Counted from the stretch's first letter, positions 1 through 64,000 are shown. The stretch: DNA of 64,000 nt from Vulcanimicrobiota bacterium (GCA_050250895.1 JBFWNU010000001.1:2150210-2214209), one strand, 5' to 3'. The notes: generated from the sequence alone by a model not told the origin. Numbers and translations: made by a program.

Positions 1-12
1 TCAGGAGGACTT

Positions 13-918
13 ATGCTTGCTGTCGCGCCTACCAGCCTGCGAGCAACCAGCCCACGCTCACTAACCTATTCTGCGCCGCCCCAGGCCGAATCGGCCCCGG
101 CTCGCGCCGATCAGGTCGAGTTGTCGGTTCCCTCCGACCAGGCCGCCCCGCCCCGGAGCAACTCGCTCCACTGGCTGGCCGCCAGCGCCGGGGCCCTGGC
201 CCTGCTGGGGGCAGCCGCGCCCATGGCCGCCCAGGCCGCTCCCGCTCTGGTGATCGAACAGCCGGTTCGTCTGGACCTTTCCCACGCGCTGGCCCCGGGC
301 CAGGTCAAGGCGATGCGCCAGGCCGCTCAGCCCGGACTCTACGAGAACGCCCGCGCCGAGCGTATCCGCGCGGATTACGGCCAACTGGTCGAGACGGTCG
401 CCCGCGAAGCGGCCCGCTTCGACTATCAGGTCGAAGAGCTGCGCTCGCTCGGATCCAAAGCCGGCGACTCGTCCATGGGTGCTTTCCTGGGAGGCTCCTA
501 CGTTCAGGTCCGCCACTACGGCGACGAGACGGTCATTACCGAGAGCGCCGGCGGGTTCACGCGTAGCCTGGCCGAGTCGCCCACCCAGCGCACCATCCGC
601 GGCGGAGGCCAGAGCGCCACGCTCTATTTGCAGGACGGGCTCTTTCACAAAGCCGGCGACTTCGTCATCAACCTCGAAGATCAGACCCTGTCGGTCAACC
701 AGCAGAACCCCACCCGCATCCAGCGCATCGCCTGGAACGACAACAACTTGCTCGAGACCTACGAAAGCCCCGAAATCGTGGCCACCATCTATCCGGCTAC
801 GGTCTTCCAGTATCGGGCCCAGGGCGAGAACAGCGACCTGCAGGTCACCATTCGCCAGGACGGCAGCAACCAGGTCAAGGAAAACGGCCAGGTCTATCAC
901 GAGCCGGGACTGGAATAG
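13..918 (+). CDS. hypothetical secreted/exported protein (Ala/Pro-rich N-terminus with hydrophobic signal-like stretch)
   Basis: 301-aa ORF in the track. N-terminal region contains a hydrophobic stretch (LHWLAASAGALALLGAAAPMAAQA) resembling a signal peptide. No recognisable catalytic motif. Confidence 0.4.
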   Translation: MLAVAPTSLRATSPRSLTYSAPPQAESAPARADQVELSVPSDQAAPPRSNSLHWLAASAGALALLGAAAPMAAQAAPALVIEQPVRLDLSHALAPGQVKAMRQAAQPGLYENARAERIRADYGQLVETVAREAARFDYQVEELRSLGSKAGDSSMGAFLGGSYVQVRHYGDETVITESAGGFTRSLAESPTQRTIRGGGQSATLYLQDGLFHKAGDFVINLEDQTLSVNQQNPTRIQRIAWNDNNLLETYESPEIVATIYPATVFQYRAQGENSDLQVTIRQDGSNQVKENGQVYHEPGLE

Positions 919-984
919 TCGGTAGGCGGTAGACGGTAGGGGAGCGGGCTTCGCTCCTTTTCCCGCTGGCGAAGCCAGCGCTTC

Positions 985-2079
985 TTATGCCCCGGGCGAA
1001 GCCACCGGGCTCCTTTTCCCCTCGGCGAAGCCGGCGCTCTCGGGTAGGACCTGGCGCAGGACTCTTAGCCAGTTGCCGCCGAGCACTTTGGCGATGTCTT
1101 CTTCGCTCCAGCCGGCGTCGAGCATGCGTTGCACGATGTTGACGGTCTCGAGCGGCGAGCGCAGGTCGGTGGGAAGGAAGCGAACGCCGTCAAAATCGCT
1201 GCCCAGGGCCACATGATCGATGCCGATCAGGTTGGCAGCGTGCTCGAGGTGGCGAAAAACGTCGTGGCTGGTGACTTTGGAGTGGTGTTCGTGCGAGAGA
1301 AAGTCGGGCACGTAGGTGATGGCCGCCACCCCTCCCGATTTGGCCAACAACTTGAGCTGGTCGTCGCTCATGTTGCGCTCGGTGTCGACCAGGGCCCGGC
1401 AGCAGCAGTGGGTGTTGACAAACGGCTTGGTGACGACGTCCATCAGGTCGTAAAAGGCCTGGTGCGACAGGTGGGCCATGTCGAGCATGATGCCGAGTTC
1501 TTCCATCCGTTGCACCAGCGTTCGACCGAAATCGGTCAGGCCGTAACGCTTGCCGTCGGGGGGCTTGCACCCCCCGGCCGCCCCGTTGTTGTGATTGTGG
1601 GTGAGGCCGATGGAGCGGATACCGAACCGAAAGAAAATCTCGAGGACATCGAGGTCATCGAGCAAGGGCGAAACCCCTTCGAGGGTCATCAGAAAGTGCG
1701 GTTTGCCGTCGTCCACGCAAGCCTCCAGCACTTGCCGGTCGGTGACCAGGGCCATCTCGCCGGCCAACTCATCGACCACCCGGTGGCCAACCTGGGTGAT
1801 CCAAAGAGCCGTGACCGTGCCTTGATGACGCGGAATCTCGGGGGGGATGTAGACGGCCATCAACTGCAGGTTGACCCCACCCTGCTGCAAGGCCTCGAGG
1901 TTGATGTTGAAATAGTCGGTGCCCCGCCCCCCGACAAAGTCGGCTCCGGCGAAGGCTACTCGCGCCAGGGTGTCGGCGTGGCCGTCGCAGAAAAAGTGTT
2001 TGTGGATCAAGTCCTGGGCGTCCATTGAATATTCTTCAATGGTGGAGCGGTCGGCTCCTCTTCGGATAGGCTCAGCCAC
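985..2079 (-). CDS. membrane dipeptidase (peptidase family M19, renal dipeptidase-like)
   Basis: Motifs HKHFFCDGHADTL, IGIDHVALGSDFDG and HxD/His-rich metal-binding pattern are typical of M19 dipeptidases. The true start may be the internal Met at ~2025 (MDAQDLIHKHFF...). Confidence 0.8.
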   Translation of the reverse strand: MAEPIRRGADRSTIEEYSMDAQDLIHKHFFCDGHADTLARVAFAGADFVGGRGTDYFNINLEALQQGGVNLQLMAVYIPPEIPRHQGTVTALWITQVGHRVVDELAGEMALVTDRQVLEACVDDGKPHFLMTLEGVSPLLDDLDVLEIFFRFGIRSIGLTHNHNNGAAGGCKPPDGKRYGLTDFGRTLVQRMEELGIMLDMAHLSHQAFYDLMDVVTKPFVNTHCCCRALVDTERNMSDDQLKLLAKSGGVAAITYVPDFLSHEHHSKVTSHDVFRHLEHAANLIGIDHVALGSDFDGVRFLPTDLRSPLETVNIVQRMLDAGWSEEDIAKVLGGNWLRVLRQVLPESAGFAEGKRSPVASPGA

Positions 2080-2084
2080 GAGGA

Positions 2085-3164
2085 GTGCACGTCGAGCCGA
2101 GCGAACTTTCCCAGGTGGCTTTTCAAGTGAGGAGTTTAGGGGGGTTGGTCGGGCAATCCCTAGTCTCCCGTGAGCCCATAGCCGGTGCGGCGGGGGCCAC
2201 GCAGCCCGAAGCGACGCCGCCGGGCGACGAAGTCAACCTCAGCCAGACCACGCCTTCTCGCCGTTCTCTCTTCGGTCCCGGTCTGGCTTTGTGCGCCGTG
2301 GCCGCCTTGTCGGGCTGCGCCAGCTTGAGCGGACCCAGCCAGGTGGCCGCGCTGGCAGCCTACAACGGTCAGACCCCGATAACCCAGATCGACAACGCCA
2401 CCGAGAGTTTCATGCTCAGCCAGGGCGACGAGTGCGGGCGCATCGTCTCGCTCGGCGAGGGTCAGCCGGGTCGGGGCGCGCATCTGTCGATCCACGGCCT
2501 GGGCACCGGCCCCAGCGCCATGCAGCCCCTCATCGACAAAGCGGCGGCCGAGGGTCAGGCGACCAGCACCTTTATCTATGACGACATGCATTGCAACCAG
2601 GCGCGGGTGGGTTCAGACCTGGCCCGCTATCTACGCGGCTGGATGAGCCAGCATCACGGTCAACCCATGACCATCGAGACCCACAGCCTGGGCGGCCGGA
2701 TGGCCCTGACCGCGCTGGGTCAGATGGCCCGCGAGGGCACCTTGCCCAGTGACGTGGTCACCCTCAACATGATCTCGCCTCCGTTGGGCGGCTTTGGGTT
2801 CGCCAACATCTGCCTGACCATGCCTGGGCCGCTGGCCCGTCTCATTCCCGGGGCCACCCCCACCCGCGACATGGCGACCTGGTCATCGGGTCAGAAATTG
2901 CTCGAAGAAGTGGCCCTGCCCGCCAGCGTTCACACTTCGATCTTCTATGGCACCAACGACAACCTGATCGACTACACCAAGCCGGCCCACGCCACCATCG
3001 AGAACAACCTGCACGCCACCGTCTACTATCTGGCCGGGGGCGAGCACACCACCACCGTACCCACCGTGGCCACCACCCCGCGCCAGCACTTTTCTCGTCA
3101 GGCGCTGCCCTATGAGCCCCACCAGAGGGCTCCCCAAACCGACCTCTACCAGGGCGGCCAATGA
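2085..3164 (+). CDS. lipoprotein alpha/beta-hydrolase (lipase/esterase-like, GHSLGG nucleophile elbow)
   Basis: Lipobox LSGCAS after a hydrophobic stretch. HG oxyanion motif (SIHGLGTGP). Nucleophile elbow ETHSLGG. The start is probably downstream of the annotated ORF start, since no Met precedes the signal peptide (possible GTG/TTG). Confidence 0.6.
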   Translation: MHVEPSELSQVAFQVRSLGGLVGQSLVSREPIAGAAGATQPEATPPGDEVNLSQTTPSRRSLFGPGLALCAVAALSGCASLSGPSQVAALAAYNGQTPITQIDNATESFMLSQGDECGRIVSLGEGQPGRGAHLSIHGLGTGPSAMQPLIDKAAAEGQATSTFIYDDMHCNQARVGSDLARYLRGWMSQHHGQPMTIETHSLGGRMALTALGQMAREGTLPSDVVTLNMISPPLGGFGFANICLTMPGPLARLIPGATPTRDMATWSSGQKLLEEVALPASVHTSIFYGTNDNLIDYTKPAHATIENNLHATVYYLAGGEHTTTVPTVATTPRQHFSRQALPYEPHQRAPQTDLYQGGQ

Positions 3165-4147
3165 GGATACCCGATCGTCTCGGCCCCATCCTCGGGGTAA
3201 GCCGCCGGGCAGTCGCTTCCCCCGCGGGTAGTCAAGAGGCCGTTCCTGCCTCGAACGGCGACGAGGTGCGGCTTAGTGCCACCCGCCCTCGAGCCGCTCT
3301 CAAGGCCTGCGCCGCTGTGTGTCTGGTCACTGCCCTCTCGGGCTGTGCGTCGGTTGGCGGCTTCGTGGCCGGCCCCGTCCACCGCGCTGCGGCCGCGCTG
3401 GCCCCGGCCGGCACCTGCGCCCCCAGCGAACCGGGTCAGCGAGTCGACGACAAGGTCGAAGACGCTATCCTTAAGCAATCGAATCAACCGGCCTGTCTGC
3501 TCGACCTGCACGCCGGCAACCCCGGGCGTAGCACGGTGGTGACGATTCACGGCATTCACGGCTCGCCGGTCAGCCTGGAAGAGGTGGCTCAGACCGCCGC
3601 TGACCGGGGGCATTCGGTCAAGACCTTGCTCTATGATGATCAGCACAGTCGCCTCACCAAAGTGAGCCGGGATCTGGCCGAGTCGATCGCCGCCTGGCGC
3701 CGCGACCATCCCGGCGACAAGCTCACCCTGGTGGCTCACAGCATGGGGGCTCGCATCGCGGTGGGAGCCCTGCATGAGCTGGCCCGCACCCATCGCCTAT
3801 CTCAGGGCGAGTACCAGCTTTACCTGGTCTGTCCCACCCTAGACGGCTATCCGTCGGCCAACATGGCCGAGATGGCCTTCGATTGGATGGAGCGCTTTCC
3901 CGACATCGCCCCCAGCCGCGATATGGGGGACCGCAGCGCCTTTCAGCGTCTGCTCGAGTCGACCCACCCGCCGGCTAACGTCAAGACCACCATCCTGCTT
4001 GGAGCCCACGACGACGTGGTCGACGCGCGCGCCTCGGGCTTTCAAACCATCGCCACCAATCTGCGGGCCGAGGTGGCCACCTTCGATGGCGGCCACTCCA
4101 ATATCGGCCTGCCCGTCTCGCGCATTCTCGACTTCGACCCGCGGTGA
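3161..4147 (+). CDS. lipoprotein alpha/beta-hydrolase, paralogue of the preceding gene
   Basis: Same architecture as the upstream gene: lipobox LSGCAS, VTIHGIHGSP, nucleophile elbow VAHSMGA. Overlaps the upstream stop by 4 nt, indicating a tandem duplicate in an operon. Confidence 0.6.
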   Translation: MRIPDRLGPILGVSRRAVASPAGSQEAVPASNGDEVRLSATRPRAALKACAAVCLVTALSGCASVGGFVAGPVHRAAAALAPAGTCAPSEPGQRVDDKVEDAILKQSNQPACLLDLHAGNPGRSTVVTIHGIHGSPVSLEEVAQTAADRGHSVKTLLYDDQHSRLTKVSRDLAESIAAWRRDHPGDKLTLVAHSMGARIAVGALHELARTHRLSQGEYQLYLVCPTLDGYPSANMAEMAFDWMERFPDIAPSRDMGDRSAFQRLLESTHPPANVKTTILLGAHDDVVDARASGFQTIATNLRAEVATFDGGHSNIGLPVSRILDFDPR

Positions 4148-5982
4148 GCCTCAGCCGGCTCAACCAGCTCAACCGCGAGATCGGCCAGGCGCGCCGCTTG
4201 CGCGCAGCCCTGCTGGCCGCCCTGGAAGGCCTCGAGGCCTTGCTCGAATGCCGGGCGCGGGTGGTGACCGAGGACTTTGACTTCGGCTGTGCCGTCGATG
4301 GAGCTGCCCTGCCCGGGCGCTACCGGTTGGCCTACGAGCTACACCCTCTCTTTCGCGAGGCGCGCCGTCTTACTCTCCTGGCGGCCGCCGAGGGGCTGGA
4401 TGGCAAGCCCTGCCTGTTGGTGTGCCTGCGAGGAGGGTTCATCTATCTCGACCGGGATCGTGAGTTCACCACCGAGGAGTTGGCCATGGCCGGTCTGGTC
4501 GGGCAGCAGCTCTCGTCCGTGGCGGAGAAGTTTCAGGGCACCCCCCGAGTCGGAGATGCCATCACCGGGCTGCCCGATCGACTCTGGTTCGCCAACCAGC
4601 TCCACTCGGTCTCGGCCTCTCACTTTGCCATCCTGGCCGTCGAGATCGATGGTTTCGGCGAGTTCAATCGCAGCCACGGGGCCGCCCGCGGCGACCAGCT
4701 TTTGCGCGACGTGGTGGCCTTTCTGTCGGACCGCATAAAGGCCAACGATCTGCTGGCCCGCTCGCAGTGCGACGAGTTCCTCGTTCTCGTTCACCGGGCC
4801 GACAAAGAGAGCCTGGCCAGCGAATGGCGCGAGCATCTGGCCGCCTTTGAAGAACTCGGCTACCAGGTGACCCTGTCGCTGGGTCTGGCCTGCTACCCGG
4901 AGGATGGCGACAAGCCGCGTCAGTTGCTGGAACTGGCCGAACGCGCCTGCCTGCGGGCCACCGGCCTTTCGGACCGCCTGGTCCTGATCTCGAGCCAGCC
5001 CCAGCTCAAACTCACCGACGGAGAGGGTTTCGAGGATCCGACCGCCCAGTTCGACATGCGAGCCCGCGCCGCCGTGGGTTCGGCCGTGGCCGAGTGTCAG
5101 ACGAGCCGGCGCCACGTCGACGGAGTGGCTCTGCTTTGGGGCATTCACGAGCAGGTCCGGGCCTTGTCCAAGCTATTGGCCCAGGCCAATCTGACCGCCG
5201 GTCGGGTGAGGGCGATGCTGGTCCAGGCCGGCTATCCCACCGTCGAGTTCACGGCCGGCTGTCTGGCCATCTTCGCCGAGGCTCAGCGGTTGGCCCAACT
5301 GGCCGGCCGTCAGACCATCGGGGCCGATGAGCTGCTGCTGGCCAGTCTGGCCGATGCGACCACGGAAGAGGCCCTGCGTTCGGAGGGCATCAGCTACGGC
5401 AAGTTGCTCAGGCTGCTCTATCAAAGCGGGCTGTTGGCCTCCGGGGCGACCCTGATCATCGAGCGCTATCCGGTGGTGCGCTATGTCGAGGAGCAGACCC
5501 AGAAGCGCTCGCAGCCGCCCGTGATCGAGCGCAAGCAGTCTGACAAGCCATGGAGCGACTTTCTTGACGCCGAGGTGTGGCAGGCCCTGGCCGTGGCTCG
5601 CGACGAGGCCCAGCGCATGCGGGCCGATGTCTGCCTCGAGCACCTCTATCTCGGGCTGGTGAGCGTGCAAGGCCTGGCCACCGAGGCGGTACGAGCGGCG
5701 GTGGGCCGCCTCGAGGTGGCCTGGATTCAACCCCAGCGCTCGGGGCTAAACCGGGAGGTGGTGGCCCTCTTCAACGAGATGGGCGAGATCTTTGGCGGGG
5801 TCGACCTGCCTCGCCTCGAGCGCATCCTTCTGCAGCGGCCCGAGATCCTGCGTCTGCTCGAGTCCCTCGAGGGTCCAGCGGCGCGCCAGCCAGAGCGGGG
5901 GGAAGGCGAGCATGCCGAAGCAGCAGTCGATGAGTCGCCAGAACCAGGGGATGCCGCGCAGGGGCCCGCAGACGAGAGCTAG
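4144..5982 (+). CDS. degenerate GGDEF-domain protein with C-terminal Clp_N-like repeat pairs
   Basis: Central block GLPDRLWF...RSHGAARGDQLLRDV...RSQCDEFLVLV matches GGDEF-domain topology, but the signature is QCDEF rather than GG(D/E)EF. The C-terminal half has two Clp N-terminal-type repeat pairs (e.g. ADELLLASLAD..., WQALAVARDEAQRMRADVCLEHLYLGLVS...). Overlaps the upstream stop by 4 nt. Confidence 0.6.
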   Translation: MSLSRLNQLNREIGQARRLRAALLAALEGLEALLECRARVVTEDFDFGCAVDGAALPGRYRLAYELHPLFREARRLTLLAAAEGLDGKPCLLVCLRGGFIYLDRDREFTTEELAMAGLVGQQLSSVAEKFQGTPRVGDAITGLPDRLWFANQLHSVSASHFAILAVEIDGFGEFNRSHGAARGDQLLRDVVAFLSDRIKANDLLARSQCDEFLVLVHRADKESLASEWREHLAAFEELGYQVTLSLGLACYPEDGDKPRQLLELAERACLRATGLSDRLVLISSQPQLKLTDGEGFEDPTAQFDMRARAAVGSAVAECQTSRRHVDGVALLWGIHEQVRALSKLLAQANLTAGRVRAMLVQAGYPTVEFTAGCLAIFAEAQRLAQLAGRQTIGADELLLASLADATTEEALRSEGISYGKLLRLLYQSGLLASGATLIIERYPVVRYVEEQTQKRSQPPVIERKQSDKPWSDFLDAEVWQALAVARDEAQRMRADVCLEHLYLGLVSVQGLATEAVRAAVGRLEVAWIQPQRSGLNREVVALFNEMGEIFGGVDLPRLERILLQRPEILRLLESLEGPAARQPERGEGEHAEAAVDESPEPGDAAQGPADES

Positions 5983-6327
5983 CGGCAGCACCAGCACGCA
6001 GGCGAGTAGGCCGAACTCGATGACCCACAGGTTGCGGGCCGGGTCGCGCCAGGGTCCCACGAACAAGATGGCCAGCAGCAGGTGGGCGAAGGCCAGCCAG
6101 TCGGTGCCGTAGGCCAGCCAGGGCGAGTGGGAATAGGCCGTGGCCAGACCCTGACGCACGGTAACCAGCCAGTTGACGAGGGGGCCGTGCTCCTGGCCCG
6201 GGGCAAGACCGCCGAGCAACAGGTCCAGTTCCCACAGAATCGGGAAGGCGGTCAGGCCCGAGAGCACCAGCCCGGCCATCACGACGATCAAGGCCAGGCG
6301 GATTTTGCGAAGGCGTGAACTTTGCAC
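5746..6327 (-). CDS. hypothetical integral membrane protein (about 4 TM helices)
   Basis: Four hydrophobic Trp/Phe-containing segments typical of real TM helices. Its 3' end overlaps the 3' end of the convergent gene 4144..5982 by ~237 nt, so one of the two ends is uncertain. Confidence 0.4.
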   Translation of the reverse strand: MQSSRLRKIRLALIVVMAGLVLSGLTAFPILWELDLLLGGLAPGQEHGPLVNWLVTVRQGLATAYSHSPWLAYGTDWLAFAHLLLAILFVGPWRDPARNLWVIEFGLLACVLVLPLALVCGPLRGIPWFWRLIDCCFGMLAFPPLWLARRWTLEGLEQTQDLGPLQKDALEARQVDPAKDLAHLVEEGHHLPV

Positions 6328-6453
6328 GACAAAGTTTTCTCGGTGGTCGGGGTGAGGTCCTCTGTGGCCGGACTTACGCGCAGAAGAGGCCGGAAGCCGG
6401 GCCCTGGCTAGCGGGTCCAGTTTCGACCGGCACTATCCGGGGCACACTAGGCC

Positions 6454-7236
6454 ATGCGCCGTGTGCATCTGTTCGAGATCGAGGATCAGACCTGGTGCCC
6501 GAGTTGGCTGAGGGACCATATGACCGATTTTCTCAGCTGGTTCTTCATCACGTTCAAGGTCTATAATCCGGTGGCACCGCTGTTGCAGCGGCTGTTGAAG
6601 CTCGGTAAGACCAATCGCATTCTGGACCTGTGCTCCGGGGGATGCGGACCGTGGCCCGAGTTGATGGCGGCCCTGGGCGGGCTGGACACCCACCCGGTGA
6701 TCACTCTGAGCGACTTGTATCCCAACGTTCCCGCCTTTCGAGCCACTGCGGAGCGGTCGCCGGGCCGGGTCGAGTACGTGCGCGAGCCTCTCGACGCGAC
6801 CAATGTTCCCGAGACCTACGAAGGCCTGCGCACTCTCTTCACCTCGTTCCACCACTTCCCGCCAGAAATGGCTCGCCGGGTGCTGGCCTCGGCGGCGCAA
6901 GCGAGGCGACCGATCGCCGTGGTGGAATGTGTCGAACGCCAGTGGTATAACCTGCTGCTGGTGCCGCTGGGGGCGGTGTTGCTGTCGCTGGTGTCGGTGT
7001 TATTCATTCGACCCTTCAGCCCGTCACGATGCTGGTGGACTTACGCTGTTCCGCTGGTTCCGCTGACGGTGGCCTGGGACGGGATCGCCTCGATTTTGAG
7101 GGCTTACCGCCCTCACGAGCTCTTAGAGTTGGCCCCGCCTACAGCCGGCTATCGTTGGGAGGCGGGAATGCTGCCGGCGCGCTTGCCGGTGCGGATTACC
7201 TATTTGATCGGATGGCCAGAAGCTGAAGGAGCTTAG
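6454..7236 (+). CDS. class I SAM-dependent methyltransferase with C-terminal membrane segments
   Basis: Motif I ILDLCSGGCGPW (GxGxG-type SAM-binding loop). Hydrophobic helices in the C-terminal third. Confidence 0.6.
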   Translation: MRRVHLFEIEDQTWCPSWLRDHMTDFLSWFFITFKVYNPVAPLLQRLLKLGKTNRILDLCSGGCGPWPELMAALGGLDTHPVITLSDLYPNVPAFRATAERSPGRVEYVREPLDATNVPETYEGLRTLFTSFHHFPPEMARRVLASAAQARRPIAVVECVERQWYNLLLVPLGAVLLSLVSVLFIRPFSPSRCWWTYAVPLVPLTVAWDGIASILRAYRPHELLELAPPTAGYRWEAGMLPARLPVRITYLIGWPEAEGA

Positions 7237-7291
7237 CCTCCGCCCTGGAACCCTGGCAGATCACTCGCCAAGTGGGGAGCTAGTCGAAGTT

Positions 7292-9022
7292 ATGAACCTG
7301 ATGAAAGATAGAACCTGGGACCACCGCTGGGGCTTTCGCGATACCGAGTTTCGCATCCAGGGCCAGCATGTCACGATGACCGGCGACCGCTACCCCCTCT
7401 CTGGGACGGTGATGCCCGAGTTTCTTCCCTTCGCCGAAGAGATGCTGGGGGTCAAGTTTCCCCTTGGGGAACCGCGCCCCGAGCGCGCTACCAAACCCGT
7501 TCCGGCGCCGCGCAACAACTCCGCCTTTCTGAAAGAACTCGAGGCGACGTTTGATAGTTCGCTGTTCACCCAGGAGCCCGGGGTGCGCTTGCGCCATTCT
7601 CACGGCCAGACGACGGCCGACGAGCTTTACGTGGTGCTTTATCGCGAGATCGAGCGGGTCGCCGATCTGGTTTTTTACTGCGAGACCCACGACCAGGCGC
7701 TCAAGCTGGTCGAGTTGGCTGCTCGGTACGATGTCTGTCTGGTTCCCTTTGGGGGCGGCACCAGCGTTAGCTGCGCCCTCAAGCTACCGGCCGATGAAGA
7801 GCGGATGATCGTCTCGGTGGACACCACCCGCATGAACCAGGTGGAGTGGATCGACCGGGTCAACCTGCGAGCCTCGGTGCAGGCCGGCATCACCGGCCGC
7901 GAGCTCGAGGCTCTACTGGCCTGCGAAGGTTTCACCTGCGGGCACGAGCCTGACAGCATCGAGTTCTCGACCCTGGGCGGCTGGATCGCCACCAACGCCA
8001 GCGGGATGAAGAAAAACCGCTACGGCAACATCGAAGACATCGTCGAGAACGTCACCGTGGTGACCCCCCGGGGCGTGGTGACCCACACCCAGGACCAGCC
8101 GCGGGTGAGCATGGGCATCCAGCCCAAGCAGTTCTTCTTCGGCAGCGAGGGCAATCTGGGCCTGATCACCAGCGCCGTCATTCGCATCCATCCCAAGCCT
8201 GAAGTGACGCGCTATGCCTCCCTGGTGTTCCCCACCTTCAAGGCCGGCACCGACTTTCTCTTCGCGCTCTCGCGCAGCGGCGTCTTGCCGGCCAGCATTC
8301 GCCTGCTCGACAATATCCAGTTCCGCTTTGGCGGAGCGCTCAAGCCCAAGGCCAGCCCTTCGAAGTGGTTCAAGCGGAAACTCGAGAAGCTCTTCCTCAC
8401 CAAGGTGATGAAGTTTCATCCTCACGAACTGGCCGCCGCCACCGTGGTCATGGAAGGCAGCAAGGCCGAAGTCGGCCAGCAACAGAAGATCCTCTACAAG
8501 CTTGCCTGGGAACATGGCGGCTTCCCCGGCGGCGAAGCCAATGGCAAGCGCGGCTATATGCTGACCTACGCCATCGCCTACATTCGCGACTTTTTGGCCC
8601 AGTATCACATTCTGGGCGAGACCTACGAGACGACCGTGCCCTGGACCCATATCCACCAGGTGATCGAGGCCGTGAAAACTACCGCCGAAAAGGCCCATCG
8701 CGAGAACAACCTGCCCGGACGCCCCTACGTCTCGCCCCGCATCACCCAGATCTATCACACCGGTGTCTGCATCTACTTCACCCACGGGTTCTCCCACCAC
8801 GGAGTAGACAATCCCGAAGAAGTCTTCAGCAAGATCGAGCACCAGCTGCGCGAGACGATCATGGATGCCGGCGGCTCGATCTCGCATCACCATGGCGTGG
8901 GCAAGCTGCGGAGCGACTTCATGCAGCGAGCGGCCACCCCAACCGCCATCGAGCTGCTCAAAGAGATCAAGACCGTTCACGATCCCAAAAACGTGTTCGG
9001 CGTTCGCAACAACGTGCTCTAA
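7292..9022 (+). CDS. FAD-linked oxidase, alkyldihydroxyacetonephosphate synthase (AGPS)-like
   Basis: FAD-binding PCMH-type segment (LVPFGGGTSVSCAL). C-terminal HHGVGKLRSDFM motif. Overall length (576 aa) and layout match alkyl-DHAP synthase family members of ether-lipid pathways. Confidence 0.75.
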   Translation: MNLMKDRTWDHRWGFRDTEFRIQGQHVTMTGDRYPLSGTVMPEFLPFAEEMLGVKFPLGEPRPERATKPVPAPRNNSAFLKELEATFDSSLFTQEPGVRLRHSHGQTTADELYVVLYREIERVADLVFYCETHDQALKLVELAARYDVCLVPFGGGTSVSCALKLPADEERMIVSVDTTRMNQVEWIDRVNLRASVQAGITGRELEALLACEGFTCGHEPDSIEFSTLGGWIATNASGMKKNRYGNIEDIVENVTVVTPRGVVTHTQDQPRVSMGIQPKQFFFGSEGNLGLITSAVIRIHPKPEVTRYASLVFPTFKAGTDFLFALSRSGVLPASIRLLDNIQFRFGGALKPKASPSKWFKRKLEKLFLTKVMKFHPHELAAATVVMEGSKAEVGQQQKILYKLAWEHGGFPGGEANGKRGYMLTYAIAYIRDFLAQYHILGETYETTVPWTHIHQVIEAVKTTAEKAHRENNLPGRPYVSPRITQIYHTGVCIYFTHGFSHHGVDNPEEVFSKIEHQLRETIMDAGGSISHHHGVGKLRSDFMQRAATPTAIELLKEIKTVHDPKNVFGVRNNVL

Positions 9023-9504
9023 CAGACCTGGCCCGGCCATTCGGCAACACCCACTGCCGAATCGGAGTAGGCTCTCTAGCGATTTTTATGGTTGAGGCCG
9101 GTGCGGCTGGAAGGTCGTTCCCCCGTCGTTCAAGACGCCGCCGGCCGCCGGCCAGGTGGTGCCGGATTCTGCACGTGGTGCTGCCGTACTCGGGCGAGTT
9201 TGCTCTTCCGTGCTTCCGTGCTTGAGAGTCGTCTCCATATTGATCGGGCCGCCACCGAGCCAGCGCCGTTTTGAATACCCCGTTCGATGTCAAAACCCTA
9301 ATCCATAAATTCGCCAGGACGCTCACCCCACGGCCCCCACAACCCTCTCCGTGCCCTCCTGATCTCCGCGGTTTATTTCTCACGCGCGCCACTGGCGAGC
9401 CACACCGACCTGTGCTTCGACCACGCGCCGCGCCGCCACGACAGACGCGCTGAAGGCGACGCCTACTCCGAATCGCGCCAACCCGCCAAAAGCCAGGCCA
9501 AAAC

Positions 9505-10410
9505 TTGCCTTGGTCGGGCCGGCGGGCCGGCGGGCCCAACCGGGGTTCACCCCGTGATTTCACGGTGTGGACAAGCTTTCAGCGTCGATTCAGGGCCGCC
9601 TGGCAAGCTGGGGGCATGATTGGTTCCGTGTCCGCATTTCGCCCCGGGCTGCCGGCCCGCACCGCCAGCAAGGCTACGGATGAACTCGAGCAGCGCATCG
9701 AGATGCTCGAGACCCTGTCTCGTTCTCGTGGGGGCAGCGAGTTGCAGGAGAAGATCAAGCAGACTCGGGCTTTACTCGCCGAGGCTCGCAAGCCCGACCT
9801 GACCTTCAGCGACCAGACGAAGACCGAGGTCCGCGACTATCTCAAGGGCAGTCAGGTACTACCCCAGGCTTTCGACACCCACCAGAACGAGCAACTCGAG
9901 GTTTTCGGCAAGCTCGTCCAACGCGGGATGCACTTCCGCCGTTCCGGTCAGGAATTGCCCCCCGATCAGGCATTTCTCGGGCTCATCGCCAAGCCTTATC
10001 ACGCCCTGGACGAGCAGATCTGTTTCCAGTGCCACCTTCCCCAGGGCATTCGTGCGGTTACCCTCAGGCCCCAATATCTGCCGGCCGTCAACTTCTTTTT
10101 GGAGCGCACCCTCGAGGGCGAGGTCTTCTATCGCAAGCCCGATGCCAAGTCGTCGATGTTCGACCCCCAGCCCAATCGCGACGGCTATGTCGAGATCAAG
10201 ACCGTAGATGATTTCGTCAGCCATTATCACGACCATCCCGAGCAAGCCGTGGTTCGCTTTGGGGGAGTTTACACCACTCGAGAGCAGATCCAGAGCGACC
10301 GCGACTACATCGCGGCGCTGGCCGCCAATCACGACAGCAATCTGATCGATGACCTGGGCGACCACCTGATGGTGGGTGGGGTCATGCTCGACAAGAACCC
10401 CGACTGGTAG
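9505..10410 (+). CDS. hypothetical protein (function unknown; convergent with the SagB gene)
   Basis: 301-aa ORF; the likely true start is the internal Met (MIGSVSAF...) at ~9616. No recognisable catalytic motif; contains CFQCH. Confidence 0.4.
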   Translation: MPWSGRRAGGPNRGSPRDFTVWTSFQRRFRAAWQAGGMIGSVSAFRPGLPARTASKATDELEQRIEMLETLSRSRGGSELQEKIKQTRALLAEARKPDLTFSDQTKTEVRDYLKGSQVLPQAFDTHQNEQLEVFGKLVQRGMHFRRSGQELPPDQAFLGLIAKPYHALDEQICFQCHLPQGIRAVTLRPQYLPAVNFFLERTLEGEVFYRKPDAKSSMFDPQPNRDGYVEIKTVDDFVSHYHDHPEQAVVRFGGVYTTREQIQSDRDYIAALAANHDSNLIDDLGDHLMVGGVMLDKNPDW

Positions 10411-10435
10411 TCGCGGCCGCGCCAGCGGCCATTTG

Positions 10436-11638
10436 CTACATCAAGGCGAACTCGGCCACCGAGCTTTCTTCTTCATAGACTGTCCCGGCCAGGCGGCAGA
10501 ACAGGTCAGAGTCGCCGTAGCCGAGGGCGCAGACCGAGAGGCCCAGGGCGGTGGCCACCAGATACATCGTTTGGAGGATGGCTCCGGCGTTCTTGAGGGC
10601 CAGCGAGTAGGCGATGGCGCTGTATTTCCAGGCCAGCGCGGGAAAGCGGGCCGCCATCGTGACCACCACCGCGGGCGGACGCTCGATACCCAGGGCCCAG
10701 GCGGCGTTGAACAGCATATCGAGGCGAGCCTGGGGGGCCGAGGAGAAGAGTTCCAGAGTGTGGTCCAGGGGATCGTAGCGGTAAAAGCCCGGCTCGAGCC
10801 CGACGCAGGCTCCCACCGTCAGATAGAGTTCTTGCTCGAAGATGGCTCCGGCGCTGGCGAAGGGGCGCAGCTTGAGGCCCGGCTCCTGGGCCCGGGCGCA
10901 GTAGTGCAGAAAGTCTCCCAGGCGTCCAAGGTCCAGGGGGGGTTGGCCGGGTTGGCGGCGGCTGCGGCGGTTGGCCAGCACCTCGTCGAGAGCTTGAGCG
11001 AGACGACCGTTGGGAGGGCCCAGAGCCAGGCGACCCTGGGGCTGGCGAGGCCGGCGCTGGGGGGGGTCGAGTCGGCCCGCAAAACGGCGGGTCGCTCCCA
11101 TGGGGTGGCGATGGCGGCCCCGTCGGGAGCGGGCGTGGAAGAACAGGTCGTGGAATTCCCAGACGGCCAGGTGAGGCGCTTCATCTTCGTCCGGCCCGGT
11201 GACGTGGAGGCCGCACTCGGCCAGCAGCTGGCAACCCCAATCCGGGACCAGCAGGGCGGGCAAAGCGCACGGGTCGAGGACCACAATCCTGGCCAGGGCC
11301 CGGGGTGACTCGATCAGCAGCAGGCGACCCTCGCGCCGGCAACAGGCAAAGCGCGACAACCGATAGGTTGCCTCGGGTTGGTAGGCCAGGGCTTGATAGT
11401 AGGGCGAGAGCAGTTGGCGGGCCAATCTTGGACCCTCGGCGGTGACCAGCACTTCTTCCAGGCAACCGTTGCGCAGCAACAGTTCGGCCCGGGTCAACAG
11501 TTCCACGGCCTGGTGGGGGGCAAGGGCGGTCAGCTGTTGACGGGTCAGGCCCTGCTCGAGGTCGGGGCTCAGTTCTGTCCATTGCCGAGGATCAGCTCCG
11601 GCAATCGCCCGCAGACGCACTTCAGACGTTGAGGTCAA
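10436..11638 (-). CDS. SagB-type FMN-dependent dehydrogenase (nitroreductase fold; TOMM azoline oxidase) with ~190-aa N-terminal extension
   Basis: C-terminal half has the nitroreductase/SagB pattern (PSAGAIFEQELYLTV...AWKYSAIAYSLALKNAGAILQTMYLVATALGLSVCALGYGDSDLF). The 5' end overlaps the upstream YcaO gene by 17 nt, indicating translational coupling. Confidence 0.8.
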   Translation of the reverse strand: MTSTSEVRLRAIAGADPRQWTELSPDLEQGLTRQQLTALAPHQAVELLTRAELLLRNGCLEEVLVTAEGPRLARQLLSPYYQALAYQPEATYRLSRFACCRREGRLLLIESPRALARIVVLDPCALPALLVPDWGCQLLAECGLHVTGPDEDEAPHLAVWEFHDLFFHARSRRGRHRHPMGATRRFAGRLDPPQRRPRQPQGRLALGPPNGRLAQALDEVLANRRSRRQPGQPPLDLGRLGDFLHYCARAQEPGLKLRPFASAGAIFEQELYLTVGACVGLEPGFYRYDPLDHTLELFSSAPQARLDMLFNAAWALGIERPPAVVVTMAARFPALAWKYSAIAYSLALKNAGAILQTMYLVATALGLSVCALGYGDSDLFCRLAGTVYEEESSVAEFALM

Positions 11639-13712
11639 CAGGGTTCACCTCGGCTTCGGGAGTGGAGGCGGTGAGCCAACCCATGGCCACCGGGATGTCG
11701 TAGAGGCGCCCCGGAGCCAGGCGACGCCAGTGGTGGCGCATGCCGGGCACCACCACTCGGGCCACGGGCAGGCCGACATCCGAGCGAGTCAGGTCGACCA
11801 CCAGCATCTCGAGCCCGCGGGCGGCTACCAGTTCGTTGATGGTGGCCAGCGGATCGGGCCAATCCGGCAGCCGCAGGTCTTGCCAGGGCCGTCGCTCGGC
11901 ACCGGGGCGAAGATAGGCCCAATCGTCTACGCACAGGTTATAAGAGCTGAGTTCGTCGCGCTCGGGCAGGCCGCGGCCGGGGCGCTGGGCCTGGGAAAGG
12001 GGTTGGGGCAGGAACTGGTTCATCTCGGTGAGGGCGCGCATGATGGCCTGGCGAGGGTCGTGGTGAGCTCCGAAAGCCAGCGTGAGCTGGTCGGGCTCGG
12101 GTGCGCGGCGGCGGCTGACGGCCACGCAGGCTGGGATGGCGAAGTCGGCGGTCACATCCAGCACCCAGAAATCGCGGTCCATCTGGTCATAGGCCCGACG
12201 CAGGCGCCCGAGATAGTCGTCATCCAGGCCGGTCAGGTCAATCTCGGGGCGGGTCAGCCGGTGATACCACCACATGGCCACGCTGTCTCGCTCGACCAGT
12301 TCGAAAAAACCCTGGACCACGGCGTCCTCGAAGCTCGCCCCGGCGGCGCAGCCGTTGGATTCACCCACTGTGTAGAGGTGGTCGGCTTCGGTGTAGCCAT
12401 AGTGGACAAAGCCCGCGGCCAGATAGCGCCAGCCTTGGTGGGTCAGCGACCAGGCCTTTACCCAACGGATTGGCTGGTTCTCGTCGAGGGGGCGGGGCAC
12501 TCGGAGCTTGGGCGAAGAAACGCGGCCGCCCCCCTGCTCGAACTGGCGCTGGCTAAAGAGCATACAATGGTTGGGATGGATGGCCCGCTCGCCCAGTTCG
12601 AGACAGCTGGCCACGCGGTGAGGCTCTTCGCCGCGCCACAGCGAGCTGTGGCGCTCGAGGGCTTCGGCCAGCGCACTGACCCGGGCCTGGGCCGCGGTGG
12701 GTCCCTTCCCCCCCGCGAAGCTCTCGCGTCGGGTCTTCCACTGCTCAAGACTTTTGGCCAGCTGAGGGCGCTGGTAGGTCGAGCGAAAGACGTGCAAATT
12801 GTGGCTCAGTAAGGGCTCGAGGCGGCTGACCAAACCGGTCAGCGGGCTGACGTGGTGGCTATAGGTTTGGTAGAAGGCCTCAGCATCGAGCTGGCGGGAT
12901 AGGTTGGCCGTGCCGAGCCGCGGCGGCCCCGGCTGGCCAGGCGCTTGTCCGCAACGGTGGCATTGCGGACGTCTTATCACGGTGTGCTCGTGACTCTGGC
13001 CGGTAGCGGTGGCGAAGGTCATCAGCTTCTCGAGTCCCGCTCCGGTGGCAGCCCGGATCAGCAACTTGTTGACCACCAGATTGTAGACCAGGGCCAGCGA
13101 GGTGGGCAGGGTTGGGGCGGGGGTCGGCCGAGAAACCACCAGGCAGCGCGGCTCGCGGTTGCGTTCGAGGCGGTGGGCCAGGCAGTGCCAGCAGGCTCCG
13201 GGCTCGCCCAGCACCGGACCCAGCCAGGCCTCGACTCCGCCGGGCTTGACCAAGAAGAAGGGGCCTTGCAATTCGCCCAGCTCTGGTTGGAGATAGTCGT
13301 CCACCAACACCACCAGGAGGCCTCCGTCGACCCCGACACTGGCTGACTTGAAGGCCTCCAGCAGTGGCTCGTCGGGTTGGCTCGAGAGATTCACCACGTT
13401 CACCGACAGGGGTGGGGGGGCGAGGTCCTGGGCCTGCCAGTACGGGTGCGTGTCGTGGTTGACCAGCAGGCTGTCGACCTTGAGTTGGACCACCGCCTCC
13501 AGCAATTGGTGCGAGGGATACTGGCTGGCGAGCGCTCGCACCAATCCGGTGAAATCGAGGCCGCCGTCGAGTAATGGCAGCAGGTCGTTGTAGACTTTAC
13601 CCTCGAGCAGACGATCGCCGCCATCGGTCAACAGTAGAACACCGGCCTGGTCTGGTAGGGGGGCCGCCGTCAGGTGAGCTTTTAGCCGCAGGGGGTGGGC
13701 TAGAAAGTCCAC
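11622..13712 (-). CDS. fused TOMM cyclodehydratase: E1/ThiF-like docking (C) domain + YcaO (D) domain
   Basis: 696 aa. The C-terminal half carries the YcaO ATP-binding signature (ESNGCAAGASFEDAVVQGFFELVERDSVAMWWYHR) and a proline-rich C-terminus typical of azoline-forming YcaOs. The N-terminal half is Rossmann-like E1-type without an obvious glycine loop, as in SagC/PatD N-domains. Begins 3 nt after the precursor ORF stop. Confidence 0.85.
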   Translation of the reverse strand: MDFLAHPLRLKAHLTAAPLPDQAGVLLLTDGGDRLLEGKVYNDLLPLLDGGLDFTGLVRALASQYPSHQLLEAVVQLKVDSLLVNHDTHPYWQAQDLAPPPLSVNVVNLSSQPDEPLLEAFKSASVGVDGGLLVVLVDDYLQPELGELQGPFFLVKPGGVEAWLGPVLGEPGACWHCLAHRLERNREPRCLVVSRPTPAPTLPTSLALVYNLVVNKLLIRAATGAGLEKLMTFATATGQSHEHTVIRRPQCHRCGQAPGQPGPPRLGTANLSRQLDAEAFYQTYSHHVSPLTGLVSRLEPLLSHNLHVFRSTYQRPQLAKSLEQWKTRRESFAGGKGPTAAQARVSALAEALERHSSLWRGEEPHRVASCLELGERAIHPNHCMLFSQRQFEQGGGRVSSPKLRVPRPLDENQPIRWVKAWSLTHQGWRYLAAGFVHYGYTEADHLYTVGESNGCAAGASFEDAVVQGFFELVERDSVAMWWYHRLTRPEIDLTGLDDDYLGRLRRAYDQMDRDFWVLDVTADFAIPACVAVSRRRAPEPDQLTLAFGAHHDPRQAIMRALTEMNQFLPQPLSQAQRPGRGLPERDELSSYNLCVDDWAYLRPGAERRPWQDLRLPDWPDPLATINELVAARGLEMLVVDLTRSDVGLPVARVVVPGMRHHWRRLAPGRLYDIPVAMGWLTASTPEAEVNPVDLNV

Positions 13713-13715
13713 CTC

Positions 13716-13943
13716 TTACGAGGCGGAATAGGTGCAGCCGCAGCTGTCGCAGCCGCCATCACAGCCGTCGGTGCCCGGACCAGCGTTGACCGCCAGGGTT
13801 TGGCGGATATCCAGTTCTCGCATGGCGGGGGTGATCCAGGGCTTTTTGCTATCGGCTGCGTCCATCTTCGCAAGTTCTTCGAAGGTGCTTAGCCTCCTTC
13901 TGGGGTTGACCGCTTGGATTGGCAAAGATACCATGCCGTCCAT
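13716..13943 (-). CDS. RiPP precursor peptide (leader + Cys/Ser/Thr/Asp-rich C-terminal core ...GTDGCDGGCDSCGCTYSAS)
   Basis: Small ORF immediately 5' of, and co-oriented with, the YcaO-SagB operon. C-terminal 19 residues contain 4 Cys, 4 Ser/Thr and 3 Asp in Gly-rich spacing, then stop. An alternative in-frame start at 13865 (MDAADSKKPWITPAMRELDIRQTLAVNAGPG...) gives a 49-aa peptide and avoids overlap with the divergent kinase gene. Confidence 0.6.
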   Translation of the reverse strand: MDGMVSLPIQAVNPRRRLSTFEELAKMDAADSKKPWITPAMRELDIRQTLAVNAGPGTDGCDGGCDSCGCTYSAS

Positions 13944-14796
13944 GGCCAGTCGCTACCGCGCCTTCGAACTCGAAATCACCTCTGAATTCCCCCTTCCAGC
14001 CGCGCCCGGCAGTGGCGACCTCGAGGCGGACGTAACCATCGTGGCGGGCCGGGTGCCCGGGAGTCTGAGGTTTCCGTCGGACACTGGTTTGTTATTTCAG
14101 GCGGCTCCCGATGAATTCTTGCTGTCGGTCGCGGGCATTGCCCGTTACTATGTCGAGGCGGGTCATCAGATCACCGTCGAGCCGGCCGCGGGCGCCAAAG
14201 CCGACGCGGTCGAGGTTTTTCTCTCGGGCTCCGCCATGGGGGCCCTATTGCATCAGCGCGGCCTGCTGGCCTTGCATGCCTCGGCGGTCGCCCTGAGAGA
14301 TATGGCCGTCGTGTTCGCTGGACCCTCGGGGGCCGGCAAATCGACCCTGGTGAGCACCCTGATAGGGCGTGGCTACGAGATCCTTTGTGACGATATCTGT
14401 GTCCTTCGCCAGGACCTGGTGTTGCCGGGTTATACCCGCCTGAGGCTCTGGAAAGATAGCCTGGAGGGATTGGGCCTCCAACCCGGGCGACGGATCCGCG
14501 AGGGTATCGAGAAGTTCGAGTTCGACCACTCGGGTCGCGCCGGCTCGCTGCCCTGTCGGCAACTGTTTTTGCTTGGCTCAGGAGAAGCCGTCATCGAGCC
14601 GGGCAGCCGTCTCCAGCATCTTATTCGCAACACCTATCGGCGCCGCTATTTGCGGGGTCTGGGCCGGCAGGAGCAACACTTTCAGGCCTGCGCCCGGCTG
14701 GCCGGTCGGCTGCCCATGGCCTGGCTCGAGCGCGGCCGCGTGTTCGGACAGCTGCCCGGGCTGCTGGAGGAATGGACGGGTGCGGCCAGGGGATGA
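13933..14796 (+). CDS. HprK C-terminal-domain-like P-loop serine kinase (RiPP-associated HPr kinase homologue)
   Basis: Walker A GPSGAGKST embedded in AVALRDMAVVFAGPSGAGKSTLVSTLIGRGYEILCDD, as in the HPr kinase/phosphorylase C-domain. The annotated ORF starts at 13732; the start is chosen at the internal Met 13933, divergent from the precursor. Confidence 0.6.
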   Translation: MPSMASRYRAFELEITSEFPLPAAPGSGDLEADVTIVAGRVPGSLRFPSDTGLLFQAAPDEFLLSVAGIARYYVEAGHQITVEPAAGAKADAVEVFLSGSAMGALLHQRGLLALHASAVALRDMAVVFAGPSGAGKSTLVSTLIGRGYEILCDDICVLRQDLVLPGYTRLRLWKDSLEGLGLQPGRRIREGIEKFEFDHSGRAGSLPCRQLFLLGSGEAVIEPGSRLQHLIRNTYRRRYLRGLGRQEQHFQACARLAGRLPMAWLERGRVFGQLPGLLEEWTGAARG

Positions 14797-15632
14797 GGCG
14801 GCTGGTCTGGCTGGCGTCTTACCCGAAGTCGGGAAACACCTGGTTTCGAGCCTTCCTGCGGGCCCTGTTCAGCGGCTCGGTCACTCTTAACGCGCTGGGC
14901 TTCGAGCACTCGGGACGGCGTCGCGACTATGACGAGCTACTGGGCATCGAGACGGCTTATCTTCACGATCATGAACTCGAGCTGCTGCGGCCGGAGGTCT
15001 ACCGGGCCAAAGCGCGCGAGTGCCCGCACCCGGCCCTGGTGGTCAAGACCCACGAGGGCTACCGCAAGCTCGGCGACGGCGGTTGCTTGTTTCCTCCCGA
15101 GTGTACTCGGGGAGTGGTCTATCTGGCCCGCAATCCTCTGGACGTGGCGGTGTCTTACGCCTTTCATCTGGAAGAGGGCGACTTCGATCAGGCTATCGCC
15201 AAGATGGGCAGCCAGCAGTCCTGGGGTATGGCTCGCGACCGCTACAGCCATCAGACCAGCCAGTTGCTGCCGGACTGGAGCACCCACGTCTCGGGCTGGC
15301 TCGACAATCACGAATTGCCGGTGCATCTGGTTCGGTATGAAGCACTGCTCGCGCAACCCGAGGCGACCTTCGCCGAGGCCCTGGCCTTTCTCGGGCTGGA
15401 GTACTCGCCGGAGCAGGTATCCCAGGCCGTCGAGTTGAGCAGCTTCGAGCGCTTGCGTGAGCAGGAGCAGCGACAGGGCTTCTGGGAGAAAATGCGAGTC
15501 GGGGTCGAGTTCTTTCGGCGCGGCCAGGCGGGCCAATGGCGTCAACACTTGAGTCCTGAGCAGAGGGACAGGGTGTTGTCCCAGCACCACAACGTGATGG
15601 CCAGACTGGGCTATCTTCCGGAGGGTGACTAG
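14772..15632 (+). CDS. PAPS-dependent sulfotransferase family protein
   Basis: 5'-phosphosulfate binding loop YPKSGNTW, followed by the RNPLDVAVSY 3'-phosphate-binding region. The alternative start at ~14793 forms an ATGA overlap with the kinase stop. Confidence 0.75.
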   Translation: MDGCGQGMRRLVWLASYPKSGNTWFRAFLRALFSGSVTLNALGFEHSGRRRDYDELLGIETAYLHDHELELLRPEVYRAKARECPHPALVVKTHEGYRKLGDGGCLFPPECTRGVVYLARNPLDVAVSYAFHLEEGDFDQAIAKMGSQQSWGMARDRYSHQTSQLLPDWSTHVSGWLDNHELPVHLVRYEALLAQPEATFAEALAFLGLEYSPEQVSQAVELSSFERLREQEQRQGFWEKMRVGVEFFRRGQAGQWRQHLSPEQRDRVLSQHHNVMARLGYLPEGD

Positions 15633-15939
15633 CCAAAGAATCGAATCACTCCCCATGGGTTTGGGTAGGGACGCCATTTTGGTGCGACATCGTCACGTGG
15701 TCTCGACCGAGCTACCGGATGGAGAGGCGGCTCTGATGGACATGCAGAGCGGGACCTACTTTCATCTCAACAGTGTGGCTAGCAGGCTGTGGCAGCTGAT
15801 CGCCGAGCCGATCTCACTGGCTCAGGTTTTGACCGCTCTCGAGGATGAGTTCGAAGTCGAAGCGGACCGCTGCCACGACGAGGTGGTCAGCCTGGTGACG
15901 CAGTGGCTCGAGCGTGGCTTGAGCCAGGTCGTCGCGTGA
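15625..15939 (+). CDS. PqqD-family protein (stand-alone RiPP recognition element, lasso-peptide B1-like)
   Basis: ~100 aa. Pattern LMDMQSGTYFHLNSVASRLWQLI...VLTALEDEFEV...VVSLVTQWLERGL typical of PqqD/RRE proteins. Overlaps neighbours on both sides (operon). Confidence 0.75.
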   Translation: MTSQRIESLPMGLGRDAILVRHRHVVSTELPDGEAALMDMQSGTYFHLNSVASRLWQLIAEPISLAQVLTALEDEFEVEADRCHDEVVSLVTQWLERGLSQVVA

Positions 15940-17687
15940 CCCTGGCTGGCTCTTCGGGTAGCCACGGAGTCTATCAGCTGGAATGGCCCGTCACCCCGTG
16001 GTGCCGGGACCGGGTCAGTTTGGTGGAGGGGCTCGAAAGCCGGGGGCTTGCGGTGGGGGGTCACGTGCGTCTGGACTATGGCAAAGAGCTGCAGGCTCGA
16101 CTGGGGCTGGCCGAGGGGACGTCGGCGGCCGAACTGGTGCTGGCCGCCTGGCGAACGCGGGGGCCCGATTGCCTGACGATGCTCTTTGGAGAATTCGCCT
16201 TTGCCGTCTATGACGGCGAGGCCCTCTGGCTGGTTCAATCCCCGTTCGTGCGCTGGCCAATCTACTACACCGAGACTGCCGAGGGCCTGGCCTTTCATTC
16301 CAGCGCCCGCGCCCTGCACCGCCTGCTGGACCGAGCACCTCGACTGCACGAGCGAGCCCTGGCCGCCTGGGCAATTCGGCAGCGTCTGGTGGAACCCAGC
16401 GATACCTTTTTCGAAGGGGTTTCGCGGGTCGAGCCGGCTGGATTGGTGAAGGTGGTCGAGGGGCGGGTGGTGAGCCGCCATTGCTGGTGGAAGCCAGTCT
16501 GGAGTCCGGCCCCGGCCGGTCGCGACCTGGCCGAGCTGGCTGCCCACCTCACCGATCAGGCCGTTCGCTCGCGGTTGGGCAGTCGACCGGTCGGGTGCTA
16601 TCTGAGCGGAGGCCTGGACTCGAGCACTCTGACGGCCCTGGCCTGCCGGGCGCTAGGGCAGCAGGGGCGCCGCCTGATAGCCTTCTCTTCGGTCTTGCCG
16701 CCCGGATACGCCGGCCCGGAGCGCGACGAGCGAGAGCCGATCGGCGTGATGGCTCGGCATTTCGAACTGGAGGTAGTCGAAGTGGTGCCCACTCGGGGTC
16801 CGACCTGCGACCTGCCGGGCCACACCGAGCTGGCCGAATCCCCCTACCTATTCCCCAAGCAATATGTCTTCGCGGCGATGCTCGAAGCGGCCCGCCGACG
16901 CGGCCTGGCCACCATTCTCGATGGCGGCTTCGGAGAGTTGACCCTCAGCCACGATGCGCCGACGGCCTTTGCTTATCTGGCTCGTCGGGGTCGCTGGCGC
17001 GAGCTGGCCGGATTGGTCCAGGCCTGGGCGCCGCGGGCCGGGCTGCCCTGGTGGAGAGTATGGTTCGCGACGGTGCTCAGGCCGCTTCTTCCAACGCGCC
17101 GAGTTCCGGCGCCCTGGCTGCCTCTGCAGGCCGACTTTGTGGCCCGCCAGGGTCTTCGCCCTCGGTTTGAAAGGCCCCGCGCCCAGGGGTGGTTGCCACC
17201 GATGGAAGGGCTGACATCGGTCCTGACCGCGGTAGGAAGCAGCGCCCTGCCGTTCTATGACCGCCATTTCGGGGTCGAGGTGCACAAGCCGTTTCTCGAC
17301 CGTCGCCTGATCGAGTTCTGCCTGACGCTCGACCCGGCCGACTTCTGGCTCGACGGCTGGCGGCGGGGGCTGGTGCGCCAAGCCATGCGCGACATCCTGC
17401 CGCGGGCCATCGTCGAGCGGACCGATCGGGGCGCTTTCGCGCCCGACTTCTTTGCGCGCTTTCGCCAGGGAGCTCCGGCCTTGCGAGCCGAGTTTGGGTC
17501 TCAGGGGCCCACCGATCTGGCCGCCCACTACTTCGACCTGGAAAGCCTGAGAAAGCTGCTTGACCAGCTCACCAGCCGTCCCGCCAGCGAGAAGTCACCC
17601 CAGGGAGCCCAGGCCAAGCAGGTTCTGCTGCGCAGCCTGGGGGGCGTCCGCTTTCTACGAAGTCTTCACTCCCAACCCGTCCAGTGA
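15903..17687 (+). CDS. asparagine synthetase (AsnB)-like PP-loop ATP-pyrophosphatase (lasso-cyclase / amidotransferase-like)
   Basis: PP-loop VGCYLSGGLDSST. N-terminal Ntn-glutaminase-like fold (GEFAFAVYDGEALWL) lacks the catalytic N-terminal Cys, as in lasso-peptide lactam synthetases. 594 aa. Confidence 0.8.
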   Translation: MARAWLEPGRRVTLAGSSGSHGVYQLEWPVTPWCRDRVSLVEGLESRGLAVGGHVRLDYGKELQARLGLAEGTSAAELVLAAWRTRGPDCLTMLFGEFAFAVYDGEALWLVQSPFVRWPIYYTETAEGLAFHSSARALHRLLDRAPRLHERALAAWAIRQRLVEPSDTFFEGVSRVEPAGLVKVVEGRVVSRHCWWKPVWSPAPAGRDLAELAAHLTDQAVRSRLGSRPVGCYLSGGLDSSTLTALACRALGQQGRRLIAFSSVLPPGYAGPERDEREPIGVMARHFELEVVEVVPTRGPTCDLPGHTELAESPYLFPKQYVFAAMLEAARRRGLATILDGGFGELTLSHDAPTAFAYLARRGRWRELAGLVQAWAPRAGLPWWRVWFATVLRPLLPTRRVPAPWLPLQADFVARQGLRPRFERPRAQGWLPPMEGLTSVLTAVGSSALPFYDRHFGVEVHKPFLDRRLIEFCLTLDPADFWLDGWRRGLVRQAMRDILPRAIVERTDRGAFAPDFFARFRQGAPALRAEFGSQGPTDLAAHYFDLESLRKLLDQLTSRPASEKSPQGAQAKQVLLRSLGGVRFLRSLHSQPVQ

Positions 17688-18040
17688 GCTTCCCAGCTGC
17701 CATCATCGCGCCGAAAGACGACCCAGCTTCTGACCCGATACATTTGCCCTTCCTCGATCCAGGTGACGGGGTGCGAACTGACGTAGCGCTGGACCTGTTC
17801 GTCGGTGAACGTGCGCACGGTCACCTTCGGGGGTGGTCGGTGGGCCGGGGCAGGCGCTGACTGGACCGGCGCCTCGGCCACCTGCGTGGCTACCGGTTGC
17901 TGGGGTTGGTGCGGGGCCGAGCCGGGAGCCAGGGCCAGCGAGAGTAAGCACATCAAGACGACAAAGGCGAGAACGTAGCGCACTGGCTTAGATTCTGTGC
18001 CCACTTCAAGCGGTCCTCGTTGGAGGTCCTGGGCGCCCAT
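17666..18040 (-). CDS. hypothetical small exported/membrane-anchored protein
   Basis: Hydrophobic N-terminal segment ([19 protein letters not shown]) followed by a Pro/Ala/Gln-rich linker. Overlaps the ends of both neighbours; the real start is probably internal. Confidence 0.3.
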
Positions 18041-20296
18041 CCACGGAAGGAACCGGCGGGGTCATCAGAGATGCGACAAGAGGTCAATTTGACCGGCGAG
18101 GGTTTTCAGCTCGAAATAGAGCGGGGCCGATTTGAATGGCCCGGCGACGGGTCATTGCGCTTCTATGGGATTCCTGGGGCGTATCTTTGGCTTGACCCTT
18201 CCATGAAGATGATGCTACTGCCCTTCGTGCAAGAGGTCGGTAGAGATCTATTCACTCTGTTGGTGGCCCGGTCATCGAGTCACGGTACCCGCGAAGACTA
18301 CGAACAGATGGTCAACGAGCTGGCCCCCACCTTCGACCAGGGCTTTTTGGCCTGGGGTGAGGCCGTTTCGACCGCTGGCTGGGGACGCTTTGAGCTGTGC
18401 GAGTGCCAGCCCGAGCGGTGCCACGCGGTGGTAATCATCCGCAACGCCTGGGAGCGCATTATGCAAGCCGGCCTGGCCGCCGACGAACGCTGGGGATGCC
18501 CTTTCCTGCAAGGCAAGATCATCGGCATCTTTTCCCATGCTTTCGGCCGCAACTGTTGGGCCGACGAGACCCGGCGCGACGACCTGGGCGAGCACGATGT
18601 GGCCTTCACGGTGGCCCCCTCGACCAAGACCATCGAAACCGAAATCGAGTTGCTCCGCCAGGCCAGTATGCAAGAGCGCGAGCGGGCCCTGGCCGCCGAG
18701 GTGCGCAAGAAGACCGACGAGTTGCAAGAGGCCCGGGCCGCCCTGGAAGAGTATTCTCGCCAACTCGAGACCAAGGTGGCCGCGCGCACCCGCGAGCTCG
18801 AGCGAAGCAACCTGCAATTGCGCGAGGCCAAAGCCAAGGCCGAAGAGGTCAACGAACTCAAGTCGATGTTCCTGGCCAGCATGAGCCATGAGATCCGCAC
18901 CCCCATGAACGGCGTGATCGGCATGACCAGCCTGCTCGAACGCACCGAACTCGATAGCGACCAGCGCGAATTCGTCGAGATTATTCGCAAGAGTGGCGAC
19001 TCGTTACTCAATATCATCAATGACATCCTCGATTTCACCAAGATCGAGGCTGGCCGGATCGACCTCGAGTCTCTGCCTTTCCAGCCCGAGGATGTGCTCG
19101 AAGAGGCCCTGGACCTGGTAGCCGCCCCGGCCACCGCCAAAGGTCTCGAGTTGGTCTCGCTGGTTTGTGACCAGTTGCCTCGACGGGTCGAAGGCGACCC
19201 TAGCCGGCTGCGCCAGGTGATGGTAAATCTGCTGGCCAACGCCGTCAAGTTCACCCGTCAGGGCGAAGCCCGGATCGAACTCTCGGCCCAATCAGAAGGG
19301 GATTTCTGGCGACTGGTCGGCAAGGTCAGCGACACCGGGCCCGGCATACCTCAGGCTCCTCGTCGCGATCTTTTCGAGCCCTTCGCGGGAGCCGTGATCT
19401 CCCGCGGCAAGGGCACCGGGCTGGGCCTGCCCATCAGCCGCCGTCTCTGTCGCTTGATGGGCGGCGACATCGGCTTCGAGACCGAGGTCGGGCGGGGGTC
19501 GACCTTCACTTTTTCGGCCCTCGTCCGAGCCCTTCCCAGCCAGGAGTACGAGCCTGAATTGACCGGTGCCGACATTCTGGTGATCGAGCCTGACCAGGGC
19601 CTTGGGGCCAGCCTGGTGGGGATGGTAGAGCGCCTGGGGGGCAAGGCTCGCCGATTGGCGGCCCCACCTCAGAGTTGGGGTCAAGAAGACGCGGTGTTGG
19701 TCAATTGGGCCGTTGGCAGCCAGCTCAAAGACTGCCCTCTACCAGTCGTGTTACTGGCTCCGCTCGGTTGTTCCAAGCGACCCGAACACGCCCTGACCCT
19801 GGTCCACAAGCCGGTCAAACGCTCCACGCTGGTGCGAGCGCTCAGGCCTCTCATCAAGCCGGGCGTAACTCGCCAGTCGCTGGACGACGGCGCCCAGAAT
19901 GGCGAGTTCTCTGGCCTCCGGGTTCTGTTGGTCGAGGACAATCTGGTCAACCAGAAGGTGGCCAGAATGATGCTGGCCCGACTGGGCATTCGAGCCGATC
20001 TGGCCAGCAACGGTCTGGAAGCGATCGAGGCGGTGGGGCGGCAACCTTACGATCTCATCCTCATGGATATTCAGATGCCTGAACTCGACGGCATCGGGGC
20101 CACCCACCGCATTCGCGACTGGGAAGAGCGAGAATCCCACCCGCGCCAGCGGATCGTGGCCGTCACCGCCGGGGCCATGGAGTCAGACCGCCAGCGCTGT
20201 CACCGAGCCGGGGTCGACGCCTTTTTGTCCAAGCCGTTCAAGTTACCCGAACTGGAACGGGCTATCCGAGCAGTTTTGCGGGAACCGCGAGGCTAG
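18020..20296 (+). CDS. hybrid sensor histidine kinase / response regulator with N-terminal uncharacterised sensory domain
   Basis: HisKA H-box [18 protein letters not shown]. HATPase_c (N, G1, G2 boxes: [15 protein letters not shown]). C-terminal receiver domain ([10 protein letters not shown]...[14 protein letters not shown]...K). Coiled coil before HisKA. Probable start at the internal Met (~18071). Confidence 0.85.
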
Positions 20297-20303
20297 TTCC
20301 TCG

Positions 20304-22400
20304 ATGGAGAGCCCCTTTCAGGGCAAGGTGATTCGTTTCTTCAAGGAGCGGCTGGCCGCCACCGATGGCTATGAGCATCGCACTGCCCAGCTGGAAATGA
20401 CGGCGGCCGTGGCCTGGGCCATCGAGAATGAAGAGCTGCTGGTGGTCGAAGCCGGCACCGGCACCGGGAAGTCGCTGGCCTACCTCGTTCCCGCTCTGCT
20501 GTGGGGGGCCACCAGTCACAAGCCGGTCATCGTCTCGACCCGCACGCTCAACTTGCAGCAGCAGATTGTCGAACACGACCTGCCGCGGTTGGCCGGGTTG
20601 CTCAGTTTCGTTCCCGAGGTGGTCCAGGCTCGGGGGTGGTCCAACTACGTCTGTCTTCGGCGCTTGTATGGCTTGCCCGGTTCGGGGGCCCCGGCCGAGC
20701 TCGAAACCGAGGCGCAGGCTCTCACCGAGCAGCTCTCCAGGGGAGCGTCGGGCATTCGCCAGGAGCTCGAGGTGGATCCGGCGTTGTGGAATCGCATCCA
20801 CTGCGACTCGAGCGCATGTGGACGCCAGAGCTGTCCCTATTATGAAGACTGTTACTTCTTTCAAGAGCGGCGCAAGTTGGAGCGGGCCGACCTGGTGGTG
20901 ACCAATCACTCGCTGGTGATGTCCGATCTGGCTTTGCGCCAGGCCGGGGCCCCGGGCGTCTTGCCCGATCGTAGTTGCCTGGTGCTTGACGAAGGCCATC
21001 ATCTCGAAGAGGTGGCCACCCAGCATCTGGGTCGGTCGTTCGGCAAATACCAGTTTGCTCAATTGATGACCAATCTCTACGATGCCTCGACCGTACTCGA
21101 CAAGTCGGGCTATCTGCCCGGTTTGCGCGAACGGCTGGCCAAGGCCCCCTTAGAGGCCCAGGATAAGCAGAAGGTATTGGCCATCGTCGACCACCAGATG
21201 CTGGCCGCCATTCCTCCTCTCGAGCGGACCGCCGACGAGTTCTTCGAGACGGTGGCCCTGCTCTTGGCCGAAAGCGACGGCAAGCGCCAGTTGCTCAGCC
21301 AGGACTTCGAGCATGAAGTGGGCCAACAGCTGCGTCTGCTGGGGGCCGAGCTGGCCGGCCAGCTGGCCGCCCTGGGACGAGCGTGTGGTGAGGTTTGCGA
21401 ATGTCTGACCGAGGTCGAGATGGTGGGGGCCTCTGAGGTGACCGTCGAGCTGGGCGGTTATGTCTCGCGGCTCAAGGGAATGGCCTCGGACCTCGAGTTC
21501 TGTCTGTTTCCCGAGTCGGAAGACTGGGTCTATTGGGCCCAGGATAGTGCTCGCGACACGGCCCTGGCGGCCACCCCCCTCGAGATCGGGGAGCTGCTTC
21601 GTCAGCATCTGTTCGAAGAGGCCCGCAGCCTGGTGATCACGTCGGCCACCCTGGCCGTCAACCAGAGTCTCAGGTTTTTCGAGGAGCGGGTGGGACTGAG
21701 CGGTTCTTCGCGTCTCAACAGCCTGTGCCTGGAGAGCCCGTTCGATTTTGCCAACCAGGTCTATCTGGGAGTGGCCACCGGTCTGGGCGACCCCGGCTCG
21801 GGAGATTTTCTGCGCCAGGCGATTCCGGCCGTGGTCGATGTGGTCACGGCTTTGCGCGGCAAGAGCTTTTTACTGGTGACCTCGTGGCGCTTGCTCAAGC
21901 AGCTGGAAGGAGAGCTCAGGCCTTTACTAGAGACCGAGGGGATCGGCTTGCTGGTGCAGGGGCAGGCCTCGGGAGGGGCTCTGCTGGAGGCTTTTCGGGG
22001 CGGAGGAGACTATCTGCTGATCGGGACCGACTCGTTTTGGGAAGGGGTCGACGTGCCGGGCGAGGCCCTCAGCTGCGTCATCCTCGGACGCCTGCCTTTT
22101 CGCGTGCCCACCGATCCGGTCGTGGCGGCCCACTCGCGGCGCCTCGAGCGCCAGGGCCAGGATCCGTTTCGCCATTACCAGCTGCCGCTGGCGATTCTCA
22201 AGTTTCGCCAGGGCTTTGGACGTTTGATCCGAACCTCGAAGGACCGGGGAATCGTGCTGATTCTCGACCATCGGGCCCGCACTCGCGGTTACGGGCGGGA
22301 TTTTCTGGCCAGCCTGCCACCTTGCCGGCGGCGGGCCGGCCCGCTCCAGGGTCTGGTGAGAGAGTCGCTCGAGTGGCTGACCGCCGAGCCCGTCTGGTAG
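20304..22400 (+). CDS. dinG: ATP-dependent DNA helicase, DinG/Rad3-like (DEAD_2 family)
   Basis: Walker A VVEAGTGTGKSLAYLVPA. DEGH box (LVLDEGHHL). Conserved Cys residues for the FeS domain (CLRR..C..C..YYEDC). C-terminal helicase motifs (LVTSW.., GTDSFWEGVD). Confidence 0.8.
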   Translation: MESPFQGKVIRFFKERLAATDGYEHRTAQLEMTAAVAWAIENEELLVVEAGTGTGKSLAYLVPALLWGATSHKPVIVSTRTLNLQQQIVEHDLPRLAGLLSFVPEVVQARGWSNYVCLRRLYGLPGSGAPAELETEAQALTEQLSRGASGIRQELEVDPALWNRIHCDSSACGRQSCPYYEDCYFFQERRKLERADLVVTNHSLVMSDLALRQAGAPGVLPDRSCLVLDEGHHLEEVATQHLGRSFGKYQFAQLMTNLYDASTVLDKSGYLPGLRERLAKAPLEAQDKQKVLAIVDHQMLAAIPPLERTADEFFETVALLLAESDGKRQLLSQDFEHEVGQQLRLLGAELAGQLAALGRACGEVCECLTEVEMVGASEVTVELGGYVSRLKGMASDLEFCLFPESEDWVYWAQDSARDTALAATPLEIGELLRQHLFEEARSLVITSATLAVNQSLRFFEERVGLSGSSRLNSLCLESPFDFANQVYLGVATGLGDPGSGDFLRQAIPAVVDVVTALRGKSFLLVTSWRLLKQLEGELRPLLETEGIGLLVQGQASGGALLEAFRGGGDYLLIGTDSFWEGVDVPGEALSCVILGRLPFRVPTDPVVAAHSRRLERQGQDPFRHYQLPLAILKFRQGFGRLIRTSKDRGIVLILDHRARTRGYGRDFLASLPPCRRRAGPLQGLVRESLEWLTAEPVW

Positions 22401-22456
22401 AATAGGCGGCGAAACTCGGGCTTTGCGTTCGGGTTGGACCAGAGTGGAGGTCGATC

Positions 22457-23092
22457 ATGCGGCTGAAATTACTACTGTTTCTTTGCCTGGCCTGGTGTTG
22501 TCCGGCCGTAGCCGATTCACGCGTCGAAGCCATCTTCGAGAAGGTCAAAAACGTCAACCCCAAACTGGTCGACTATGCGGCCGATATCGACATCGATCTG
22601 GTGGTGCGGGTCGGCTTTATCCCTTACCGCCCCGAGGCTAACGGTAAGTATTACTATAAAAAGCCTGATCACCATAAACTCGAACTGCAGAAGGCCCCCG
22701 GTTATCTCAAGGATTATCCCAACATCTTTGGCTGGTCCCTGCCTTCACTCGAGAAGTACAACTCGGTGGTGCAACAAGAGACGGAGTGGCGGGGTCAACC
22801 CGTCTATTACGTCGTGCTTTTGCCTAAAGGCACCCAGGGCGATATCCAGCGCATCGAAATGTGGATCCATCGCAAAGACCATACCGTTCCTCGCCAGATC
22901 ACCTACTACTCTGGCAATGGCAAGCTCGAGGTCCAGGGCACTTACGCGCGCCACGACGGCTATCTGGTCTTTGACAAGATGCAGGCCAGTTTTGACTTTC
23001 CCAAAGCCTCGGTCCAGGCCCAGGCGGTGGCCGACTACACCAATTATCGCTTCAATCTGGGCCTCAGCGACGAGTTCTTCAACACGCCCTGA
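22457..23092 (+). CDS. secreted LolA-like/outer-membrane lipoprotein-sorting fold protein
   Basis: Clear signal peptide MRLKLLLFLCLAWCCPAVA. Size and beta-rich composition resemble LolA-like periplasmic proteins. Good SD (GGAGG) 7 nt upstream. Visibly AT-richer than the flanking genes. Confidence 0.5.
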   Translation: MRLKLLLFLCLAWCCPAVADSRVEAIFEKVKNVNPKLVDYAADIDIDLVVRVGFIPYRPEANGKYYYKKPDHHKLELQKAPGYLKDYPNIFGWSLPSLEKYNSVVQQETEWRGQPVYYVVLLPKGTQGDIQRIEMWIHRKDHTVPRQITYYSGNGKLEVQGTYARHDGYLVFDKMQASFDFPKASVQAQAVADYTNYRFNLGLSDEFFNTP

Positions 23093-24218
23093 ACCCAGCC
23101 TGGCTTTCGAGCCAGTCCATCATACTGACGGCCCCCGGCTCCTGAGCGCAGTGGTGCTGCAGATCGCGGTGGAAGGTCTTGAGCATTTGGCTCAACTGGT
23201 CCTTCAAGAGGACTCGCCTGGCCTGACGGGCCTCGTCTTCGAGCAGTTGATGGCGGGCTGAGTCATAGTTCAGGCTGCTCGTCCCCGACGCCATCGACGA
23301 TCCCGGCAATCCCAGGTCGAGCCGTTCCTGGTCGATGACGACCCCTTCACGAACCCAATGGATGGTGGTTTCGGGCCGGGTCCGCTGGCTGGGGGGCGAC
23401 AGCCAGAAATAGGCGCCGCAGGCGTAGGTGGTGGGCCCTATCGTGGCTGGGCCGGGGTCGGCCAGGGGGCCGACCAGTTGCGTGGTGGAATAGAAACGCT
23501 CACCCGAGCCGTGGCTGGCGGTCCGCACCGTACACTCTCCGTGACAGTGGCGTAGCAGCGCGTCGCCGGACACTTCGGCCCAAAGGTCGGGCTGATACTC
23601 GAGATAGACGCGCTCAGCCTGGGGCAGGCCCCGCGGAGGTCGCACCCGAGCGCTGTCGAGGAAGGTCTGGCAGGGGGCAAAGCCACAGCAACCCGCCACC
23701 GCCAGGTGCTGGTTGCTGTTGCGCCAGATGGTCTCACGCAATTGCTGCCAGAAGCTGCCGGTATCGGGGCGAACCAGGCTGATGCCGGCCTCGGGCTCGG
23801 CCGTCAGGGCTCCCAGTTCGCGGGTGAGTTCAACCTGGTCCTGGCCGGTCATGATGCCCACCTCGCCGGTCTTGACATCCCAGACTCGGGCGGTCGACCC
23901 CTCGCAGGTCGTGATCCGGAGGGCACAAGCCAGCAGATGTTCGGGGTCGCTGCCTGGATGGGGGTCCTCGAGAGCGGCCAGCACTTTGGGGACCGACAGA
24001 CTCGCACCCAAAAAGCGCAGCCGGACCTCGCGTCGCCCCACTTTGACGTCGATGCTGTGGGCTCCGGCGGCCACCCCGGCTCGAAAAGCGGTCAGCACGC
24101 CGAAGGCCGGCTGGTGGCTGGTGTCGGGAACACCCTGACGGGAAGATCCCCCCGAACTACCTGGGCCCCCACCCGGCTCTACCACCAGAAAATCGTCCAA
24201 AGACCGAAAAGGCTTCAC
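23079..24218 (-). CDS. hypothetical protein
   Basis: 379-aa ORF with no recognisable motifs. Gly/Pro/Ser-rich N-terminus. Confidence 0.35.
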   Translation of the reverse strand: MKPFRSLDDFLVVEPGGGPGSSGGSSRQGVPDTSHQPAFGVLTAFRAGVAAGAHSIDVKVGRREVRLRFLGASLSVPKVLAALEDPHPGSDPEHLLACALRITTCEGSTARVWDVKTGEVGIMTGQDQVELTRELGALTAEPEAGISLVRPDTGSFWQQLRETIWRNSNQHLAVAGCCGFAPCQTFLDSARVRPPRGLPQAERVYLEYQPDLWAEVSGDALLRHCHGECTVRTASHGSGERFYSTTQLVGPLADPGPATIGPTTYACGAYFWLSPPSQRTRPETTIHWVREGVVIDQERLDLGLPGSSMASGTSSLNYDSARHQLLEDEARQARRVLLKDQLSQMLKTFHRDLQHHCAQEPGAVSMMDWLESQAGFRAC

Positions 24219-24262
24219 TTACCTCTAAGTTCGGGGGCCGCGCAAGGGCCCCTTCCCCGGGG

Positions 24263-24808
24263 CTAGGAGCGCGGGGCTGCCTGCATCAACCAGTCTTCAT
24301 AGTCGATGATGCCCAGATAGTGGCTGCCCTCGGGGCTCGGTTCGAAGACCATCGCGTCACCTTCGTCGATATCGCTGAACTTTTCGGTGACGTGGCCGTG
24401 GGCCACCAGCACGGTGTTGGTGCCGGGTTCAGGCTGATGGTTCAGGCGCCTCTCGATACGTTCGCCCAGGTCGCCGTCATAGACTAGAGGAGTCAGATCG
24501 CTGATGGCTTCGGGTTCCCTCAGGTCCATTCCCAGGGCGGTGTCTTCGGCACGCCGGAACTCGCTACACAGCACGTGGTCGATCTTGAGATCCATGTCTC
24601 GAATGGCCTGGCCCAGGTGATAGGCCTGATCCCAGCCGTGATCGTCGAGTTGACGGGTCAGGTTGGGGTCGGTAGTGCGCCACCAATCGGGAAAGTCCGA
24701 GGTCTTCTCGTCGTGCCCGAGTTCGGCCGAGCCGTGGCGAAAATAGAGGACGTAGCCCCCGTTTCGCAGCCGGTTGGGGTCGAACTTCGGCTGTGCTGCT
24801 GAAATCAT
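24263..24808 (-). CDS. histidine phosphatase family protein (phosphoglycerate-mutase-like)
   Basis: RHG catalytic motif (LYFRHGSAE) near the N-terminus and a second His (VLVAHGH) toward the C-terminus. Confidence 0.7.
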   Translation of the reverse strand: MISAAQPKFDPNRLRNGGYVLYFRHGSAELGHDEKTSDFPDWWRTTDPNLTRQLDDHGWDQAYHLGQAIRDMDLKIDHVLCSEFRRAEDTALGMDLREPEAISDLTPLVYDGDLGERIERRLNHQPEPGTNTVLVAHGHVTEKFSDIDEGDAMVFEPSPEGSHYLGIIDYEDWLMQAAPRS

Positions 24809-24894
24809 GACAGCCTCAACCTAACCGACCGGGGCCAACCCGGTGCGAGACGTCTTGTTAACTTTTTTTCAGTCGGACCTGCTAGTCTGACGGA

Positions 24895-25815
24895 GTGACT
24901 ACCATCGGCAATCGCTATCCGCCCGGCTCCTACAAGCAGCAGCAAGATTTCTACGATGTCAAGCCCGAAGAGGACCGCCTCTGTGGCGTGGTCTTCCAGC
25001 AGGATGCCAGCGGGCAGATGAGGCCCCTGAAGTGGTCCGGTGAAACCAGCCATGAGACGGGGCCAGGCGGGCCCGACATCGGTCCCGAGGCCGTGGCCCG
25101 AGACACGGTCCTGATCACGGTGGACGGCATACATCAGAGCTTCGAAGAGCACCAGCGACAGATTCACGAACTCTTGCATGAGGGGTCCGACCTCGGGGTC
25201 GCCTGGCCGGCCGATGTGATCGGTATTCACGAAGGCAGTGGGACCACCATCCTTCACGATAGCGCTCGCCAGGCCGGCAACCTGCTCGCTCTCAAGAGCG
25301 CCGAAGCCGGCCTGATGCCTCCGGCCTGGGCCGAGAGCAAGATTTTTGCCAATGACCCGGCCGTCAAGGCCGTCCGCGATCAGGTGCAACAGTGCCTGGA
25401 CAACGGTCGCAAAGTGATTCTGATGACCCACAGCGGGGGCGGGATCGAGTCGGCTCTGGCTCTGGCGCTACTGGCCGGCCAGGGCAATGGGGCCTATAAG
25501 GAGGCCATCGGCTCCAGGGTGCGAGTGCTTTCTCTAGCTTCGGGCGTGGCCCGCGAAGACTTCGAAGCCGCCGGGGTCAAGCGCGACAATATCTACTACA
25601 CCGGCAGTCGCACCGATCTGGCCTGGCAACTGGCCAAACAGTTCCTGCCCGATGGTCTGGGAGCGGCGCTGAAAGGCATCTATTACTGGGCCGACGGGGC
25701 CCCCTCCGAAGAGATCCTGGCCCACTCGCCAGACTATCTCTTTGCTGCCAATGGCACAGAGTCGATCAAGGCTTTCCTCGACGGCGGTCCCGGCGGCTAT
25801 TTCGAAGTTCCGTGA
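24895..25815 (+). CDS. hypothetical protein, possible alpha/beta-hydrolase-like (MTHSGGG elbow)
   Basis: 306 aa. ILMTHSGGGIES resembles a nucleophile elbow. No other firm motifs. Confidence 0.4.
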   Translation: MTTIGNRYPPGSYKQQQDFYDVKPEEDRLCGVVFQQDASGQMRPLKWSGETSHETGPGGPDIGPEAVARDTVLITVDGIHQSFEEHQRQIHELLHEGSDLGVAWPADVIGIHEGSGTTILHDSARQAGNLLALKSAEAGLMPPAWAESKIFANDPAVKAVRDQVQQCLDNGRKVILMTHSGGGIESALALALLAGQGNGAYKEAIGSRVRVLSLASGVAREDFEAAGVKRDNIYYTGSRTDLAWQLAKQFLPDGLGAALKGIYYWADGAPSEEILAHSPDYLFAANGTESIKAFLDGGPGGYFEVP

Positions 25816-26518
25816 AATAGCAACAATATCTGCTGGCTTCGGCAACAATCTGTTAACAAGTCTTGATCTTTTTGCCTCTTTACTCGGGTAGGGTCGCGCG
25901 GTAGATCCATCTCAGGAGGAGTGCGGCTTGAGGTCGGTTAGTTCACGCGGCACGGATTGCCATTTTCGCGATCCGTTCAAGCAGGACAAAGGCTCGGACA
26001 ACAAACAGGGTTCGAGCCTTGGTGCCAAGGAAGTCAAGGCGCCCAAACCGATCCCCCTCCCCGAGAACCCTCACGACGACCATGCCGACACCGGTCCCAA
26101 CGCTCTAGCCACGCCCACCGACCATGTGGTGCTCTCGGCCGAGGCCAAGAAGGTGGCCCGGGTCCAATCCCGACCCAGTTCCCACCAATTGCGCCGTTCC
26201 GGTCGCAAGAGCCTCACCCCCGGCCTGAATCGTCTCGCCCAGAAGGCTTATCACGAGCCGAAGCCCCCCCAAGAAAGCGGCCACAACATTCTCCTGGCCG
26301 GTCTCTACGAAAACTGGGCTTAGGGCTTGTCAGGAAACAACTCGTGCATTCGGGGCGCCGGTCCTGGGCAAACAGGTTTTTGGGAGGACATCCCATCCCG
26401 ATGCCGATTTAGCCCATGCGCGGGTTGGACTGCGCCTGGAGTTGGAAATGGGATTTATCATCGGGTTTGTGCTGTTTTTGATCGCCCTCGAATGGCTTTG
26501 GCGCGAGAGCGTGCGGGG

Positions 26519-28153
26519 CTAAGCCCCGGCCGGCAGCAGAAACGAAAAAGTCGAGCCTTTGCCAAGTTCGCTGGTGACCCAGATGCGCCCCCCGTGGGCC
26601 TGGACCAGCGCCGAGGCCAACCATAGGCCGAGCCCGGTCCCGGGCACGAGCGAATGGTCTCCCACGCGCTGGAATTTCTGGAAGAGCTTCTGCTGGTCCT
26701 CGGGCGAGATGCCGACGCCCTCGTCCTTGACGGAGACGGCCACACCTCGGTCGTCTTGACGGCAGGAGATCTCCACCCGTCCCCGACCCATCGAGTATTT
26801 GATTGCATTAGAGATCAGATTGCAGAGGATCTGGCGGAGCTTCTGGGGGTCGGCGTGGGCGGTGGTGGTGGGCGGGATGCGATTCACCAGAGAGGGACCC
26901 TGCTCGTGATCGAAGACCGCCCGCTGAACGAATTCGAACTCTTCCTCCACCAGTCGGTGCAAGTCCACCTGTCGGCGGTCAAGCCGCAACTCCTGGCCAC
27001 CGGTAATGCCGGCCACTTCGAGATAGGCCTCGATCAAGTTTTCGGCGCGGCTGCCTGCGTCCAGAATCTTGGCCGTAAGATTGCGAATCTGACCGAGATC
27101 GTCCACCATCTCGATCAGCTTGGCACAACCTCGCACCACCGTCAGGGGGTTCTTCAGGTCGTGGCTGGCAATGTTGAGAAAGTTGGCCAGGGCTTCGCGG
27201 CGGGCCTCGAGTTGGCGAGCTTCTAGCTCGCGCTCGTGAGCCTCGCGCCGCAGCTTCTCCGAGGATAGGGCCGTGGCCAACAGCCCGCCCACCGCGCGGA
27301 TGAAGTGGAACTCGCTGTTTTCGAGAGGCACCGACGGGGTGGGACTATCCACGCACAGCACTCCCAGGGGAACACTCGCGGAAGACATCAAAGGCACGTA
27401 CACGGCGCTTCGAATGCCGTGCATTTTGGCGCTCTCGCGGGCCTTGGGGCTCTCTTGGAAGCTCTCCGAGAAAAGCAGTGCCTCGCCCTGCTCGACCGCG
27501 TAGGCGGCCAGGCTGCGACTGACCGGTCCGCTGCTGACGCCGGCCTTTTCGAGTTGCTGAGGGGCTACCAGAAAGCGAAAGGAGCCGTCCTCTTCCGGCG
27601 GCCACGCAATCAACGAGATGCGCTGGGCCGTCGGGATGACTTCGTTGAGCCGGCGCAGGGTCCGGTCCAGAGGAATCTCCTGGCTCGAGCCCAGCAGCAG
27701 ATGGATCAGCTCGGCCAGGGCGGTGACGTAGAGGGCCTCGCGCTGGGTGGCGGCCAACGCCTCCTCGAAACTGGAGCGGTCGGCCTTGCCTCGCATTCGC
27801 AAGCGCATGCCGTCGCCAAACTCGAAGGCCAGTCGAGTGGTTTCGTCGTCGTCGAGCAGGCGTAGCCGGGTCTGGCCGAGCAAGATCTGGCGACCAGGCT
27901 CGAGACAGATGCGCTCGGCCAGACGCCGCCCATCGTGCCAGCTGCCATTGGAGCTGCCAATGTCTTCATACCAGACCTGTTGATCTTCAAGCCACAGGCG
28001 ACCGTGGCGCCGCGAGAGCATGTCATCGCCGGCCAGTTCGAGATCGGCCTTGCCGCCGGGGCGGCCAACGAAGATCTCTTCCGCGCCGACTTGCGCCTGG
28101 ACGACCTGTCCGTCGGGGCGAGTGAATTCAACCTTCACGCGATTGCTTTCAAC
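26519..28153 (-). CDS. FHA-GAF sensor histidine kinase
   Basis: FHA-like segment (VGRPGGKADLELAGDDMLSRRHGRLW...GSSNGSW). GAF-like middle region. HisKA (IASHDLKNPLTVV) and HATPase_c (DEGVGISPED, GTGLGL). The ORF in the track extends to 28366 but overlaps the upstream gene; the start is probably a GTG near 28150. Confidence 0.75.
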   Translation of the reverse strand, partial: VESNRVKVEFTRPDGQVVQAQVGAEEIFVGRPGGKADLELAGDDMLSRRHGRLWLEDQQVWYEDIGSSNGSWHDGRRLAERICLEPGRQILLGQTRLRLLDDDETTRLAFEFGDGMRLRMRGKADRSSFEEALAATQREALYVTALAELIHLLLGSSQEIPLDRTLRRLNEVIPTAQRISLIAWPPEEDGSFRFLVAPQQLEKAGVSSGPVSRSLAAYAVEQGEALLFSESFQESPKARESAKMHGIRSAVYVPLMSSASVPLGVLCVDSPTPSVPLENSEFHFIRAVGGLLATALSSEKLRREAHERELEARQLEARREALANFLNIASHDLKNPLTVVRGCAKLIEMVDDLGQIRNLTAKILDAGSRAENLIEAYLEVAGITGGQELRLDRRQVDLHRLVEEEFEFVQRAVFDHEQGPSLVNRIPPTTTAHADPQKLRQILCNLISNAIKYSMGRGRVEISCRQDDRGVAVSVKDEGVGISPEDQQKLFQKFQRVGDHSLVPGTGLGLWLASALVQAHGGRIWVTSELGKGSTFSFLLPAGA

Positions 28154-29186
28154 CTGGACCCGTTGGCGACCTTCGCCGCTGACGAAGACCCACCATGTAG
28201 GGCGAGTCGAGGTAGCGCGCAGCCTTCTTGCGCATCCCCAACAGCATCCCTCTCGAGTGGTATTCAAGCTCGAGCAGCAGCTGCTCGAGACTGGCCTCGA
28301 GCATGGCGGTGATAGCCTCGAAGTGGGCATCCTGCAGAATGCCCGCCTCGGACAGGTCCCGGGCAAAGTCTGGACTGGCCATCACGGCCTGCACACCGTC
28401 GAGGGCATCCAGGCGCAGAGTGCTCTCATAGCTTACCCCGTGAAGGACCAGAGTCAGTCGCGTGGGGCGCTCGAGCCACAGCTTGCCCGAGGCTAGCTGG
28501 TTGTCCTGTTGCAGGCTCACCCAGGCACCGGTGGGGCGATTGGGTGAGTTCACGCCGGCCCGACAGAACCTGATCTCGGCCGGTGCCGGGTCATAGTCGT
28601 AGGAGCGGATGATTCTCTGACCGTCGATGCCCAGCTGAGGGCAGTAGCGGCAGTATTTCAGCAGCATCTCCCTCAGCTCGGTCCCAAGTTGGGCTGGAAA
28701 TGGCTTGCGGCCTTGATGCAGCTCGAACCGATTGGGCTGGCGCCCCCGCCAGGTGGGCGGATGTTGGCTCAACCCGGGACCGTCGGCAGTCACCTCCATC
28801 ACGGTCAACCGGGATGTCTCTTGAGAACAAAACACCAGGCGTCCCGGCGCGAGCATCTCGCTCCCCGATACCGCCAGGCCCAGTTCCTGAAAGCGGGCTG
28901 GGCGAGAAGGCAGCCAAAGGCTGGCCAGCTCTTCGGGGGTGAAGGGCGGGCCGTCGAACTCGATAGCCAGGCAGCGCCTTTCGCGGCGGAAATCGACCAC
29001 TGAAGCGCCCCCGGCCACGGCGGCCGAGACGACATGCAGCACGCATCGGTAGGGAGCCGCCAATCCGAAGCGGCGAATCTTCATGCCGGCCTTGAGGGCG
29101 TCCAGGGTGAAGTGGCCTTCTGACTCGTGCCTTCCGGTCTGGCGCAGCCCGTCGAGATACGCGCCGAGATCGCTGCTCGACTCCAT
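28149..29186 (-). CDS. hypothetical protein (co-operonic with FHA-GAF kinase)
   Basis: 345-aa ORF. Overlaps the kinase start by a few nt and abuts the upstream gene end (29187). No recognisable motif. Confidence 0.4.
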   Translation of the reverse strand: MESSSDLGAYLDGLRQTGRHESEGHFTLDALKAGMKIRRFGLAAPYRCVLHVVSAAVAGGASVVDFRRERRCLAIEFDGPPFTPEELASLWLPSRPARFQELGLAVSGSEMLAPGRLVFCSQETSRLTVMEVTADGPGLSQHPPTWRGRQPNRFELHQGRKPFPAQLGTELREMLLKYCRYCPQLGIDGQRIIRSYDYDPAPAEIRFCRAGVNSPNRPTGAWVSLQQDNQLASGKLWLERPTRLTLVLHGVSYESTLRLDALDGVQAVMASPDFARDLSEAGILQDAHFEAITAMLEASLEQLLLELEYHSRGMLLGMRKKAARYLDSPYMVGLRQRRRSPTGPG

Positions 29187-30914
29187 CTAGCGCAGCTTCT
29201 GCCATCCGATCACGTTAAAGTCGCCGGCTCCGTTGACCATCTTAAGATACTTGGGATTGTGATTTACCTCGACCGAACGCAAGGTGATGCCCCCGGCCCC
29301 GCCCGCCATGAGACCCCCCTCGATGATCAGGCGGTCGCCCTCGCCGGGCACGATGCTGATGGTGTTCTCGGCTACGATCAGGCCGCGGTAGGTCCCGCCC
29401 GCCTTCATCATGATGTCGTGGGCGTAGAGCACGAAGCCCTGGTCGCCGGCATCGATGGTGCCGTTGGCCAGAGTCAGCCGGCCGTTGACGATCAAAGTGG
29501 CGTTGTTGCCGTAGATCTCGACGGGATTGCTGGAGGCGCCCAGATCGAGATCACCCTCGATATACAGCACGCAGTCCTGCAACCTCAGGCCGGCCGCCAT
29601 CTCCTGGATCATCAGGGTCCCGCTATAGAGATTCTGGGACGGAATATCGGTCTGTAACTCAAAGGCCTGGCGATTGCGCAAGTTGCCCACATAGCGATAG
29701 TGGGGGGTGGCGGCTCCTGAGGCGTTGAGGGCCAGGGTTTCGGCCAGCAGCTCGGGCGGGTCCCCGGGATCAAGCGGAGAGTTGGAACGAAAATCGTCGA
29801 CCAACTCCGTAGGGGGAATCCCCAGCGCGGTGTCGATATCGAGGTCGACCAGGTGGGGCGAGACGAGGGTGAAGCCGGAGGGATCGGGAGCACTCAGGTC
29901 GGCCAACGGATTGACGGCCATGTCTCGCTCTCGGATGGCGTTGCCCGAAACCTGGTTGGGCGTGAACCCCGGCATGGATGCACCTAGCCACGGGTTAAAA
30001 CTCAGCCCGAGGGAATGGTGATAGTGGATGTCGCCCTCGAGCAGATTGCTCTGGTCGATGACGTCGACCGAGCCGAACACGGCCGTTCCCCCCGTTCCAC
30101 TGAAGGTCAGGTATTTGGCTCCGGCCGTGCCACCCCCCACGGTCAACTCGGCCGGCGGGGTGATGGGCTGGGTGACCACTCGGGGACCGACGATGACCGG
30201 AGAGACCGAAGTTCCCTGAGGAACCCCGGCGGCAGCCACCTCGGACTCGATGAGTTTGTCGAGCGCGGTGGTGGGCGAACTCGGGCCGCCGCCTCCCGAG
30301 CCACCCGCGTTCCAGTTGGTGTAGACGGCGCCTTTGACATGGCTTGGGTTGGGGAACGCCAGCGGCGAATCCTGGGGGATGCCCATCAAGACGATGGGGC
30401 CAGCGGCCGAATACACCGCATAGGGCCAGACCCGACGCAGCAAGGCTCGGTAGTAGTGGGTGGTGTTGCGGTAGCGGGCCCGCAAAATAAGTTCGAGAGT
30501 ATACGGGGGAACCGAACGGTCGGAACTGCCCCGATCGAGCCACCCCGCCCGCGGCAGGTCGCTGCTGGTGTTGTCGGTGGAAAAGCCATCGGCACTGGCG
30601 ACGAAGGTGATGTCACAGAACTCGTCAGGTCTCTCGATGAGAGGGTGGCCTTCAAACTGGGTAGCCAGCAAGCTGGCCTGAGGATCGAGCAGATTGAAGG
30701 TCCGGCTTTCGTCGAACTCGCGAACCTGACCGATGAATTCGGCCAGGGCGCTCCGGGCCAGCAGGTTGGTTCGGGTCTCGACCTGTTCCCCTTTGGAGAG
30801 GTTCAAAGACAGTGTCGATAAGGTTCCCAGCGCCAAGCCCACGACGAAAAGGACGGCAACCAGACCGAGTACCGTGGGCAGGGCTAAACCTTTGGCACGG
30901 AGGGCCGAGAACAT
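29187..30914 (-). CDS. membrane-anchored secreted protein with PilX-like N-terminal segment
   Basis: N-terminus RAKGLALPTVLGLVAVLFVVGLALGTLSTLSLNLSKG resembles pseudopilin/PilX N-domains. The remainder is Gly/Thr/Asn-rich (beta-solenoid-like). Confidence 0.4.
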   Translation of the reverse strand: MFSALRAKGLALPTVLGLVAVLFVVGLALGTLSTLSLNLSKGEQVETRTNLLARSALAEFIGQVREFDESRTFNLLDPQASLLATQFEGHPLIERPDEFCDITFVASADGFSTDNTSSDLPRAGWLDRGSSDRSVPPYTLELILRARYRNTTHYYRALLRRVWPYAVYSAAGPIVLMGIPQDSPLAFPNPSHVKGAVYTNWNAGGSGGGGPSSPTTALDKLIESEVAAAGVPQGTSVSPVIVGPRVVTQPITPPAELTVGGGTAGAKYLTFSGTGGTAVFGSVDVIDQSNLLEGDIHYHHSLGLSFNPWLGASMPGFTPNQVSGNAIRERDMAVNPLADLSAPDPSGFTLVSPHLVDLDIDTALGIPPTELVDDFRSNSPLDPGDPPELLAETLALNASGAATPHYRYVGNLRNRQAFELQTDIPSQNLYSGTLMIQEMAAGLRLQDCVLYIEGDLDLGASSNPVEIYGNNATLIVNGRLTLANGTIDAGDQGFVLYAHDIMMKAGGTYRGLIVAENTISIVPGEGDRLIIEGGLMAGGAGGITLRSVEVNHNPKYLKMVNGAGDFNVIGWQKLR

Positions 30915-30986
30915 GTTCAGAGTATAACATGTTTATAGGGATCGATGCCGGGGTAAACCCGCTAGAAGGAATTTCACGTCCTCGAT

Positions 30987-32393
30987 ATGAGTGGTTCAGT
31001 AGATAAACAGTGGACATTCGTGCGGGATTGGGTGCGACCGAATCAGGTTCGCCTCAATGCCGATCCGCGATTTGCCGGGCGTGGGGTCACGGTCGCATTC
31101 GTGGATGCAGGCTTCCATCCTCACGCCGACTTGTTGCTGCCCACCAATCGCATCAAAGCCTACTACGACGCCACTACCGAGCAAGAGCCGCTGGGCGAGC
31201 GCAAGCCCGAATGTTGGAACTGGCATGGGACCATGACCAGCGTCATCGCCTGCGGCAGCGGTCATCTGTCGGGAGGCATCTACAGCGGCCTGGCACGGCA
31301 ATCCGAGGTGGTGTTGGTCAAGGTGGCCAAGAACGGCTCGATTCGCCGCCGCAACGTGGCTCTCGGCATGAAATGGCTGCTCGAGAACCGCGAGCGCCTC
31401 GACCTGCGCGTGATCAATATCTCACTGGGCCTGGGCCAGCACGACCGCGAGTCCTCGCGCACGCTGGTCGACTACTGGGTGAAGAAGGCGGTGGACGCTG
31501 GCGTGGTGGTGGTGGTGGCGGCCGGTAATGATGGCGGTCCGGTCGAATCCCCCGCCAAAGCGGCCGAAGCCCTGACTGTGGGTGGCATCTTCGACCATGT
31601 CAACCAGCTCTATCACTTCAATCACGGCACCACTCCAGATGGTGTCCACAAGCCCGACATCCTGGCCCCGGCGGTGTTGGTGGCCTCGCCCATCCTATGG
31701 GGAACGCCCCAGCAGAAGCGGGCCGAGGCCCTGGTTCGCTTGCTCAATGACCCGAGCCTGATCAAGGAACTGTGGCGCGACGCTCAGCTTCCTCTGGTTT
31801 CGCTGAACTACAATCAAGAAGAGCTGATCTCGGAACTCCAGGGACAGATCGCCGGCCAAAAGGTGGTCTCTCCCTACTACGAGCACGCCGATGGAACTTC
31901 GGTGGCCGCTCCGCTGGTAACCTCGGTGGTGGCCCAGATGCTCGAGGCCGACCCCGGTCTGACGCCCGCTCAGGTGCGGGCCATTCTGGTCAGCACGGCT
32001 TCTCGGTTGGATCGCGTGTCGCATTATCGCCAGGGTCACGGCGTGATGCGCGCCCGTCGAGCCCTGGAAGTGGCTCTCGACCCCGAGCATCCGGTCCGGC
32101 AGGTTTCGAGTTTTGGCCCTCGCCAGGAGAACGGCAAGCTGCATTTTCTCTTTCATCACACCCAGGCTCAGGGGGTTTCCCTGGCCGGCGATTTCAACAA
32201 CTGGGATCCAAAACGGCACTCGCTAGAGAAGTCCTCGGGCGGCGTGTGGCAGACCGAGTTGGCCAGCCCTCCACCGGGGCGGTATCGCTATAAGTTTCTG
32301 GTCGACGGCCAGCGCTGGTGTGATGACCCCTGGAACGCTCACAAAGAGCCCGACGCCTGGGGCGGTCTCAATTCTATAGTACTCGTCAGCTAG
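30987..32393 (+). CDS. subtilisin-like serine protease (S8) with C-terminal CBM48/E-set (AMPK-beta glycogen-binding-like) domain
   Basis: Asp (VAFVDAGF), His (WHGTMTSV) and Ser (ADGTSVAAP) triad motifs in S8 order. C-terminal block GVSLAGDFNNWDP...YRYKFLVDGQRW typical of CBM48/E-set. Confidence 0.8.
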   Translation: MSGSVDKQWTFVRDWVRPNQVRLNADPRFAGRGVTVAFVDAGFHPHADLLLPTNRIKAYYDATTEQEPLGERKPECWNWHGTMTSVIACGSGHLSGGIYSGLARQSEVVLVKVAKNGSIRRRNVALGMKWLLENRERLDLRVINISLGLGQHDRESSRTLVDYWVKKAVDAGVVVVVAAGNDGGPVESPAKAAEALTVGGIFDHVNQLYHFNHGTTPDGVHKPDILAPAVLVASPILWGTPQQKRAEALVRLLNDPSLIKELWRDAQLPLVSLNYNQEELISELQGQIAGQKVVSPYYEHADGTSVAAPLVTSVVAQMLEADPGLTPAQVRAILVSTASRLDRVSHYRQGHGVMRARRALEVALDPEHPVRQVSSFGPRQENGKLHFLFHHTQAQGVSLAGDFNNWDPKRHSLEKSSGGVWQTELASPPPGRYRYKFLVDGQRWCDDPWNAHKEPDAWGGLNSIVLVS

Positions 32394-32402
32394 GAGGCTA
32401 TT

Positions 32403-32987
32403 TTGCTGCGAAGAATCTGCCTTGGTATGATCATGCTGGCCGCCCTCGTGAGCGGTTGCAACCAGCCCACTCCCACTCCGACACCGTCGGCCACTTCGAC
32501 CGCCGCGGCCACTCCCGAGGCCACCCCCGAGGCCACACCAGGCGAGTTGGACACCTCGAGTTGGATCGAGTTCGAGGCCCCTGACCAGAGTTTTACCGTC
32601 AAGCTGCCCAGCCAGCCCGAGTTCGACCAGAGCGAACGCGAAGAGAACGGCCAGAAGATTACTTTCTCGAGTGTCGTGACCAAAGTCGGGGGCGTGACCT
32701 ATCAGGTCAACTACACCGATTTTGCCGACGCCGAAGCTGCGCAGGCGCACTACGAGGAGCTGGTGGCCGGGCTACGCGAGACGGCCAGCAACGAAGAACA
32801 CGTGCAGTTGGACGGTCGCGACGGCATTCGCTTCGAACTCAAGAAGTCTGACGACGATGTCTTCTACGACGCGCTCTTCCCGGTAGAAACGCGGGTCTAC
32901 GACATCTTGATCGTGCACGGAGATGACCCTGATGCCGACAGTCGGGCCGCTGACGCGATGGTTCGGTCGGTCAAATTCAAGTCTTGA
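32403..32987 (+). CDS. hypothetical lipoprotein
   Basis: Signal + lipobox (MIMLAALVSGCNQ) followed by a Pro/Thr-rich linker. Confidence 0.5.
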   Translation: MLRRICLGMIMLAALVSGCNQPTPTPTPSATSTAAATPEATPEATPGELDTSSWIEFEAPDQSFTVKLPSQPEFDQSEREENGQKITFSSVVTKVGGVTYQVNYTDFADAEAAQAHYEELVAGLRETASNEEHVQLDGRDGIRFELKKSDDDVFYDALFPVETRVYDILIVHGDDPDADSRAADAMVRSVKFKS

Positions 32988-33613
32988 GTCGAGGGGTCTT
33001 TCTCGATTGGGACGGTGTCCTGGTCGACTCGCTCGCGATCTATTTTCAACTGTACCAGGACCTTTGCCGCGACTATCGCAAGCTCTTGCCGGTATCCGAT
33101 CTGGTGGGTTTTCGGGGCTGGTACGAGCCTCGTTGGGAACTTAATTTCGAGGCCATGGGCTTTAGCCCGGTCCAGTTCGCCGAAGTGCTGGCGGGCTATG
33201 AGGCCCGCTTGGACTACAACCAGTGCTTGCTGTTTGAAGGGGCCGCGGCCATGGTGAAGAGCCTGGCTGCCGATTGTCCGCTGGCCATCGTCTCGACCGC
33301 ACCCTCGCGAGCGATTCGGGCTCGGCTGGCTCGCGAAGGGTTGGCCGATTGCGTGGGGCTGGTGGTCGGCGGTGACGACGGCACCAGCGACAAGGTCGAG
33401 CGCCTGGCTCAGGCGATGGCCAGCCTGAAGGTGGGCGGCGGAGTCATGGTTGGGGACACCCAGGTGGATATCGAGGCCGGCAAAGCCCACGGACTAGCCA
33501 CCATCGGCGTCAGTTACGGCTGGTTTACCCCCGAAAGGATCCGAGCCACCGAGCCCCACGAAGTCGTCGACGAGCCTGGCCTGCTCGAAGCCAGCATCCG
33601 CCGTCGTCTATAG
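32984..33613 (+). CDS. HAD-superfamily hydrolase (subfamily IA, phosphatase-like)
   Basis: Motif I FLDWDGVLVDS, motif III K and motif IV MVGDTQVDIEAG. Overlaps the upstream stop by 4 nt. Confidence 0.75.
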   Translation: MSRGVFLDWDGVLVDSLAIYFQLYQDLCRDYRKLLPVSDLVGFRGWYEPRWELNFEAMGFSPVQFAEVLAGYEARLDYNQCLLFEGAAAMVKSLAADCPLAIVSTAPSRAIRARLAREGLADCVGLVVGGDDGTSDKVERLAQAMASLKVGGGVMVGDTQVDIEAGKAHGLATIGVSYGWFTPERIRATEPHEVVDEPGLLEASIRRRL

Positions 33614-34387
33614 TCGCATGCCACCGATGGTGTCTTCGTTGCCCTCGCGCAGCAAACGCATCTCGTCGATGATGCGATCCTCGGTGGTGGACTTTTGCGT
33701 GCCCAACCGAGAAATCGTGTTCACATGGCTGTGGACCAGAAAACCGTCGCGATAGGCGAACAGCAGCGTGCCCTCGATGAGATACTGGTGAATGGTGGTT
33801 TCGTTCACGTAAGACTGGTGCTTGGCCACGACTTTGACCTCGGCGCACTGATAGTTGTCGACCTTTTGCTGCCCAACCAGGGTGTAGAGATAGGGCAGGT
33901 CGACCTTCTCCTGGCCATCGGGGCGACCAGACGCATTGAACTTGGGGATGATCACCTCTTCGTTGACATCCCAGGTCTCGCCAGGGCGAAGGCTACGGTC
34001 GGGAAAAACACCCGTCAGAAAACGAGGGGCAGTGCCCGAGACCTCGAGCACATTGCCAAAACGGTCCACTCGCTCGTTGAGATAGGTGTGGCAGGGATCG
34101 TCGTCGCGACCGAAGGGGGCGGGTTCGCCACCCACCGTGCGGGCAGCCGACTCGATGGTGGATTTGACCGAAGCCACCCAGTCGGGCGACACGTCAGCCG
34201 TCCGCTGGACCATCATCATCTCGACGCGGGCATTGCCGACGACTTTTGACGACTGCTTCTTGCCCACGAGGCGCATCAGCGGGTTGCCACTTTTGACGAT
34301 CTCGCGCTCGGTCGAGCGAACCACCTGATATTCGAGTTGGAAGCCACGACGGCGTCGATATTCGATGAAAATTGGCCGGGCTTGCAC
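33608..34387 (-). CDS. hypothetical protein
   Basis: 259-aa ORF with no recognisable motif. Confidence 0.35.
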   Translation of the reverse strand: MQARPIFIEYRRRRGFQLEYQVVRSTEREIVKSGNPLMRLVGKKQSSKVVGNARVEMMMVQRTADVSPDWVASVKSTIESAARTVGGEPAPFGRDDDPCHTYLNERVDRFGNVLEVSGTAPRFLTGVFPDRSLRPGETWDVNEEVIIPKFNASGRPDGQEKVDLPYLYTLVGQQKVDNYQCAEVKVVAKHQSYVNETTIHQYLIEGTLLFAYRDGFLVHSHVNTISRLGTQKSTTEDRIIDEMRLLREGNEDTIGGMRL

Positions 34388-34505
34388 GGTTCCTCCTTGC
34401 CGAGGCGATTGTTGCAGAGCCCTTCCTCGCCCAAGCCAAGATCCCTCTGAGAGGGCGGTAGGCTAGGAGCCTACCGCCCCGTCAGCTCCGGGTGGAGCCG
34501 GCTCG

Positions 34506-34907
34506 TCAAGGGTTGGGACTCAACAGCAGTTCGGCTTCAGGACAGTACTTCGTGAGCATGTCACCGGGCAGCCGATGGAGAACCCCTAGATGGAGCGAAA
34601 GCCTTCGCTCGAGTTGCCGTATCCTTTCGTAGGCGGGCACGCGGCCGTGCAAAGGACCGTCGTGCTCGATCAGTCGTCTGGCCCCTTTTTGGGTTAGCCG
34701 GATACTGCGCGGTTTTTTGGCTTCTCGCTCGATATAGCCAGCGAGCTCCAGGTTGCGCAGGTGGGTATGCACCGTCGAACTGGAAATCAGGCCGAAATGC
34801 TCGGCGATCTCGCGGATTGCGGGGGGATAGCCTTTGCGGGCGCGGTAGTCGAACAGAAAGCGGAGCACCTGTTCACGCCGAAAAGTGAGGTTTTTTCTAG
34901 TCATCAT
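34506..34907 (-). CDS. LexA-N-terminal-like winged-helix DNA-binding protein (no S24 peptidase domain)
   Basis: REQVLRFLFDYRARKGYPPAIREIAEHFGLISSSTVHTHLRNLELAGYIERE matches the LexA DNA-binding domain pattern. Only 133 aa, so the autoproteolytic domain is absent. Confidence 0.55.
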   Translation of the reverse strand: MMTRKNLTFRREQVLRFLFDYRARKGYPPAIREIAEHFGLISSSTVHTHLRNLELAGYIEREAKKPRSIRLTQKGARRLIEHDGPLHGRVPAYERIRQLERRLSLHLGVLHRLPGDMLTKYCPEAELLLSPNP

Positions 34908-35037
34908 CTTCTCCTTCTGGTTTGGCCAGGGGCGCCTCTGGTCGTATATCTAGCCTAAGGGACCCAGGTGAAGACGAGCTTGCCAGACTGTTTCCAGGCT
35001 GTTGCGTCAATGTTTCAATAGTACTAACAGGGCCAGG

Positions 35038-36264
35038 TCAGAGTTGCTCGATGCGGTCCCAGACCCGCGCCGCCAGCAGGGTCTTGCTGGCCTGGCCCAG
35101 CGACTCGGCCTGGCCCTGCGGGGGAACGGCCCAGAGCAAATTTTCCTCGCTCTCGAAGCCGACTCCCGGAAGGCCTACGGGATTGGCCAGCACCAGGTCG
35201 GCCCGGCAGCGGGCGGCCGTGGCTCGGGCGGCCTGCCATAGCTCTTCAGGCTCTTGGGTGGGCAGGGCTTTGAAGGCCACCAATCGGATGTCGGGAGCCA
35301 GCTGGCGCACCCGGTCGATGACCTTGGGAGTCGGCTGGAGGGTAAGCTTGGTAGGACCGGCCGCGGTGGGCAGTTTGGTCGCAGAGACCTCGAGGGGCGC
35401 GAAGTCGGCCACCGCCGCTACGCCTAGAAAATAGTGGTATGGCTCGGTCAGGGCTCGTTCCACGGCTTGCAACATCTGGGCGGTCCGCTCGACCCGCTCC
35501 ACCCTGACCCCGGGCGGCGGGTCGGTTGGGCCCGGTCCGTAAATGAGGTGAACCTCGGCCCCGCGGCGATAGGCCTCGGCTGCCAGGCTGCAAGCCATTC
35601 GTCCACTGGAGGGATTGGTGAGGTAGCGAGCCGGGTCCAGGGGTTCGCGGGTCGGCCCCCCCGTCATCAACACTCGCTTTCCGCTGAGGCTGCCCGGACC
35701 CAAGAGCCTGGCCACTTCGGCCAGAATCACTTCGGGAGTGGCCATCTTGGCTTTGGCCTCGAGCCGTTCGGGGGCGATCACGCGCACGCCCATCTCGGTA
35801 AGCCGGCCCAGGTTGGCGCCGACCGCGGGATGATCGAACATGCACGCGTGCATCCCCGGAGCTACCAGCGACGGCAGCCTTCTGCCCAGGGCCGTCACGG
35901 CCACCGTGGTCAAGGGCGTATCGTCGATGCCCAGGGCCATCTTACCGATGGTGTTGGCGGTGGCCGGAGCCACCAGGAAGGCATGGCACAAGCCGTGTTC
36001 ACCGACCAGTTTCAGATGTTCGCAGGCTCCGGACAGACTGGTTACTACCGGGTTGCCGGTGGCCCAGTGCAAGGCCTTGGAGCTAACCAGTTCTGAGGCT
36101 GAAGGGCTCAGGACCACATGCACCTGAGCGCCGTGTCGCATCAGCAAACGGGCCACCCGATGGGTTTCCAGGGCCGCCACGCTTCCACTTACCCCGAGGG
36201 CGATGTGGCGTCCGCCAAGAGCGTCACCGTGACTGCCGAGAATGTCCTGTAAGTGCTCTTCCAT
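35038..36264 (-). CDS. coaBC: bifunctional phosphopantothenoylcysteine decarboxylase / phosphopantothenate-cysteine ligase
   Basis: N-terminal flavoprotein motifs (IALGVSGSVAA, PATANTIGKMALGIDD). C-terminal CoaB domain. 408 aa, typical Dfp length. Confidence 0.9.
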   Translation of the reverse strand: MEEHLQDILGSHGDALGGRHIALGVSGSVAALETHRVARLLMRHGAQVHVVLSPSASELVSSKALHWATGNPVVTSLSGACEHLKLVGEHGLCHAFLVAPATANTIGKMALGIDDTPLTTVAVTALGRRLPSLVAPGMHACMFDHPAVGANLGRLTEMGVRVIAPERLEAKAKMATPEVILAEVARLLGPGSLSGKRVLMTGGPTREPLDPARYLTNPSSGRMACSLAAEAYRRGAEVHLIYGPGPTDPPPGVRVERVERTAQMLQAVERALTEPYHYFLGVAAVADFAPLEVSATKLPTAAGPTKLTLQPTPKVIDRVRQLAPDIRLVAFKALPTQEPEELWQAARATAARCRADLVLANPVGLPGVGFESEENLLWAVPPQGQAESLGQASKTLLAARVWDRIEQL

Positions 36265-36540
36265 GCTCGCCCTTTCGTTCAGGGGGACAGTTTCCCTATA
36301 GGCAAGGTCGAAGGGGCTTGCCCGGCTTATTTTTTGTCAGGGAGGGTTTTTTTGCGGTTACAGTGAAGCTGTAATAGTGGCCGGGTGTCGTCGTGTCGAG
36401 GCAAATTTCGAGCGCCCCAGCTTGTCTCTGGCCCTTTTTGCGTCGCCTGCCAGCGGGGATTTTCCATTTGCGTCACAAAGGATAAACGTATGCGGACGCG
36501 AAGCACGAGGTTCGTCCGCAACTGTAGGAGGATCTAGTCT

Positions 36541-37230
36541 ATGTCTTTCTTCGGCCTTTTCGGGAGCAAAAAGCCAACCTTAAAACTCATCCCGAAAACG
36601 ATGGTCGAGCTCGAGTTCGAGAACTCCGAGAGCGAGTATGAGAACTACTTTATCGAGGTGGTTAACGTCGCCAAGAAAAAGGTCACTCTCAACGCTCCCG
36701 GGACCGATATGCGACCGATTCGGCTGGTGCCGGGCCAACCGGTGACAGTGTCGACCTTCGACGAGGATAAGAATACCTTCTTTAGCTATTCGGCCTCGGT
36801 TCTCGACAGTCGCGAGCGCGAGTTCGACGTGAACCCTCCCAAAGACGTAGATTCTGAAGAGATCCCCCCGCGGGACGAGAATTTTCGCGTCGAGGTGCCG
36901 ATCCAGGTAGAGTTCCGGGCCATGAGCACGGTCCACTCTCAGGTGGCCACCACTCACGCCATTACCACCAACGGGCTGTTCTTGCTGACCAACCTGCCCA
37001 TCCCGCCGGGAACGCCCCTGACTCTCGAACTCGAGATTCCCAACGCTCCCGACATCAAAGCCAACGGTCACGCCGTGAATAGCGAGCGCGATGGGGGCGG
37101 TCGTAAGCACATCACCGAGGTGGAGTACGACGATATTCCCGAAGACGACAAACGCTCGATTCTGCGCTACGCCATCTACTACGAGCAGCGCCAAAAGCGC
37201 AAGCAGAAGCGCGAATCCGAGGGGCTCTGA
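36541..37230 (+). CDS. PilZ-domain-like protein (possible c-di-GMP receptor)
   Basis: RDENFR (RxxxR) followed by an AITTNGLF segment resembling the D/NxSxxG PilZ motif. Strong SD (TAGGAGGA) 8 nt upstream. AT-richer than the flanks. Confidence 0.45.
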   Translation: MSFFGLFGSKKPTLKLIPKTMVELEFENSESEYENYFIEVVNVAKKKVTLNAPGTDMRPIRLVPGQPVTVSTFDEDKNTFFSYSASVLDSREREFDVNPPKDVDSEEIPPRDENFRVEVPIQVEFRAMSTVHSQVATTHAITTNGLFLLTNLPIPPGTPLTLELEIPNAPDIKANGHAVNSERDGGGRKHITEVEYDDIPEDDKRSILRYAIYYEQRQKRKQKRESEGL

Positions 37231-37239
37231 CCGACCACG

Positions 37240-37267
37240 AAAAAACCGCCAACTGGCGGTTTTTTAT
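37240..37267. terminator. bidirectional rho-independent terminator (A-run, GC hairpin CCGCC-AACT-GGCGG, T-run)
   Basis: aaaaaaCCGCCaactGGCGGtttttt lies between convergent genes ending at 37230 (+) and 37264 (-). Confidence 0.75.
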
Positions 37268-37764
37268 CGTCTGCGCCGGAACATCTTGTTGAGGAGCTTG
37301 AGGAATTGGCCTGGGACGTTGTGCCAGGCCGGATTCTCTTCGGTGAGGACCCGGTAGTTGCCGGCCTCTCTCACCCGCTCGATCTCGGCTCGCTTCTCTG
37401 CTCCGGCGTCGTCCCATTCTCCGAGGAACTCGAGCATCTTGGTGAGTTCGCCGTCATCTAGCCAGATACCGTGGTCAGGGCACTCGTCGAGGTAAATGTC
37501 ACTGGTGATCAGATATTGATAGCGGACCATAGGCTCGCCGCAGCGGGGGCAATCGAGGTTCTTTTCGGTGTCGACTTTGTCGAGTTTGTCCGCTACCAGG
37601 ACGGGCGCCAGGTCCGAGCCCTCGAGCTCGGCCAGGGGGGTCTCGAGGATGGCCGCCAGTTCATCGGCGTCATACCACGACCCCTCGCAGTTGGGACAGA
37701 GGTCGACGGGAATATTGCGAAGCATAACCTGCTTCATCTCGGTATCGCAGCGTGGACAGATCAT
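37264..37764 (-). CDS. zinc-ribbon protein (two CxxC...CxxC clusters)
   Basis: CPRC..(18)..CPNC and CPRC..(20)..CPDH arrangement. Small acidic protein. Confidence 0.5.
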   Translation of the reverse strand: MICPRCDTEMKQVMLRNIPVDLCPNCEGSWYDADELAAILETPLAELEGSDLAPVLVADKLDKVDTEKNLDCPRCGEPMVRYQYLITSDIYLDECPDHGIWLDDGELTKMLEFLGEWDDAGAEKRAEIERVREAGNYRVLTEENPAWHNVPGQFLKLLNKMFRRRR

Positions 37765-37772
37765 GGTCCCCC

Positions 37773-38387
37773 CTAGTGAATGTACTTCAACAGCACGATG
37801 CCGCCGATGAGAAGGACGGTGAACGCCACCGTCAAGATGTCGAAATACTTGTCGATGAAGTCCCTGGCTTTCTCGCCAAAGAAGTAGACCGTCGAGGCCA
37901 CTATCATGAAGCGGGCCGTGCGTGACAGCGCCGAAGCGGCTATCAGGGTGTAGAGCGGAACTCCAGCGAACCCGGCCGTGATGGTGAAAGCTTTGTAGGG
38001 AATGGGCGTAAAGCCCGCGACCGCGATCCAGAAGAAAGCGTTTTCGCGGTAGTAGCCCTCGACGCGCGCCACGGTCTCACCGAGGTGGTAGAAGTCGATG
38101 ATGCCCTGGGCCAGCGTCTCTCGGAACAAAGCGCCGATATAGAAGCCTAAAACCCCTCCACAGATCGATCCCACTGCACACACCAGCGCGAAATAGTAAG
38201 AACGCTTCGGCGCTCCCAGGCAGAGGGCCAGCAGCAGGACGTCGGGCGGAATGGGAAAGACCGACGACTCGATCAAAGCGATCAGGAACAGGGCTAGCAC
38301 GCCGTAGGGGCTATCTGCCCACTGCAGCACCCAGTTGTAGAGGCGCTTGATCATGCCGACTTTCGGCTCTTCGATGGGTTGGCTCAT
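37773..38387 (-). CDS. DedA/YqaA-family membrane protein
   Basis: VLALFLIALIESSVFPIPPDVLLLAL motif characteristic of the DedA/SNARE-associated family; multiple TM helices. Confidence 0.75.
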   Translation of the reverse strand: MSQPIEEPKVGMIKRLYNWVLQWADSPYGVLALFLIALIESSVFPIPPDVLLLALCLGAPKRSYYFALVCAVGSICGGVLGFYIGALFRETLAQGIIDFYHLGETVARVEGYYRENAFFWIAVAGFTPIPYKAFTITAGFAGVPLYTLIAASALSRTARFMIVASTVYFFGEKARDFIDKYFDILTVAFTVLLIGGIVLLKYIH

Positions 38388-39244
38388 GGGGTTGGCTGTG
38401 CCTCCACCGTCCCGTCGGGAACTCTCCAGATCTGGACCGACTGACCCTCGACCCAGCGATACTCGGGGCTGTCCGGCAGGTTGACCTTGACCACGGTCTC
38501 GACCCGATAGTCGGCCCCCACACCGTGCCCCGTTTCGGGGTCAATCAAACAGACGGCTTTAATCTTGCCGTCGGCCTCGGCCACCTCGGAACGATGGCGG
38601 ATAGTGCCGACGCACTGGGTGGCGGCAACCGACCGCCCGCCCATCGGAGTGAACTTCTCGATATTGTAAGAGAGGTTCTCCTCGAGGGTGATTTTCTGCC
38701 CCAACAACTCGATGTTGACGGGATATTGGCCGTTCCACTGGCGGCCGCCGGCCTTGACCAGGCCGTCGGGCAGACGAGGCCAGAGCATCGCAAACAGGGG
38801 CACCAACACCGTGTCGGAAGTCAGCGCCGATTCGGAGGGGACCGACTTGTCGAGACCCGCCGGCAATCCGTTGGGAAACAGTCGCAAGTCAAAGCGCGAA
38901 CCGCCAACCTGGCCCCGACTCCATTCCCACTGCTCTGACTGAAGCTCGGTGACCCGATAAGAGAAAGTCGGCTCGCCCTCGGTCTGCTTGACCGTCTCTT
39001 CAAGAATGAAGCCGGCTTGATGGTCTTCCTGGAATGGAGTCGGTTCTTCTGGACTGTCTTTGCCGCGAATTTCCTGGCCGGTCTCGAGCGAGAGTTTGAC
39101 CCCCACCCGGTGCACCGAGCCGGGGGCAAGGCGCATCGACATGCTAGTCCCCAGCACTTCCAGGCGTAATTCGGGAATGCTGACGACGGCCAGGGCCAGC
39201 ACCGTCAGAACAACGGCTATCGCTATCGGTATGGTTCGTTTCAC
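38384..39244 (-). CDS. hypothetical exported protein
   Basis: N-terminal signal/TM (IPIAIAVVLTVLALAVV). Overlaps the downstream gene by 4 nt. Confidence 0.45.
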   Translation of the reverse strand: MKRTIPIAIAVVLTVLALAVVSIPELRLEVLGTSMSMRLAPGSVHRVGVKLSLETGQEIRGKDSPEEPTPFQEDHQAGFILEETVKQTEGEPTFSYRVTELQSEQWEWSRGQVGGSRFDLRLFPNGLPAGLDKSVPSESALTSDTVLVPLFAMLWPRLPDGLVKAGGRQWNGQYPVNIELLGQKITLEENLSYNIEKFTPMGGRSVAATQCVGTIRHRSEVAEADGKIKAVCLIDPETGHGVGADYRVETVVKVNLPDSPEYRWVEGQSVQIWRVPDGTVEAQPTP

Positions 39245-39323
39245 GGCGCAGTTGGCTTCAACACGGCCTTCCTGCCTCCTGCACGAGGAGGAGCAGCGGG
39301 CCCGCGGAAGGAACGGCCGCAGG

Positions 39324-40253
39324 ATGCAATCTGGTTACAGCGACCTACCGGTTCTGGTCACCGGGGCAGGCGGCTTCGTCGGGTCCCATCTCTATCGCCG
39401 GCTGCTAGAGGAGCAGGCCAGGGTTTCCGTCATTTTGCGGCCCGACCGCGACTATACTCGCATCGGTCTCGACGGCGCCGAAGTCTTTCGGGCCGACATT
39501 GCTGACCATGACGCAGTCATGAAGGCTTTTCGCGCCAGTCGCCCGCGGGTGGTCTTTCATCTGGCCGCCAACCTCGACCGGCATCGCGGCTTGAAAGGCC
39601 TCGACCAGTTGATTCAGTGCAACGTCATGGGCACCCTCAACGTGCTCAGGGCCGCCGCTTCGGTGGGCTCTGAGGCGGTCGTCTACACCGGGGCCTCCGA
39701 GGAGTATGGTCGCAATCCCGCTCCCTTCGCCGAGACTCAAGAGCCGGACCCGCTTACTCCCTATGCCGCCTCCAAAGCCACCGCTACCATGTGGTGCCGA
39801 ACACTACACCGCAGTCTGGGCCTGAACTGTATGGCAGCTCGTCTTTTCATGATTTACGGCCCGGGCCAGCCGGACGACATTCTTATCGCTCAACTGCTTC
39901 GCGCCGTCAACGAGGACACTCCTCTCCGAATGACCGCTGGCGAGCAGACCCGCGACTTCACCTGGGTTGGCGACGCCGTCGAGGCCCTGATGCGGCTCGG
40001 CCGACAGCGCCGGCTCGGGGGGCAGGTCTTCAATGTGTGCACCGGGCACGAGACCCAGGTTCGCCAGGTCGTCGCCGCTTTCGAAGAGGTCCTCGGTCGG
40101 AAATTGCCGGTCGAGTTCGGAGCCGTCAATTATCGCGAAAGCGAACTCTTCCGTGTTTGGGGCAGCCCATATTCCCTCCACGGAGCTATCGGTTACCGCC
40201 CTCGGACCACGCTCAAAGAAGGCATCGAGCAGCTTTTGGCGGGCGCCGGCTAG
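39324..40253 (+). CDS. NAD-dependent epimerase/dehydratase (extended SDR)
   Basis: VLVTGAGGFVGSHL glycine-rich NAD-binding loop and YAASK catalytic YxxxK. Start chosen at the internal Met 39324 (GGAAGGAA upstream), because the longer ORF (39060) overlaps the convergent upstream gene. Confidence 0.8.
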   Translation: MQSGYSDLPVLVTGAGGFVGSHLYRRLLEEQARVSVILRPDRDYTRIGLDGAEVFRADIADHDAVMKAFRASRPRVVFHLAANLDRHRGLKGLDQLIQCNVMGTLNVLRAAASVGSEAVVYTGASEEYGRNPAPFAETQEPDPLTPYAASKATATMWCRTLHRSLGLNCMAARLFMIYGPGQPDDILIAQLLRAVNEDTPLRMTAGEQTRDFTWVGDAVEALMRLGRQRRLGGQVFNVCTGHETQVRQVVAAFEEVLGRKLPVEFGAVNYRESELFRVWGSPYSLHGAIGYRPRTTLKEGIEQLLAGAG

Positions 40254-41044
40254 ATCCAGGGGAAGAACCACTTGCCGTCGTTGGCGCGAAACATCTGGCG
40301 CACGTCGAGGACGGCTTCCAGGTTGAACCAACCATGGACATGCGACGAGAGTGTCGTTCGACCCTTGGCTTTTACCGCCTCGGGCTGAAACCGTGCCAGG
40401 TCGATGACCAGCACCACTAGCCCGCCGTCGTAGGCGCCGTAGAGGCGGTTAGCCATGTAAACGGCGGCGGATGGCTCGAGCGCGCACTGAATGTATTCTT
40501 GCGAGCCCTCGAGTTCTTTCCAGTGGTCGGGGTTGGCGATGTCGGGCAGGCCGTCCATCTTCATCACGTAATACACCAGGCCCTCGCGCGGGCATTTGTC
40601 CTGGCGATAAGCGCGAATCCTGTTGCCGTGGTGGTCGTAATGTTTCCAGGTGATTTCGTGGGCCAACGACACCATGTCGGGCTCTTCGAGCACCGCCGGA
40701 GTGCTGATGGCTCGGGCCAGCAGGCGGTGGGTGGCGCCCAGGTTGCGCCAGGTCTCGCGCAGGCTCAGTTCTGCTCGCTCGGCCACCAGTTCCGCGTTGA
40801 TGGCGTCGCCCTCTTGGTCCCAGTCGATGGCGAAGACCTGAGGCACCTCTCCGCCCAGCAGTTGACCGGCCGCCTCGATGTAGATCTCTTCCCACGAGGT
40901 GATGTGTCCCATCACATCCTTGATGGACCAAAGCCCGATCGTCTTCTCGCGCAGCATGAACTCGTCTCGCATGCCTGAGAGCGCGAGCAAAAAGTTGTGC
41001 CAAGACTTGTGGACGTTCTGGTGAAGTGTGTCGACATCACTCAC
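40250..41044 (-). CDS. DinB/YfiT-like (DinB_2) domain protein with uncharacterised C-terminal domain
   Basis: WSIKDVMGHITSWEE pattern of the DinB_2 helical bundle. C-terminal half of unknown function. Confidence 0.45.
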   Translation of the reverse strand: MSDVDTLHQNVHKSWHNFLLALSGMRDEFMLREKTIGLWSIKDVMGHITSWEEIYIEAAGQLLGGEVPQVFAIDWDQEGDAINAELVAERAELSLRETWRNLGATHRLLARAISTPAVLEEPDMVSLAHEITWKHYDHHGNRIRAYRQDKCPREGLVYYVMKMDGLPDIANPDHWKELEGSQEYIQCALEPSAAVYMANRLYGAYDGGLVVLVIDLARFQPEAVKAKGRTTLSSHVHGWFNLEAVLDVRQMFRANDGKWFFPWI

Positions 41045-41154
41045 GGGCCCGCGATTCGTCAGGGGATTCTGGTGGTCCTGGAAGGAGTCTTCGCTTGTCT
41101 CTAGAACAGGCTGGATTCGACCGGGGTTGCGAGCCCGGTGATTAGGAGACGATC

Positions 41155-41358
41155 GTGCAGTATAAAGAAGCCTACCTGGAAAAGTATTTCGACAACTTCG
41201 AGTTCTTCGACCCTGAATGCCGCGACAAGCGCGTGCGCGAGGTCTGGTTGCGGACCAAGCGTTGCCTCGAGGACCCCGGCTTTGAGGACTTCGCGATGTA
41301 TCCCAACAATTGGATGACCGGCGCCGAGAAGCGGCGTGAAGCGAATCGCAAGCTGTAG
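41155..41358 (+). CDS. small hypothetical protein (67 aa)
   Basis: Compact ORF followed immediately by an intrinsic terminator; basic C-terminus. Confidence 0.35.
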   Translation: MQYKEAYLEKYFDNFEFFDPECRDKRVREVWLRTKRCLEDPGFEDFAMYPNNWMTGAEKRREANRKL

Positions 41359-41378
41359 TCTCTAGCCGTCTGGTAGGA

Positions 41379-41410
41379 AATCCCCGCCCTCGAGCGGGGA
41401 TTTTTGTTTC
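41379..41410 (+). terminator. rho-independent terminator (TCCCCGC-cctcga-GCGGGGA + TTTTTGTTT)
   Basis: GC-rich 7-bp stem followed directly by a T-run, 21 nt after the stop of 41155..41358. Confidence 0.7.
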
Positions 41411-41418
41411 CCCAGCGA

Positions 41419-41452
41419 GAGAAAAGAAAAAGGGCGCCGAAGCGCCCTTTCG
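41419..41452 (-). terminator. rho-independent terminator for the pilN-pilO operon (GGGCGC-ttcg-GCGCCC + T-rich tail on minus strand)
   Basis: Reverse complement reads GGGCGCttcgGCGCCCtttttcttttctct, located just 3' of the pilO stop (41470). Confidence 0.65.
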
Positions 41453-41469
41453 TTGGATATCTGCGAGGG

Positions 41470-42135
41470 TTAGCCGCCCTGGCGCAGATAAGCGGTGATC
41501 GGAATGGTTACCGACAGCACCGGGCTTTCGCCTGGGTCGCCCGACGAGGGCGACAGGCTGATCTTGTTGATGGTGACCAGACGGTCGAGTTCGAGCGCAC
41601 CCAGCTGGTAGAGGAAGTCTACCAGGGTTGAATAGCGACCCTTCATCTGCATCTGGAAGACACGAGTCGGGAAACCTTGCAGAGCCTCGGGACCCTGGCT
41701 TGCCGTCTCGATATCGGCCTTGGTGCCTTCCTTCTCTTCCTCGCCTCCGGCTACAGCAGTTGCCTGCATCGCTCCCGGAGTGATCGAGGTGATCGAGAAG
41801 TCGTAGTCACCAGTGGCTTCTTGCTGGCCAACGACCATGCGCTCGATTTCGGCGATGTAGTTGGCTACGAACAGTTCTGGCTCTTCCTGGGTGAACTTGG
41901 AAGCGACCAGAGCCTGCAGCTGCTTTTCAAGCTCGTCGACCTTGGCGGTCAGGATCGGCAGCTGTTTGATCTCTTCCTCGGTCTTCGCCAATTTGTCTTT
42001 CTTGGCGTTGAGGTCGGCCGTCAGCTGGTCGATCTGTTGCTGTTTCTTCTGCCAGTCGAGGACGTAGAAGCCTACGCCGATTAGCAGGATGATGACTAGA
42101 GCCAGAATCAGCTTCATCGGTGTTGTGAGTGACAT
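41470..42135 (-). CDS. pilO: type IV pilus assembly protein PilO
   Basis: Single N-terminal TM (LILALVIILLIGVGFYVL), coiled coil, then C-terminal PilO-type domain. Follows pilN with a 4-nt gap. Start chosen at the internal Met (MSLTTPMKL). Confidence 0.7.
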   Translation of the reverse strand: MSLTTPMKLILALVIILLIGVGFYVLDWQKKQQQIDQLTADLNAKKDKLAKTEEEIKQLPILTAKVDELEKQLQALVASKFTQEEPELFVANYIAEIERMVVGQQEATGDYDFSITSITPGAMQATAVAGGEEEKEGTKADIETASQGPEALQGFPTRVFQMQMKGRYSTLVDFLYQLGALELDRLVTINKISLSPSSGDPGESPVLSVTIPITAYLRQGG

Positions 42136-42139
42136 TGGC

Positions 42140-42799
42140 TTACTCTTCCCCTTCCTTCTTGTCGGCGGGTGCCTCGGCGCCACTGCTGGCGTCAGGACCA
42201 CCCGTGCCCAGGCCGGTCGGCGGCAGAGTGGCCGCAGCTTCAGCGTCGTAACGCACCGTCAGAGCGAAGCTGAATCCACGCACGTCGTCGGTCATCTTTT
42301 CGCTGGTCGACGACAACGACGCATCTCTGAAGTAACGCGATTCGTTCAAATTCTTCATCAGCTGAGCAACGGTTGCCAGGGGCAGTCGGCCTTCGACTTC
42401 CGCCGCTGTTCCGTTGAATGTCACCGACTGGTTACCCGGTTCGATAGACAGGTTTTCGAGCCAGACGTTAGGCGGCAGCAGCACGGCAACCTCTTGCAGC
42501 AGGTTGGCATAACGCAGAGGGTCGTGGACCAGGCTCTGGATCATGCGGATCTGCTCTTCGAGTTTGCGAATGCGGGCGCGCCGTTCTTGCAGCACAGGCA
42601 ACTGAGCCTCATACTGCTTGATCTGTTTCTCGACGTCGGCGATTTCTTGGTTCTTTTTGTCGATGTCTCCCTGCAGCTTTTGGCTGTAGAACATCATACA
42701 AACGGTTGCACCGATGATGACGATCAAGAGCACGATCATCATCGGGTCAATTCCAAATCCCTTCCTCTCAGTTGGGAGAAGGTCAACCTTAATTGTCAT
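42140..42799 (-). CDS. pilN: type IV pilus assembly protein PilN
   Basis: N-terminal KVDLLP...TM helix (MMIVLLIVIIGATVCMMFY) and coiled coil typical of PilN; Ala/Gly-rich acidic C-terminal tail. Confidence 0.7.
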   Translation of the reverse strand: MTIKVDLLPTERKGFGIDPMMIVLLIVIIGATVCMMFYSQKLQGDIDKKNQEIADVEKQIKQYEAQLPVLQERRARIRKLEEQIRMIQSLVHDPLRYANLLQEVAVLLPPNVWLENLSIEPGNQSVTFNGTAAEVEGRLPLATVAQLMKNLNESRYFRDASLSSTSEKMTDDVRGFSFALTVRYDAEAAATLPPTGLGTGGPDASSGAEAPADKKEGEE

Positions 42800-42895
42800 G
42801 GATACCTCCCGGTATTGCGCTTGCTTGGATAAGACACCCTGTAAGCTCGATTTTGTTCCCGAGCTAGAAAAAAAATCCTGTGCCTAGAGATTTTT

Positions 42896-43720
42896 TCAGC
42901 CTGCGGGGGTCGGGGCCGGGCCGGCCAGGGCGGCAAAGAGGCGTACCAGCGTCTCTTTGCAGATCTCTTCGATCTCATCACAGCGCTCGTCGCTGATATC
43001 GTAGCCGGCGCCCCGAATGCACAGCCCCTTCTGATCGCCACTCAAAGGGAACGATTTGAACTCGAGGTAGCCGTTGACCTCGTGCCAACTGACCAGGATC
43101 TCGTGATGGGTGATGACCAGCACCTCGCCCGACATCTTCTGGCCGCCCACCATTTCGAGTTCGAACTTCTCTCCTACCTGATTGGGAAAATGACCGTTGA
43201 CGGCCAGCCATTCGCGCTGGCCTTCGGGGGTCAAAGTGAAAGCTCGCAGATGGTCGTAGGTGAATTGCGCGGGCAACATGGCCAGAAAAGACTTGCGCTT
43301 CTCGGTGTAGTGCTGCTCTAGATACAGCTTGAGTACTCCCAGAGCCATGGCCCAGCCTGAGTCGACCCCGCTTTCGAGGGGGTCCGACTTGTGATTCTCG
43401 GGGCCCGACTCGCTTAACGAGAGGATGGTCTCGGGAGCGCGCCGGCCCAGTTCCACCGTGAGCACCTGGGTGCCGACTCCCGAGAGCCGGGTTTTGAGCA
43501 CCACCTTCTTGCGGGGGACCATTTCGGCGATCTTGTAGTCGACCGTGAAGCCGAACTTCTCCCAGGTGAGACTGAGGGTGCTGCCCACTCCTGGCCAGCC
43601 GCGAACCTTATCGGTGAACCACTGGCACAACCGGTCGGGATCGGTCCAGGCATCCCAGACCCGGTCGATCGGGACGGTGGTGCGCATCTCTTTACGAACG
43701 ACATTGACGTCGTGAAACAT
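42896..43720 (-). CDS. tandem SRPBCC (AHSA1/Bet v1-like) domain protein
   Basis: TVPIDRVWDAWTDPDRLCQWF resembles the AHSA1/SRPBCC N-terminal strand-helix; repeated in the second half. Start set at the internal Met 43720. Confidence 0.55.
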   Translation of the reverse strand: MFHDVNVVRKEMRTTVPIDRVWDAWTDPDRLCQWFTDKVRGWPGVGSTLSLTWEKFGFTVDYKIAEMVPRKKVVLKTRLSGVGTQVLTVELGRRAPETILSLSESGPENHKSDPLESGVDSGWAMALGVLKLYLEQHYTEKRKSFLAMLPAQFTYDHLRAFTLTPEGQREWLAVNGHFPNQVGEKFELEMVGGQKMSGEVLVITHHEILVSWHEVNGYLEFKSFPLSGDQKGLCIRGAGYDISDERCDEIEEICKETLVRLFAALAGPAPTPAG

Positions 43721-43727
43721 ACCCCGC

Positions 43728-44420
43728 TCAATTCCCAGGCCCGTCGGCCGGTTCCTCTTTGAGAGCCTCAAGGGTGGCCGGCGCCCGGGGGTCGTTCGAG
43801 CTTTCGAGGTCGGCCCTGGCCCGCTCGAGATCACCGTCGCGAGCATAGGCCTGGCCCCGCCACCAGAGCACCTCGTCGCGGTCGGCTCCCGCCTCGATGG
43901 CGTTGGTGAAGTCGACCACCGCCTCGCCATTGAGGCCCAGTTCATAAAAGCTGCGGCCGCGTCGAAAGTAGACCTGAGGCTGGCGTGCCTGTTGACTCAG
44001 CGAGACGGTGTAAGCGGCGATAGCCGCTCGGTAATCGCCGCTCTCGAAGCGAGCGTCGGCTCGGTGGAGATAGATTGTGGCCACCCCGCGAGTGGTGAGA
44101 AAATAAGCCAGCAACAGGGCTGGTAGGGCCAGCCAGGCGAGGCCGATGGGGCGTCGCCTTGGGGCCGCCGGTGCAGGCCCGGCCAGGACCGGGGCGGCGG
44201 GGGCGGGGGCCTGTGCGGTCGAGCGCCCTTGATCGTAAGCTTCTCGGCGGGCCGGATCGCGTAGCACCTCATAGGCCTCGTTGATGAGGGCCATCTTTTC
44301 CTGGCCATCAGGGCCCCTGTGATCGGGATGGTATTTCTTGGCCAGGGCCTTATAGGCAAACGAGATCACTTCAGGTTCAGCGTCGGGCGCAACCTGCAGG
44401 ATCTCGTAGTAGTCCGGCAC
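43728..44420 (-). CDS. DnaJ (J-domain) protein with C-terminal TPR repeats and one TM segment
   Basis: J-domain with HPD (DYYEILQV...KKYHPDHRGPD...INEAYEVL). Hydrophobic segment LAWLALPALLLAYFL. Two TPR-like repeats. Start probably a GTG around 44420; the longer ORF is unlikely. Confidence 0.55.
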   Translation of the reverse strand: MPDYYEILQVAPDAEPEVISFAYKALAKKYHPDHRGPDGQEKMALINEAYEVLRDPARREAYDQGRSTAQAPAPAAPVLAGPAPAAPRRRPIGLAWLALPALLLAYFLTTRGVATIYLHRADARFESGDYRAAIAAYTVSLSQQARQPQVYFRRGRSFYELGLNGEAVVDFTNAIEAGADRDEVLWWRGQAYARDGDLERARADLESSNDPRAPATLEALKEEPADGPGN

Positions 44421-44421
44421 T

Positions 44422-45918
44422 TTAACCCAGATGAATCCAGGTCGTCTTGAGTTCGGTGTATTTGTCCATGGCGTGCAGCGATTTGTCGCGGCCGAAGCCT
44501 GACTGCTTATAGCCGCCAAAGGGCACGGCCAGCGAGCCGTGGTCGAAGCAGTTGACCCAGACCGTGCCGGCACGCAGGCTGCGGGCGGCTTTATGGGCTT
44601 TGGTGATGTCGCGGGTCCAGACGGCAGCGGCCAGGCCATACATGGTGTCGTTGCCGATTCGCAGGGCTTCGTCGAGGTCTTTGAAGGTAATGGTCGACAG
44701 GACGGGACCAAAAATCTCTTCCTGGGCGATGGTCATCTTGTTGTCGACGCCGTCAAAGACCGTGGGCTCGACATAGAAGCCTCCGCTTTCGGTCATGACC
44801 CGAGAGCCGCCCATGACCAGCTTGGCCCCTTCGTTCTGGCCTTTTTCGATGTAGCCCAACACGCGTTGCATCTGCTCGGAGGAGACCATGGCGCCCATCT
44901 TGGTCCGAGGGTCGAGAGGGTCGCCGGGCATCAGCTTTTTGCCCCAGGCCATCACCTTCTCGAGCACTTCGTCTTTGACTGACTCTTCGACCAGCAGGCG
45001 CGAGCCGGCGTTGCAGACCTCGCCCTGGTTGAAGAAGATGCCGAAAGCGGCCGAGCGGGCGGCGGCGTCGAGATCGTGGCAGTCGGCCAGGATGATATGG
45101 GGTGATTTGCCCCCGCACTCGAGCGAGACGCGCTTCATGTTGGATTGACCCGAGTATTGCATGAAGAGCTTGCCGATCTCGGCCGAGCCGGTGAAGGCCA
45201 CCCCGTCGATGTCGGGGTGCAGGCCGATGGCTTTGCCGGCGGTCTCGCCAAAACCGGGCACGATATTGAGCACCCCGTCGGGTAGCCCGGCCTCGGCCGC
45301 CAGTTGCCCCAGGCGCAGGGCCGTCAACGGCGACTGTTCGGCCGGTTTGAGCACCACACAGTTGCCGGTGGCCAGGGCGGGACCGAGCTTCCAGGCGGCC
45401 ATCAGCAGCGGAAAATTCCAGGGGATGACGGCCCCGATCACGCCCATCGGCTCGCGGGTAATGGTAGCGAAGGCCGAGTGGCCGGTAGGGGCCACCTCGT
45501 CGTAGATTTTGTCGATAGCCTCGGCGTACCAGGCGATGCAGTTGGCCGACAGGGGGATGTCGATGCTGACGCTATCTTTGATGGGCTTACCCATGTCGAT
45601 AGTCTCGAGCAGGGCCAGTTCTTCGGCGCAGGCCATCATGTTGCGAGCGAAGCTGAGCAGCACGTTTTTGCGCCCTTCGGGGGACATCCCGCTCCAGACC
45701 CCGCTGTCGAAGGCGGCGCGGGCTGCCTTGACGGCCCGGTCGACGTCTTCGGCTCCACAGGAGGCGACGCTGGTGAGAACGCGCCCGTCTACCGGGCTGA
45801 CACAGTCGAAAGTGGCCCCGTCGGCAGCCGGCACGTGCTTGCCGTTGATGAAGGCCTGGGTGGGGAGTTGCAATTCGGCGACTTTGGACTTCCAGTCCGG
45901 TTTGGTGGCGATACTCAT
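44422..45918 (-). CDS. NAD(P)+-dependent aldehyde dehydrogenase
   Basis: Catalytic Cys region (FFNQGEVCNAGSRL), Glu motif (LECGGKSP), NAD-binding GxxxxG (FTGSAEIGK). 498 aa. Confidence 0.9.
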   Translation of the reverse strand: MSIATKPDWKSKVAELQLPTQAFINGKHVPAADGATFDCVSPVDGRVLTSVASCGAEDVDRAVKAARAAFDSGVWSGMSPEGRKNVLLSFARNMMACAEELALLETIDMGKPIKDSVSIDIPLSANCIAWYAEAIDKIYDEVAPTGHSAFATITREPMGVIGAVIPWNFPLLMAAWKLGPALATGNCVVLKPAEQSPLTALRLGQLAAEAGLPDGVLNIVPGFGETAGKAIGLHPDIDGVAFTGSAEIGKLFMQYSGQSNMKRVSLECGGKSPHIILADCHDLDAAARSAAFGIFFNQGEVCNAGSRLLVEESVKDEVLEKVMAWGKKLMPGDPLDPRTKMGAMVSSEQMQRVLGYIEKGQNEGAKLVMGGSRVMTESGGFYVEPTVFDGVDNKMTIAQEEIFGPVLSTITFKDLDEALRIGNDTMYGLAAAVWTRDITKAHKAARSLRAGTVWVNCFDHGSLAVPFGGYKQSGFGRDKSLHAMDKYTELKTTWIHLG

Positions 45919-45996
45919 GGCGGGGGCTTATCCACGCCGAGGCCAGTTCCTCTCGTCTGGCAGGTCTAGCGGCTTGATTTCGGCAAAAGTAGGGTT

Positions 45997-46692
45997 ATGA
46001 ATGCTTCTGGTCGGTGGTTTTGTGTGTTGTTGGTGGTGGTCGCTTGCTTTGGCGCCTGTAGTGCGCCGGCCGGCGACCCGGTCGAGACTTCGACCGCCCC
46101 GGCTCTGGCCGTGGCCACCCCGGCCCCGACCGAACCCGAGAAAGTGTTGCCCGAACTTAGTCCCGAAGAGGCGCGAAAGGCAATCGACACCGGCATCAAG
46201 TTGTTTCATCAGGGAGCCACCAAGACGGCCCTGCGCAATCTCGAGGAAGGCTTGCACAATTTGCCCGATGATCCCCAGGGGCTGGCCTATCAGGCGCGGG
46301 CCCTCGACAAGCTGGGACGCTCTGACGAGGCCAGCGCCGTCTATGAGAAGATTCTGGCTAAGGACGCCAAGAATGCCGAGATCCATTGGCGCTACGGCAA
46401 CACTTTGCTGGTGGCCGGTCGCGACCAACCGGCCGAGCAGCACTTCACGACGGCTATCGAACTGGGCTATGGCGCCACGGCCCTGCTTTCGCGCAGCGCC
46501 GTCTCCATGAAGCGCAAGGAGTATGAAAAGGCGATCAAAGACCTCGATGCCGCTATCGCGGCCGAGCCAGAGCTGGCCCAGGCCTACATTCTGCGCGCTC
46601 AGGCCTATCAGAAGTTAGGCAAGAAAGACAAGGCCACCCAGGACTTCTTCAAAGCCCGCAAGCTCAACGGTCGACGTAGCCCGATGCGTTAG
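45997..46692 (+). CDS. TPR-repeat lipoprotein
   Basis: Signal + lipobox (VVVACFGACSAP). Several 34-aa TPR-like repeats (e.g. AYQARALDKLGRSDEASAVYEKIL). Confidence 0.6.
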   Translation: MNASGRWFCVLLVVVACFGACSAPAGDPVETSTAPALAVATPAPTEPEKVLPELSPEEARKAIDTGIKLFHQGATKTALRNLEEGLHNLPDDPQGLAYQARALDKLGRSDEASAVYEKILAKDAKNAEIHWRYGNTLLVAGRDQPAEQHFTTAIELGYGATALLSRSAVSMKRKEYEKAIKDLDAAIAAEPELAQAYILRAQAYQKLGKKDKATQDFFKARKLNGRRSPMR

Positions 46693-46715
46693 AGGTGGGT
46701 CGGGCTTTCGCGCCG

Positions 46716-47048
46716 GCGGGTTAGTCCTGCGGCGAGTACGGCACCAGGTGGCGCCGAATTCGGCACGTGGTGGCGCCGTACTCTGGCCAGGCTGCACTTC
46801 CGCGGGGAAGTTGGCTCGCCGCGGGCTGTGGTCGCCGGCGAGTTAGTTCTGCGGCGAGTACGGCACCAGGTGGCGCCGAATTCGGCACGTGGTGGCGCCG
46901 TACTCTGGAGCAGGCTGCACTTCCGCGGGGAAGTTGGCTCGCCGCGGGCTGTGGTCGCCGGCGGGTTAGTCCTGCGGCGAGTACGGCACCAGGTGGCGCC
47001 GAATTCGGCACGTGGTGGCGCCGTACTCTGGAGCAGGCTGCACTTCCA
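46716..47048. repeat. intergenic tandem direct repeat, ~122-123 bp unit, about 2.7 copies, each with internal palindrome GCCGAATTCGGC
   Basis: Unit boundaries (TTAGTCCTGCGGCGAGTACGGCACCAGGTGGCGCCGAATTCGGCACGTGGTGGCGCC...) recur at 46721, 46843 and 46966 with a few substitutions. The third copy is truncated near 47048. Confidence 0.85.
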
Positions 47049-47171
47049 CCGGGCGTCGGCCCGGCCGCGGCTGACGGGAGCAACGAGAACGTATGGTCAG
47101 GGGGTTAAACTCGAACGGGGGCGGCGTTCTCGTCGCTCCCTACGGCGCTTCGCGCCGCGCCGCTGGGCCGA

Positions 47172-48344
47172 CTAGAGATGGGTGGCGACGACGCTGCCGC
47201 CGACGAAGGTGCCGATGGTGCCCAGCAAGTTGGTCAGCACGATGACCATTAGAATGCGGGCTACCCGATTGGTCCACAGGCCTTTGAGGCTCACCAGATC
47301 GTCGCCGATCGATTCAAAGTCGGCCACCCGGGGCTTGCGGATCGAGGCCTCGACCAAACCGGCCACCCAGCCGCCGGCGATGGTGGGGTTGAGACTGGTG
47401 AAAGGAGAGGCCACGAAAGCCGCCAGGATCGTCAGGGGGTGGGCTCCGGCCAGGGCCGAACCGGCCGCCCCAAAGCCGGCATTGATGAGAAACCAGGCCT
47501 TGAACATCTCCCAGCTGGTTTCGGCTCCGCCGTGCACAAAACCGTAGACGATCATCGCCAGTACGATGATAGGGATGAGCCAGGCCAGGGCGCGACTGGT
47601 CTTGCTGGGGGCCGGCAACTCGTCGAGGGGGTCGGTGTCGATGGTCTCGCCCAGCCACTTCTTGATGCCCGGAACGTGACCGGCGCCCACGATGGCAACC
47701 ACTCGTTGGCCGGGCGATGCTTGGATGCGAGCGGCCAGGTATTGATCCCGCTCGTCAATGAGGGCCTCGCGGACTTCGGGCAGCTTTTCGGAGAACTCGC
47801 GCATGGTCTCTTCGAGCACGTCCGAGGTCTTGAGGCGCTCGATCTCTTCGGCGTCGAGCTCTTCGTCACCGAAGAGGCTGCCGATGAGGGTGGCCATCAC
47901 CTTGATCATCGAGAAGAAGCGCAGCTTCGCCCAGGTTCGCCGCAGGGTGATGCGGACTTCGCGGTCGGCCATCACGATAGGCACGCCCAGCTCTTCGGCC
48001 ACCGAAACGGCCCGCATCATCTCTTCCCCCGGTTTGACCCCCAGCTGGTCGCCGATTCGGCGCTGAAAGCCCGAGAGCATCAGCTGGGCCAGCAGCAGGT
48101 GGGCCTTGCCCTGGCGGATGACCTCGACCAGGTCGGTGTTCTTCCAGCGGTCCGGGTCGCGCAGCGACTGAAGGCGCGGCTCGCACAGCTCGACGGCTAC
48201 GGCGTCGGGGGTGACCTCGCGGATGACCTCTTCGGCCAGCTCCGCACTGGCCAGGCTGACATGGGCGGTGCCGACGAGGTAGATCTCGCGTCCGTCGAGC
48301 TTGATCAGGTCGACGTTGTCCTTGTGCTGGATGACTTCTTTCAC
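47172..48344 (-). CDS. TraB/GumN-family protein with C-terminal TM helices
   Basis: IYLVGTAHVS motif and overall TraB-family layout. Hydrophobic C-terminal third. Confidence 0.7.
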   Translation of the reverse strand: MKEVIQHKDNVDLIKLDGREIYLVGTAHVSLASAELAEEVIREVTPDAVAVELCEPRLQSLRDPDRWKNTDLVEVIRQGKAHLLLAQLMLSGFQRRIGDQLGVKPGEEMMRAVSVAEELGVPIVMADREVRITLRRTWAKLRFFSMIKVMATLIGSLFGDEELDAEEIERLKTSDVLEETMREFSEKLPEVREALIDERDQYLAARIQASPGQRVVAIVGAGHVPGIKKWLGETIDTDPLDELPAPSKTSRALAWLIPIIVLAMIVYGFVHGGAETSWEMFKAWFLINAGFGAAGSALAGAHPLTILAAFVASPFTSLNPTIAGGWVAGLVEASIRKPRVADFESIGDDLVSLKGLWTNRVARILMVIVLTNLLGTIGTFVGGSVVATHL

Positions 48345-48478
48345 CTGGGGTTAAACCTCGAGAGCTAGGCTTAGGTCGCGGCGTTGCTCTAACCTACTCG
48401 ATCGCGGGCACGATGTAAAGCGAACAGCACGGCCTGAAGGCTAGAAGGTTGGCTGGCTGGGTGGACGAATTGGCATCG

Positions 48479-48919
48479 ATGTTTTCTCGAATCTTGTGTC
48501 CCATCGACGGCTCCGAGGCATCCCTGGCGGCCGTGCGGCTGGCCAGCGACCTGGCCAAAGCTCACCAGGGCGAATTGACCCTGCTGCATGTAATTCCCAC
48601 GCCGGTGATGGAGTTGCTTCGTTACCGCTCCACCATGCTCGACTCGGACACGGTCTCGGACGGGGTGCGCGATCGGCTTACCGAACAGGCCGACCAGGCT
48701 TTGGCCGAAGCTTCACGGGTTTGCGGCCGAGAGTGTCAACTGGAACATCGCTGGGGCCATCCGTCCGAGACGATCTGTGAAGTGGCCGGCAATGGCTATG
48801 ATGTGGTGGTGGTCGGTTGCCGCGGCCGGACCGGCCTGGCCCGCCTGGCCCTGGGCAGCGTCAGCCACTATGTGGTGAGCCACAGCCCTGTCCCTGTTCT
48901 GGTCGCTCGTCACGACTAG
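48479..48919 (+). CDS. universal stress protein (UspA family)
   Basis: ILCPIDGSEAS N-terminus and C-terminal ATP-binding G-rich motif VVVVGCRGRTGLARLALGSVS. Start at the internal Met 48479. Confidence 0.75.
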   Translation: MFSRILCPIDGSEASLAAVRLASDLAKAHQGELTLLHVIPTPVMELLRYRSTMLDSDTVSDGVRDRLTEQADQALAEASRVCGRECQLEHRWGHPSETICEVAGNGYDVVVVGCRGRTGLARLALGSVSHYVVSHSPVPVLVARHD

Positions 48920-48936
48920 GCTGACGCCGTCAGGGG

Positions 48937-50046
48937 CTAATAGAATGTGAAGCCCTTGGCCTTGTGCTGGTCCTGGCGGACGTACCATTCTTCTTTGGCC
49001 CGCTCGTACTGAGTGCGCTTTTGCCACAGTTCGCTCTCGATGTTGTTGAGTTCGCTATCGATGCACGACACGCGGCTCTGGATTTCGCCCTGGCGGCGTT
49101 CGATGCCGACCCGTTTGGCTTCGAGTTCGGCGATCTCTCGGGCCAACCGGCCGCGCTCCTGGGGGCTGCTGGGATCGGTCGCGTAGCGTTCGACCATGCG
49201 CAGGTCGATGTAGGCGTTGTCGAGTTCTTCCTTCTTGTTGTAGATGACGCTGCTCATGTCCCAGTTGGTGTCGCGAATGCCGTAGATGGACTGTTGGGTC
49301 GAGGAACGATACGCCTCGGGTTCGTTGTTCATCCGCTGCTCGAGTTCGCTCAGGCGCCGCTCGTTGAGGGTCATTTCGCGTTCGAGGGCGATCAGTTCGC
49401 GCTTGAGCATCTCGATGCGTTGCTTGGCCGCCTGAACCTCGGGGCTGCCCCAGCGACCGTAGTTCTGACTTTCGAGGCTCGAGATCTGATTCTGGCGGGC
49501 CCGCAAGTCGGCAGCCAGCGCGTTGAGCGTGCCCAGGTTATTTTGATACTCGGACTGCAGCTGAAAGCGTTCGTTGCCCAGTGTCTGCTTGCTGGTCTCG
49601 AGCCCGGAGATGATGCCAGGCAAGGTGTCGATGGAGTCATCGATGGTGTGGATTCGGCCGTTGAGCCAGGCTTCTTGATCTTGCCGGTAGTAGGGCTCGG
49701 TCCGCTCGAGAAAGCGCTCTTGATAGCCTTCGTAAGCGAAATTGCCGGGGGTGCCGTCGTAGATGAAATAGCCCCGAGAGGCGCTCATCGAAGGTGTTGT
49801 CGCCTGGGACAACAGGTTGGACATCGGAGTCGGGGCCGGGGTGGCTGGCGTGGCGGGCTCGGGGCGAGCGCGGTACAGTTCGTGCACGGCCGGATTGTCG
49901 GCTACTGACGGATGGTCGTGACGGGTAAAGGCCACTTCGTCGTGCGGCTCATGCACTCTAGCCGCCTGGGTCTGCTTTTGGCGGCCCTGGAAGAAGCGAC
50001 GGTAGACGTCGTTGACTCCTGCGCTATGGGTGGTCGGTGTCTTCAT
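48937..50046 (-). CDS. hypothetical coiled-coil protein
   Basis: Long heptad-like segments rich in E/R/Q/L (LESQNYGRW...IEMLKRELIALEREMTLNERRLSELEQR). Confidence 0.4.
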   Translation of the reverse strand: MKTPTTHSAGVNDVYRRFFQGRQKQTQAARVHEPHDEVAFTRHDHPSVADNPAVHELYRARPEPATPATPAPTPMSNLLSQATTPSMSASRGYFIYDGTPGNFAYEGYQERFLERTEPYYRQDQEAWLNGRIHTIDDSIDTLPGIISGLETSKQTLGNERFQLQSEYQNNLGTLNALAADLRARQNQISSLESQNYGRWGSPEVQAAKQRIEMLKRELIALEREMTLNERRLSELEQRMNNEPEAYRSSTQQSIYGIRDTNWDMSSVIYNKKEELDNAYIDLRMVERYATDPSSPQERGRLAREIAELEAKRVGIERRQGEIQSRVSCIDSELNNIESELWQKRTQYERAKEEWYVRQDQHKAKGFTFY

Positions 50047-50249
50047 TCTTGACTAATGGTTAAATGGGCGTGGTTACCCACACCACCACCAGTATACCGG
50101 CACGCCGGCTCCGAGTGAAGGCATGCTTGCATAAGTTAACATGATTGGAACCATTCCAGGCAACCGCCCATGCTAGGCCAGGCCTCGCCTGACCAGGCTT
50201 TCGGAACGTTAACCTGGTTGGAACAAATTCGCCCACGTCAGGATGCATC

Positions 50250-50900
50250 ATGCTTACGATGCAAATCGGACCGGCTATAGGACAGGTAGAATTCATCCCA
50301 CGTGAGGTGGGACGAGTGGAGTTGGTGGAGGCCGGTCCCAGCGCCGAGTTCGGGGTGCACCTGGGCGACGGCGTTTTTTGCGATCTCAACGGCAATGTGG
50401 CCCTGGTGCCCGGCCGTTCTCAGGGCTCGCTGTCCCCTTCGCCCAGCTACGAGGTGCTCGACGGCGACAAGCTGACCAGCGTGCGTCAGAGCGACGACCA
50501 GACTTCGGTCGAATCGAGCGGCGCCTCGGCTCTAGTGGTCACTCGCCCCGGTGTCGCCGTGGTCCACGGAGAGTTCGGCCGCCAGGCCACCACCATCGCC
50601 CAGAACGGCAACGGCGTGGTGGTCTCCTCGGGCGACTCTCAGGTCTTGATTCAGTGGTCGGCCCAGGCCATCGAGATCGAGGCTCGCGGCAACAAGACCT
50701 TGCTGGTTCCCTGTGAGGGGGGCTTCATGGTGGATGCGCCGGGAACCGAGCGCGACGTGCGGGTCGAACAAAAGACCGACGGAGTCAGTCTGACCGACAG
50801 CCGTGGCACCGAGACTCGCTTCGCCGCCAACGTCTTCAAAGGCGAGCATGGGGTGTTGCTCGAGACCCCCAATCGCCAGGTCTTCATCTCGCCGCGCTAA
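50250..50900 (+). CDS. hypothetical protein
   Basis: 216-aa ORF, Gly/Val/Ser-rich with no motifs. Confidence 0.35.
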   Translation: MLTMQIGPAIGQVEFIPREVGRVELVEAGPSAEFGVHLGDGVFCDLNGNVALVPGRSQGSLSPSPSYEVLDGDKLTSVRQSDDQTSVESSGASALVVTRPGVAVVHGEFGRQATTIAQNGNGVVVSSGDSQVLIQWSAQAIEIEARGNKTLLVPCEGGFMVDAPGTERDVRVEQKTDGVSLTDSRGTETRFAANVFKGEHGVLLETPNRQVFISPR

Positions 50901-50933
50901 AGGAAAGCCGCCCTGCCCTTAGAATCGGGGCGC

Positions 50934-51665
50934 GTGCCAACGCGCAAGCTCGGTCCCTTCAGTCACACCCTCAAGGCGGTGATGCCCATGGCCATTTATG
51001 GCCACGGCGGCGTGCCGCTGCTGGTCTTTCCCACCGCCACCTCCGATTTCGAAGAGTTCGAGCGGATGGGGATGGTCGAGGCTCTGGCGGCCCCCCTCGA
51101 GCAAGGGCTGGTGCGGCTCTATTGTATCGACAGCATCAACGGCCAGAGCTGGTCCCATCCCGACCTGCCCCTCGACGAGAAGGCGCGGCGACAGACCCTC
51201 TACGATGCTTACGTCACGCGCGAAGTGGTGCCCCTCATCTGGCACGACAATCGAGCTCGGGTGCCCATCGCTACCACCGGAGCGAGTTTCGGAGCCTATC
51301 ACGCGGCCAACACCCTGCTCAAGCACCCCGAGTATTTTCGCTGGTGCATCTGCATGAGCGGTGTCTACGACATGCGTCCCGAGCACGGCGAAGAGCCCCG
51401 CGAGGCGGCCTATCGCGACCACAATCCCGGCTCCTATCTGCCCCGGCTAAGTCATGGCCGACGAACCCGCTTGCGGAGTTGCTCGATCGAACTCATTTGC
51501 GGGCGGGGGGCCTGGGAACGAGTCCACTGGTCCCGCGATTTTTCGCGGCTGTTGTGGACCTGCGGCATTCCCCATCACTTCGACCTGTGGGGGCGCGACA
51601 GCGCCCACGATTGGCCGTGGTGGCATCAGCAGCTGGCGGGAGCCGTGCAGAGGCTCTTCGGATGA
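50934..51665 (+). CDS. putative esterase (esterase D / enterochelin-esterase-like fold)
   Basis: GxSxG nucleophile (TGASFGAYHAANT) and overall 'putative esterase' family arrangement. Confidence 0.6.
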   Translation: MPTRKLGPFSHTLKAVMPMAIYGHGGVPLLVFPTATSDFEEFERMGMVEALAAPLEQGLVRLYCIDSINGQSWSHPDLPLDEKARRQTLYDAYVTREVVPLIWHDNRARVPIATTGASFGAYHAANTLLKHPEYFRWCICMSGVYDMRPEHGEEPREAAYRDHNPGSYLPRLSHGRRTRLRSCSIELICGRGAWERVHWSRDFSRLLWTCGIPHHFDLWGRDSAHDWPWWHQQLAGAVQRLFG

Positions 51666-52240
51666 CCGAGAAAGAACTCAAATTCATCGTGCCTGATGAG
51701 CCCGCCTATCAACGGCTGCTGGCTTTGCTCGGAGAACCCCAGGCCAGGATGCAGCAAGTAAACCGTTACTTCGATACTCCCGATGGGCGTGTGACCGCGG
51801 GTTTTGCGGCTTTGCGAGAGCGAACCGAGTCAGGTCGGCGGGTATTGACCTTCAAAGCCGGCAAACGCCAGCAGGACGGCTACTTCGAGGCCCTCGAGTT
51901 CGAGTGCGAACTCGACGACCAGCTCTTTCCCGACCAGTGTTGGGGGCTGGCCCCGATGGTCGAATTCACCAGCCGGTTCGGCGAGGGGCCGCTGGTCGAG
52001 CAGGGAGCCACCGAGAACCTGCGATTGTGTTTCAGGCTCTCGGGGGGCTGGCTGCTCGAGCTTGACCGCACCGTTTTTCCTGGAGGTAGGGTCGAGTTCG
52101 AGGCCGAGGTCGAGACCGAGGATCCCGAGGCGACTCGGGCGGAACTGGCTACCCTGTTTGCTCAGGCGCAAGTGGCTCTGACGCCTCAGACGAAGACGAA
52201 ATATGCTCGTTTTCTCGAGGCGGTCCAAAGGCGTCCTTGA
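51662..52240 (+). CDS. CYTH-domain protein (triphosphate tunnel metalloenzyme)
   Basis: N-terminal EKELKFIV (ExExK) signature. ATGA overlap with the esterase stop. The ORF in the track begins further upstream (51122) in the same frame but overlaps the esterase. Confidence 0.6.
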   Translation: MTEKELKFIVPDEPAYQRLLALLGEPQARMQQVNRYFDTPDGRVTAGFAALRERTESGRRVLTFKAGKRQQDGYFEALEFECELDDQLFPDQCWGLAPMVEFTSRFGEGPLVEQGATENLRLCFRLSGGWLLELDRTVFPGGRVEFEAEVETEDPEATRAELATLFAQAQVALTPQTKTKYARFLEAVQRRP

Positions 52241-53396
52241 AATAGTCGGGCAGCTCGAAAGCGTTCTCGAGCACCCGGGGCGTGGTTCGGGTTCCCAGCG
52301 GCCGCGGCGGCGGGCCCTGCAACGGTTGAGTGAGTGGGCCCTCGTCAAAGACAGGAATCTCTTCCTGTTCGGGAGCTTTGGCCAGTTCCCAATCCACTTC
52401 GACCAGCGACTCTTCGGGCTCTGGGGGATTCACCTGCTCGGCTTGCGGCCCGGTCATCGGCTCGGCCGCCGGCGCTGTCAGCTCCACCCCCTGGTGGCGG
52501 GCCACCGCATCCACCACGGCGGCGGCTACGCCCAGGGCCAGACCTGTCTTCTGCTGGCAAAGTTTGACGGCGTGCAGACGGTCGCCCTGGTCCAAAAATT
52601 CTTCGATCTCGGACTTGACCTTGTCCTCGAGATGGCCAAGCTTGGCTTCGGCCGCCTTTTCGAGGTCGTCGATTCCCTCTTCGGACTTGAGCTTTTCGAG
52701 CAACTGATGCGAGCAGGGCAGGTCCAGGCCAGAAGCGTCTCGCAGCTTGTGCAGAGCCTGGACGGATTGGCCGTTTTCCAGTAGCGAGACGACATCAGCT
52801 CGGACCGCGTCTTTGAGTTGCTCGAGCTTTTGCTCGAGCAGAGTCTGGCGAGCGTCGGGAACATCCTGCTGGCGCAGCCGTTGGAGGACCGCGCTGGCTA
52901 CGGCCAGTCCCAGACCTTTCTCCTGGCGCAGTTTGCGCAGGGCGTCCATGGTCTTGCCTTCGATCAGCAACTGGTCGACATCCGAGCGCAGCTGCTGGCC
53001 CAGTTCGTCCACCGTCTTGACGGTCTTGTCGCGCACACTGGCGGGAGACTCGTCTTTGAGGTGTTCGATGACCAGAGCGGCCTGCTTGGGGTCAAGGCCG
53101 GTCTCGTGGCAACACCAGTCTACGGCTTCGCGGGTCTCGCCCTCAGCCAGCAGCGACTTGAGGTCTTCTTTGAGCAACCCCACCGCGCCCGCGGCCACCT
53201 GGTCCCGGCCCATCTCGGACTGCAGGGACATCACGAACTCCGCGGCCGAAGCCGGATCGAGCAGGGCTTCGCGGCCGGCCTTCTTGACCGCCTCGGCCAT
53301 CTTGCCCTCGGCCACCAATCGCTCGAGGTCATCTCGCAGACTGTCTTGCAGGCGGCTCATCTTCCGCTTGAGCAGATTCTTCATGCGCAAGGCCAT
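52149..53396 (-). CDS. hypothetical protein with ~5 internal ~45-aa helical repeats
   Basis: Recurrent pattern L..L...G....A......GL....A..V..L (e.g. VDQLLIEGKTMDALRKLRQEKGLGLAVASAVLQRL / VVSLLENGQSVQALHKLRDASGLDL). The 3' end overlaps the convergent CYTH gene by ~90 nt. Confidence 0.4.
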   Translation of the reverse strand: MALRMKNLLKRKMSRLQDSLRDDLERLVAEGKMAEAVKKAGREALLDPASAAEFVMSLQSEMGRDQVAAGAVGLLKEDLKSLLAEGETREAVDWCCHETGLDPKQAALVIEHLKDESPASVRDKTVKTVDELGQQLRSDVDQLLIEGKTMDALRKLRQEKGLGLAVASAVLQRLRQQDVPDARQTLLEQKLEQLKDAVRADVVSLLENGQSVQALHKLRDASGLDLPCSHQLLEKLKSEEGIDDLEKAAEAKLGHLEDKVKSEIEEFLDQGDRLHAVKLCQQKTGLALGVAAAVVDAVARHQGVELTAPAAEPMTGPQAEQVNPPEPEESLVEVDWELAKAPEQEEIPVFDEGPLTQPLQGPPPRPLGTRTTPRVLENAFELPDYFKDAFGPPRENEHISSSSEASEPLAPEQTG

Positions 53397-53490
53397 GGCT
53401 TGTTCTACCCAAACGTCCTGGTGTTCATACTTTGTTAAGCGACTGGGGCTCGTGGTGGGGGATGGTAGTTATGGAGAGAGACAGACAACC

Positions 53491-53754
53491 ATGCTTGTGA
53501 TCAGAAATAGCCAGCAACTTGCCGCCGCCGAGCCGGCCGTCGAACACGATCGGATGCTCGTGACCAGCGCGGCCGTTCCCTCGCAGAGCGAGCATCGCCA
53601 TCGCCACCAGGAAGAGCGCCGCTCAGGCCGGTGGGAATGCGACGAAGAAGGCTATGACGAAGTGATTTTCAGCGAAGCCATCGAGGAAGAGCCCTATTCG
53701 GACTATGACGTCCAGGGGATCATCGGCAACCTGACTCAGGCCCTCAAGCTCTGA
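53491..53754 (+). CDS. possible small acidic protein (87 aa)
   Basis: In-frame Met with GGAGAGAGA upstream. Locally AT-richer codons, His/Glu-rich. It is the only part of the long ORF 52747..53754 not antisense to another gene. Confidence 0.3.
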   Translation: MLVIRNSQQLAAAEPAVEHDRMLVTSAAVPSQSEHRHRHQEERRSGRWECDEEGYDEVIFSEAIEEEPYSDYDVQGIIGNLTQALKL

Positions 53755-54596
53755 AAGAAGCCCTCGCCGGCCAGCTTGATTTTCTCTAGCTTGTTGAGAC
53801 TGGCCCGTTCTTTAAGCACCCGCGGACCCATCTGGGCAATGCGCTCGAGCAGGCCGCGATAGATTCGGGTCATGGCCACCAGTGAGGGGCGGCTGACCGA
53901 GTCGACCCTTTCCACCAGCGGCTCGGACTTTTCGTAGTAACCTCGCGCCCTCTCGACTTCGAAAGCGAGCAGCCGGGCGAAGCCCGGGCCGGGGTTGCCG
54001 GCCAACAGGTCGGCAGGCTTGACTTCGAAGCGTTCCAGATCTTCCAGAGGCAGATAGATGCGCCCCCGCTCGGCGTCCTCGCTGATGTCGCGCAGGATGT
54101 TGGTCATCTGAAAGGCGATGCCACGGGCTTCGGCCTCGGCAAAAGCCTCATCCGAACCATCGAAACCGAAGATGTGGATGCAGACCAGCCCGACGGTCGA
54201 GGCTACCTGATAGCAGTAGCGATAGAGTTCCTCGAAGGTTTGATAGCGTGAGACCGACAGGTCCGCCTCGGCCCCGTCAATGAGCTCGCGAAAATAGCGG
54301 GTGGGGATCGCGTAGCGCTGTACCGTTTCGTGAAAGGCCGGCAGGATGGGGCTCGAGTCCGCTTGTTGGCCCGGCTCGACCGAGGCCCGCCAGCGCGTAA
54401 GCAGCTCGTCGCGGTCGCCCACGATCTCGTCGTCGGACACATCGTCGCAGTAACGAAAGAAGGCATAGACGGCGCAAAGCGCGTCCTGGCGCTGGCTGGG
54501 TAGCAGGCGGATGCCGTAGTAGAAGTTTTTGGCTCGCTCTTTGGTGACTTGGCGACAGTGCCGATACGAGTCGGCCAGGCTAATCATGGCGGGCAA
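53736..54596 (-). CDS. squalene/phytoene synthase family protein (HpnC/HpnD-type)
   Basis: Asp-rich motifs (YCDDVSDD...; NILRDISEDAERGRIYLP) and YCYQVASTVG region characteristic of the trans-isoprenyl diphosphate head-to-head synthases. Confidence 0.8.
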   Translation of the reverse strand: MPAMISLADSYRHCRQVTKERAKNFYYGIRLLPSQRQDALCAVYAFFRYCDDVSDDEIVGDRDELLTRWRASVEPGQQADSSPILPAFHETVQRYAIPTRYFRELIDGAEADLSVSRYQTFEELYRYCYQVASTVGLVCIHIFGFDGSDEAFAEAEARGIAFQMTNILRDISEDAERGRIYLPLEDLERFEVKPADLLAGNPGPGFARLLAFEVERARGYYEKSEPLVERVDSVSRPSLVAMTRIYRGLLERIAQMGPRVLKERASLNKLEKIKLAGEGFFQSLRA

Positions 54597-54679
54597 AGCT
54601 TCTCGTTTGGGCTCTCAACTCCTGTGAAAGCCAAAAGGGCCACCCGTTTGGGTGGCCCGGCAAACCAGATAGTTCGAAA

Positions 54680-55057
54680 TCAAGCGCCGATGCGGTTTTC
54701 CATGACCTGCATGGATTCCATGTTGACGCGAATCTCTTGAGTCTGTTCTTGTGCGTAGGTGAAGAGCGTGGCTACGCGGCGGTTGCGGTCGATGACCAAA
54801 CGCTGGCCGATAGACGTATTGCGCTCTTCGCCCGGCTGGTTGCCGAGCACGTAAGCGCGCAGGTCGGCCTGGTCGAGTTCGAGATCGGGGGCCAGGAGCC
54901 AACCGTTGCGAAGAATATGTTTGGGCTGCATGACGTATTTCATGAAGCGGGGTGAGGTAACCTCGGTGAGGGCGCCGAAGAGGCGGGCTTCCCGCAAGCG
55001 GGTTGCCAATCGGGGGTGGACTTGGCCGGACGGCGCCTCGTGCATGACTGTATTCAT
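54680..55057 (-). CDS. hypothetical protein
   Basis: 125-aa ORF between the synthase gene and hpnA; no motifs. Confidence 0.3.
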   Translation of the reverse strand: MNTVMHEAPSGQVHPRLATRLREARLFGALTEVTSPRFMKYVMQPKHILRNGWLLAPDLELDQADLRAYVLGNQPGEERNTSIGQRLVIDRNRRVATLFTYAQEQTQEIRVNMESMQVMENRIGA

Positions 55058-55158
55058 TGTATTTGTGTAACCTTTCTAGCCGTCTCCGACTGAGGTTCGT
55101 TCTCCAGTTGTTGAGATTATTAAATATTCAGCTGAAAAAAGGCTGAAAGCCTGGGTAT

Positions 55159-56235
55159 GTGCGTTCCTCTCGGCCATTCCTGGTTGCGAGAGGAACTAGC
55201 CCACTCGGGCGGAAACGGTTTGCCTGTTTTAGGGAGTTCCTTTTGTCAGGCACTGTTCTCGTAACCGGTGGGGCCGGGTTCGTAGGTCACCATCTTGTTA
55301 ACAAACTACTAAACCGGGGCGATAGGGTTCGGGTTATGGTGCGAGCCAGCACGGATACCCGGCTGTTGGACGGACTCGAGGTCGAACTCTGCCACGGAGA
55401 TCTCACCGACCACGAATCGCTTCGTCAGGCCGTGCGCGGCTGTAGGCGCGTCTTTCATTGTGCCGCCGACTATCGTCTCTGGACCCGCGACCCCAGCCAG
55501 CTCTACGTCGCCAACGTGCAGGGCACCCATCAGCTTTTCGAAGCTTGCCTGGCCCAGGGGGTCGAGAAGGTGGTCTACACTTCGTCGGTGGCCACCATCG
55601 GCATTCCGGCCGACGGCACTCCGGGCGACGAAGAGACCAGGGTCGGCCGCCAACACATGATCGGCCACTACAAACGTTCGAAGTATGACGCCGAGCAGGT
55701 CGCCTTTCACTTTGCCCGGCGGGGGCTGCCCATCGTGATCGTCAACCCCTCGACGCCGGTGGGGCCCGGCGATGCCAAGCCCACTGCCACCGGGCGCATC
55801 ATTACCGACTTTCTGACCGGCCGTATGCCGGCCTACGTGGATACCGGGCTCAACCTGGTGGCGGTCGAGGATGTGGCCGAAGGTCACCTGCTGGCCGAGC
55901 AGCGCGGAGTGAACGGCCGCCATTACATCCTGGGCAACCAGAACCTGAGCCTGCGCCAGATTCTCGAGTTGCTGGGTGAGCTGACCGGCCGGGCCGCGCC
56001 CCGGGTCCGCATTCCTCAGCTGGTGGCCGAGCTGATCGGACACCTCGACACCTTTGTGCGGGGTAAGCTCTTTGGGGTCGAGCCCCGGGTGCCGATCGAG
56101 GGGGTCAAGATGGCCCGCAAGAAGATGTACTTCGATTCGGCCAGAGCCGCCACCGAACTGGGTTTCGAGCCCACTCCGGTGCGGGAGGCGCTGGCCAGGG
56201 CGGTGGACTGGTTCGGGAGTCAGGGCTATGTCTAG
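55159..56235 (+). CDS. hpnA: hopanoid-associated NAD-dependent sugar epimerase/dehydratase (HpnA-like)
   Basis: VLVTGGAGFVGHHL NAD loop and YKRSK catalytic motif. Sits immediately upstream of hpnG/hpnI homologues. The true start is probably nearer 55240. Confidence 0.7.
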   Translation: MRSSRPFLVARGTSPLGRKRFACFREFLLSGTVLVTGGAGFVGHHLVNKLLNRGDRVRVMVRASTDTRLLDGLEVELCHGDLTDHESLRQAVRGCRRVFHCAADYRLWTRDPSQLYVANVQGTHQLFEACLAQGVEKVVYTSSVATIGIPADGTPGDEETRVGRQHMIGHYKRSKYDAEQVAFHFARRGLPIVIVNPSTPVGPGDAKPTATGRIITDFLTGRMPAYVDTGLNLVAVEDVAEGHLLAEQRGVNGRHYILGNQNLSLRQILELLGELTGRAAPRVRIPQLVAELIGHLDTFVRGKLFGVEPRVPIEGVKMARKKMYFDSARAATELGFEPTPVREALARAVDWFGSQGYV

Positions 56236-56911
56236 CCCTCGGGTCGGGATCTTGGCCCCGATGCCGGAAGAGGCCGCGGGTCTGGTGCGCGTGCTGCGCT
56301 TGCGGCCCGAAGGCAGCCACCACGGCGTGCCCTTCTATCGCAGCCAGACGGTCAGTCTGGTCTGCTCGGGTCTGGGTCAAGAGCGGGCCCAGCACGCCAT
56401 GCACTGGCTGCAGAAGGTGGACCGTCCCCGCAGCATCCTGATTGCCGGGGTGGCCGGCGGCCTTGATCCCGAACTGGTGACGGGCGACCTGTTGTTGGCC
56501 GAGGGCGGCGAGCCCGCCTGGCTGGCGGCAGTGGCCGGCCGTCTGCCCCGGGCGCGGGTGGGCAAGCTGCTGACCTCGGGGCGGGTCATCGTCAAAGCGC
56601 GCAACAAGGCAGCCGTCTTCGCCGATACGGGAGCCCTGGCGGTGGACATGGAGACGTGGGCCGCGGCCGGCGTGGCCAGGGTTCCCTGGTTGGGGCTGCG
56701 GGCCATCAGCGATACCGCCGGCCAGGACCTGCCACTCGATTTCAACGACTATTTCGATGACAAGGGCCACTCGCGCTATGCCGCCGTGGCTCTCGAGGTG
56801 GCACGCCGCCCGGCCTTGCTGCCCGGGCTGTTGCGCCTGGCCGGCAACTCGGTCAAGGCCGTCAAGAGGCTGGGTGAGGCGGTTCGGGTGGCTCTCGAAG
56901 AGGCTCCGTGA
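56228..56911 (+). CDS. hpnG: hopanoid-associated phosphorylase (HpnG-like; PNP/MTA-nucleosidase fold)
   Basis: PNP_UDP_1-type pattern (VGILAPMPEE..., IAGVAGGLD, LAVDMETWAAA). ATG overlaps the hpnA stop (ATGTCTAG). Confidence 0.7.
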   Translation: MSSPRVGILAPMPEEAAGLVRVLRLRPEGSHHGVPFYRSQTVSLVCSGLGQERAQHAMHWLQKVDRPRSILIAGVAGGLDPELVTGDLLLAEGGEPAWLAAVAGRLPRARVGKLLTSGRVIVKARNKAAVFADTGALAVDMETWAAAGVARVPWLGLRAISDTAGQDLPLDFNDYFDDKGHSRYAAVALEVARRPALLPGLLRLAGNSVKAVKRLGEAVRVALEEAP

Positions 56912-57990
56912 GCACCCTCTGGTTGATTTTATTGCTGGTGGCGGCTGGCTACCAGCTGGCCTGTGCCTGGCTGAGCCTTGGTTTTCGAGGCGAGCTGCGC
57001 CGATTTGCCGACAAAGGCTTTCGCCCCGGGGTTTCGCTGCTCAAGCCGGTGCGAGGCTGGAGCGAGCGGACTGCTCGCAATCTGGCCACTTTCGAGGAGC
57101 TGACCTATGAGGGGCCGGTGGAGACCGTGTTCACGGCCGCCCGGCGGGGCGATCCGGCCGTGGCCGCCCTGGGCAGCCGGGTGGTCGACGGCACGCCTTC
57201 GCCTGGGCACAACCGCAAGGTCGCCGGTTTGGTGGCCGGGCTCGAGCGCACTCGTCACGATTTGCTGGTCGTCTCGGATGCTGATATCCGCGTGCCTCCG
57301 GATTATCTCGAACGCGTCTGTGCCGCTTTCGAGGACGACCGGGTGGGACTGGTGACCAGCCTCTATCGTGCTGGTCCGGGGCAGAGCCTGGGGACGGCCC
57401 TGGAGGCTCTCTGCATCGCCGATTTCTCGGCCTCGGTGCTGGTGGCCCGCCGCACCGAAGGCCTGGCCTTCGCGCTGGGGGCCACCATGGCCGTGCGGCG
57501 CCAGGCCCTCGAGCAGATTGGGGGCTTTGCCGCCCTGGAGGACTTTCTGGCCGACGACTTTCAGTTGGGCCACCAGGTGGCCCGGGCCGGCTGGCAGGTG
57601 CGCCTGGCTCCCACCGTGGTCGAGACCGACCTTGGCGAGGTCGACCTCCAGGGGGCCCTGTCTCACCAGTTGCGCTGGATGGTGACCTCGAGGGTGTCGC
57701 GCCCCGGGGGGCACGCCGCCTTCATCGTCACCCAGGGCCTGCTGTGGGCCCTGTTGTTGGTGGCCTCCACGGGTGCCTGGTGGACCCTGGCCGCCTGGTG
57801 GGGTTGGCGGTGGCTGACCACGGCGGTGGTCTGGCAGGTGCTGGGGGCTCGTTGCCGCTGGTGGCTATTGCCAGTCAAGGAACTGGCCTATCTGTGCCTG
57901 TGGGCGGCCTCGCTGGCAACTGATACCGTCCGCTGGGGTGAAGACCGCTTTCGCATCGACCGTCAGGGGAAGATGACTCCTGTATGCTAG
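56908..57990 (+). CDS. hpnI: glycosyltransferase family 2 (ceramide-glucosyltransferase-like; HpnI-like)
   Basis: N-terminal TM, DxD-type region (LLVVSDADIRV), QxxRW-like motif (HQLRWMVTSR), C-terminal TM helices. Overlaps the hpnG stop by 4 nt. Confidence 0.7.
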   Translation: MSTLWLILLLVAAGYQLACAWLSLGFRGELRRFADKGFRPGVSLLKPVRGWSERTARNLATFEELTYEGPVETVFTAARRGDPAVAALGSRVVDGTPSPGHNRKVAGLVAGLERTRHDLLVVSDADIRVPPDYLERVCAAFEDDRVGLVTSLYRAGPGQSLGTALEALCIADFSASVLVARRTEGLAFALGATMAVRRQALEQIGGFAALEDFLADDFQLGHQVARAGWQVRLAPTVVETDLGEVDLQGALSHQLRWMVTSRVSRPGGHAAFIVTQGLLWALLLVASTGAWWTLAAWWGWRWLTTAVVWQVLGARCRWWLLPVKELAYLCLWAASLATDTVRWGEDRFRIDRQGKMTPVC

Positions 57991-60089
57991 CCTTGCTGAT
58001 GCTACTTTGCGCCATGCCACTCGAGCCGACGGCCCTGGACGCCCTGGTCGAACAAGCCATCCAGCAGGGTCAGACGGCCGGGGCTGTCTTGCTGGTCGGC
58101 CGGGGCCGCGAGGTTCTCTACCATAAGGCTTATGGCTTTCGCCAGCTTGCCCCCGAGCGCTTGCCCATGACCACCGACACCCTCTTCGATGTGGCCTCTT
58201 TGACCAAACCAATGGCCACCGGGCTGGCCGTGAACTGGCTGTTCGAAAAGGGCAAACTCTCGCCCCAGGACCGGGTGGCCGACTATCTGCCCCAGGTCGA
58301 CCCGCGGCTAACGGTAGAGCAGCTTCTGATCCATCGCGCTGGCTTTGCCCCCGATCCCCCACTCGAGGCTGGCTGGGACGAGATCCTCGCGAGCCAACCT
58401 ATCCATCCACCGGGCCAGGAGTTTCTCTACAGCGACATCGGCTATCTCATCCTGGGCAAACTGGTCGAGAAGGTCGACGGGCGACCGCTGGACCGCCTTT
58501 GTGCCGAGGAGTTCTACACTCCCCTCGAGATGGTCGACACCGGTTTCAATCCGGCCCCGCGCCCGCGGGTAGCGGCCAACGAGGGGCCCCTCAGCGGTCG
58601 GGTGCACGACCCTCGGGCCGCCCGGCTGGGCGGAGTCGCGGGCCATGCGGGGCTGTTTTCGACCACCAGGGACACCTCTCGCCTGGCGGTGATGCTGCTC
58701 GAGGGTGGAGCCGGCCTGCTAGCACCCGAGACGGTCCAGGCCATGACGGCCAATCACCAGGGGCGCAGCTACGGGTTCGATGTCGACACCAGTTTCTCGA
58801 CTGCCCGTGGCGATCGCTTTGCGGCCGGATCCTCCTACGGGCACACCGGCTTCACCGGCACCAGCCTGTGGATCGACCCGGCTAGCGGCATCTATGTCAT
58901 CCTCTTCACCAACCGGCTCCATCCCGACGGGAAAGGCTCGGTGGTCGAGTTGCGCCGCCAGGTGGCCACGGCTGTGGCCGACCAGTTGCTGGGGCCGCCG
59001 GTAAAGTTGGGGGTCGATCGCCTGGTCGAGCAAGACTTCGCCCCCCTGCGCGGTCATCGGGTGGGCCTGGTGACCAATCACACCGGCCGCGACAGTCGAG
59101 GCCGACGAACGGTCGATCTATTGGCCCAGGCCGAAGGGGTCGAACTGGTCTGTCTGTTTAGCCCCGAACACGGCCTGCAGGGCAATCGGGACGAAAAGAT
59201 CGGCCATTCGGTCGATCAGACCACCGGTTTGCCGATCTACAGCCTCTACGGGGAAGACCGCCGCCCTCGGCCCGAGTGGCTGGCTCAAGTCGACACCGTG
59301 GTTTTCGACATCCAGGATGCGGGCTGCCGGTTCTATACCTACATCTCGACCATGAAAGCGGTGCTCGAGACCGCCCCCCGGGTGGTCGTGCTAGATCGTC
59401 CCAATCCGCTCGGGGGTCAGCTGGTCGACGGCTGGTTGGCCGAAGAATTCGACTTCATCGCTTGCGCCCCCATCCCCCTGGTCCACGGCATGACGGTGGG
59501 GGAGTTGGCTCGGCTCTTCAACCAGTCGGCCGGCACTCAGCTCGAGGTGGTCGCCATGCAGGGCTGGCGCCGCTCGATGAGCTTCGACCAGACCGGAGTG
59601 ACCTGGATCGACCCGTCTCCCAACTTGCGAAGCACCACCGCCTGTTATCTCTATCCGATGGTCGGGTTGCTAGAATGGGCCCATCTGTCGGTGGGCCGAG
59701 GGACCGACTCTCCTTTCCAGCGCTTTGGGGCCCCATGGATCACCGACCAGCGCCAGCTGGCCTGGCGCCTCAATCAGCTGGGCTTGCCTGGACTACGGTT
59801 CGTCCCCATCCGGTTTACGCCCCAGGCATCGGTCTTCGCCGGCCAGGAGTGCGGCGGAGTCGAGGTCGTGCTCTGCGACCGCCAGGTCTTGCGACCGGCC
59901 CTGGCCGGCCTCCAGGTGGCCCGACTCTTGGCCGAACTCTATCCCGACCACTTCCAACCAGAGAAGTTGAGCCGGCACATCGCCAACCCGGCCGTGCTGG
60001 CTTCTATCCAGGCTAGCCCCGACCCGGCCCTGTGGCAGCCGAGCCTGGAAGAGTTTTGCCGACGCCGCCAGCAAGTCTTGTTGTACTAG
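57984..60089 (+). CDS. fusion protein: class-C-type serine beta-lactamase/transpeptidase fold + DUF1343 (NamZ-like exo-muramidase) domain
   Basis: N-terminal SxxK (FDVASLTKPMA), YSD (FLYSDIGY) and HTG (YGHTGFTGTS) motifs. The C-terminal half (VGLVTNHTGRD...VVFDIQDAGCRFYTYISTM...) matches the DUF1343 pattern. 701 aa. Overlaps the hpnI stop. Confidence 0.75.
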   Translation: MLALLMLLCAMPLEPTALDALVEQAIQQGQTAGAVLLVGRGREVLYHKAYGFRQLAPERLPMTTDTLFDVASLTKPMATGLAVNWLFEKGKLSPQDRVADYLPQVDPRLTVEQLLIHRAGFAPDPPLEAGWDEILASQPIHPPGQEFLYSDIGYLILGKLVEKVDGRPLDRLCAEEFYTPLEMVDTGFNPAPRPRVAANEGPLSGRVHDPRAARLGGVAGHAGLFSTTRDTSRLAVMLLEGGAGLLAPETVQAMTANHQGRSYGFDVDTSFSTARGDRFAAGSSYGHTGFTGTSLWIDPASGIYVILFTNRLHPDGKGSVVELRRQVATAVADQLLGPPVKLGVDRLVEQDFAPLRGHRVGLVTNHTGRDSRGRRTVDLLAQAEGVELVCLFSPEHGLQGNRDEKIGHSVDQTTGLPIYSLYGEDRRPRPEWLAQVDTVVFDIQDAGCRFYTYISTMKAVLETAPRVVVLDRPNPLGGQLVDGWLAEEFDFIACAPIPLVHGMTVGELARLFNQSAGTQLEVVAMQGWRRSMSFDQTGVTWIDPSPNLRSTTACYLYPMVGLLEWAHLSVGRGTDSPFQRFGAPWITDQRQLAWRLNQLGLPGLRFVPIRFTPQASVFAGQECGGVEVVLCDRQVLRPALAGLQVARLLAELYPDHFQPEKLSRHIANPAVLASIQASPDPALWQPSLEEFCRRRQQVLLY

Positions 60090-60153
60090 AAGGATGGGGG
60101 GCGTGGATACCCCGTGGTAGTCCTTTCCTCGGATGCCTTCTCTATGCTCAAGA

Positions 60154-60973
60154 CATGAGATACTGCGCGTTATTGGTAGCCGTGTTGCTGTTGGTCGGCT
60201 GTGGTCCCGACAAAGAACCAGAACAGGCCAGGGTCAGTCCGACTGCCCGTCCGGTGGTGCAGGTGACGGCCACTCCCAGCCCCCAGCCGGCCTCTGAGCC
60301 AGGACCGAGCTTTCGCGTCAGAACGATTTTTCCCGGGGCCAGCAACGTGACCTTCGATGTGACCATCAACGGCCGTCCGGCGGGCTCGTTCAACACCTCG
60401 GCCCAAAACGATATCACCCCGCTGGTGAGCGCTGGTGACAACTCGTTGGAGATCCGCTGGAAAGCCGACCCCGAGATGATGAGTGGGCGCAGTGTAGAGT
60501 TCTATTTCGAGCAACGGCCGTCGCCTGATGATGATTGGAACACTCTGGTCTCGCGCCAGGTGAACAAAGACACCGAAGCAGGCTCGCTGACCACTAGCTT
60601 TGTCTCGGGCGAAGTCGGGCTGACCCAGCCGGCCGTGGAGGTGGATCAGCCCCCGGCTGAACTGGCTGACCGCTTCACCGTCAAGGTCGAGCAGAGCAAG
60701 CTGTTGCCGGCCGACTTTACTCTGACCCTCAACGGTCAGCCGGTGGGGTCGTTCGCGGCTAACTCGGATCAAGACGTGACCCGCTTTATCCGACCGGGCG
60801 AGAATCGAGGGCGTTTGGTCTATGAGGCCAAAGGCCACATCCTGCCGAAAGGGGCCCAGACCAGGTTCGTGCTCGGCGTAGAGCGCGACGGCAAATGGTC
60901 CACCGTGGTGGCCCAGACCGTCGGCCAAGCGGACCCGGAAGGGCTCAAGGAGTTCGCCTTCCAGGCCGAATAG
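60154..60973 (+). CDS. hypothetical lipoprotein
   Basis: MRYCALLVAVLLLVGCGPD signal + lipobox. Start coordinate is approximate (±1-2 nt) because the upstream ORF extension is in frame. Confidence 0.5.
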
Positions 60974-61017
60974 GAAAAGCCCCGCTGGTGTCGGGGCTTC
61001 GTCTTTGGCTCGCTGCG

Positions 61018-61374
61018 CTACTTGATGCGGGCTGTGTGGTCTTCTTCGAGAATGACCTGGCTCGCTTCCAGCAGGTTGATCTCTTCGAACTCGAGGGCGT
61101 TGCCTTCGGAGTCTTCCACCCGGATGTCCCACAGTTCCGCCTCGCTGGCGCCGTCAAATTGGATGTTGACGGTGGCCCCGTTCTGGATCACCTTGCCCCC
61201 CAGCAGGTCCTCTTCCCAGTTATCGGTGCCGGAAGGGCTGACGTAGAGGGCGTAGATGTCGACGCCCGTGCGATTGAAGAGTTCGAAGTCTTGCTCGCCG
61301 GCGCGGGCCGTCTGGTGGAGCGAGCCGAGCAGGAGCGCGGTGAGTGCAATAATCCCTAGAACTGACTTTCTCAT
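61018..61374 (-). CDS. small secreted protein (118 aa)
   Basis: Signal peptide MRKSVLGIIALTALLLGSLHQTARA. Acidic mature part. AT-richer codon usage. Confidence 0.45.
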   Translation of the reverse strand: MRKSVLGIIALTALLLGSLHQTARAGEQDFELFNRTGVDIYALYVSPSGTDNWEEDLLGGKVIQNGATVNIQFDGASEAELWDIRVEDSEGNALEFEEINLLEASQVILEEDHTARIK

Positions 61375-61482
61375 CGTGAGTATTCCTCCCCATTTTATTG
61401 CCCGGAGAAAGTTCAGCCGGAAACGAGCACCATCCTCTCGGCCTTGTCGGGTTCGCCTGCTCGAGGAACGGGGGCCGGCGGC

Positions 61483-62130
61483 CTAGTCGCCCTGGCGCCG
61501 GACCCGGTGGAAATAGACCGTTTCACGACCCCAACTGAAGAGATACTCCTGCTGGCGCCATAGCTCGAGGTCGGGATGGAGGGTCTGCCAGCCGACGCTG
61601 ATCCAGCGCGTTCCTTCGGCCAGATCGTCCACGCAAGCGGCCAGATCCAGGCGGGTGTCCTCTTCAAAGACAGTCCCGGCCACATAGACACAGGTGACCT
61701 CCTCGAGCGGGGTGTCGGCGAAGTCCTGATGCCGAAAGCTCACCCCGTCCAGGCCCAGCCAGGCTACAATGCGGCGGGCCACCACCAGATAGCTGGCCAG
61801 CAGGTCGACTCCGATAGCCTGCGCGCCCGTGAGCAGATGGGCCATGAAGACCATCTTGCCGCGACCGCAGCCCAGATCGATAAAGACATCGTCTGGTCCC
61901 AGTTCGGCCTCCCGCAGGATCTCTTCGGCGGTGAACCAGGGAGTCTCGCCGTAGCGAAAGTCGCCAAAAGGGCGTTTGAGGGCCCGGGCTTGCAGATAAA
62001 TGTCGAGAGGCGCGAACCGGACCAGATAGTGGGTCCAGAACAGCGCCTCTACTTTCCAGAGTCGGGGGACTCGAAAGAGTGCTTTCCACTCGCGGGGCCC
62101 TAAAAACAGGACCTCGAGAGATTCCTTCAC
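61483..62130 (-). CDS. class I SAM-dependent methyltransferase
   Basis: Motif I VFIDLGCGRGKM and an acidic residue after beta-2 (GVDL). Confidence 0.6.
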   Translation of the reverse strand: MKESLEVLFLGPREWKALFRVPRLWKVEALFWTHYLVRFAPLDIYLQARALKRPFGDFRYGETPWFTAEEILREAELGPDDVFIDLGCGRGKMVFMAHLLTGAQAIGVDLLASYLVVARRIVAWLGLDGVSFRHQDFADTPLEEVTCVYVAGTVFEEDTRLDLAACVDDLAEGTRWISVGWQTLHPDLELWRQQEYLFSWGRETVYFHRVRRQGD

Positions 62131-62131
62131 T

Positions 62132-63133
62132 CTAGGCGGTCAGGTGCCAGGTGGCCAGCTGGGCCATACCCTTGAGGCTGCGCGAGGCCGCTTGCACGGC
62201 GCTATGCTCGAAGCCCGAGTGCATCTTGCAGTTGGCGCAACGACGGTCCTGGCGGGTTTCCCAATAATCCCAGTCCACCGAGTTCCAGAAGGTGTCGAAA
62301 TCGTCGTAGTATTTGTCGCCAATCAGATAGCAGGGTCCCTTCCATCCGTTGGGCGTGTAGTTGACCGTCGACCAGGGCGAGCACTTGAGTTCGATCAATC
62401 CGGCCGCGAAGTCGAGGAAAGCGGGCGTGGCCGTCAGTTTGTATTTGCTCGAGAGTTCGCGGATGCGCTTGAACTTCTCGTGAATCTGCTCCTGGGTCAG
62501 GAAGACGTCGGCTTTGACGCTCTCGTAGCTGTAGCCGGGCGAGATCAGGATGCCGTCGACATTGAAGCCGGTCAGGAAGTCGCAAAGTTCCTCCACCTCT
62601 TCGATGTCGGTCTCTTTGAAAACGGTGGTGTTGGTCAAGGTCAGATAGCCGCGCTCTTTGCATTCTTTAATCATGGCCACGGCCTTGTCGAAGACGCCGT
62701 CGCGAGCGCACACATAGTCGTGGGTCTTCTTCATTCCATCAAGGTGGACATTGACGAATAACTGCTTGTGCGGCTTGATGTTGGGAAAGAACTTCTTGTC
62801 GAGCATCAGGGCGTTGGTACACAGGATGATGTGCTTGCCCTGCTCGATCAGGCCTTCGATCAATTCTGGCAGTTCGGGGTAGATGGTCGGCTCGCCGCCG
62901 CAGACGGCCACGGTGGGCACTTCGGTGATGCGGGCGGCCTCGAGGCATTTCTCGACCGGGAGGCGATCCTTGAGCTTGCCGGTGTGGCGCTCGACCGCGC
63001 AACCGATACAGGCCAGGTTGCAGGTATAGAGCGGCTCCAACATTAGCACGGTGGGGTAGCGCTTGCGCCCTTTACGGCGCTGCTGCACCATGTGCTTAGC
63101 GTTGGACATTACAAAGTCGATGGGGAATCGCAT
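62132..63133 (-). CDS. hpnH: radical SAM adenosyl-hopene transferase (HpnH-like)
   Basis: CxxxCxxC radical-SAM cluster motif (YTCNLACIGCA) near the N-terminus and a Cys-rich C-terminal domain (CANCKMHSGFE) as in HpnH. Start set at the internal Met 63133. Confidence 0.75.
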   Translation of the reverse strand: MRFPIDFVMSNAKHMVQQRRKGRKRYPTVLMLEPLYTCNLACIGCAVERHTGKLKDRLPVEKCLEAARITEVPTVAVCGGEPTIYPELPELIEGLIEQGKHIILCTNALMLDKKFFPNIKPHKQLFVNVHLDGMKKTHDYVCARDGVFDKAVAMIKECKERGYLTLTNTTVFKETDIEEVEELCDFLTGFNVDGILISPGYSYESVKADVFLTQEQIHEKFKRIRELSSKYKLTATPAFLDFAAGLIELKCSPWSTVNYTPNGWKGPCYLIGDKYYDDFDTFWNSVDWDYWETRQDRRCANCKMHSGFEHSAVQAASRSLKGMAQLATWHLTA

Positions 63134-63243
63134 GGTTACACCTCTAGGATCGGTTTCGGAGCCCCGGGTTCTAGTCGCCTGCCGAGATTCCTTTCTATCA
63201 GGCGAAATGGCCGCGCGCCCTGAGCCGCGAAAGAAGCCCTTGC

Positions 63244-64000
63244 GATGGAGCAAGCCGAGCAACTGCAACGATTGGTGGACCGCGGCGCCTTAGACGAGGC
63301 GGTCCGTCTGGCCAAATCCCATCCCGACCTGGCCTTCGCTCTGCCGCGGCTTCACCTGCTTCGGCGTGACCGGGCGGCCGTGCTCGCGATCATTCGCCGG
63401 CTCCTTCCCATGGCCGGCACCGATTCGGCCTATCGACTGCTGGGCGAGTTGGCCGGACAGGTGGGGGCCAGCGGCCTGCGCCGGCACATCGCCAGTCTCT
63501 GGGGCGAGCCGGAGTTTCTTTACGAGACTTATCTGGCCACCGGCTGCCCGGAGGCCGCCCGCAAGGTTCTGCACGCTCAGTTCCAGCAGGCCAGGATACC
63601 CACCTGGGCGCTTTCGCGACGGGCCCTCGAAGAACTCGAAGAGCGCCGCCTGGAATCGGCCGGACGCTTCTTCGAACTGGCAGGGGATGCTTTTAGTCTG
63701 CACCAGCAAGCCGAGGTCGCCCGCCGCCTGGGCGATGCCGCCCAGGCCGACCGGCTCGAGCGCAAAGCCATGCGCGCGCAGCCAGATTATCTGTGGACCC
63801 ACTGGCGCCAGGCCATGACCCATCGCCAGCCGGCTCGTCTCGAGCTTTGCGCTCCCGAATCCCAGGGCTTGCTCAAAGATCTCAGAGTGGCCTGGGGTCT
63901 GGCCCAATCCGGCTATCGAGGTGGGGAGGCCGAATGGCACCACTACAGCGGATGGCAGTCGTTGGACCGGTTGGCTCTGACGGTGGTCGCCGAACCCGGG
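63244..64000 (+). CDS. hypothetical protein, 3'-truncated by window end
   Basis: Manual translation from ATG 63244 gives an uninterrupted frame to the window edge (MEQAEQLQRLVDRGALDEAVRLAKSHPDLAF..., TPR-like helical content). Not in the ORF track because it has no stop within the window. Confidence 0.4.

Follow-up and report, generated by a model that had tools for sequence, protein, structure and literature searches.

The locus analysed here, from the metagenome-assembled genome (MAG) of an uncultured member of the Eremiobacterota (Vulcanimicrobiota), combines hopanoid side-chain genes with an overlapping gene for a fused serine beta-lactamase-fold/NamZ enzyme, which raises the question whether hopanoid synthesis and peptidoglycan recycling are linked at this site. 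The original prediction, which was based on a window of 64 kb (the whole stretch of DNA that was analysed), had indeed proposed a hopanoid/peptidoglycan cross-talk or a non-canonical hopanoid head group. Our results agree with its gene assignments, the insertion and the lack of a cyclase in view, but not with the proposed cross-talk or head group. In all probability, the locus is an ordinary hopanoid side-chain cluster that carries a lineage-specific insertion of about 3.5 kb, and nothing suggests that the hopanoid and peptidoglycan-recycling functions encoded here are linked.

Table 1 Features of the hopanoid locus, listed in the order in which they lie in the window.
Position	Strand	Feature	Basis
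53736..54596	-	Squalene/phytoene synthase family, HpnD-like (presqualene diphosphate synthase type)	PF00494 256.9 bits
54680..55057	-	Small conserved hypothetical, 121-125 aa	Divergent from hpnA
55243..56235	+	hpnA, NAD-dependent epimerase/dehydratase, hopanoid-associated	TIGR03466 455.6 bits (cut-off 367.65, passed)
56228..56911	+	hpnG-like nucleoside phosphorylase/nucleosidase	TIGR03468 best match; PF01048 (PNP_UDP_1)
56908..57990	+	hpnI-like GT21 glycosyltransferase	TIGR03472 best match; PF13506 (Glyco_transf_21) 167.7 bits
57984..60089	+	Serine beta-lactamase-fold (PBP4B/AmiE-like) + NamZ exo-beta-N-acetylmuramidase (GH171) fusion	701 aa; insertion gene 1
60155..60973	+	Lipoprotein, lipobox LVGC, N-terminus MRYCALLVAVLLLVGC	Translation; insertion gene 2
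60977..60999	.	GC-rich hairpin between convergent genes	-16.3 kcal/mol on either strand
61018..61374	-	Small secreted protein of 118 aa; ARA at the end of the signal peptide	Translation; insertion gene 3
61483..62130	-	DOT1-like class I SAM methyltransferase	PF08123 43.3 bits
62132..63133	-	hpnH, radical SAM adenosyl-hopene transferase	TIGR03470 341.4 bits (cut-off 225, passed)

All genes were recovered in the predicted order and at the predicted positions, including the exact end of hpnH at 63133. The overlaps that had been described within the hpnA-hpnG-hpnI array and between hpnI and the fusion gene are also present, and comprise 8 nt between hpnA and hpnG, GTGA between hpnG and hpnI, and ATGCTAG where the start of the fusion gene lies over the hpnI stop codon. 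HpnA and HpnH pass the cut-offs of the respective NCBIfam models, and HpnH, in which both the Radical_SAM (PF04055) and the DUF3463 (PF11946) domains were matched, is 63-87% identical to database proteins named HpnH by their sources. The true start of hpnA is the TTG at 55243, which is preceded by AGGGAG and is also used in a related MAG (L004, see below), and a dN/dS of 0.05 relative to this MAG indicates purifying selection.

The remaining three assignments are best matches that score below the curated cut-offs. HpnI reaches 293.5 bits with TIGR03472 (cut-off 310), covering model positions 6-372 of 373. The HpnG-like product has the PNP_UDP_1 fold (79.5 bits versus 25.1), though it scores only 109.4 bits with TIGR03468, its best match, against a cut-off of 187.1. 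The synthase scores highest with HpnD (248.9 bits, cut-off 278.6), followed by CrtB (208) and HpnC (177), and the window yielded neither a second SQS_PSY gene nor an amine-oxidase-type gene, so that the HpnC-HpnD-HpnE set is incomplete there. These three scores count against the interpretation of the locus as a hopanoid cluster with an inserted passenger.

Two further genes accompany the cluster. The small hypothetical gene next to hpnA, which is followed at its 3' side by a terminator-like hairpin (54658-54637), had no match in Pfam or NCBIfam, and its family is tiny (25 representatives at E<=1e-3 among 1.84 billion); identities amount to 86% in the related locus L005 and 53-56% in L007/L009. 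The start of the methyltransferase gene lies 1 nt past the stop codon of hpnH on the same strand, and the two genes adjoin each other in the window and in all seven hpnH-carrying related loci (including L005, L007/L008, L009 and L091/L092), although not in L090. This family is similarly small, a search of 5.8 billion proteins giving only 46 clusters at E<=1e-5; the AlphaFold model (pLDDT 93.7) has its best full-length PDB match in the bacterial DOT1L methyltransferase 9ne1 (TMq 0.76).

Synteny in relatives agrees with the earlier description of the fusion gene as inserted. Five distinct related clusters, represented by seven loci (among them L005, L007/L008, L009 and L091/L092), keep the same gene order, with hpnI converging directly on the methyltransferase-hpnH pair in all of them, and none of these loci contains the fusion, the lipoprotein or the secreted protein, i.e. 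the entire block of about 3.5 kb. HpnH is 67-87% identical across these clusters (L005, 87%; L009, 82%; L007/L008, 81%; L091/L092, 67%), the hpnG-like gene is always located between hpnA and hpnI, the linkage of hpnI to hpnA, hpnG and hpnH is conserved, and the HpnD-like gene is kept beside the cluster (L005, L007-L009, L091/L092; 55-71% identity). The insertion is common only to the lineage of the window, which includes the Logan assembly L001 (run SRR27751815; 99.5-100% protein identity, extending 8 kb past the window end), and one close relative, the different NCBI MAG L004 (GCA_020431725.1; 82-94% protein identity). Within the insertion, the lipoprotein had no Pfam match and no tblastn match in the fetched loci except L001, and the small secreted protein, likewise without a Pfam match, was found only in L001 among these loci. 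The hairpin between the two genes, which on the minus strand has z = -3.4 and precedes UUUUCC, is likely to be a bidirectional terminator; it was not picked up by a simple terminator scan.

The fusion protein consists of a Beta-lactamase domain (residues 18-318), NamZ_N (360-551) and NamZ_C (555-701), which were identified by PF00144, PF07075 and PF20732 with 219.5, 238.5 and 127.7 bits, respectively, the two NamZ domains scoring above the gathering scores. It matches the DUF1343 structure 4k05 in the PDB (E=4e-74), and its best NCBIfam match is PBP4B (NF002968), which at 138.2 bits versus a cut-off of 385 does not reach the equivalog level. The catalytic motifs S72-L-T-K75 (SxxK), Y149 and H287-T-G289 lie in columns that are invariant among 29 homologues, and all family-invariant residues are retained. 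Relative to L004, the fusion is 89% identical (hpnI, 82%) and under purifying selection (dN/dS 0.086) at a synonymous divergence of about 0.85. We assign its start to the ATG over the hpnI stop codon, because the same junction in L004 overlaps by GTGA, the N-terminal peptide LLMLLCA-PLEP has been kept in this MAG in spite of synonymous changes, and L004 has Phe in place of the alternative start M11; the NCBI annotation likewise gives 701 aa. The signal peptide is far shorter than those of the homologues, with 12 hydrophobic residues but no charged n-region and no AxA site, and the compartment of the protein is therefore uncertain. Overall, the fusion is predicted to be an enzyme of peptidoglycan/MurNAc recycling.

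The usual genomic context of the family points in the same direction. The fusion architecture is very common, with at least 8000 database matches in Planctomycetes, Acidobacteria, Bacillota and Eremiobacterota. Among 80 metagenome loci with the fusion (849 kb), HpnH, HpnI, HpnG and SQS gave no match, and the loci of the nearest homologues (L002 and L003, 61% identity) have no hpn neighbours either, so that the fusion lies beside hpn genes in none of the 82 other loci. Instead, its recurrent neighbours are MurNAc-recycling genes, namely MurQ-kinase (26 of the 80 loci), a sodium/solute symporter (17), a GH3 C-terminal domain (11) and MurA (7), whereby the MurQ etherase part (TIGR00274, 383.6 bits, cut-off 302) is fused to a NagK-like kinase. 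The copy in the window departs from this pattern, being flanked by hpnI and the lipoprotein gene. The commonness of the fusion and the usual context of its family speak against the suggested cross-talk or non-canonical head group.

Neither a cyclase nor HpnC, HpnE or an RND-type gene was found among the larger ORFs of the window or in the 8 kb past its end, and the related loci contain no cyclase up to about 10 kb from the cluster. This search covered the 64 kb window and the 8 kb beyond, out of a genome of 3.95 Mb, together with the loci of relatives, and shc and the remaining squalene-synthesis genes are presumably located elsewhere in the genome. The locus and those of its relatives also lack hpnK and hpnJ, as had been noted for the window together with the absence of hpnE, and hpnN and shc are missing from the cluster neighbourhood. 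The fragmentation that had been described for the locus is not unusual either, since split hopanoid clusters with inserted genes, including an hpnA-hpnG cluster, are known from Acidobacteria (PMC5462960).

Taken together, a hopanoid cluster with a passenger insertion is very probably the best explanation of the locus as a whole. The locus would represent a conserved cluster for extended hopanoids (C35 side chain) in a Xenobia-like clade of the Eremiobacterota/Vulcanimicrobiota. Judging from their families, HpnH would equip hopene with an adenosyl group, the HpnG-like enzyme would remove adenine from adenosylhopane to yield ribosylhopane and subsequently bacteriohopanetetrol, and HpnI would transfer N-acetylglucosamine onto bacteriohopanetetrol, with hpnA and the HpnD-like prenyl synthase accompanying these side-chain genes. 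An ancestor of the lineage would have gained the three predicted exported-protein genes (about 3.5 kb) at the point where hpnI and the methyltransferase-hpnH pair converge. The PBP4B/AmiE-type serine hydrolase domain of the fusion would take off the stem peptide, and its NamZ domain (GH171) would cleave off terminal MurNAc. The fusion gene is probably co-transcribed with hpnA-G-I, and its co-expression with hpnI would be a by-product of the landing site rather than reflect a biochemical link to hopanoids.

Hopanoid side chains are assembled in the cytoplasm, and the fusion homologues carry signal peptides, which argues against a recruitment of the fusion to hopanoid head-group chemistry or envelope cross-talk by co-translation with HpnI. 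Such a recruited enzyme would act on the amino-sugar head groups of bacteriohopanetetrol by trimming, deacylation or transfer, might replace the missing HpnK deacetylase, or might link hopanoid glycolipid synthesis with the turnover of peptidoglycan. The 4-7 nt overlap of hpnI and the fusion gene, conserved in two genomes, the lack of hpnK and hpnJ, the chemical proximity of the N-acetylglucosamine on the HpnI product to NamZ substrates, and the shortened signal peptide, which could mean a changed location, would fit this scenario. However, the five other distinct relatives keep the whole cluster without the fusion, the other fusion loci are associated with murQ, kinase, symporter, GH3 and murA instead of hpn genes, and the retained invariant residues give no sign of an altered specificity. 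Moreover, hpnI-bearing Acidobacteria also commonly lack hpnK (PMC5462960). We therefore regard such a recruitment as very improbable. That the overlap was preserved while synonymous sites diverged by about 0.85 is consistent with co-expression under selection. Because of this and the shortened signal peptide, a co-option within the lineage, for hopanoid amino-sugar head groups or for coordinating peptidoglycan turnover with hopanoid glycolipid synthesis, is conceivable, albeit highly unlikely.

Alternatively, the hpn-like genes might not serve hopanoids at all: in a genome without a cyclase, another isoprenoid or lipid would be the substrate of the radical SAM enzyme, the nucleosidase and the glycosyltransferase. 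This is slightly less improbable, given that no cyclase was found in the regions covered, that three of the five assignments score below the cut-offs and that a single SQS_PSY gene is present without HpnC or HpnE. It is opposed by the wide margins by which HpnH and HpnA pass their equivalog cut-offs and by the identity of HpnH to named HpnH proteins, and also by a survey in which HpnG and HpnI domains were confined to genomes that encode SHC and HpnH as well (PMC12324291). In addition, SHC has been reported in WPS-2/Eremiobacterota (PMC7306690), its presence in this phylum being likewise supported by PMC12324291, and shc is commonly found in a separate cluster (PMC5462960). Finally, the source is a MAG and most relatives lack the block, as might be expected if the hpnI-fusion junction were an assembly or binning artefact. 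We consider this the most remote of the alternatives, as the junction recurs in the independent Logan assembly L001 and in the different MAG L004, where the overlapping start is conserved.

The locus carries little mechanistic weight, but it adds documented hopanoid side-chain genes from the barely cultured Eremiobacterota/Vulcanimicrobiota and shows that operon membership and a start/stop overlap can come from a lineage-specific insertion without a functional link. More useful leads are the two tiny clade-restricted families, the DOT1-like methyltransferase by hpnH and the 125-aa protein by hpnA, which are candidates for unrecognised hopanoid-associated functions.

For the beta-lactamase-fold part of the fusion, the closest known system is E. 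coli PBP4B (yfeW), whose gene adjoins murQ-murP. Among the NCBIfam models, the N-terminal domain matches PBP4B best and the two share the SxxK, Tyr and HTG motifs, but the fusion scores far below the cut-off and PBP4B lacks a NamZ domain. In B. subtilis, NamZ, the founding member of GH171, is encoded in the MurNAc operon murQ-murR-murP-amiE-nagZ-namZ and works together with AmiE and NagZ (PMC8054146). The fusion resembles this system in its NamZ_N and NamZ_C domains, their partnership with a PBP4B/AmiE-type beta-lactamase-fold hydrolase, the export of its homologues and the murQ, GH3 enzyme and transporter neighbours of the family, whereas it differs in that both enzymes form one polypeptide, the signal peptide is shortened and the window copy lies outside a MurNAc context downstream of hpnI. 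The HpnH/HpnG/HpnI-HpnK-HpnJ pathway was elucidated in Burkholderia cenocepacia, Rhodopseudomonas palustris and Zymomonas (roles tabulated in PMC12324291); HpnH passes the cut-off here and the HpnG-like and HpnI-like proteins have their best matches in the respective models, with adenosylhopane, ribosylhopane/BHT and N-acetylglucosaminyl-BHT as products predicted from sequence, although hpnK, hpnJ, hpnN and shc are not nearby and HpnG is strongly diverged (109 versus 187). Acidobacteria distribute their hopanoid genes over the clusters A (hpnCDE), B (ispA-shc-hpnH) and C (hpnA-hpnG plus an unknown gene) (PMC5462960). As in these split clusters, hpnA and hpnG are adjacent here, the cyclase and squalene genes would belong to other clusters, insertions sometimes occur and hpnI is present without hpnK; in contrast to them, hpnI follows hpnG, hpnH has a DOT1-like methyltransferase rather than shc as its partner, the cluster adjoins an HpnD-like gene, and the inserted gene is a NamZ fusion.

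ORF listing and HMM scans bore out the gene assignments and coordinates of the original prediction for every named gene, and the proposed end of hpnH was exact. HpnA (455.6 bits, curated cut-off 367.65) and HpnH (341.4 bits, curated cut-off 225) pass the NCBIfam thresholds; HpnI (293.5 bits, cut-off 310) and the HpnG-like protein (109.4 bits, cut-off 187.1) have these families as top matches at scores under the cut-off, and the SQS_PSY synthase is matched best by HpnD. The genes hpnA and hpnG overlap by 8 nt, hpnG and hpnI in GTGA, and hpnI and the downstream beta-lactamase/NamZ fusion gene in ATGCTAG. In L001, a Logan contig encoding nearly identical proteins, the gene call for hpnA is short (299 aa) and has lost the GxxGxxG NAD-binding motif. 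An HpnI search of genome contigs returned two loci, one of which, a generic GT2 gene in Thiobaca, was discarded. The Rfam scan of the window gave no match, and its promoter and terminator scan did not exceed shuffled expectation.

Features of the hopanoid locus, its flanks and related loci.
Sequence	Feature	Position	Strand	Remark
Window	Nitroreductase/ThcOx-like	10436-11638	-	adjoins YcaO gene
Window	YcaO cyclodehydratase	11622-13712	-	
Window	Sulfotransferase	14772-15632	+	
Window	Asparagine-synthase-like	15903-17687	+	
Window	Esterase-CYTH/TraB-GumN flank	50934-52240, 47172-48344		
Window	SQS_PSY synthase	53736-54596	-	HpnD 248.9 bits (cut-off 278.6) > CrtB 208 > HpnC 177
Window	Strong terminator-like hairpin	54658-54637		after 125-aa protein gene
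Window	125-aa protein	54680-55057	-	divergent from hpnA
Window	hpnA start	55243	+	TTG, preceded by AGGGAG
Window	hpnA, Logan call	55336-56235	+	L001 7323-8222
Window	Inserted block	57984-61482		
Window	Fusion	57984-60089	+	701 aa
Window	Fusion N-terminus	57984-58022	+	
Window	Fusion, Logan call P0001	58014-60089	+	L001 10001-12076
Window	Lipoprotein	60155-60973	+	
Window	Strong hairpin	60977-60999		between lipoprotein and convergent 118-aa genes
Window	118-aa secreted protein	61018-61374	-	
Window	DOT1-like class I SAM methyltransferase	61483-62130	-	starts 1 nt after hpnH stop codon
Window	hpnH end	63133	-	
L001	730-aa protein, DUF4956, VTC domain, CotH-like	15232-20370		just past window end
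L002	Fusion homologue neighbourhood	5185-11573		
L005	DOT1-like methyltransferase	11064-11654		
L007	DOT1-like methyltransferase	11050-11634		
L007	Esterase-CYTH pair	19246-21002		
L009	DOT1-like methyltransferase	9268-9948		
L009	Esterase-CYTH pair	16543-19069		
L091	DOT1-like methyltransferase	10001-10648		
L091	Esterase-CYTH pair	16342-17696		

The same neighbourhood was found in seven loci of five distinct relatives (HpnH identity: L005, 87%; L007/L008, 81%; L009, 82%; L091/L092, 67%). In databases, relatives of this cluster are labelled Ca. Eremiobacteraeota, Ca. Xenobia or "bacterium CPR1"; Ca. Eremiobacterota/WPS-2 has been validated under the phylum name Vulcanimicrobiota (PMC10927679). 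The common order is esterase-CYTH, then SQS_PSY, and hpnA-hpnG-hpnI converging on methyltransferase-hpnH. In all seven loci hpnI directly meets the methyltransferase gene, and tblastn searches there for the fusion, the lipoprotein and the 118-aa secreted protein found none of them. The order hpnA-hpnG-hpnI-fusion is common only to the window lineage and L004 (GCA_020431725.1), in which hpnI is 82% and the fusion 89% identical. The view that these genes are inserted thus holds, since the block is absent from five distinct relatives with the same cluster and present in L004, and the simplest history suggested by these sequence comparisons would be that a block of about 3.5 kb was inserted once, in an ancestor shared by both genomes. 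Where the fetched flank reaches, both esterase and CYTH genes were detected in L007/L008, L009 and L091/L092, and the CYTH gene only in L005; beyond the pair lies a TraB/GumN-family gene in the window, L007/L008 and L009. Because these flanking genes are kept in relatives, the conserved neighbourhood extends past the hpn genes.

The fusion comprises a Beta-lactamase domain (residues 18-318), for which PBP4B is the top NCBIfam match, followed by NamZ_N and NamZ_C (360-701), the former DUF1343, renamed as the GH171 exo-beta-N-acetylmuramidase NamZ (PMC8054146). The C-terminal half is similar to 4k05, a DUF1343 protein of known structure (E=4e-74), and the homologue alignment shows the SxxK, Tyr and HTG motifs as well as the conserved NamZ residues all intact. 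From the dN/dS of 0.086 at a dS of 0.85 between the window and L004 we conclude that the gene is functional; together with the invariant residues, this value rules out a pseudogene. The public gene call P0001 starts at Met11 (691 aa) and would abolish the overlap with hpnI. This start is unlikely to be right, given that the L004 gene begins with a GTG within the hpnI stop (GTGA), that the peptide LLMLLCA-PLEP is kept there despite several synonymous changes, with Phe at residue 11, and that the NCBI annotation has 701 aa. Therefore, the overlap is real and conserved in two genomes. The N-terminal signal peptide is shortened to 12 hydrophobic residues, lacking a charged n-region and an AxA cleavage site (alignment A1, columns 1-75); homologues possess ordinary signal peptides with leaders of 20-60 residues. 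The L004 protein has the same shortening, which may have arisen with the insertion. Since only these 12 residues precede the mature domain, export and cellular location of the fusion are uncertain.

The DOT1-like methyltransferase lies immediately 3' of hpnH in every related cluster examined; near its most distant homologue (39% identity, L090), hpnH was not found. The family is tiny: a search of 5.8 billion proteins yielded only 46 clusters at E<=1e-5. In the structure search, the AlphaFold model (pLDDT 93.7) had aKMT and a bacterial DOT1L methyltransferase as top matches and is similar to small DOT1-like lysine methyltransferases, while isoprenoid C-methyltransferases ranked lower; the matches were generic DOT1-like and class I enzymes, giving no substrate clue. 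The gene may represent an unrecognised hopanoid-associated gene.

No known domain was recognised in the 125-aa protein encoded beside hpnA, and a set of 1.84 billion proteins contains only 25 representatives of it. Its gene accompanies hpnA in L005, L007/L008 and L009 and was not detected in L091/L092. Judged by sequence identity, it is better conserved than its neighbours, at 86% in L005 vs 53-71% for the hpn proteins there (HpnH, 87%). Elsewhere in the window, the YcaO, ThcOx-like, sulfotransferase and asparagine-synthase-like genes look like an azole-forming RiPP-type cluster.

As originally predicted, no cyclase is in view among the larger ORFs of the window, and no SHC-like protein was found in the 8 kb past its end or up to 10 kb from the cluster in any relative. 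The 730-aa protein gene adjoining hpnH (44% identical in L005) and the DUF4956, VTC domain and CotH-like genes that follow it include no cyclase; the 730-aa protein itself, considered as a candidate, has no Pfam match on record and no cyclase resemblance. This group may be a polyphosphate-related set. SHC is known from WPS-2 (PMC7306690), HpnG and HpnI domains were detected only where the genome also had SHC and HpnH (PMC12324291), and Acidobacteria routinely have their hopanoid genes in separate hpnCDE, ispA-shc-hpnH and hpnA-hpnG clusters (PMC5462960), so that a distant shc is the expected situation. Acidobacterial clusters also sometimes contain inserted genes, and their hpnI often occurs without hpnK (PMC5462960).

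Judging from family membership, the core cluster would encode the side-chain branch of hopanoid synthesis, in which HpnH would form adenosylhopane, the HpnG-like nucleosidase would yield ribosylhopane, leading to BHT, and HpnI would add N-acetylglucosamine; that these hpn-like genes have a non-hopanoid role is improbable. The fusion would be a peptidoglycan-recycling enzyme that landed 3' of hpnI and, with the lipoprotein gene, is now probably read off the hpnA-G-I transcript. The phylum's cultured representative is a diderm whose peptidoglycan layer is thin (PMC9758169). An assembly artefact is hardly conceivable, because the block is present in three independent assemblies.

The fusion could instead have been recruited into hopanoid head-group chemistry, as its overlap with hpnI was kept through considerable divergence. 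However, the other clade members examined lack it, and it shows no hpn linkage elsewhere; we therefore rate such a role as very unlikely. The suggested hopanoid-peptidoglycan cross-talk is not supported. The nearest homologues outside the lineage (L002 and L003, 61% identity) have no hpn neighbours, and tblastn with HpnH, HpnI, HpnG and the synthase gave no match in 80 metagenome loci of the fusion family (849 kb in total). In L002, the start of the homologue and the stop of a short-chain dehydrogenase gene overlap, another case of the fusion in an unrelated operon, and genes for an amine-oxidase flavoprotein, a copper amine oxidase and a saccharopine dehydrogenase follow; the amine-oxidase gene was rejected as HpnE owing to this location.

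We conclude that the locus combines a hopanoid side-chain cluster and a NamZ-family recycling enzyme, both of known kinds. The beta-lactamase/NamZ architecture is very common (at least 8000 homologue matches, all E<=1e-10) and occurs in Planctomycetes, Acidobacteria, Bacillota and Eremiobacterota. Clustering of the ORFs up to 4 kb from the fusion in the 80 metagenome loci revealed recurrent neighbours: 26 loci encode the MurNAc-6-phosphate etherase MurQ (TIGR00274, 383.6 bits, cut-off 302) as a fusion with a NagK-like kinase, 17 a sodium/solute symporter, 11 a GH3 C-terminal domain and 7 MurA, which is a MurNAc and peptidoglycan recycling gene set. It agrees with the murQ-murR-murP-amiE-nagZ-namZ operon of B. 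subtilis, in which peptidoglycan is broken down from its non-reducing end by the beta-lactamase-fold amidase AmiE, by NagZ and by NamZ (PMC8054146).
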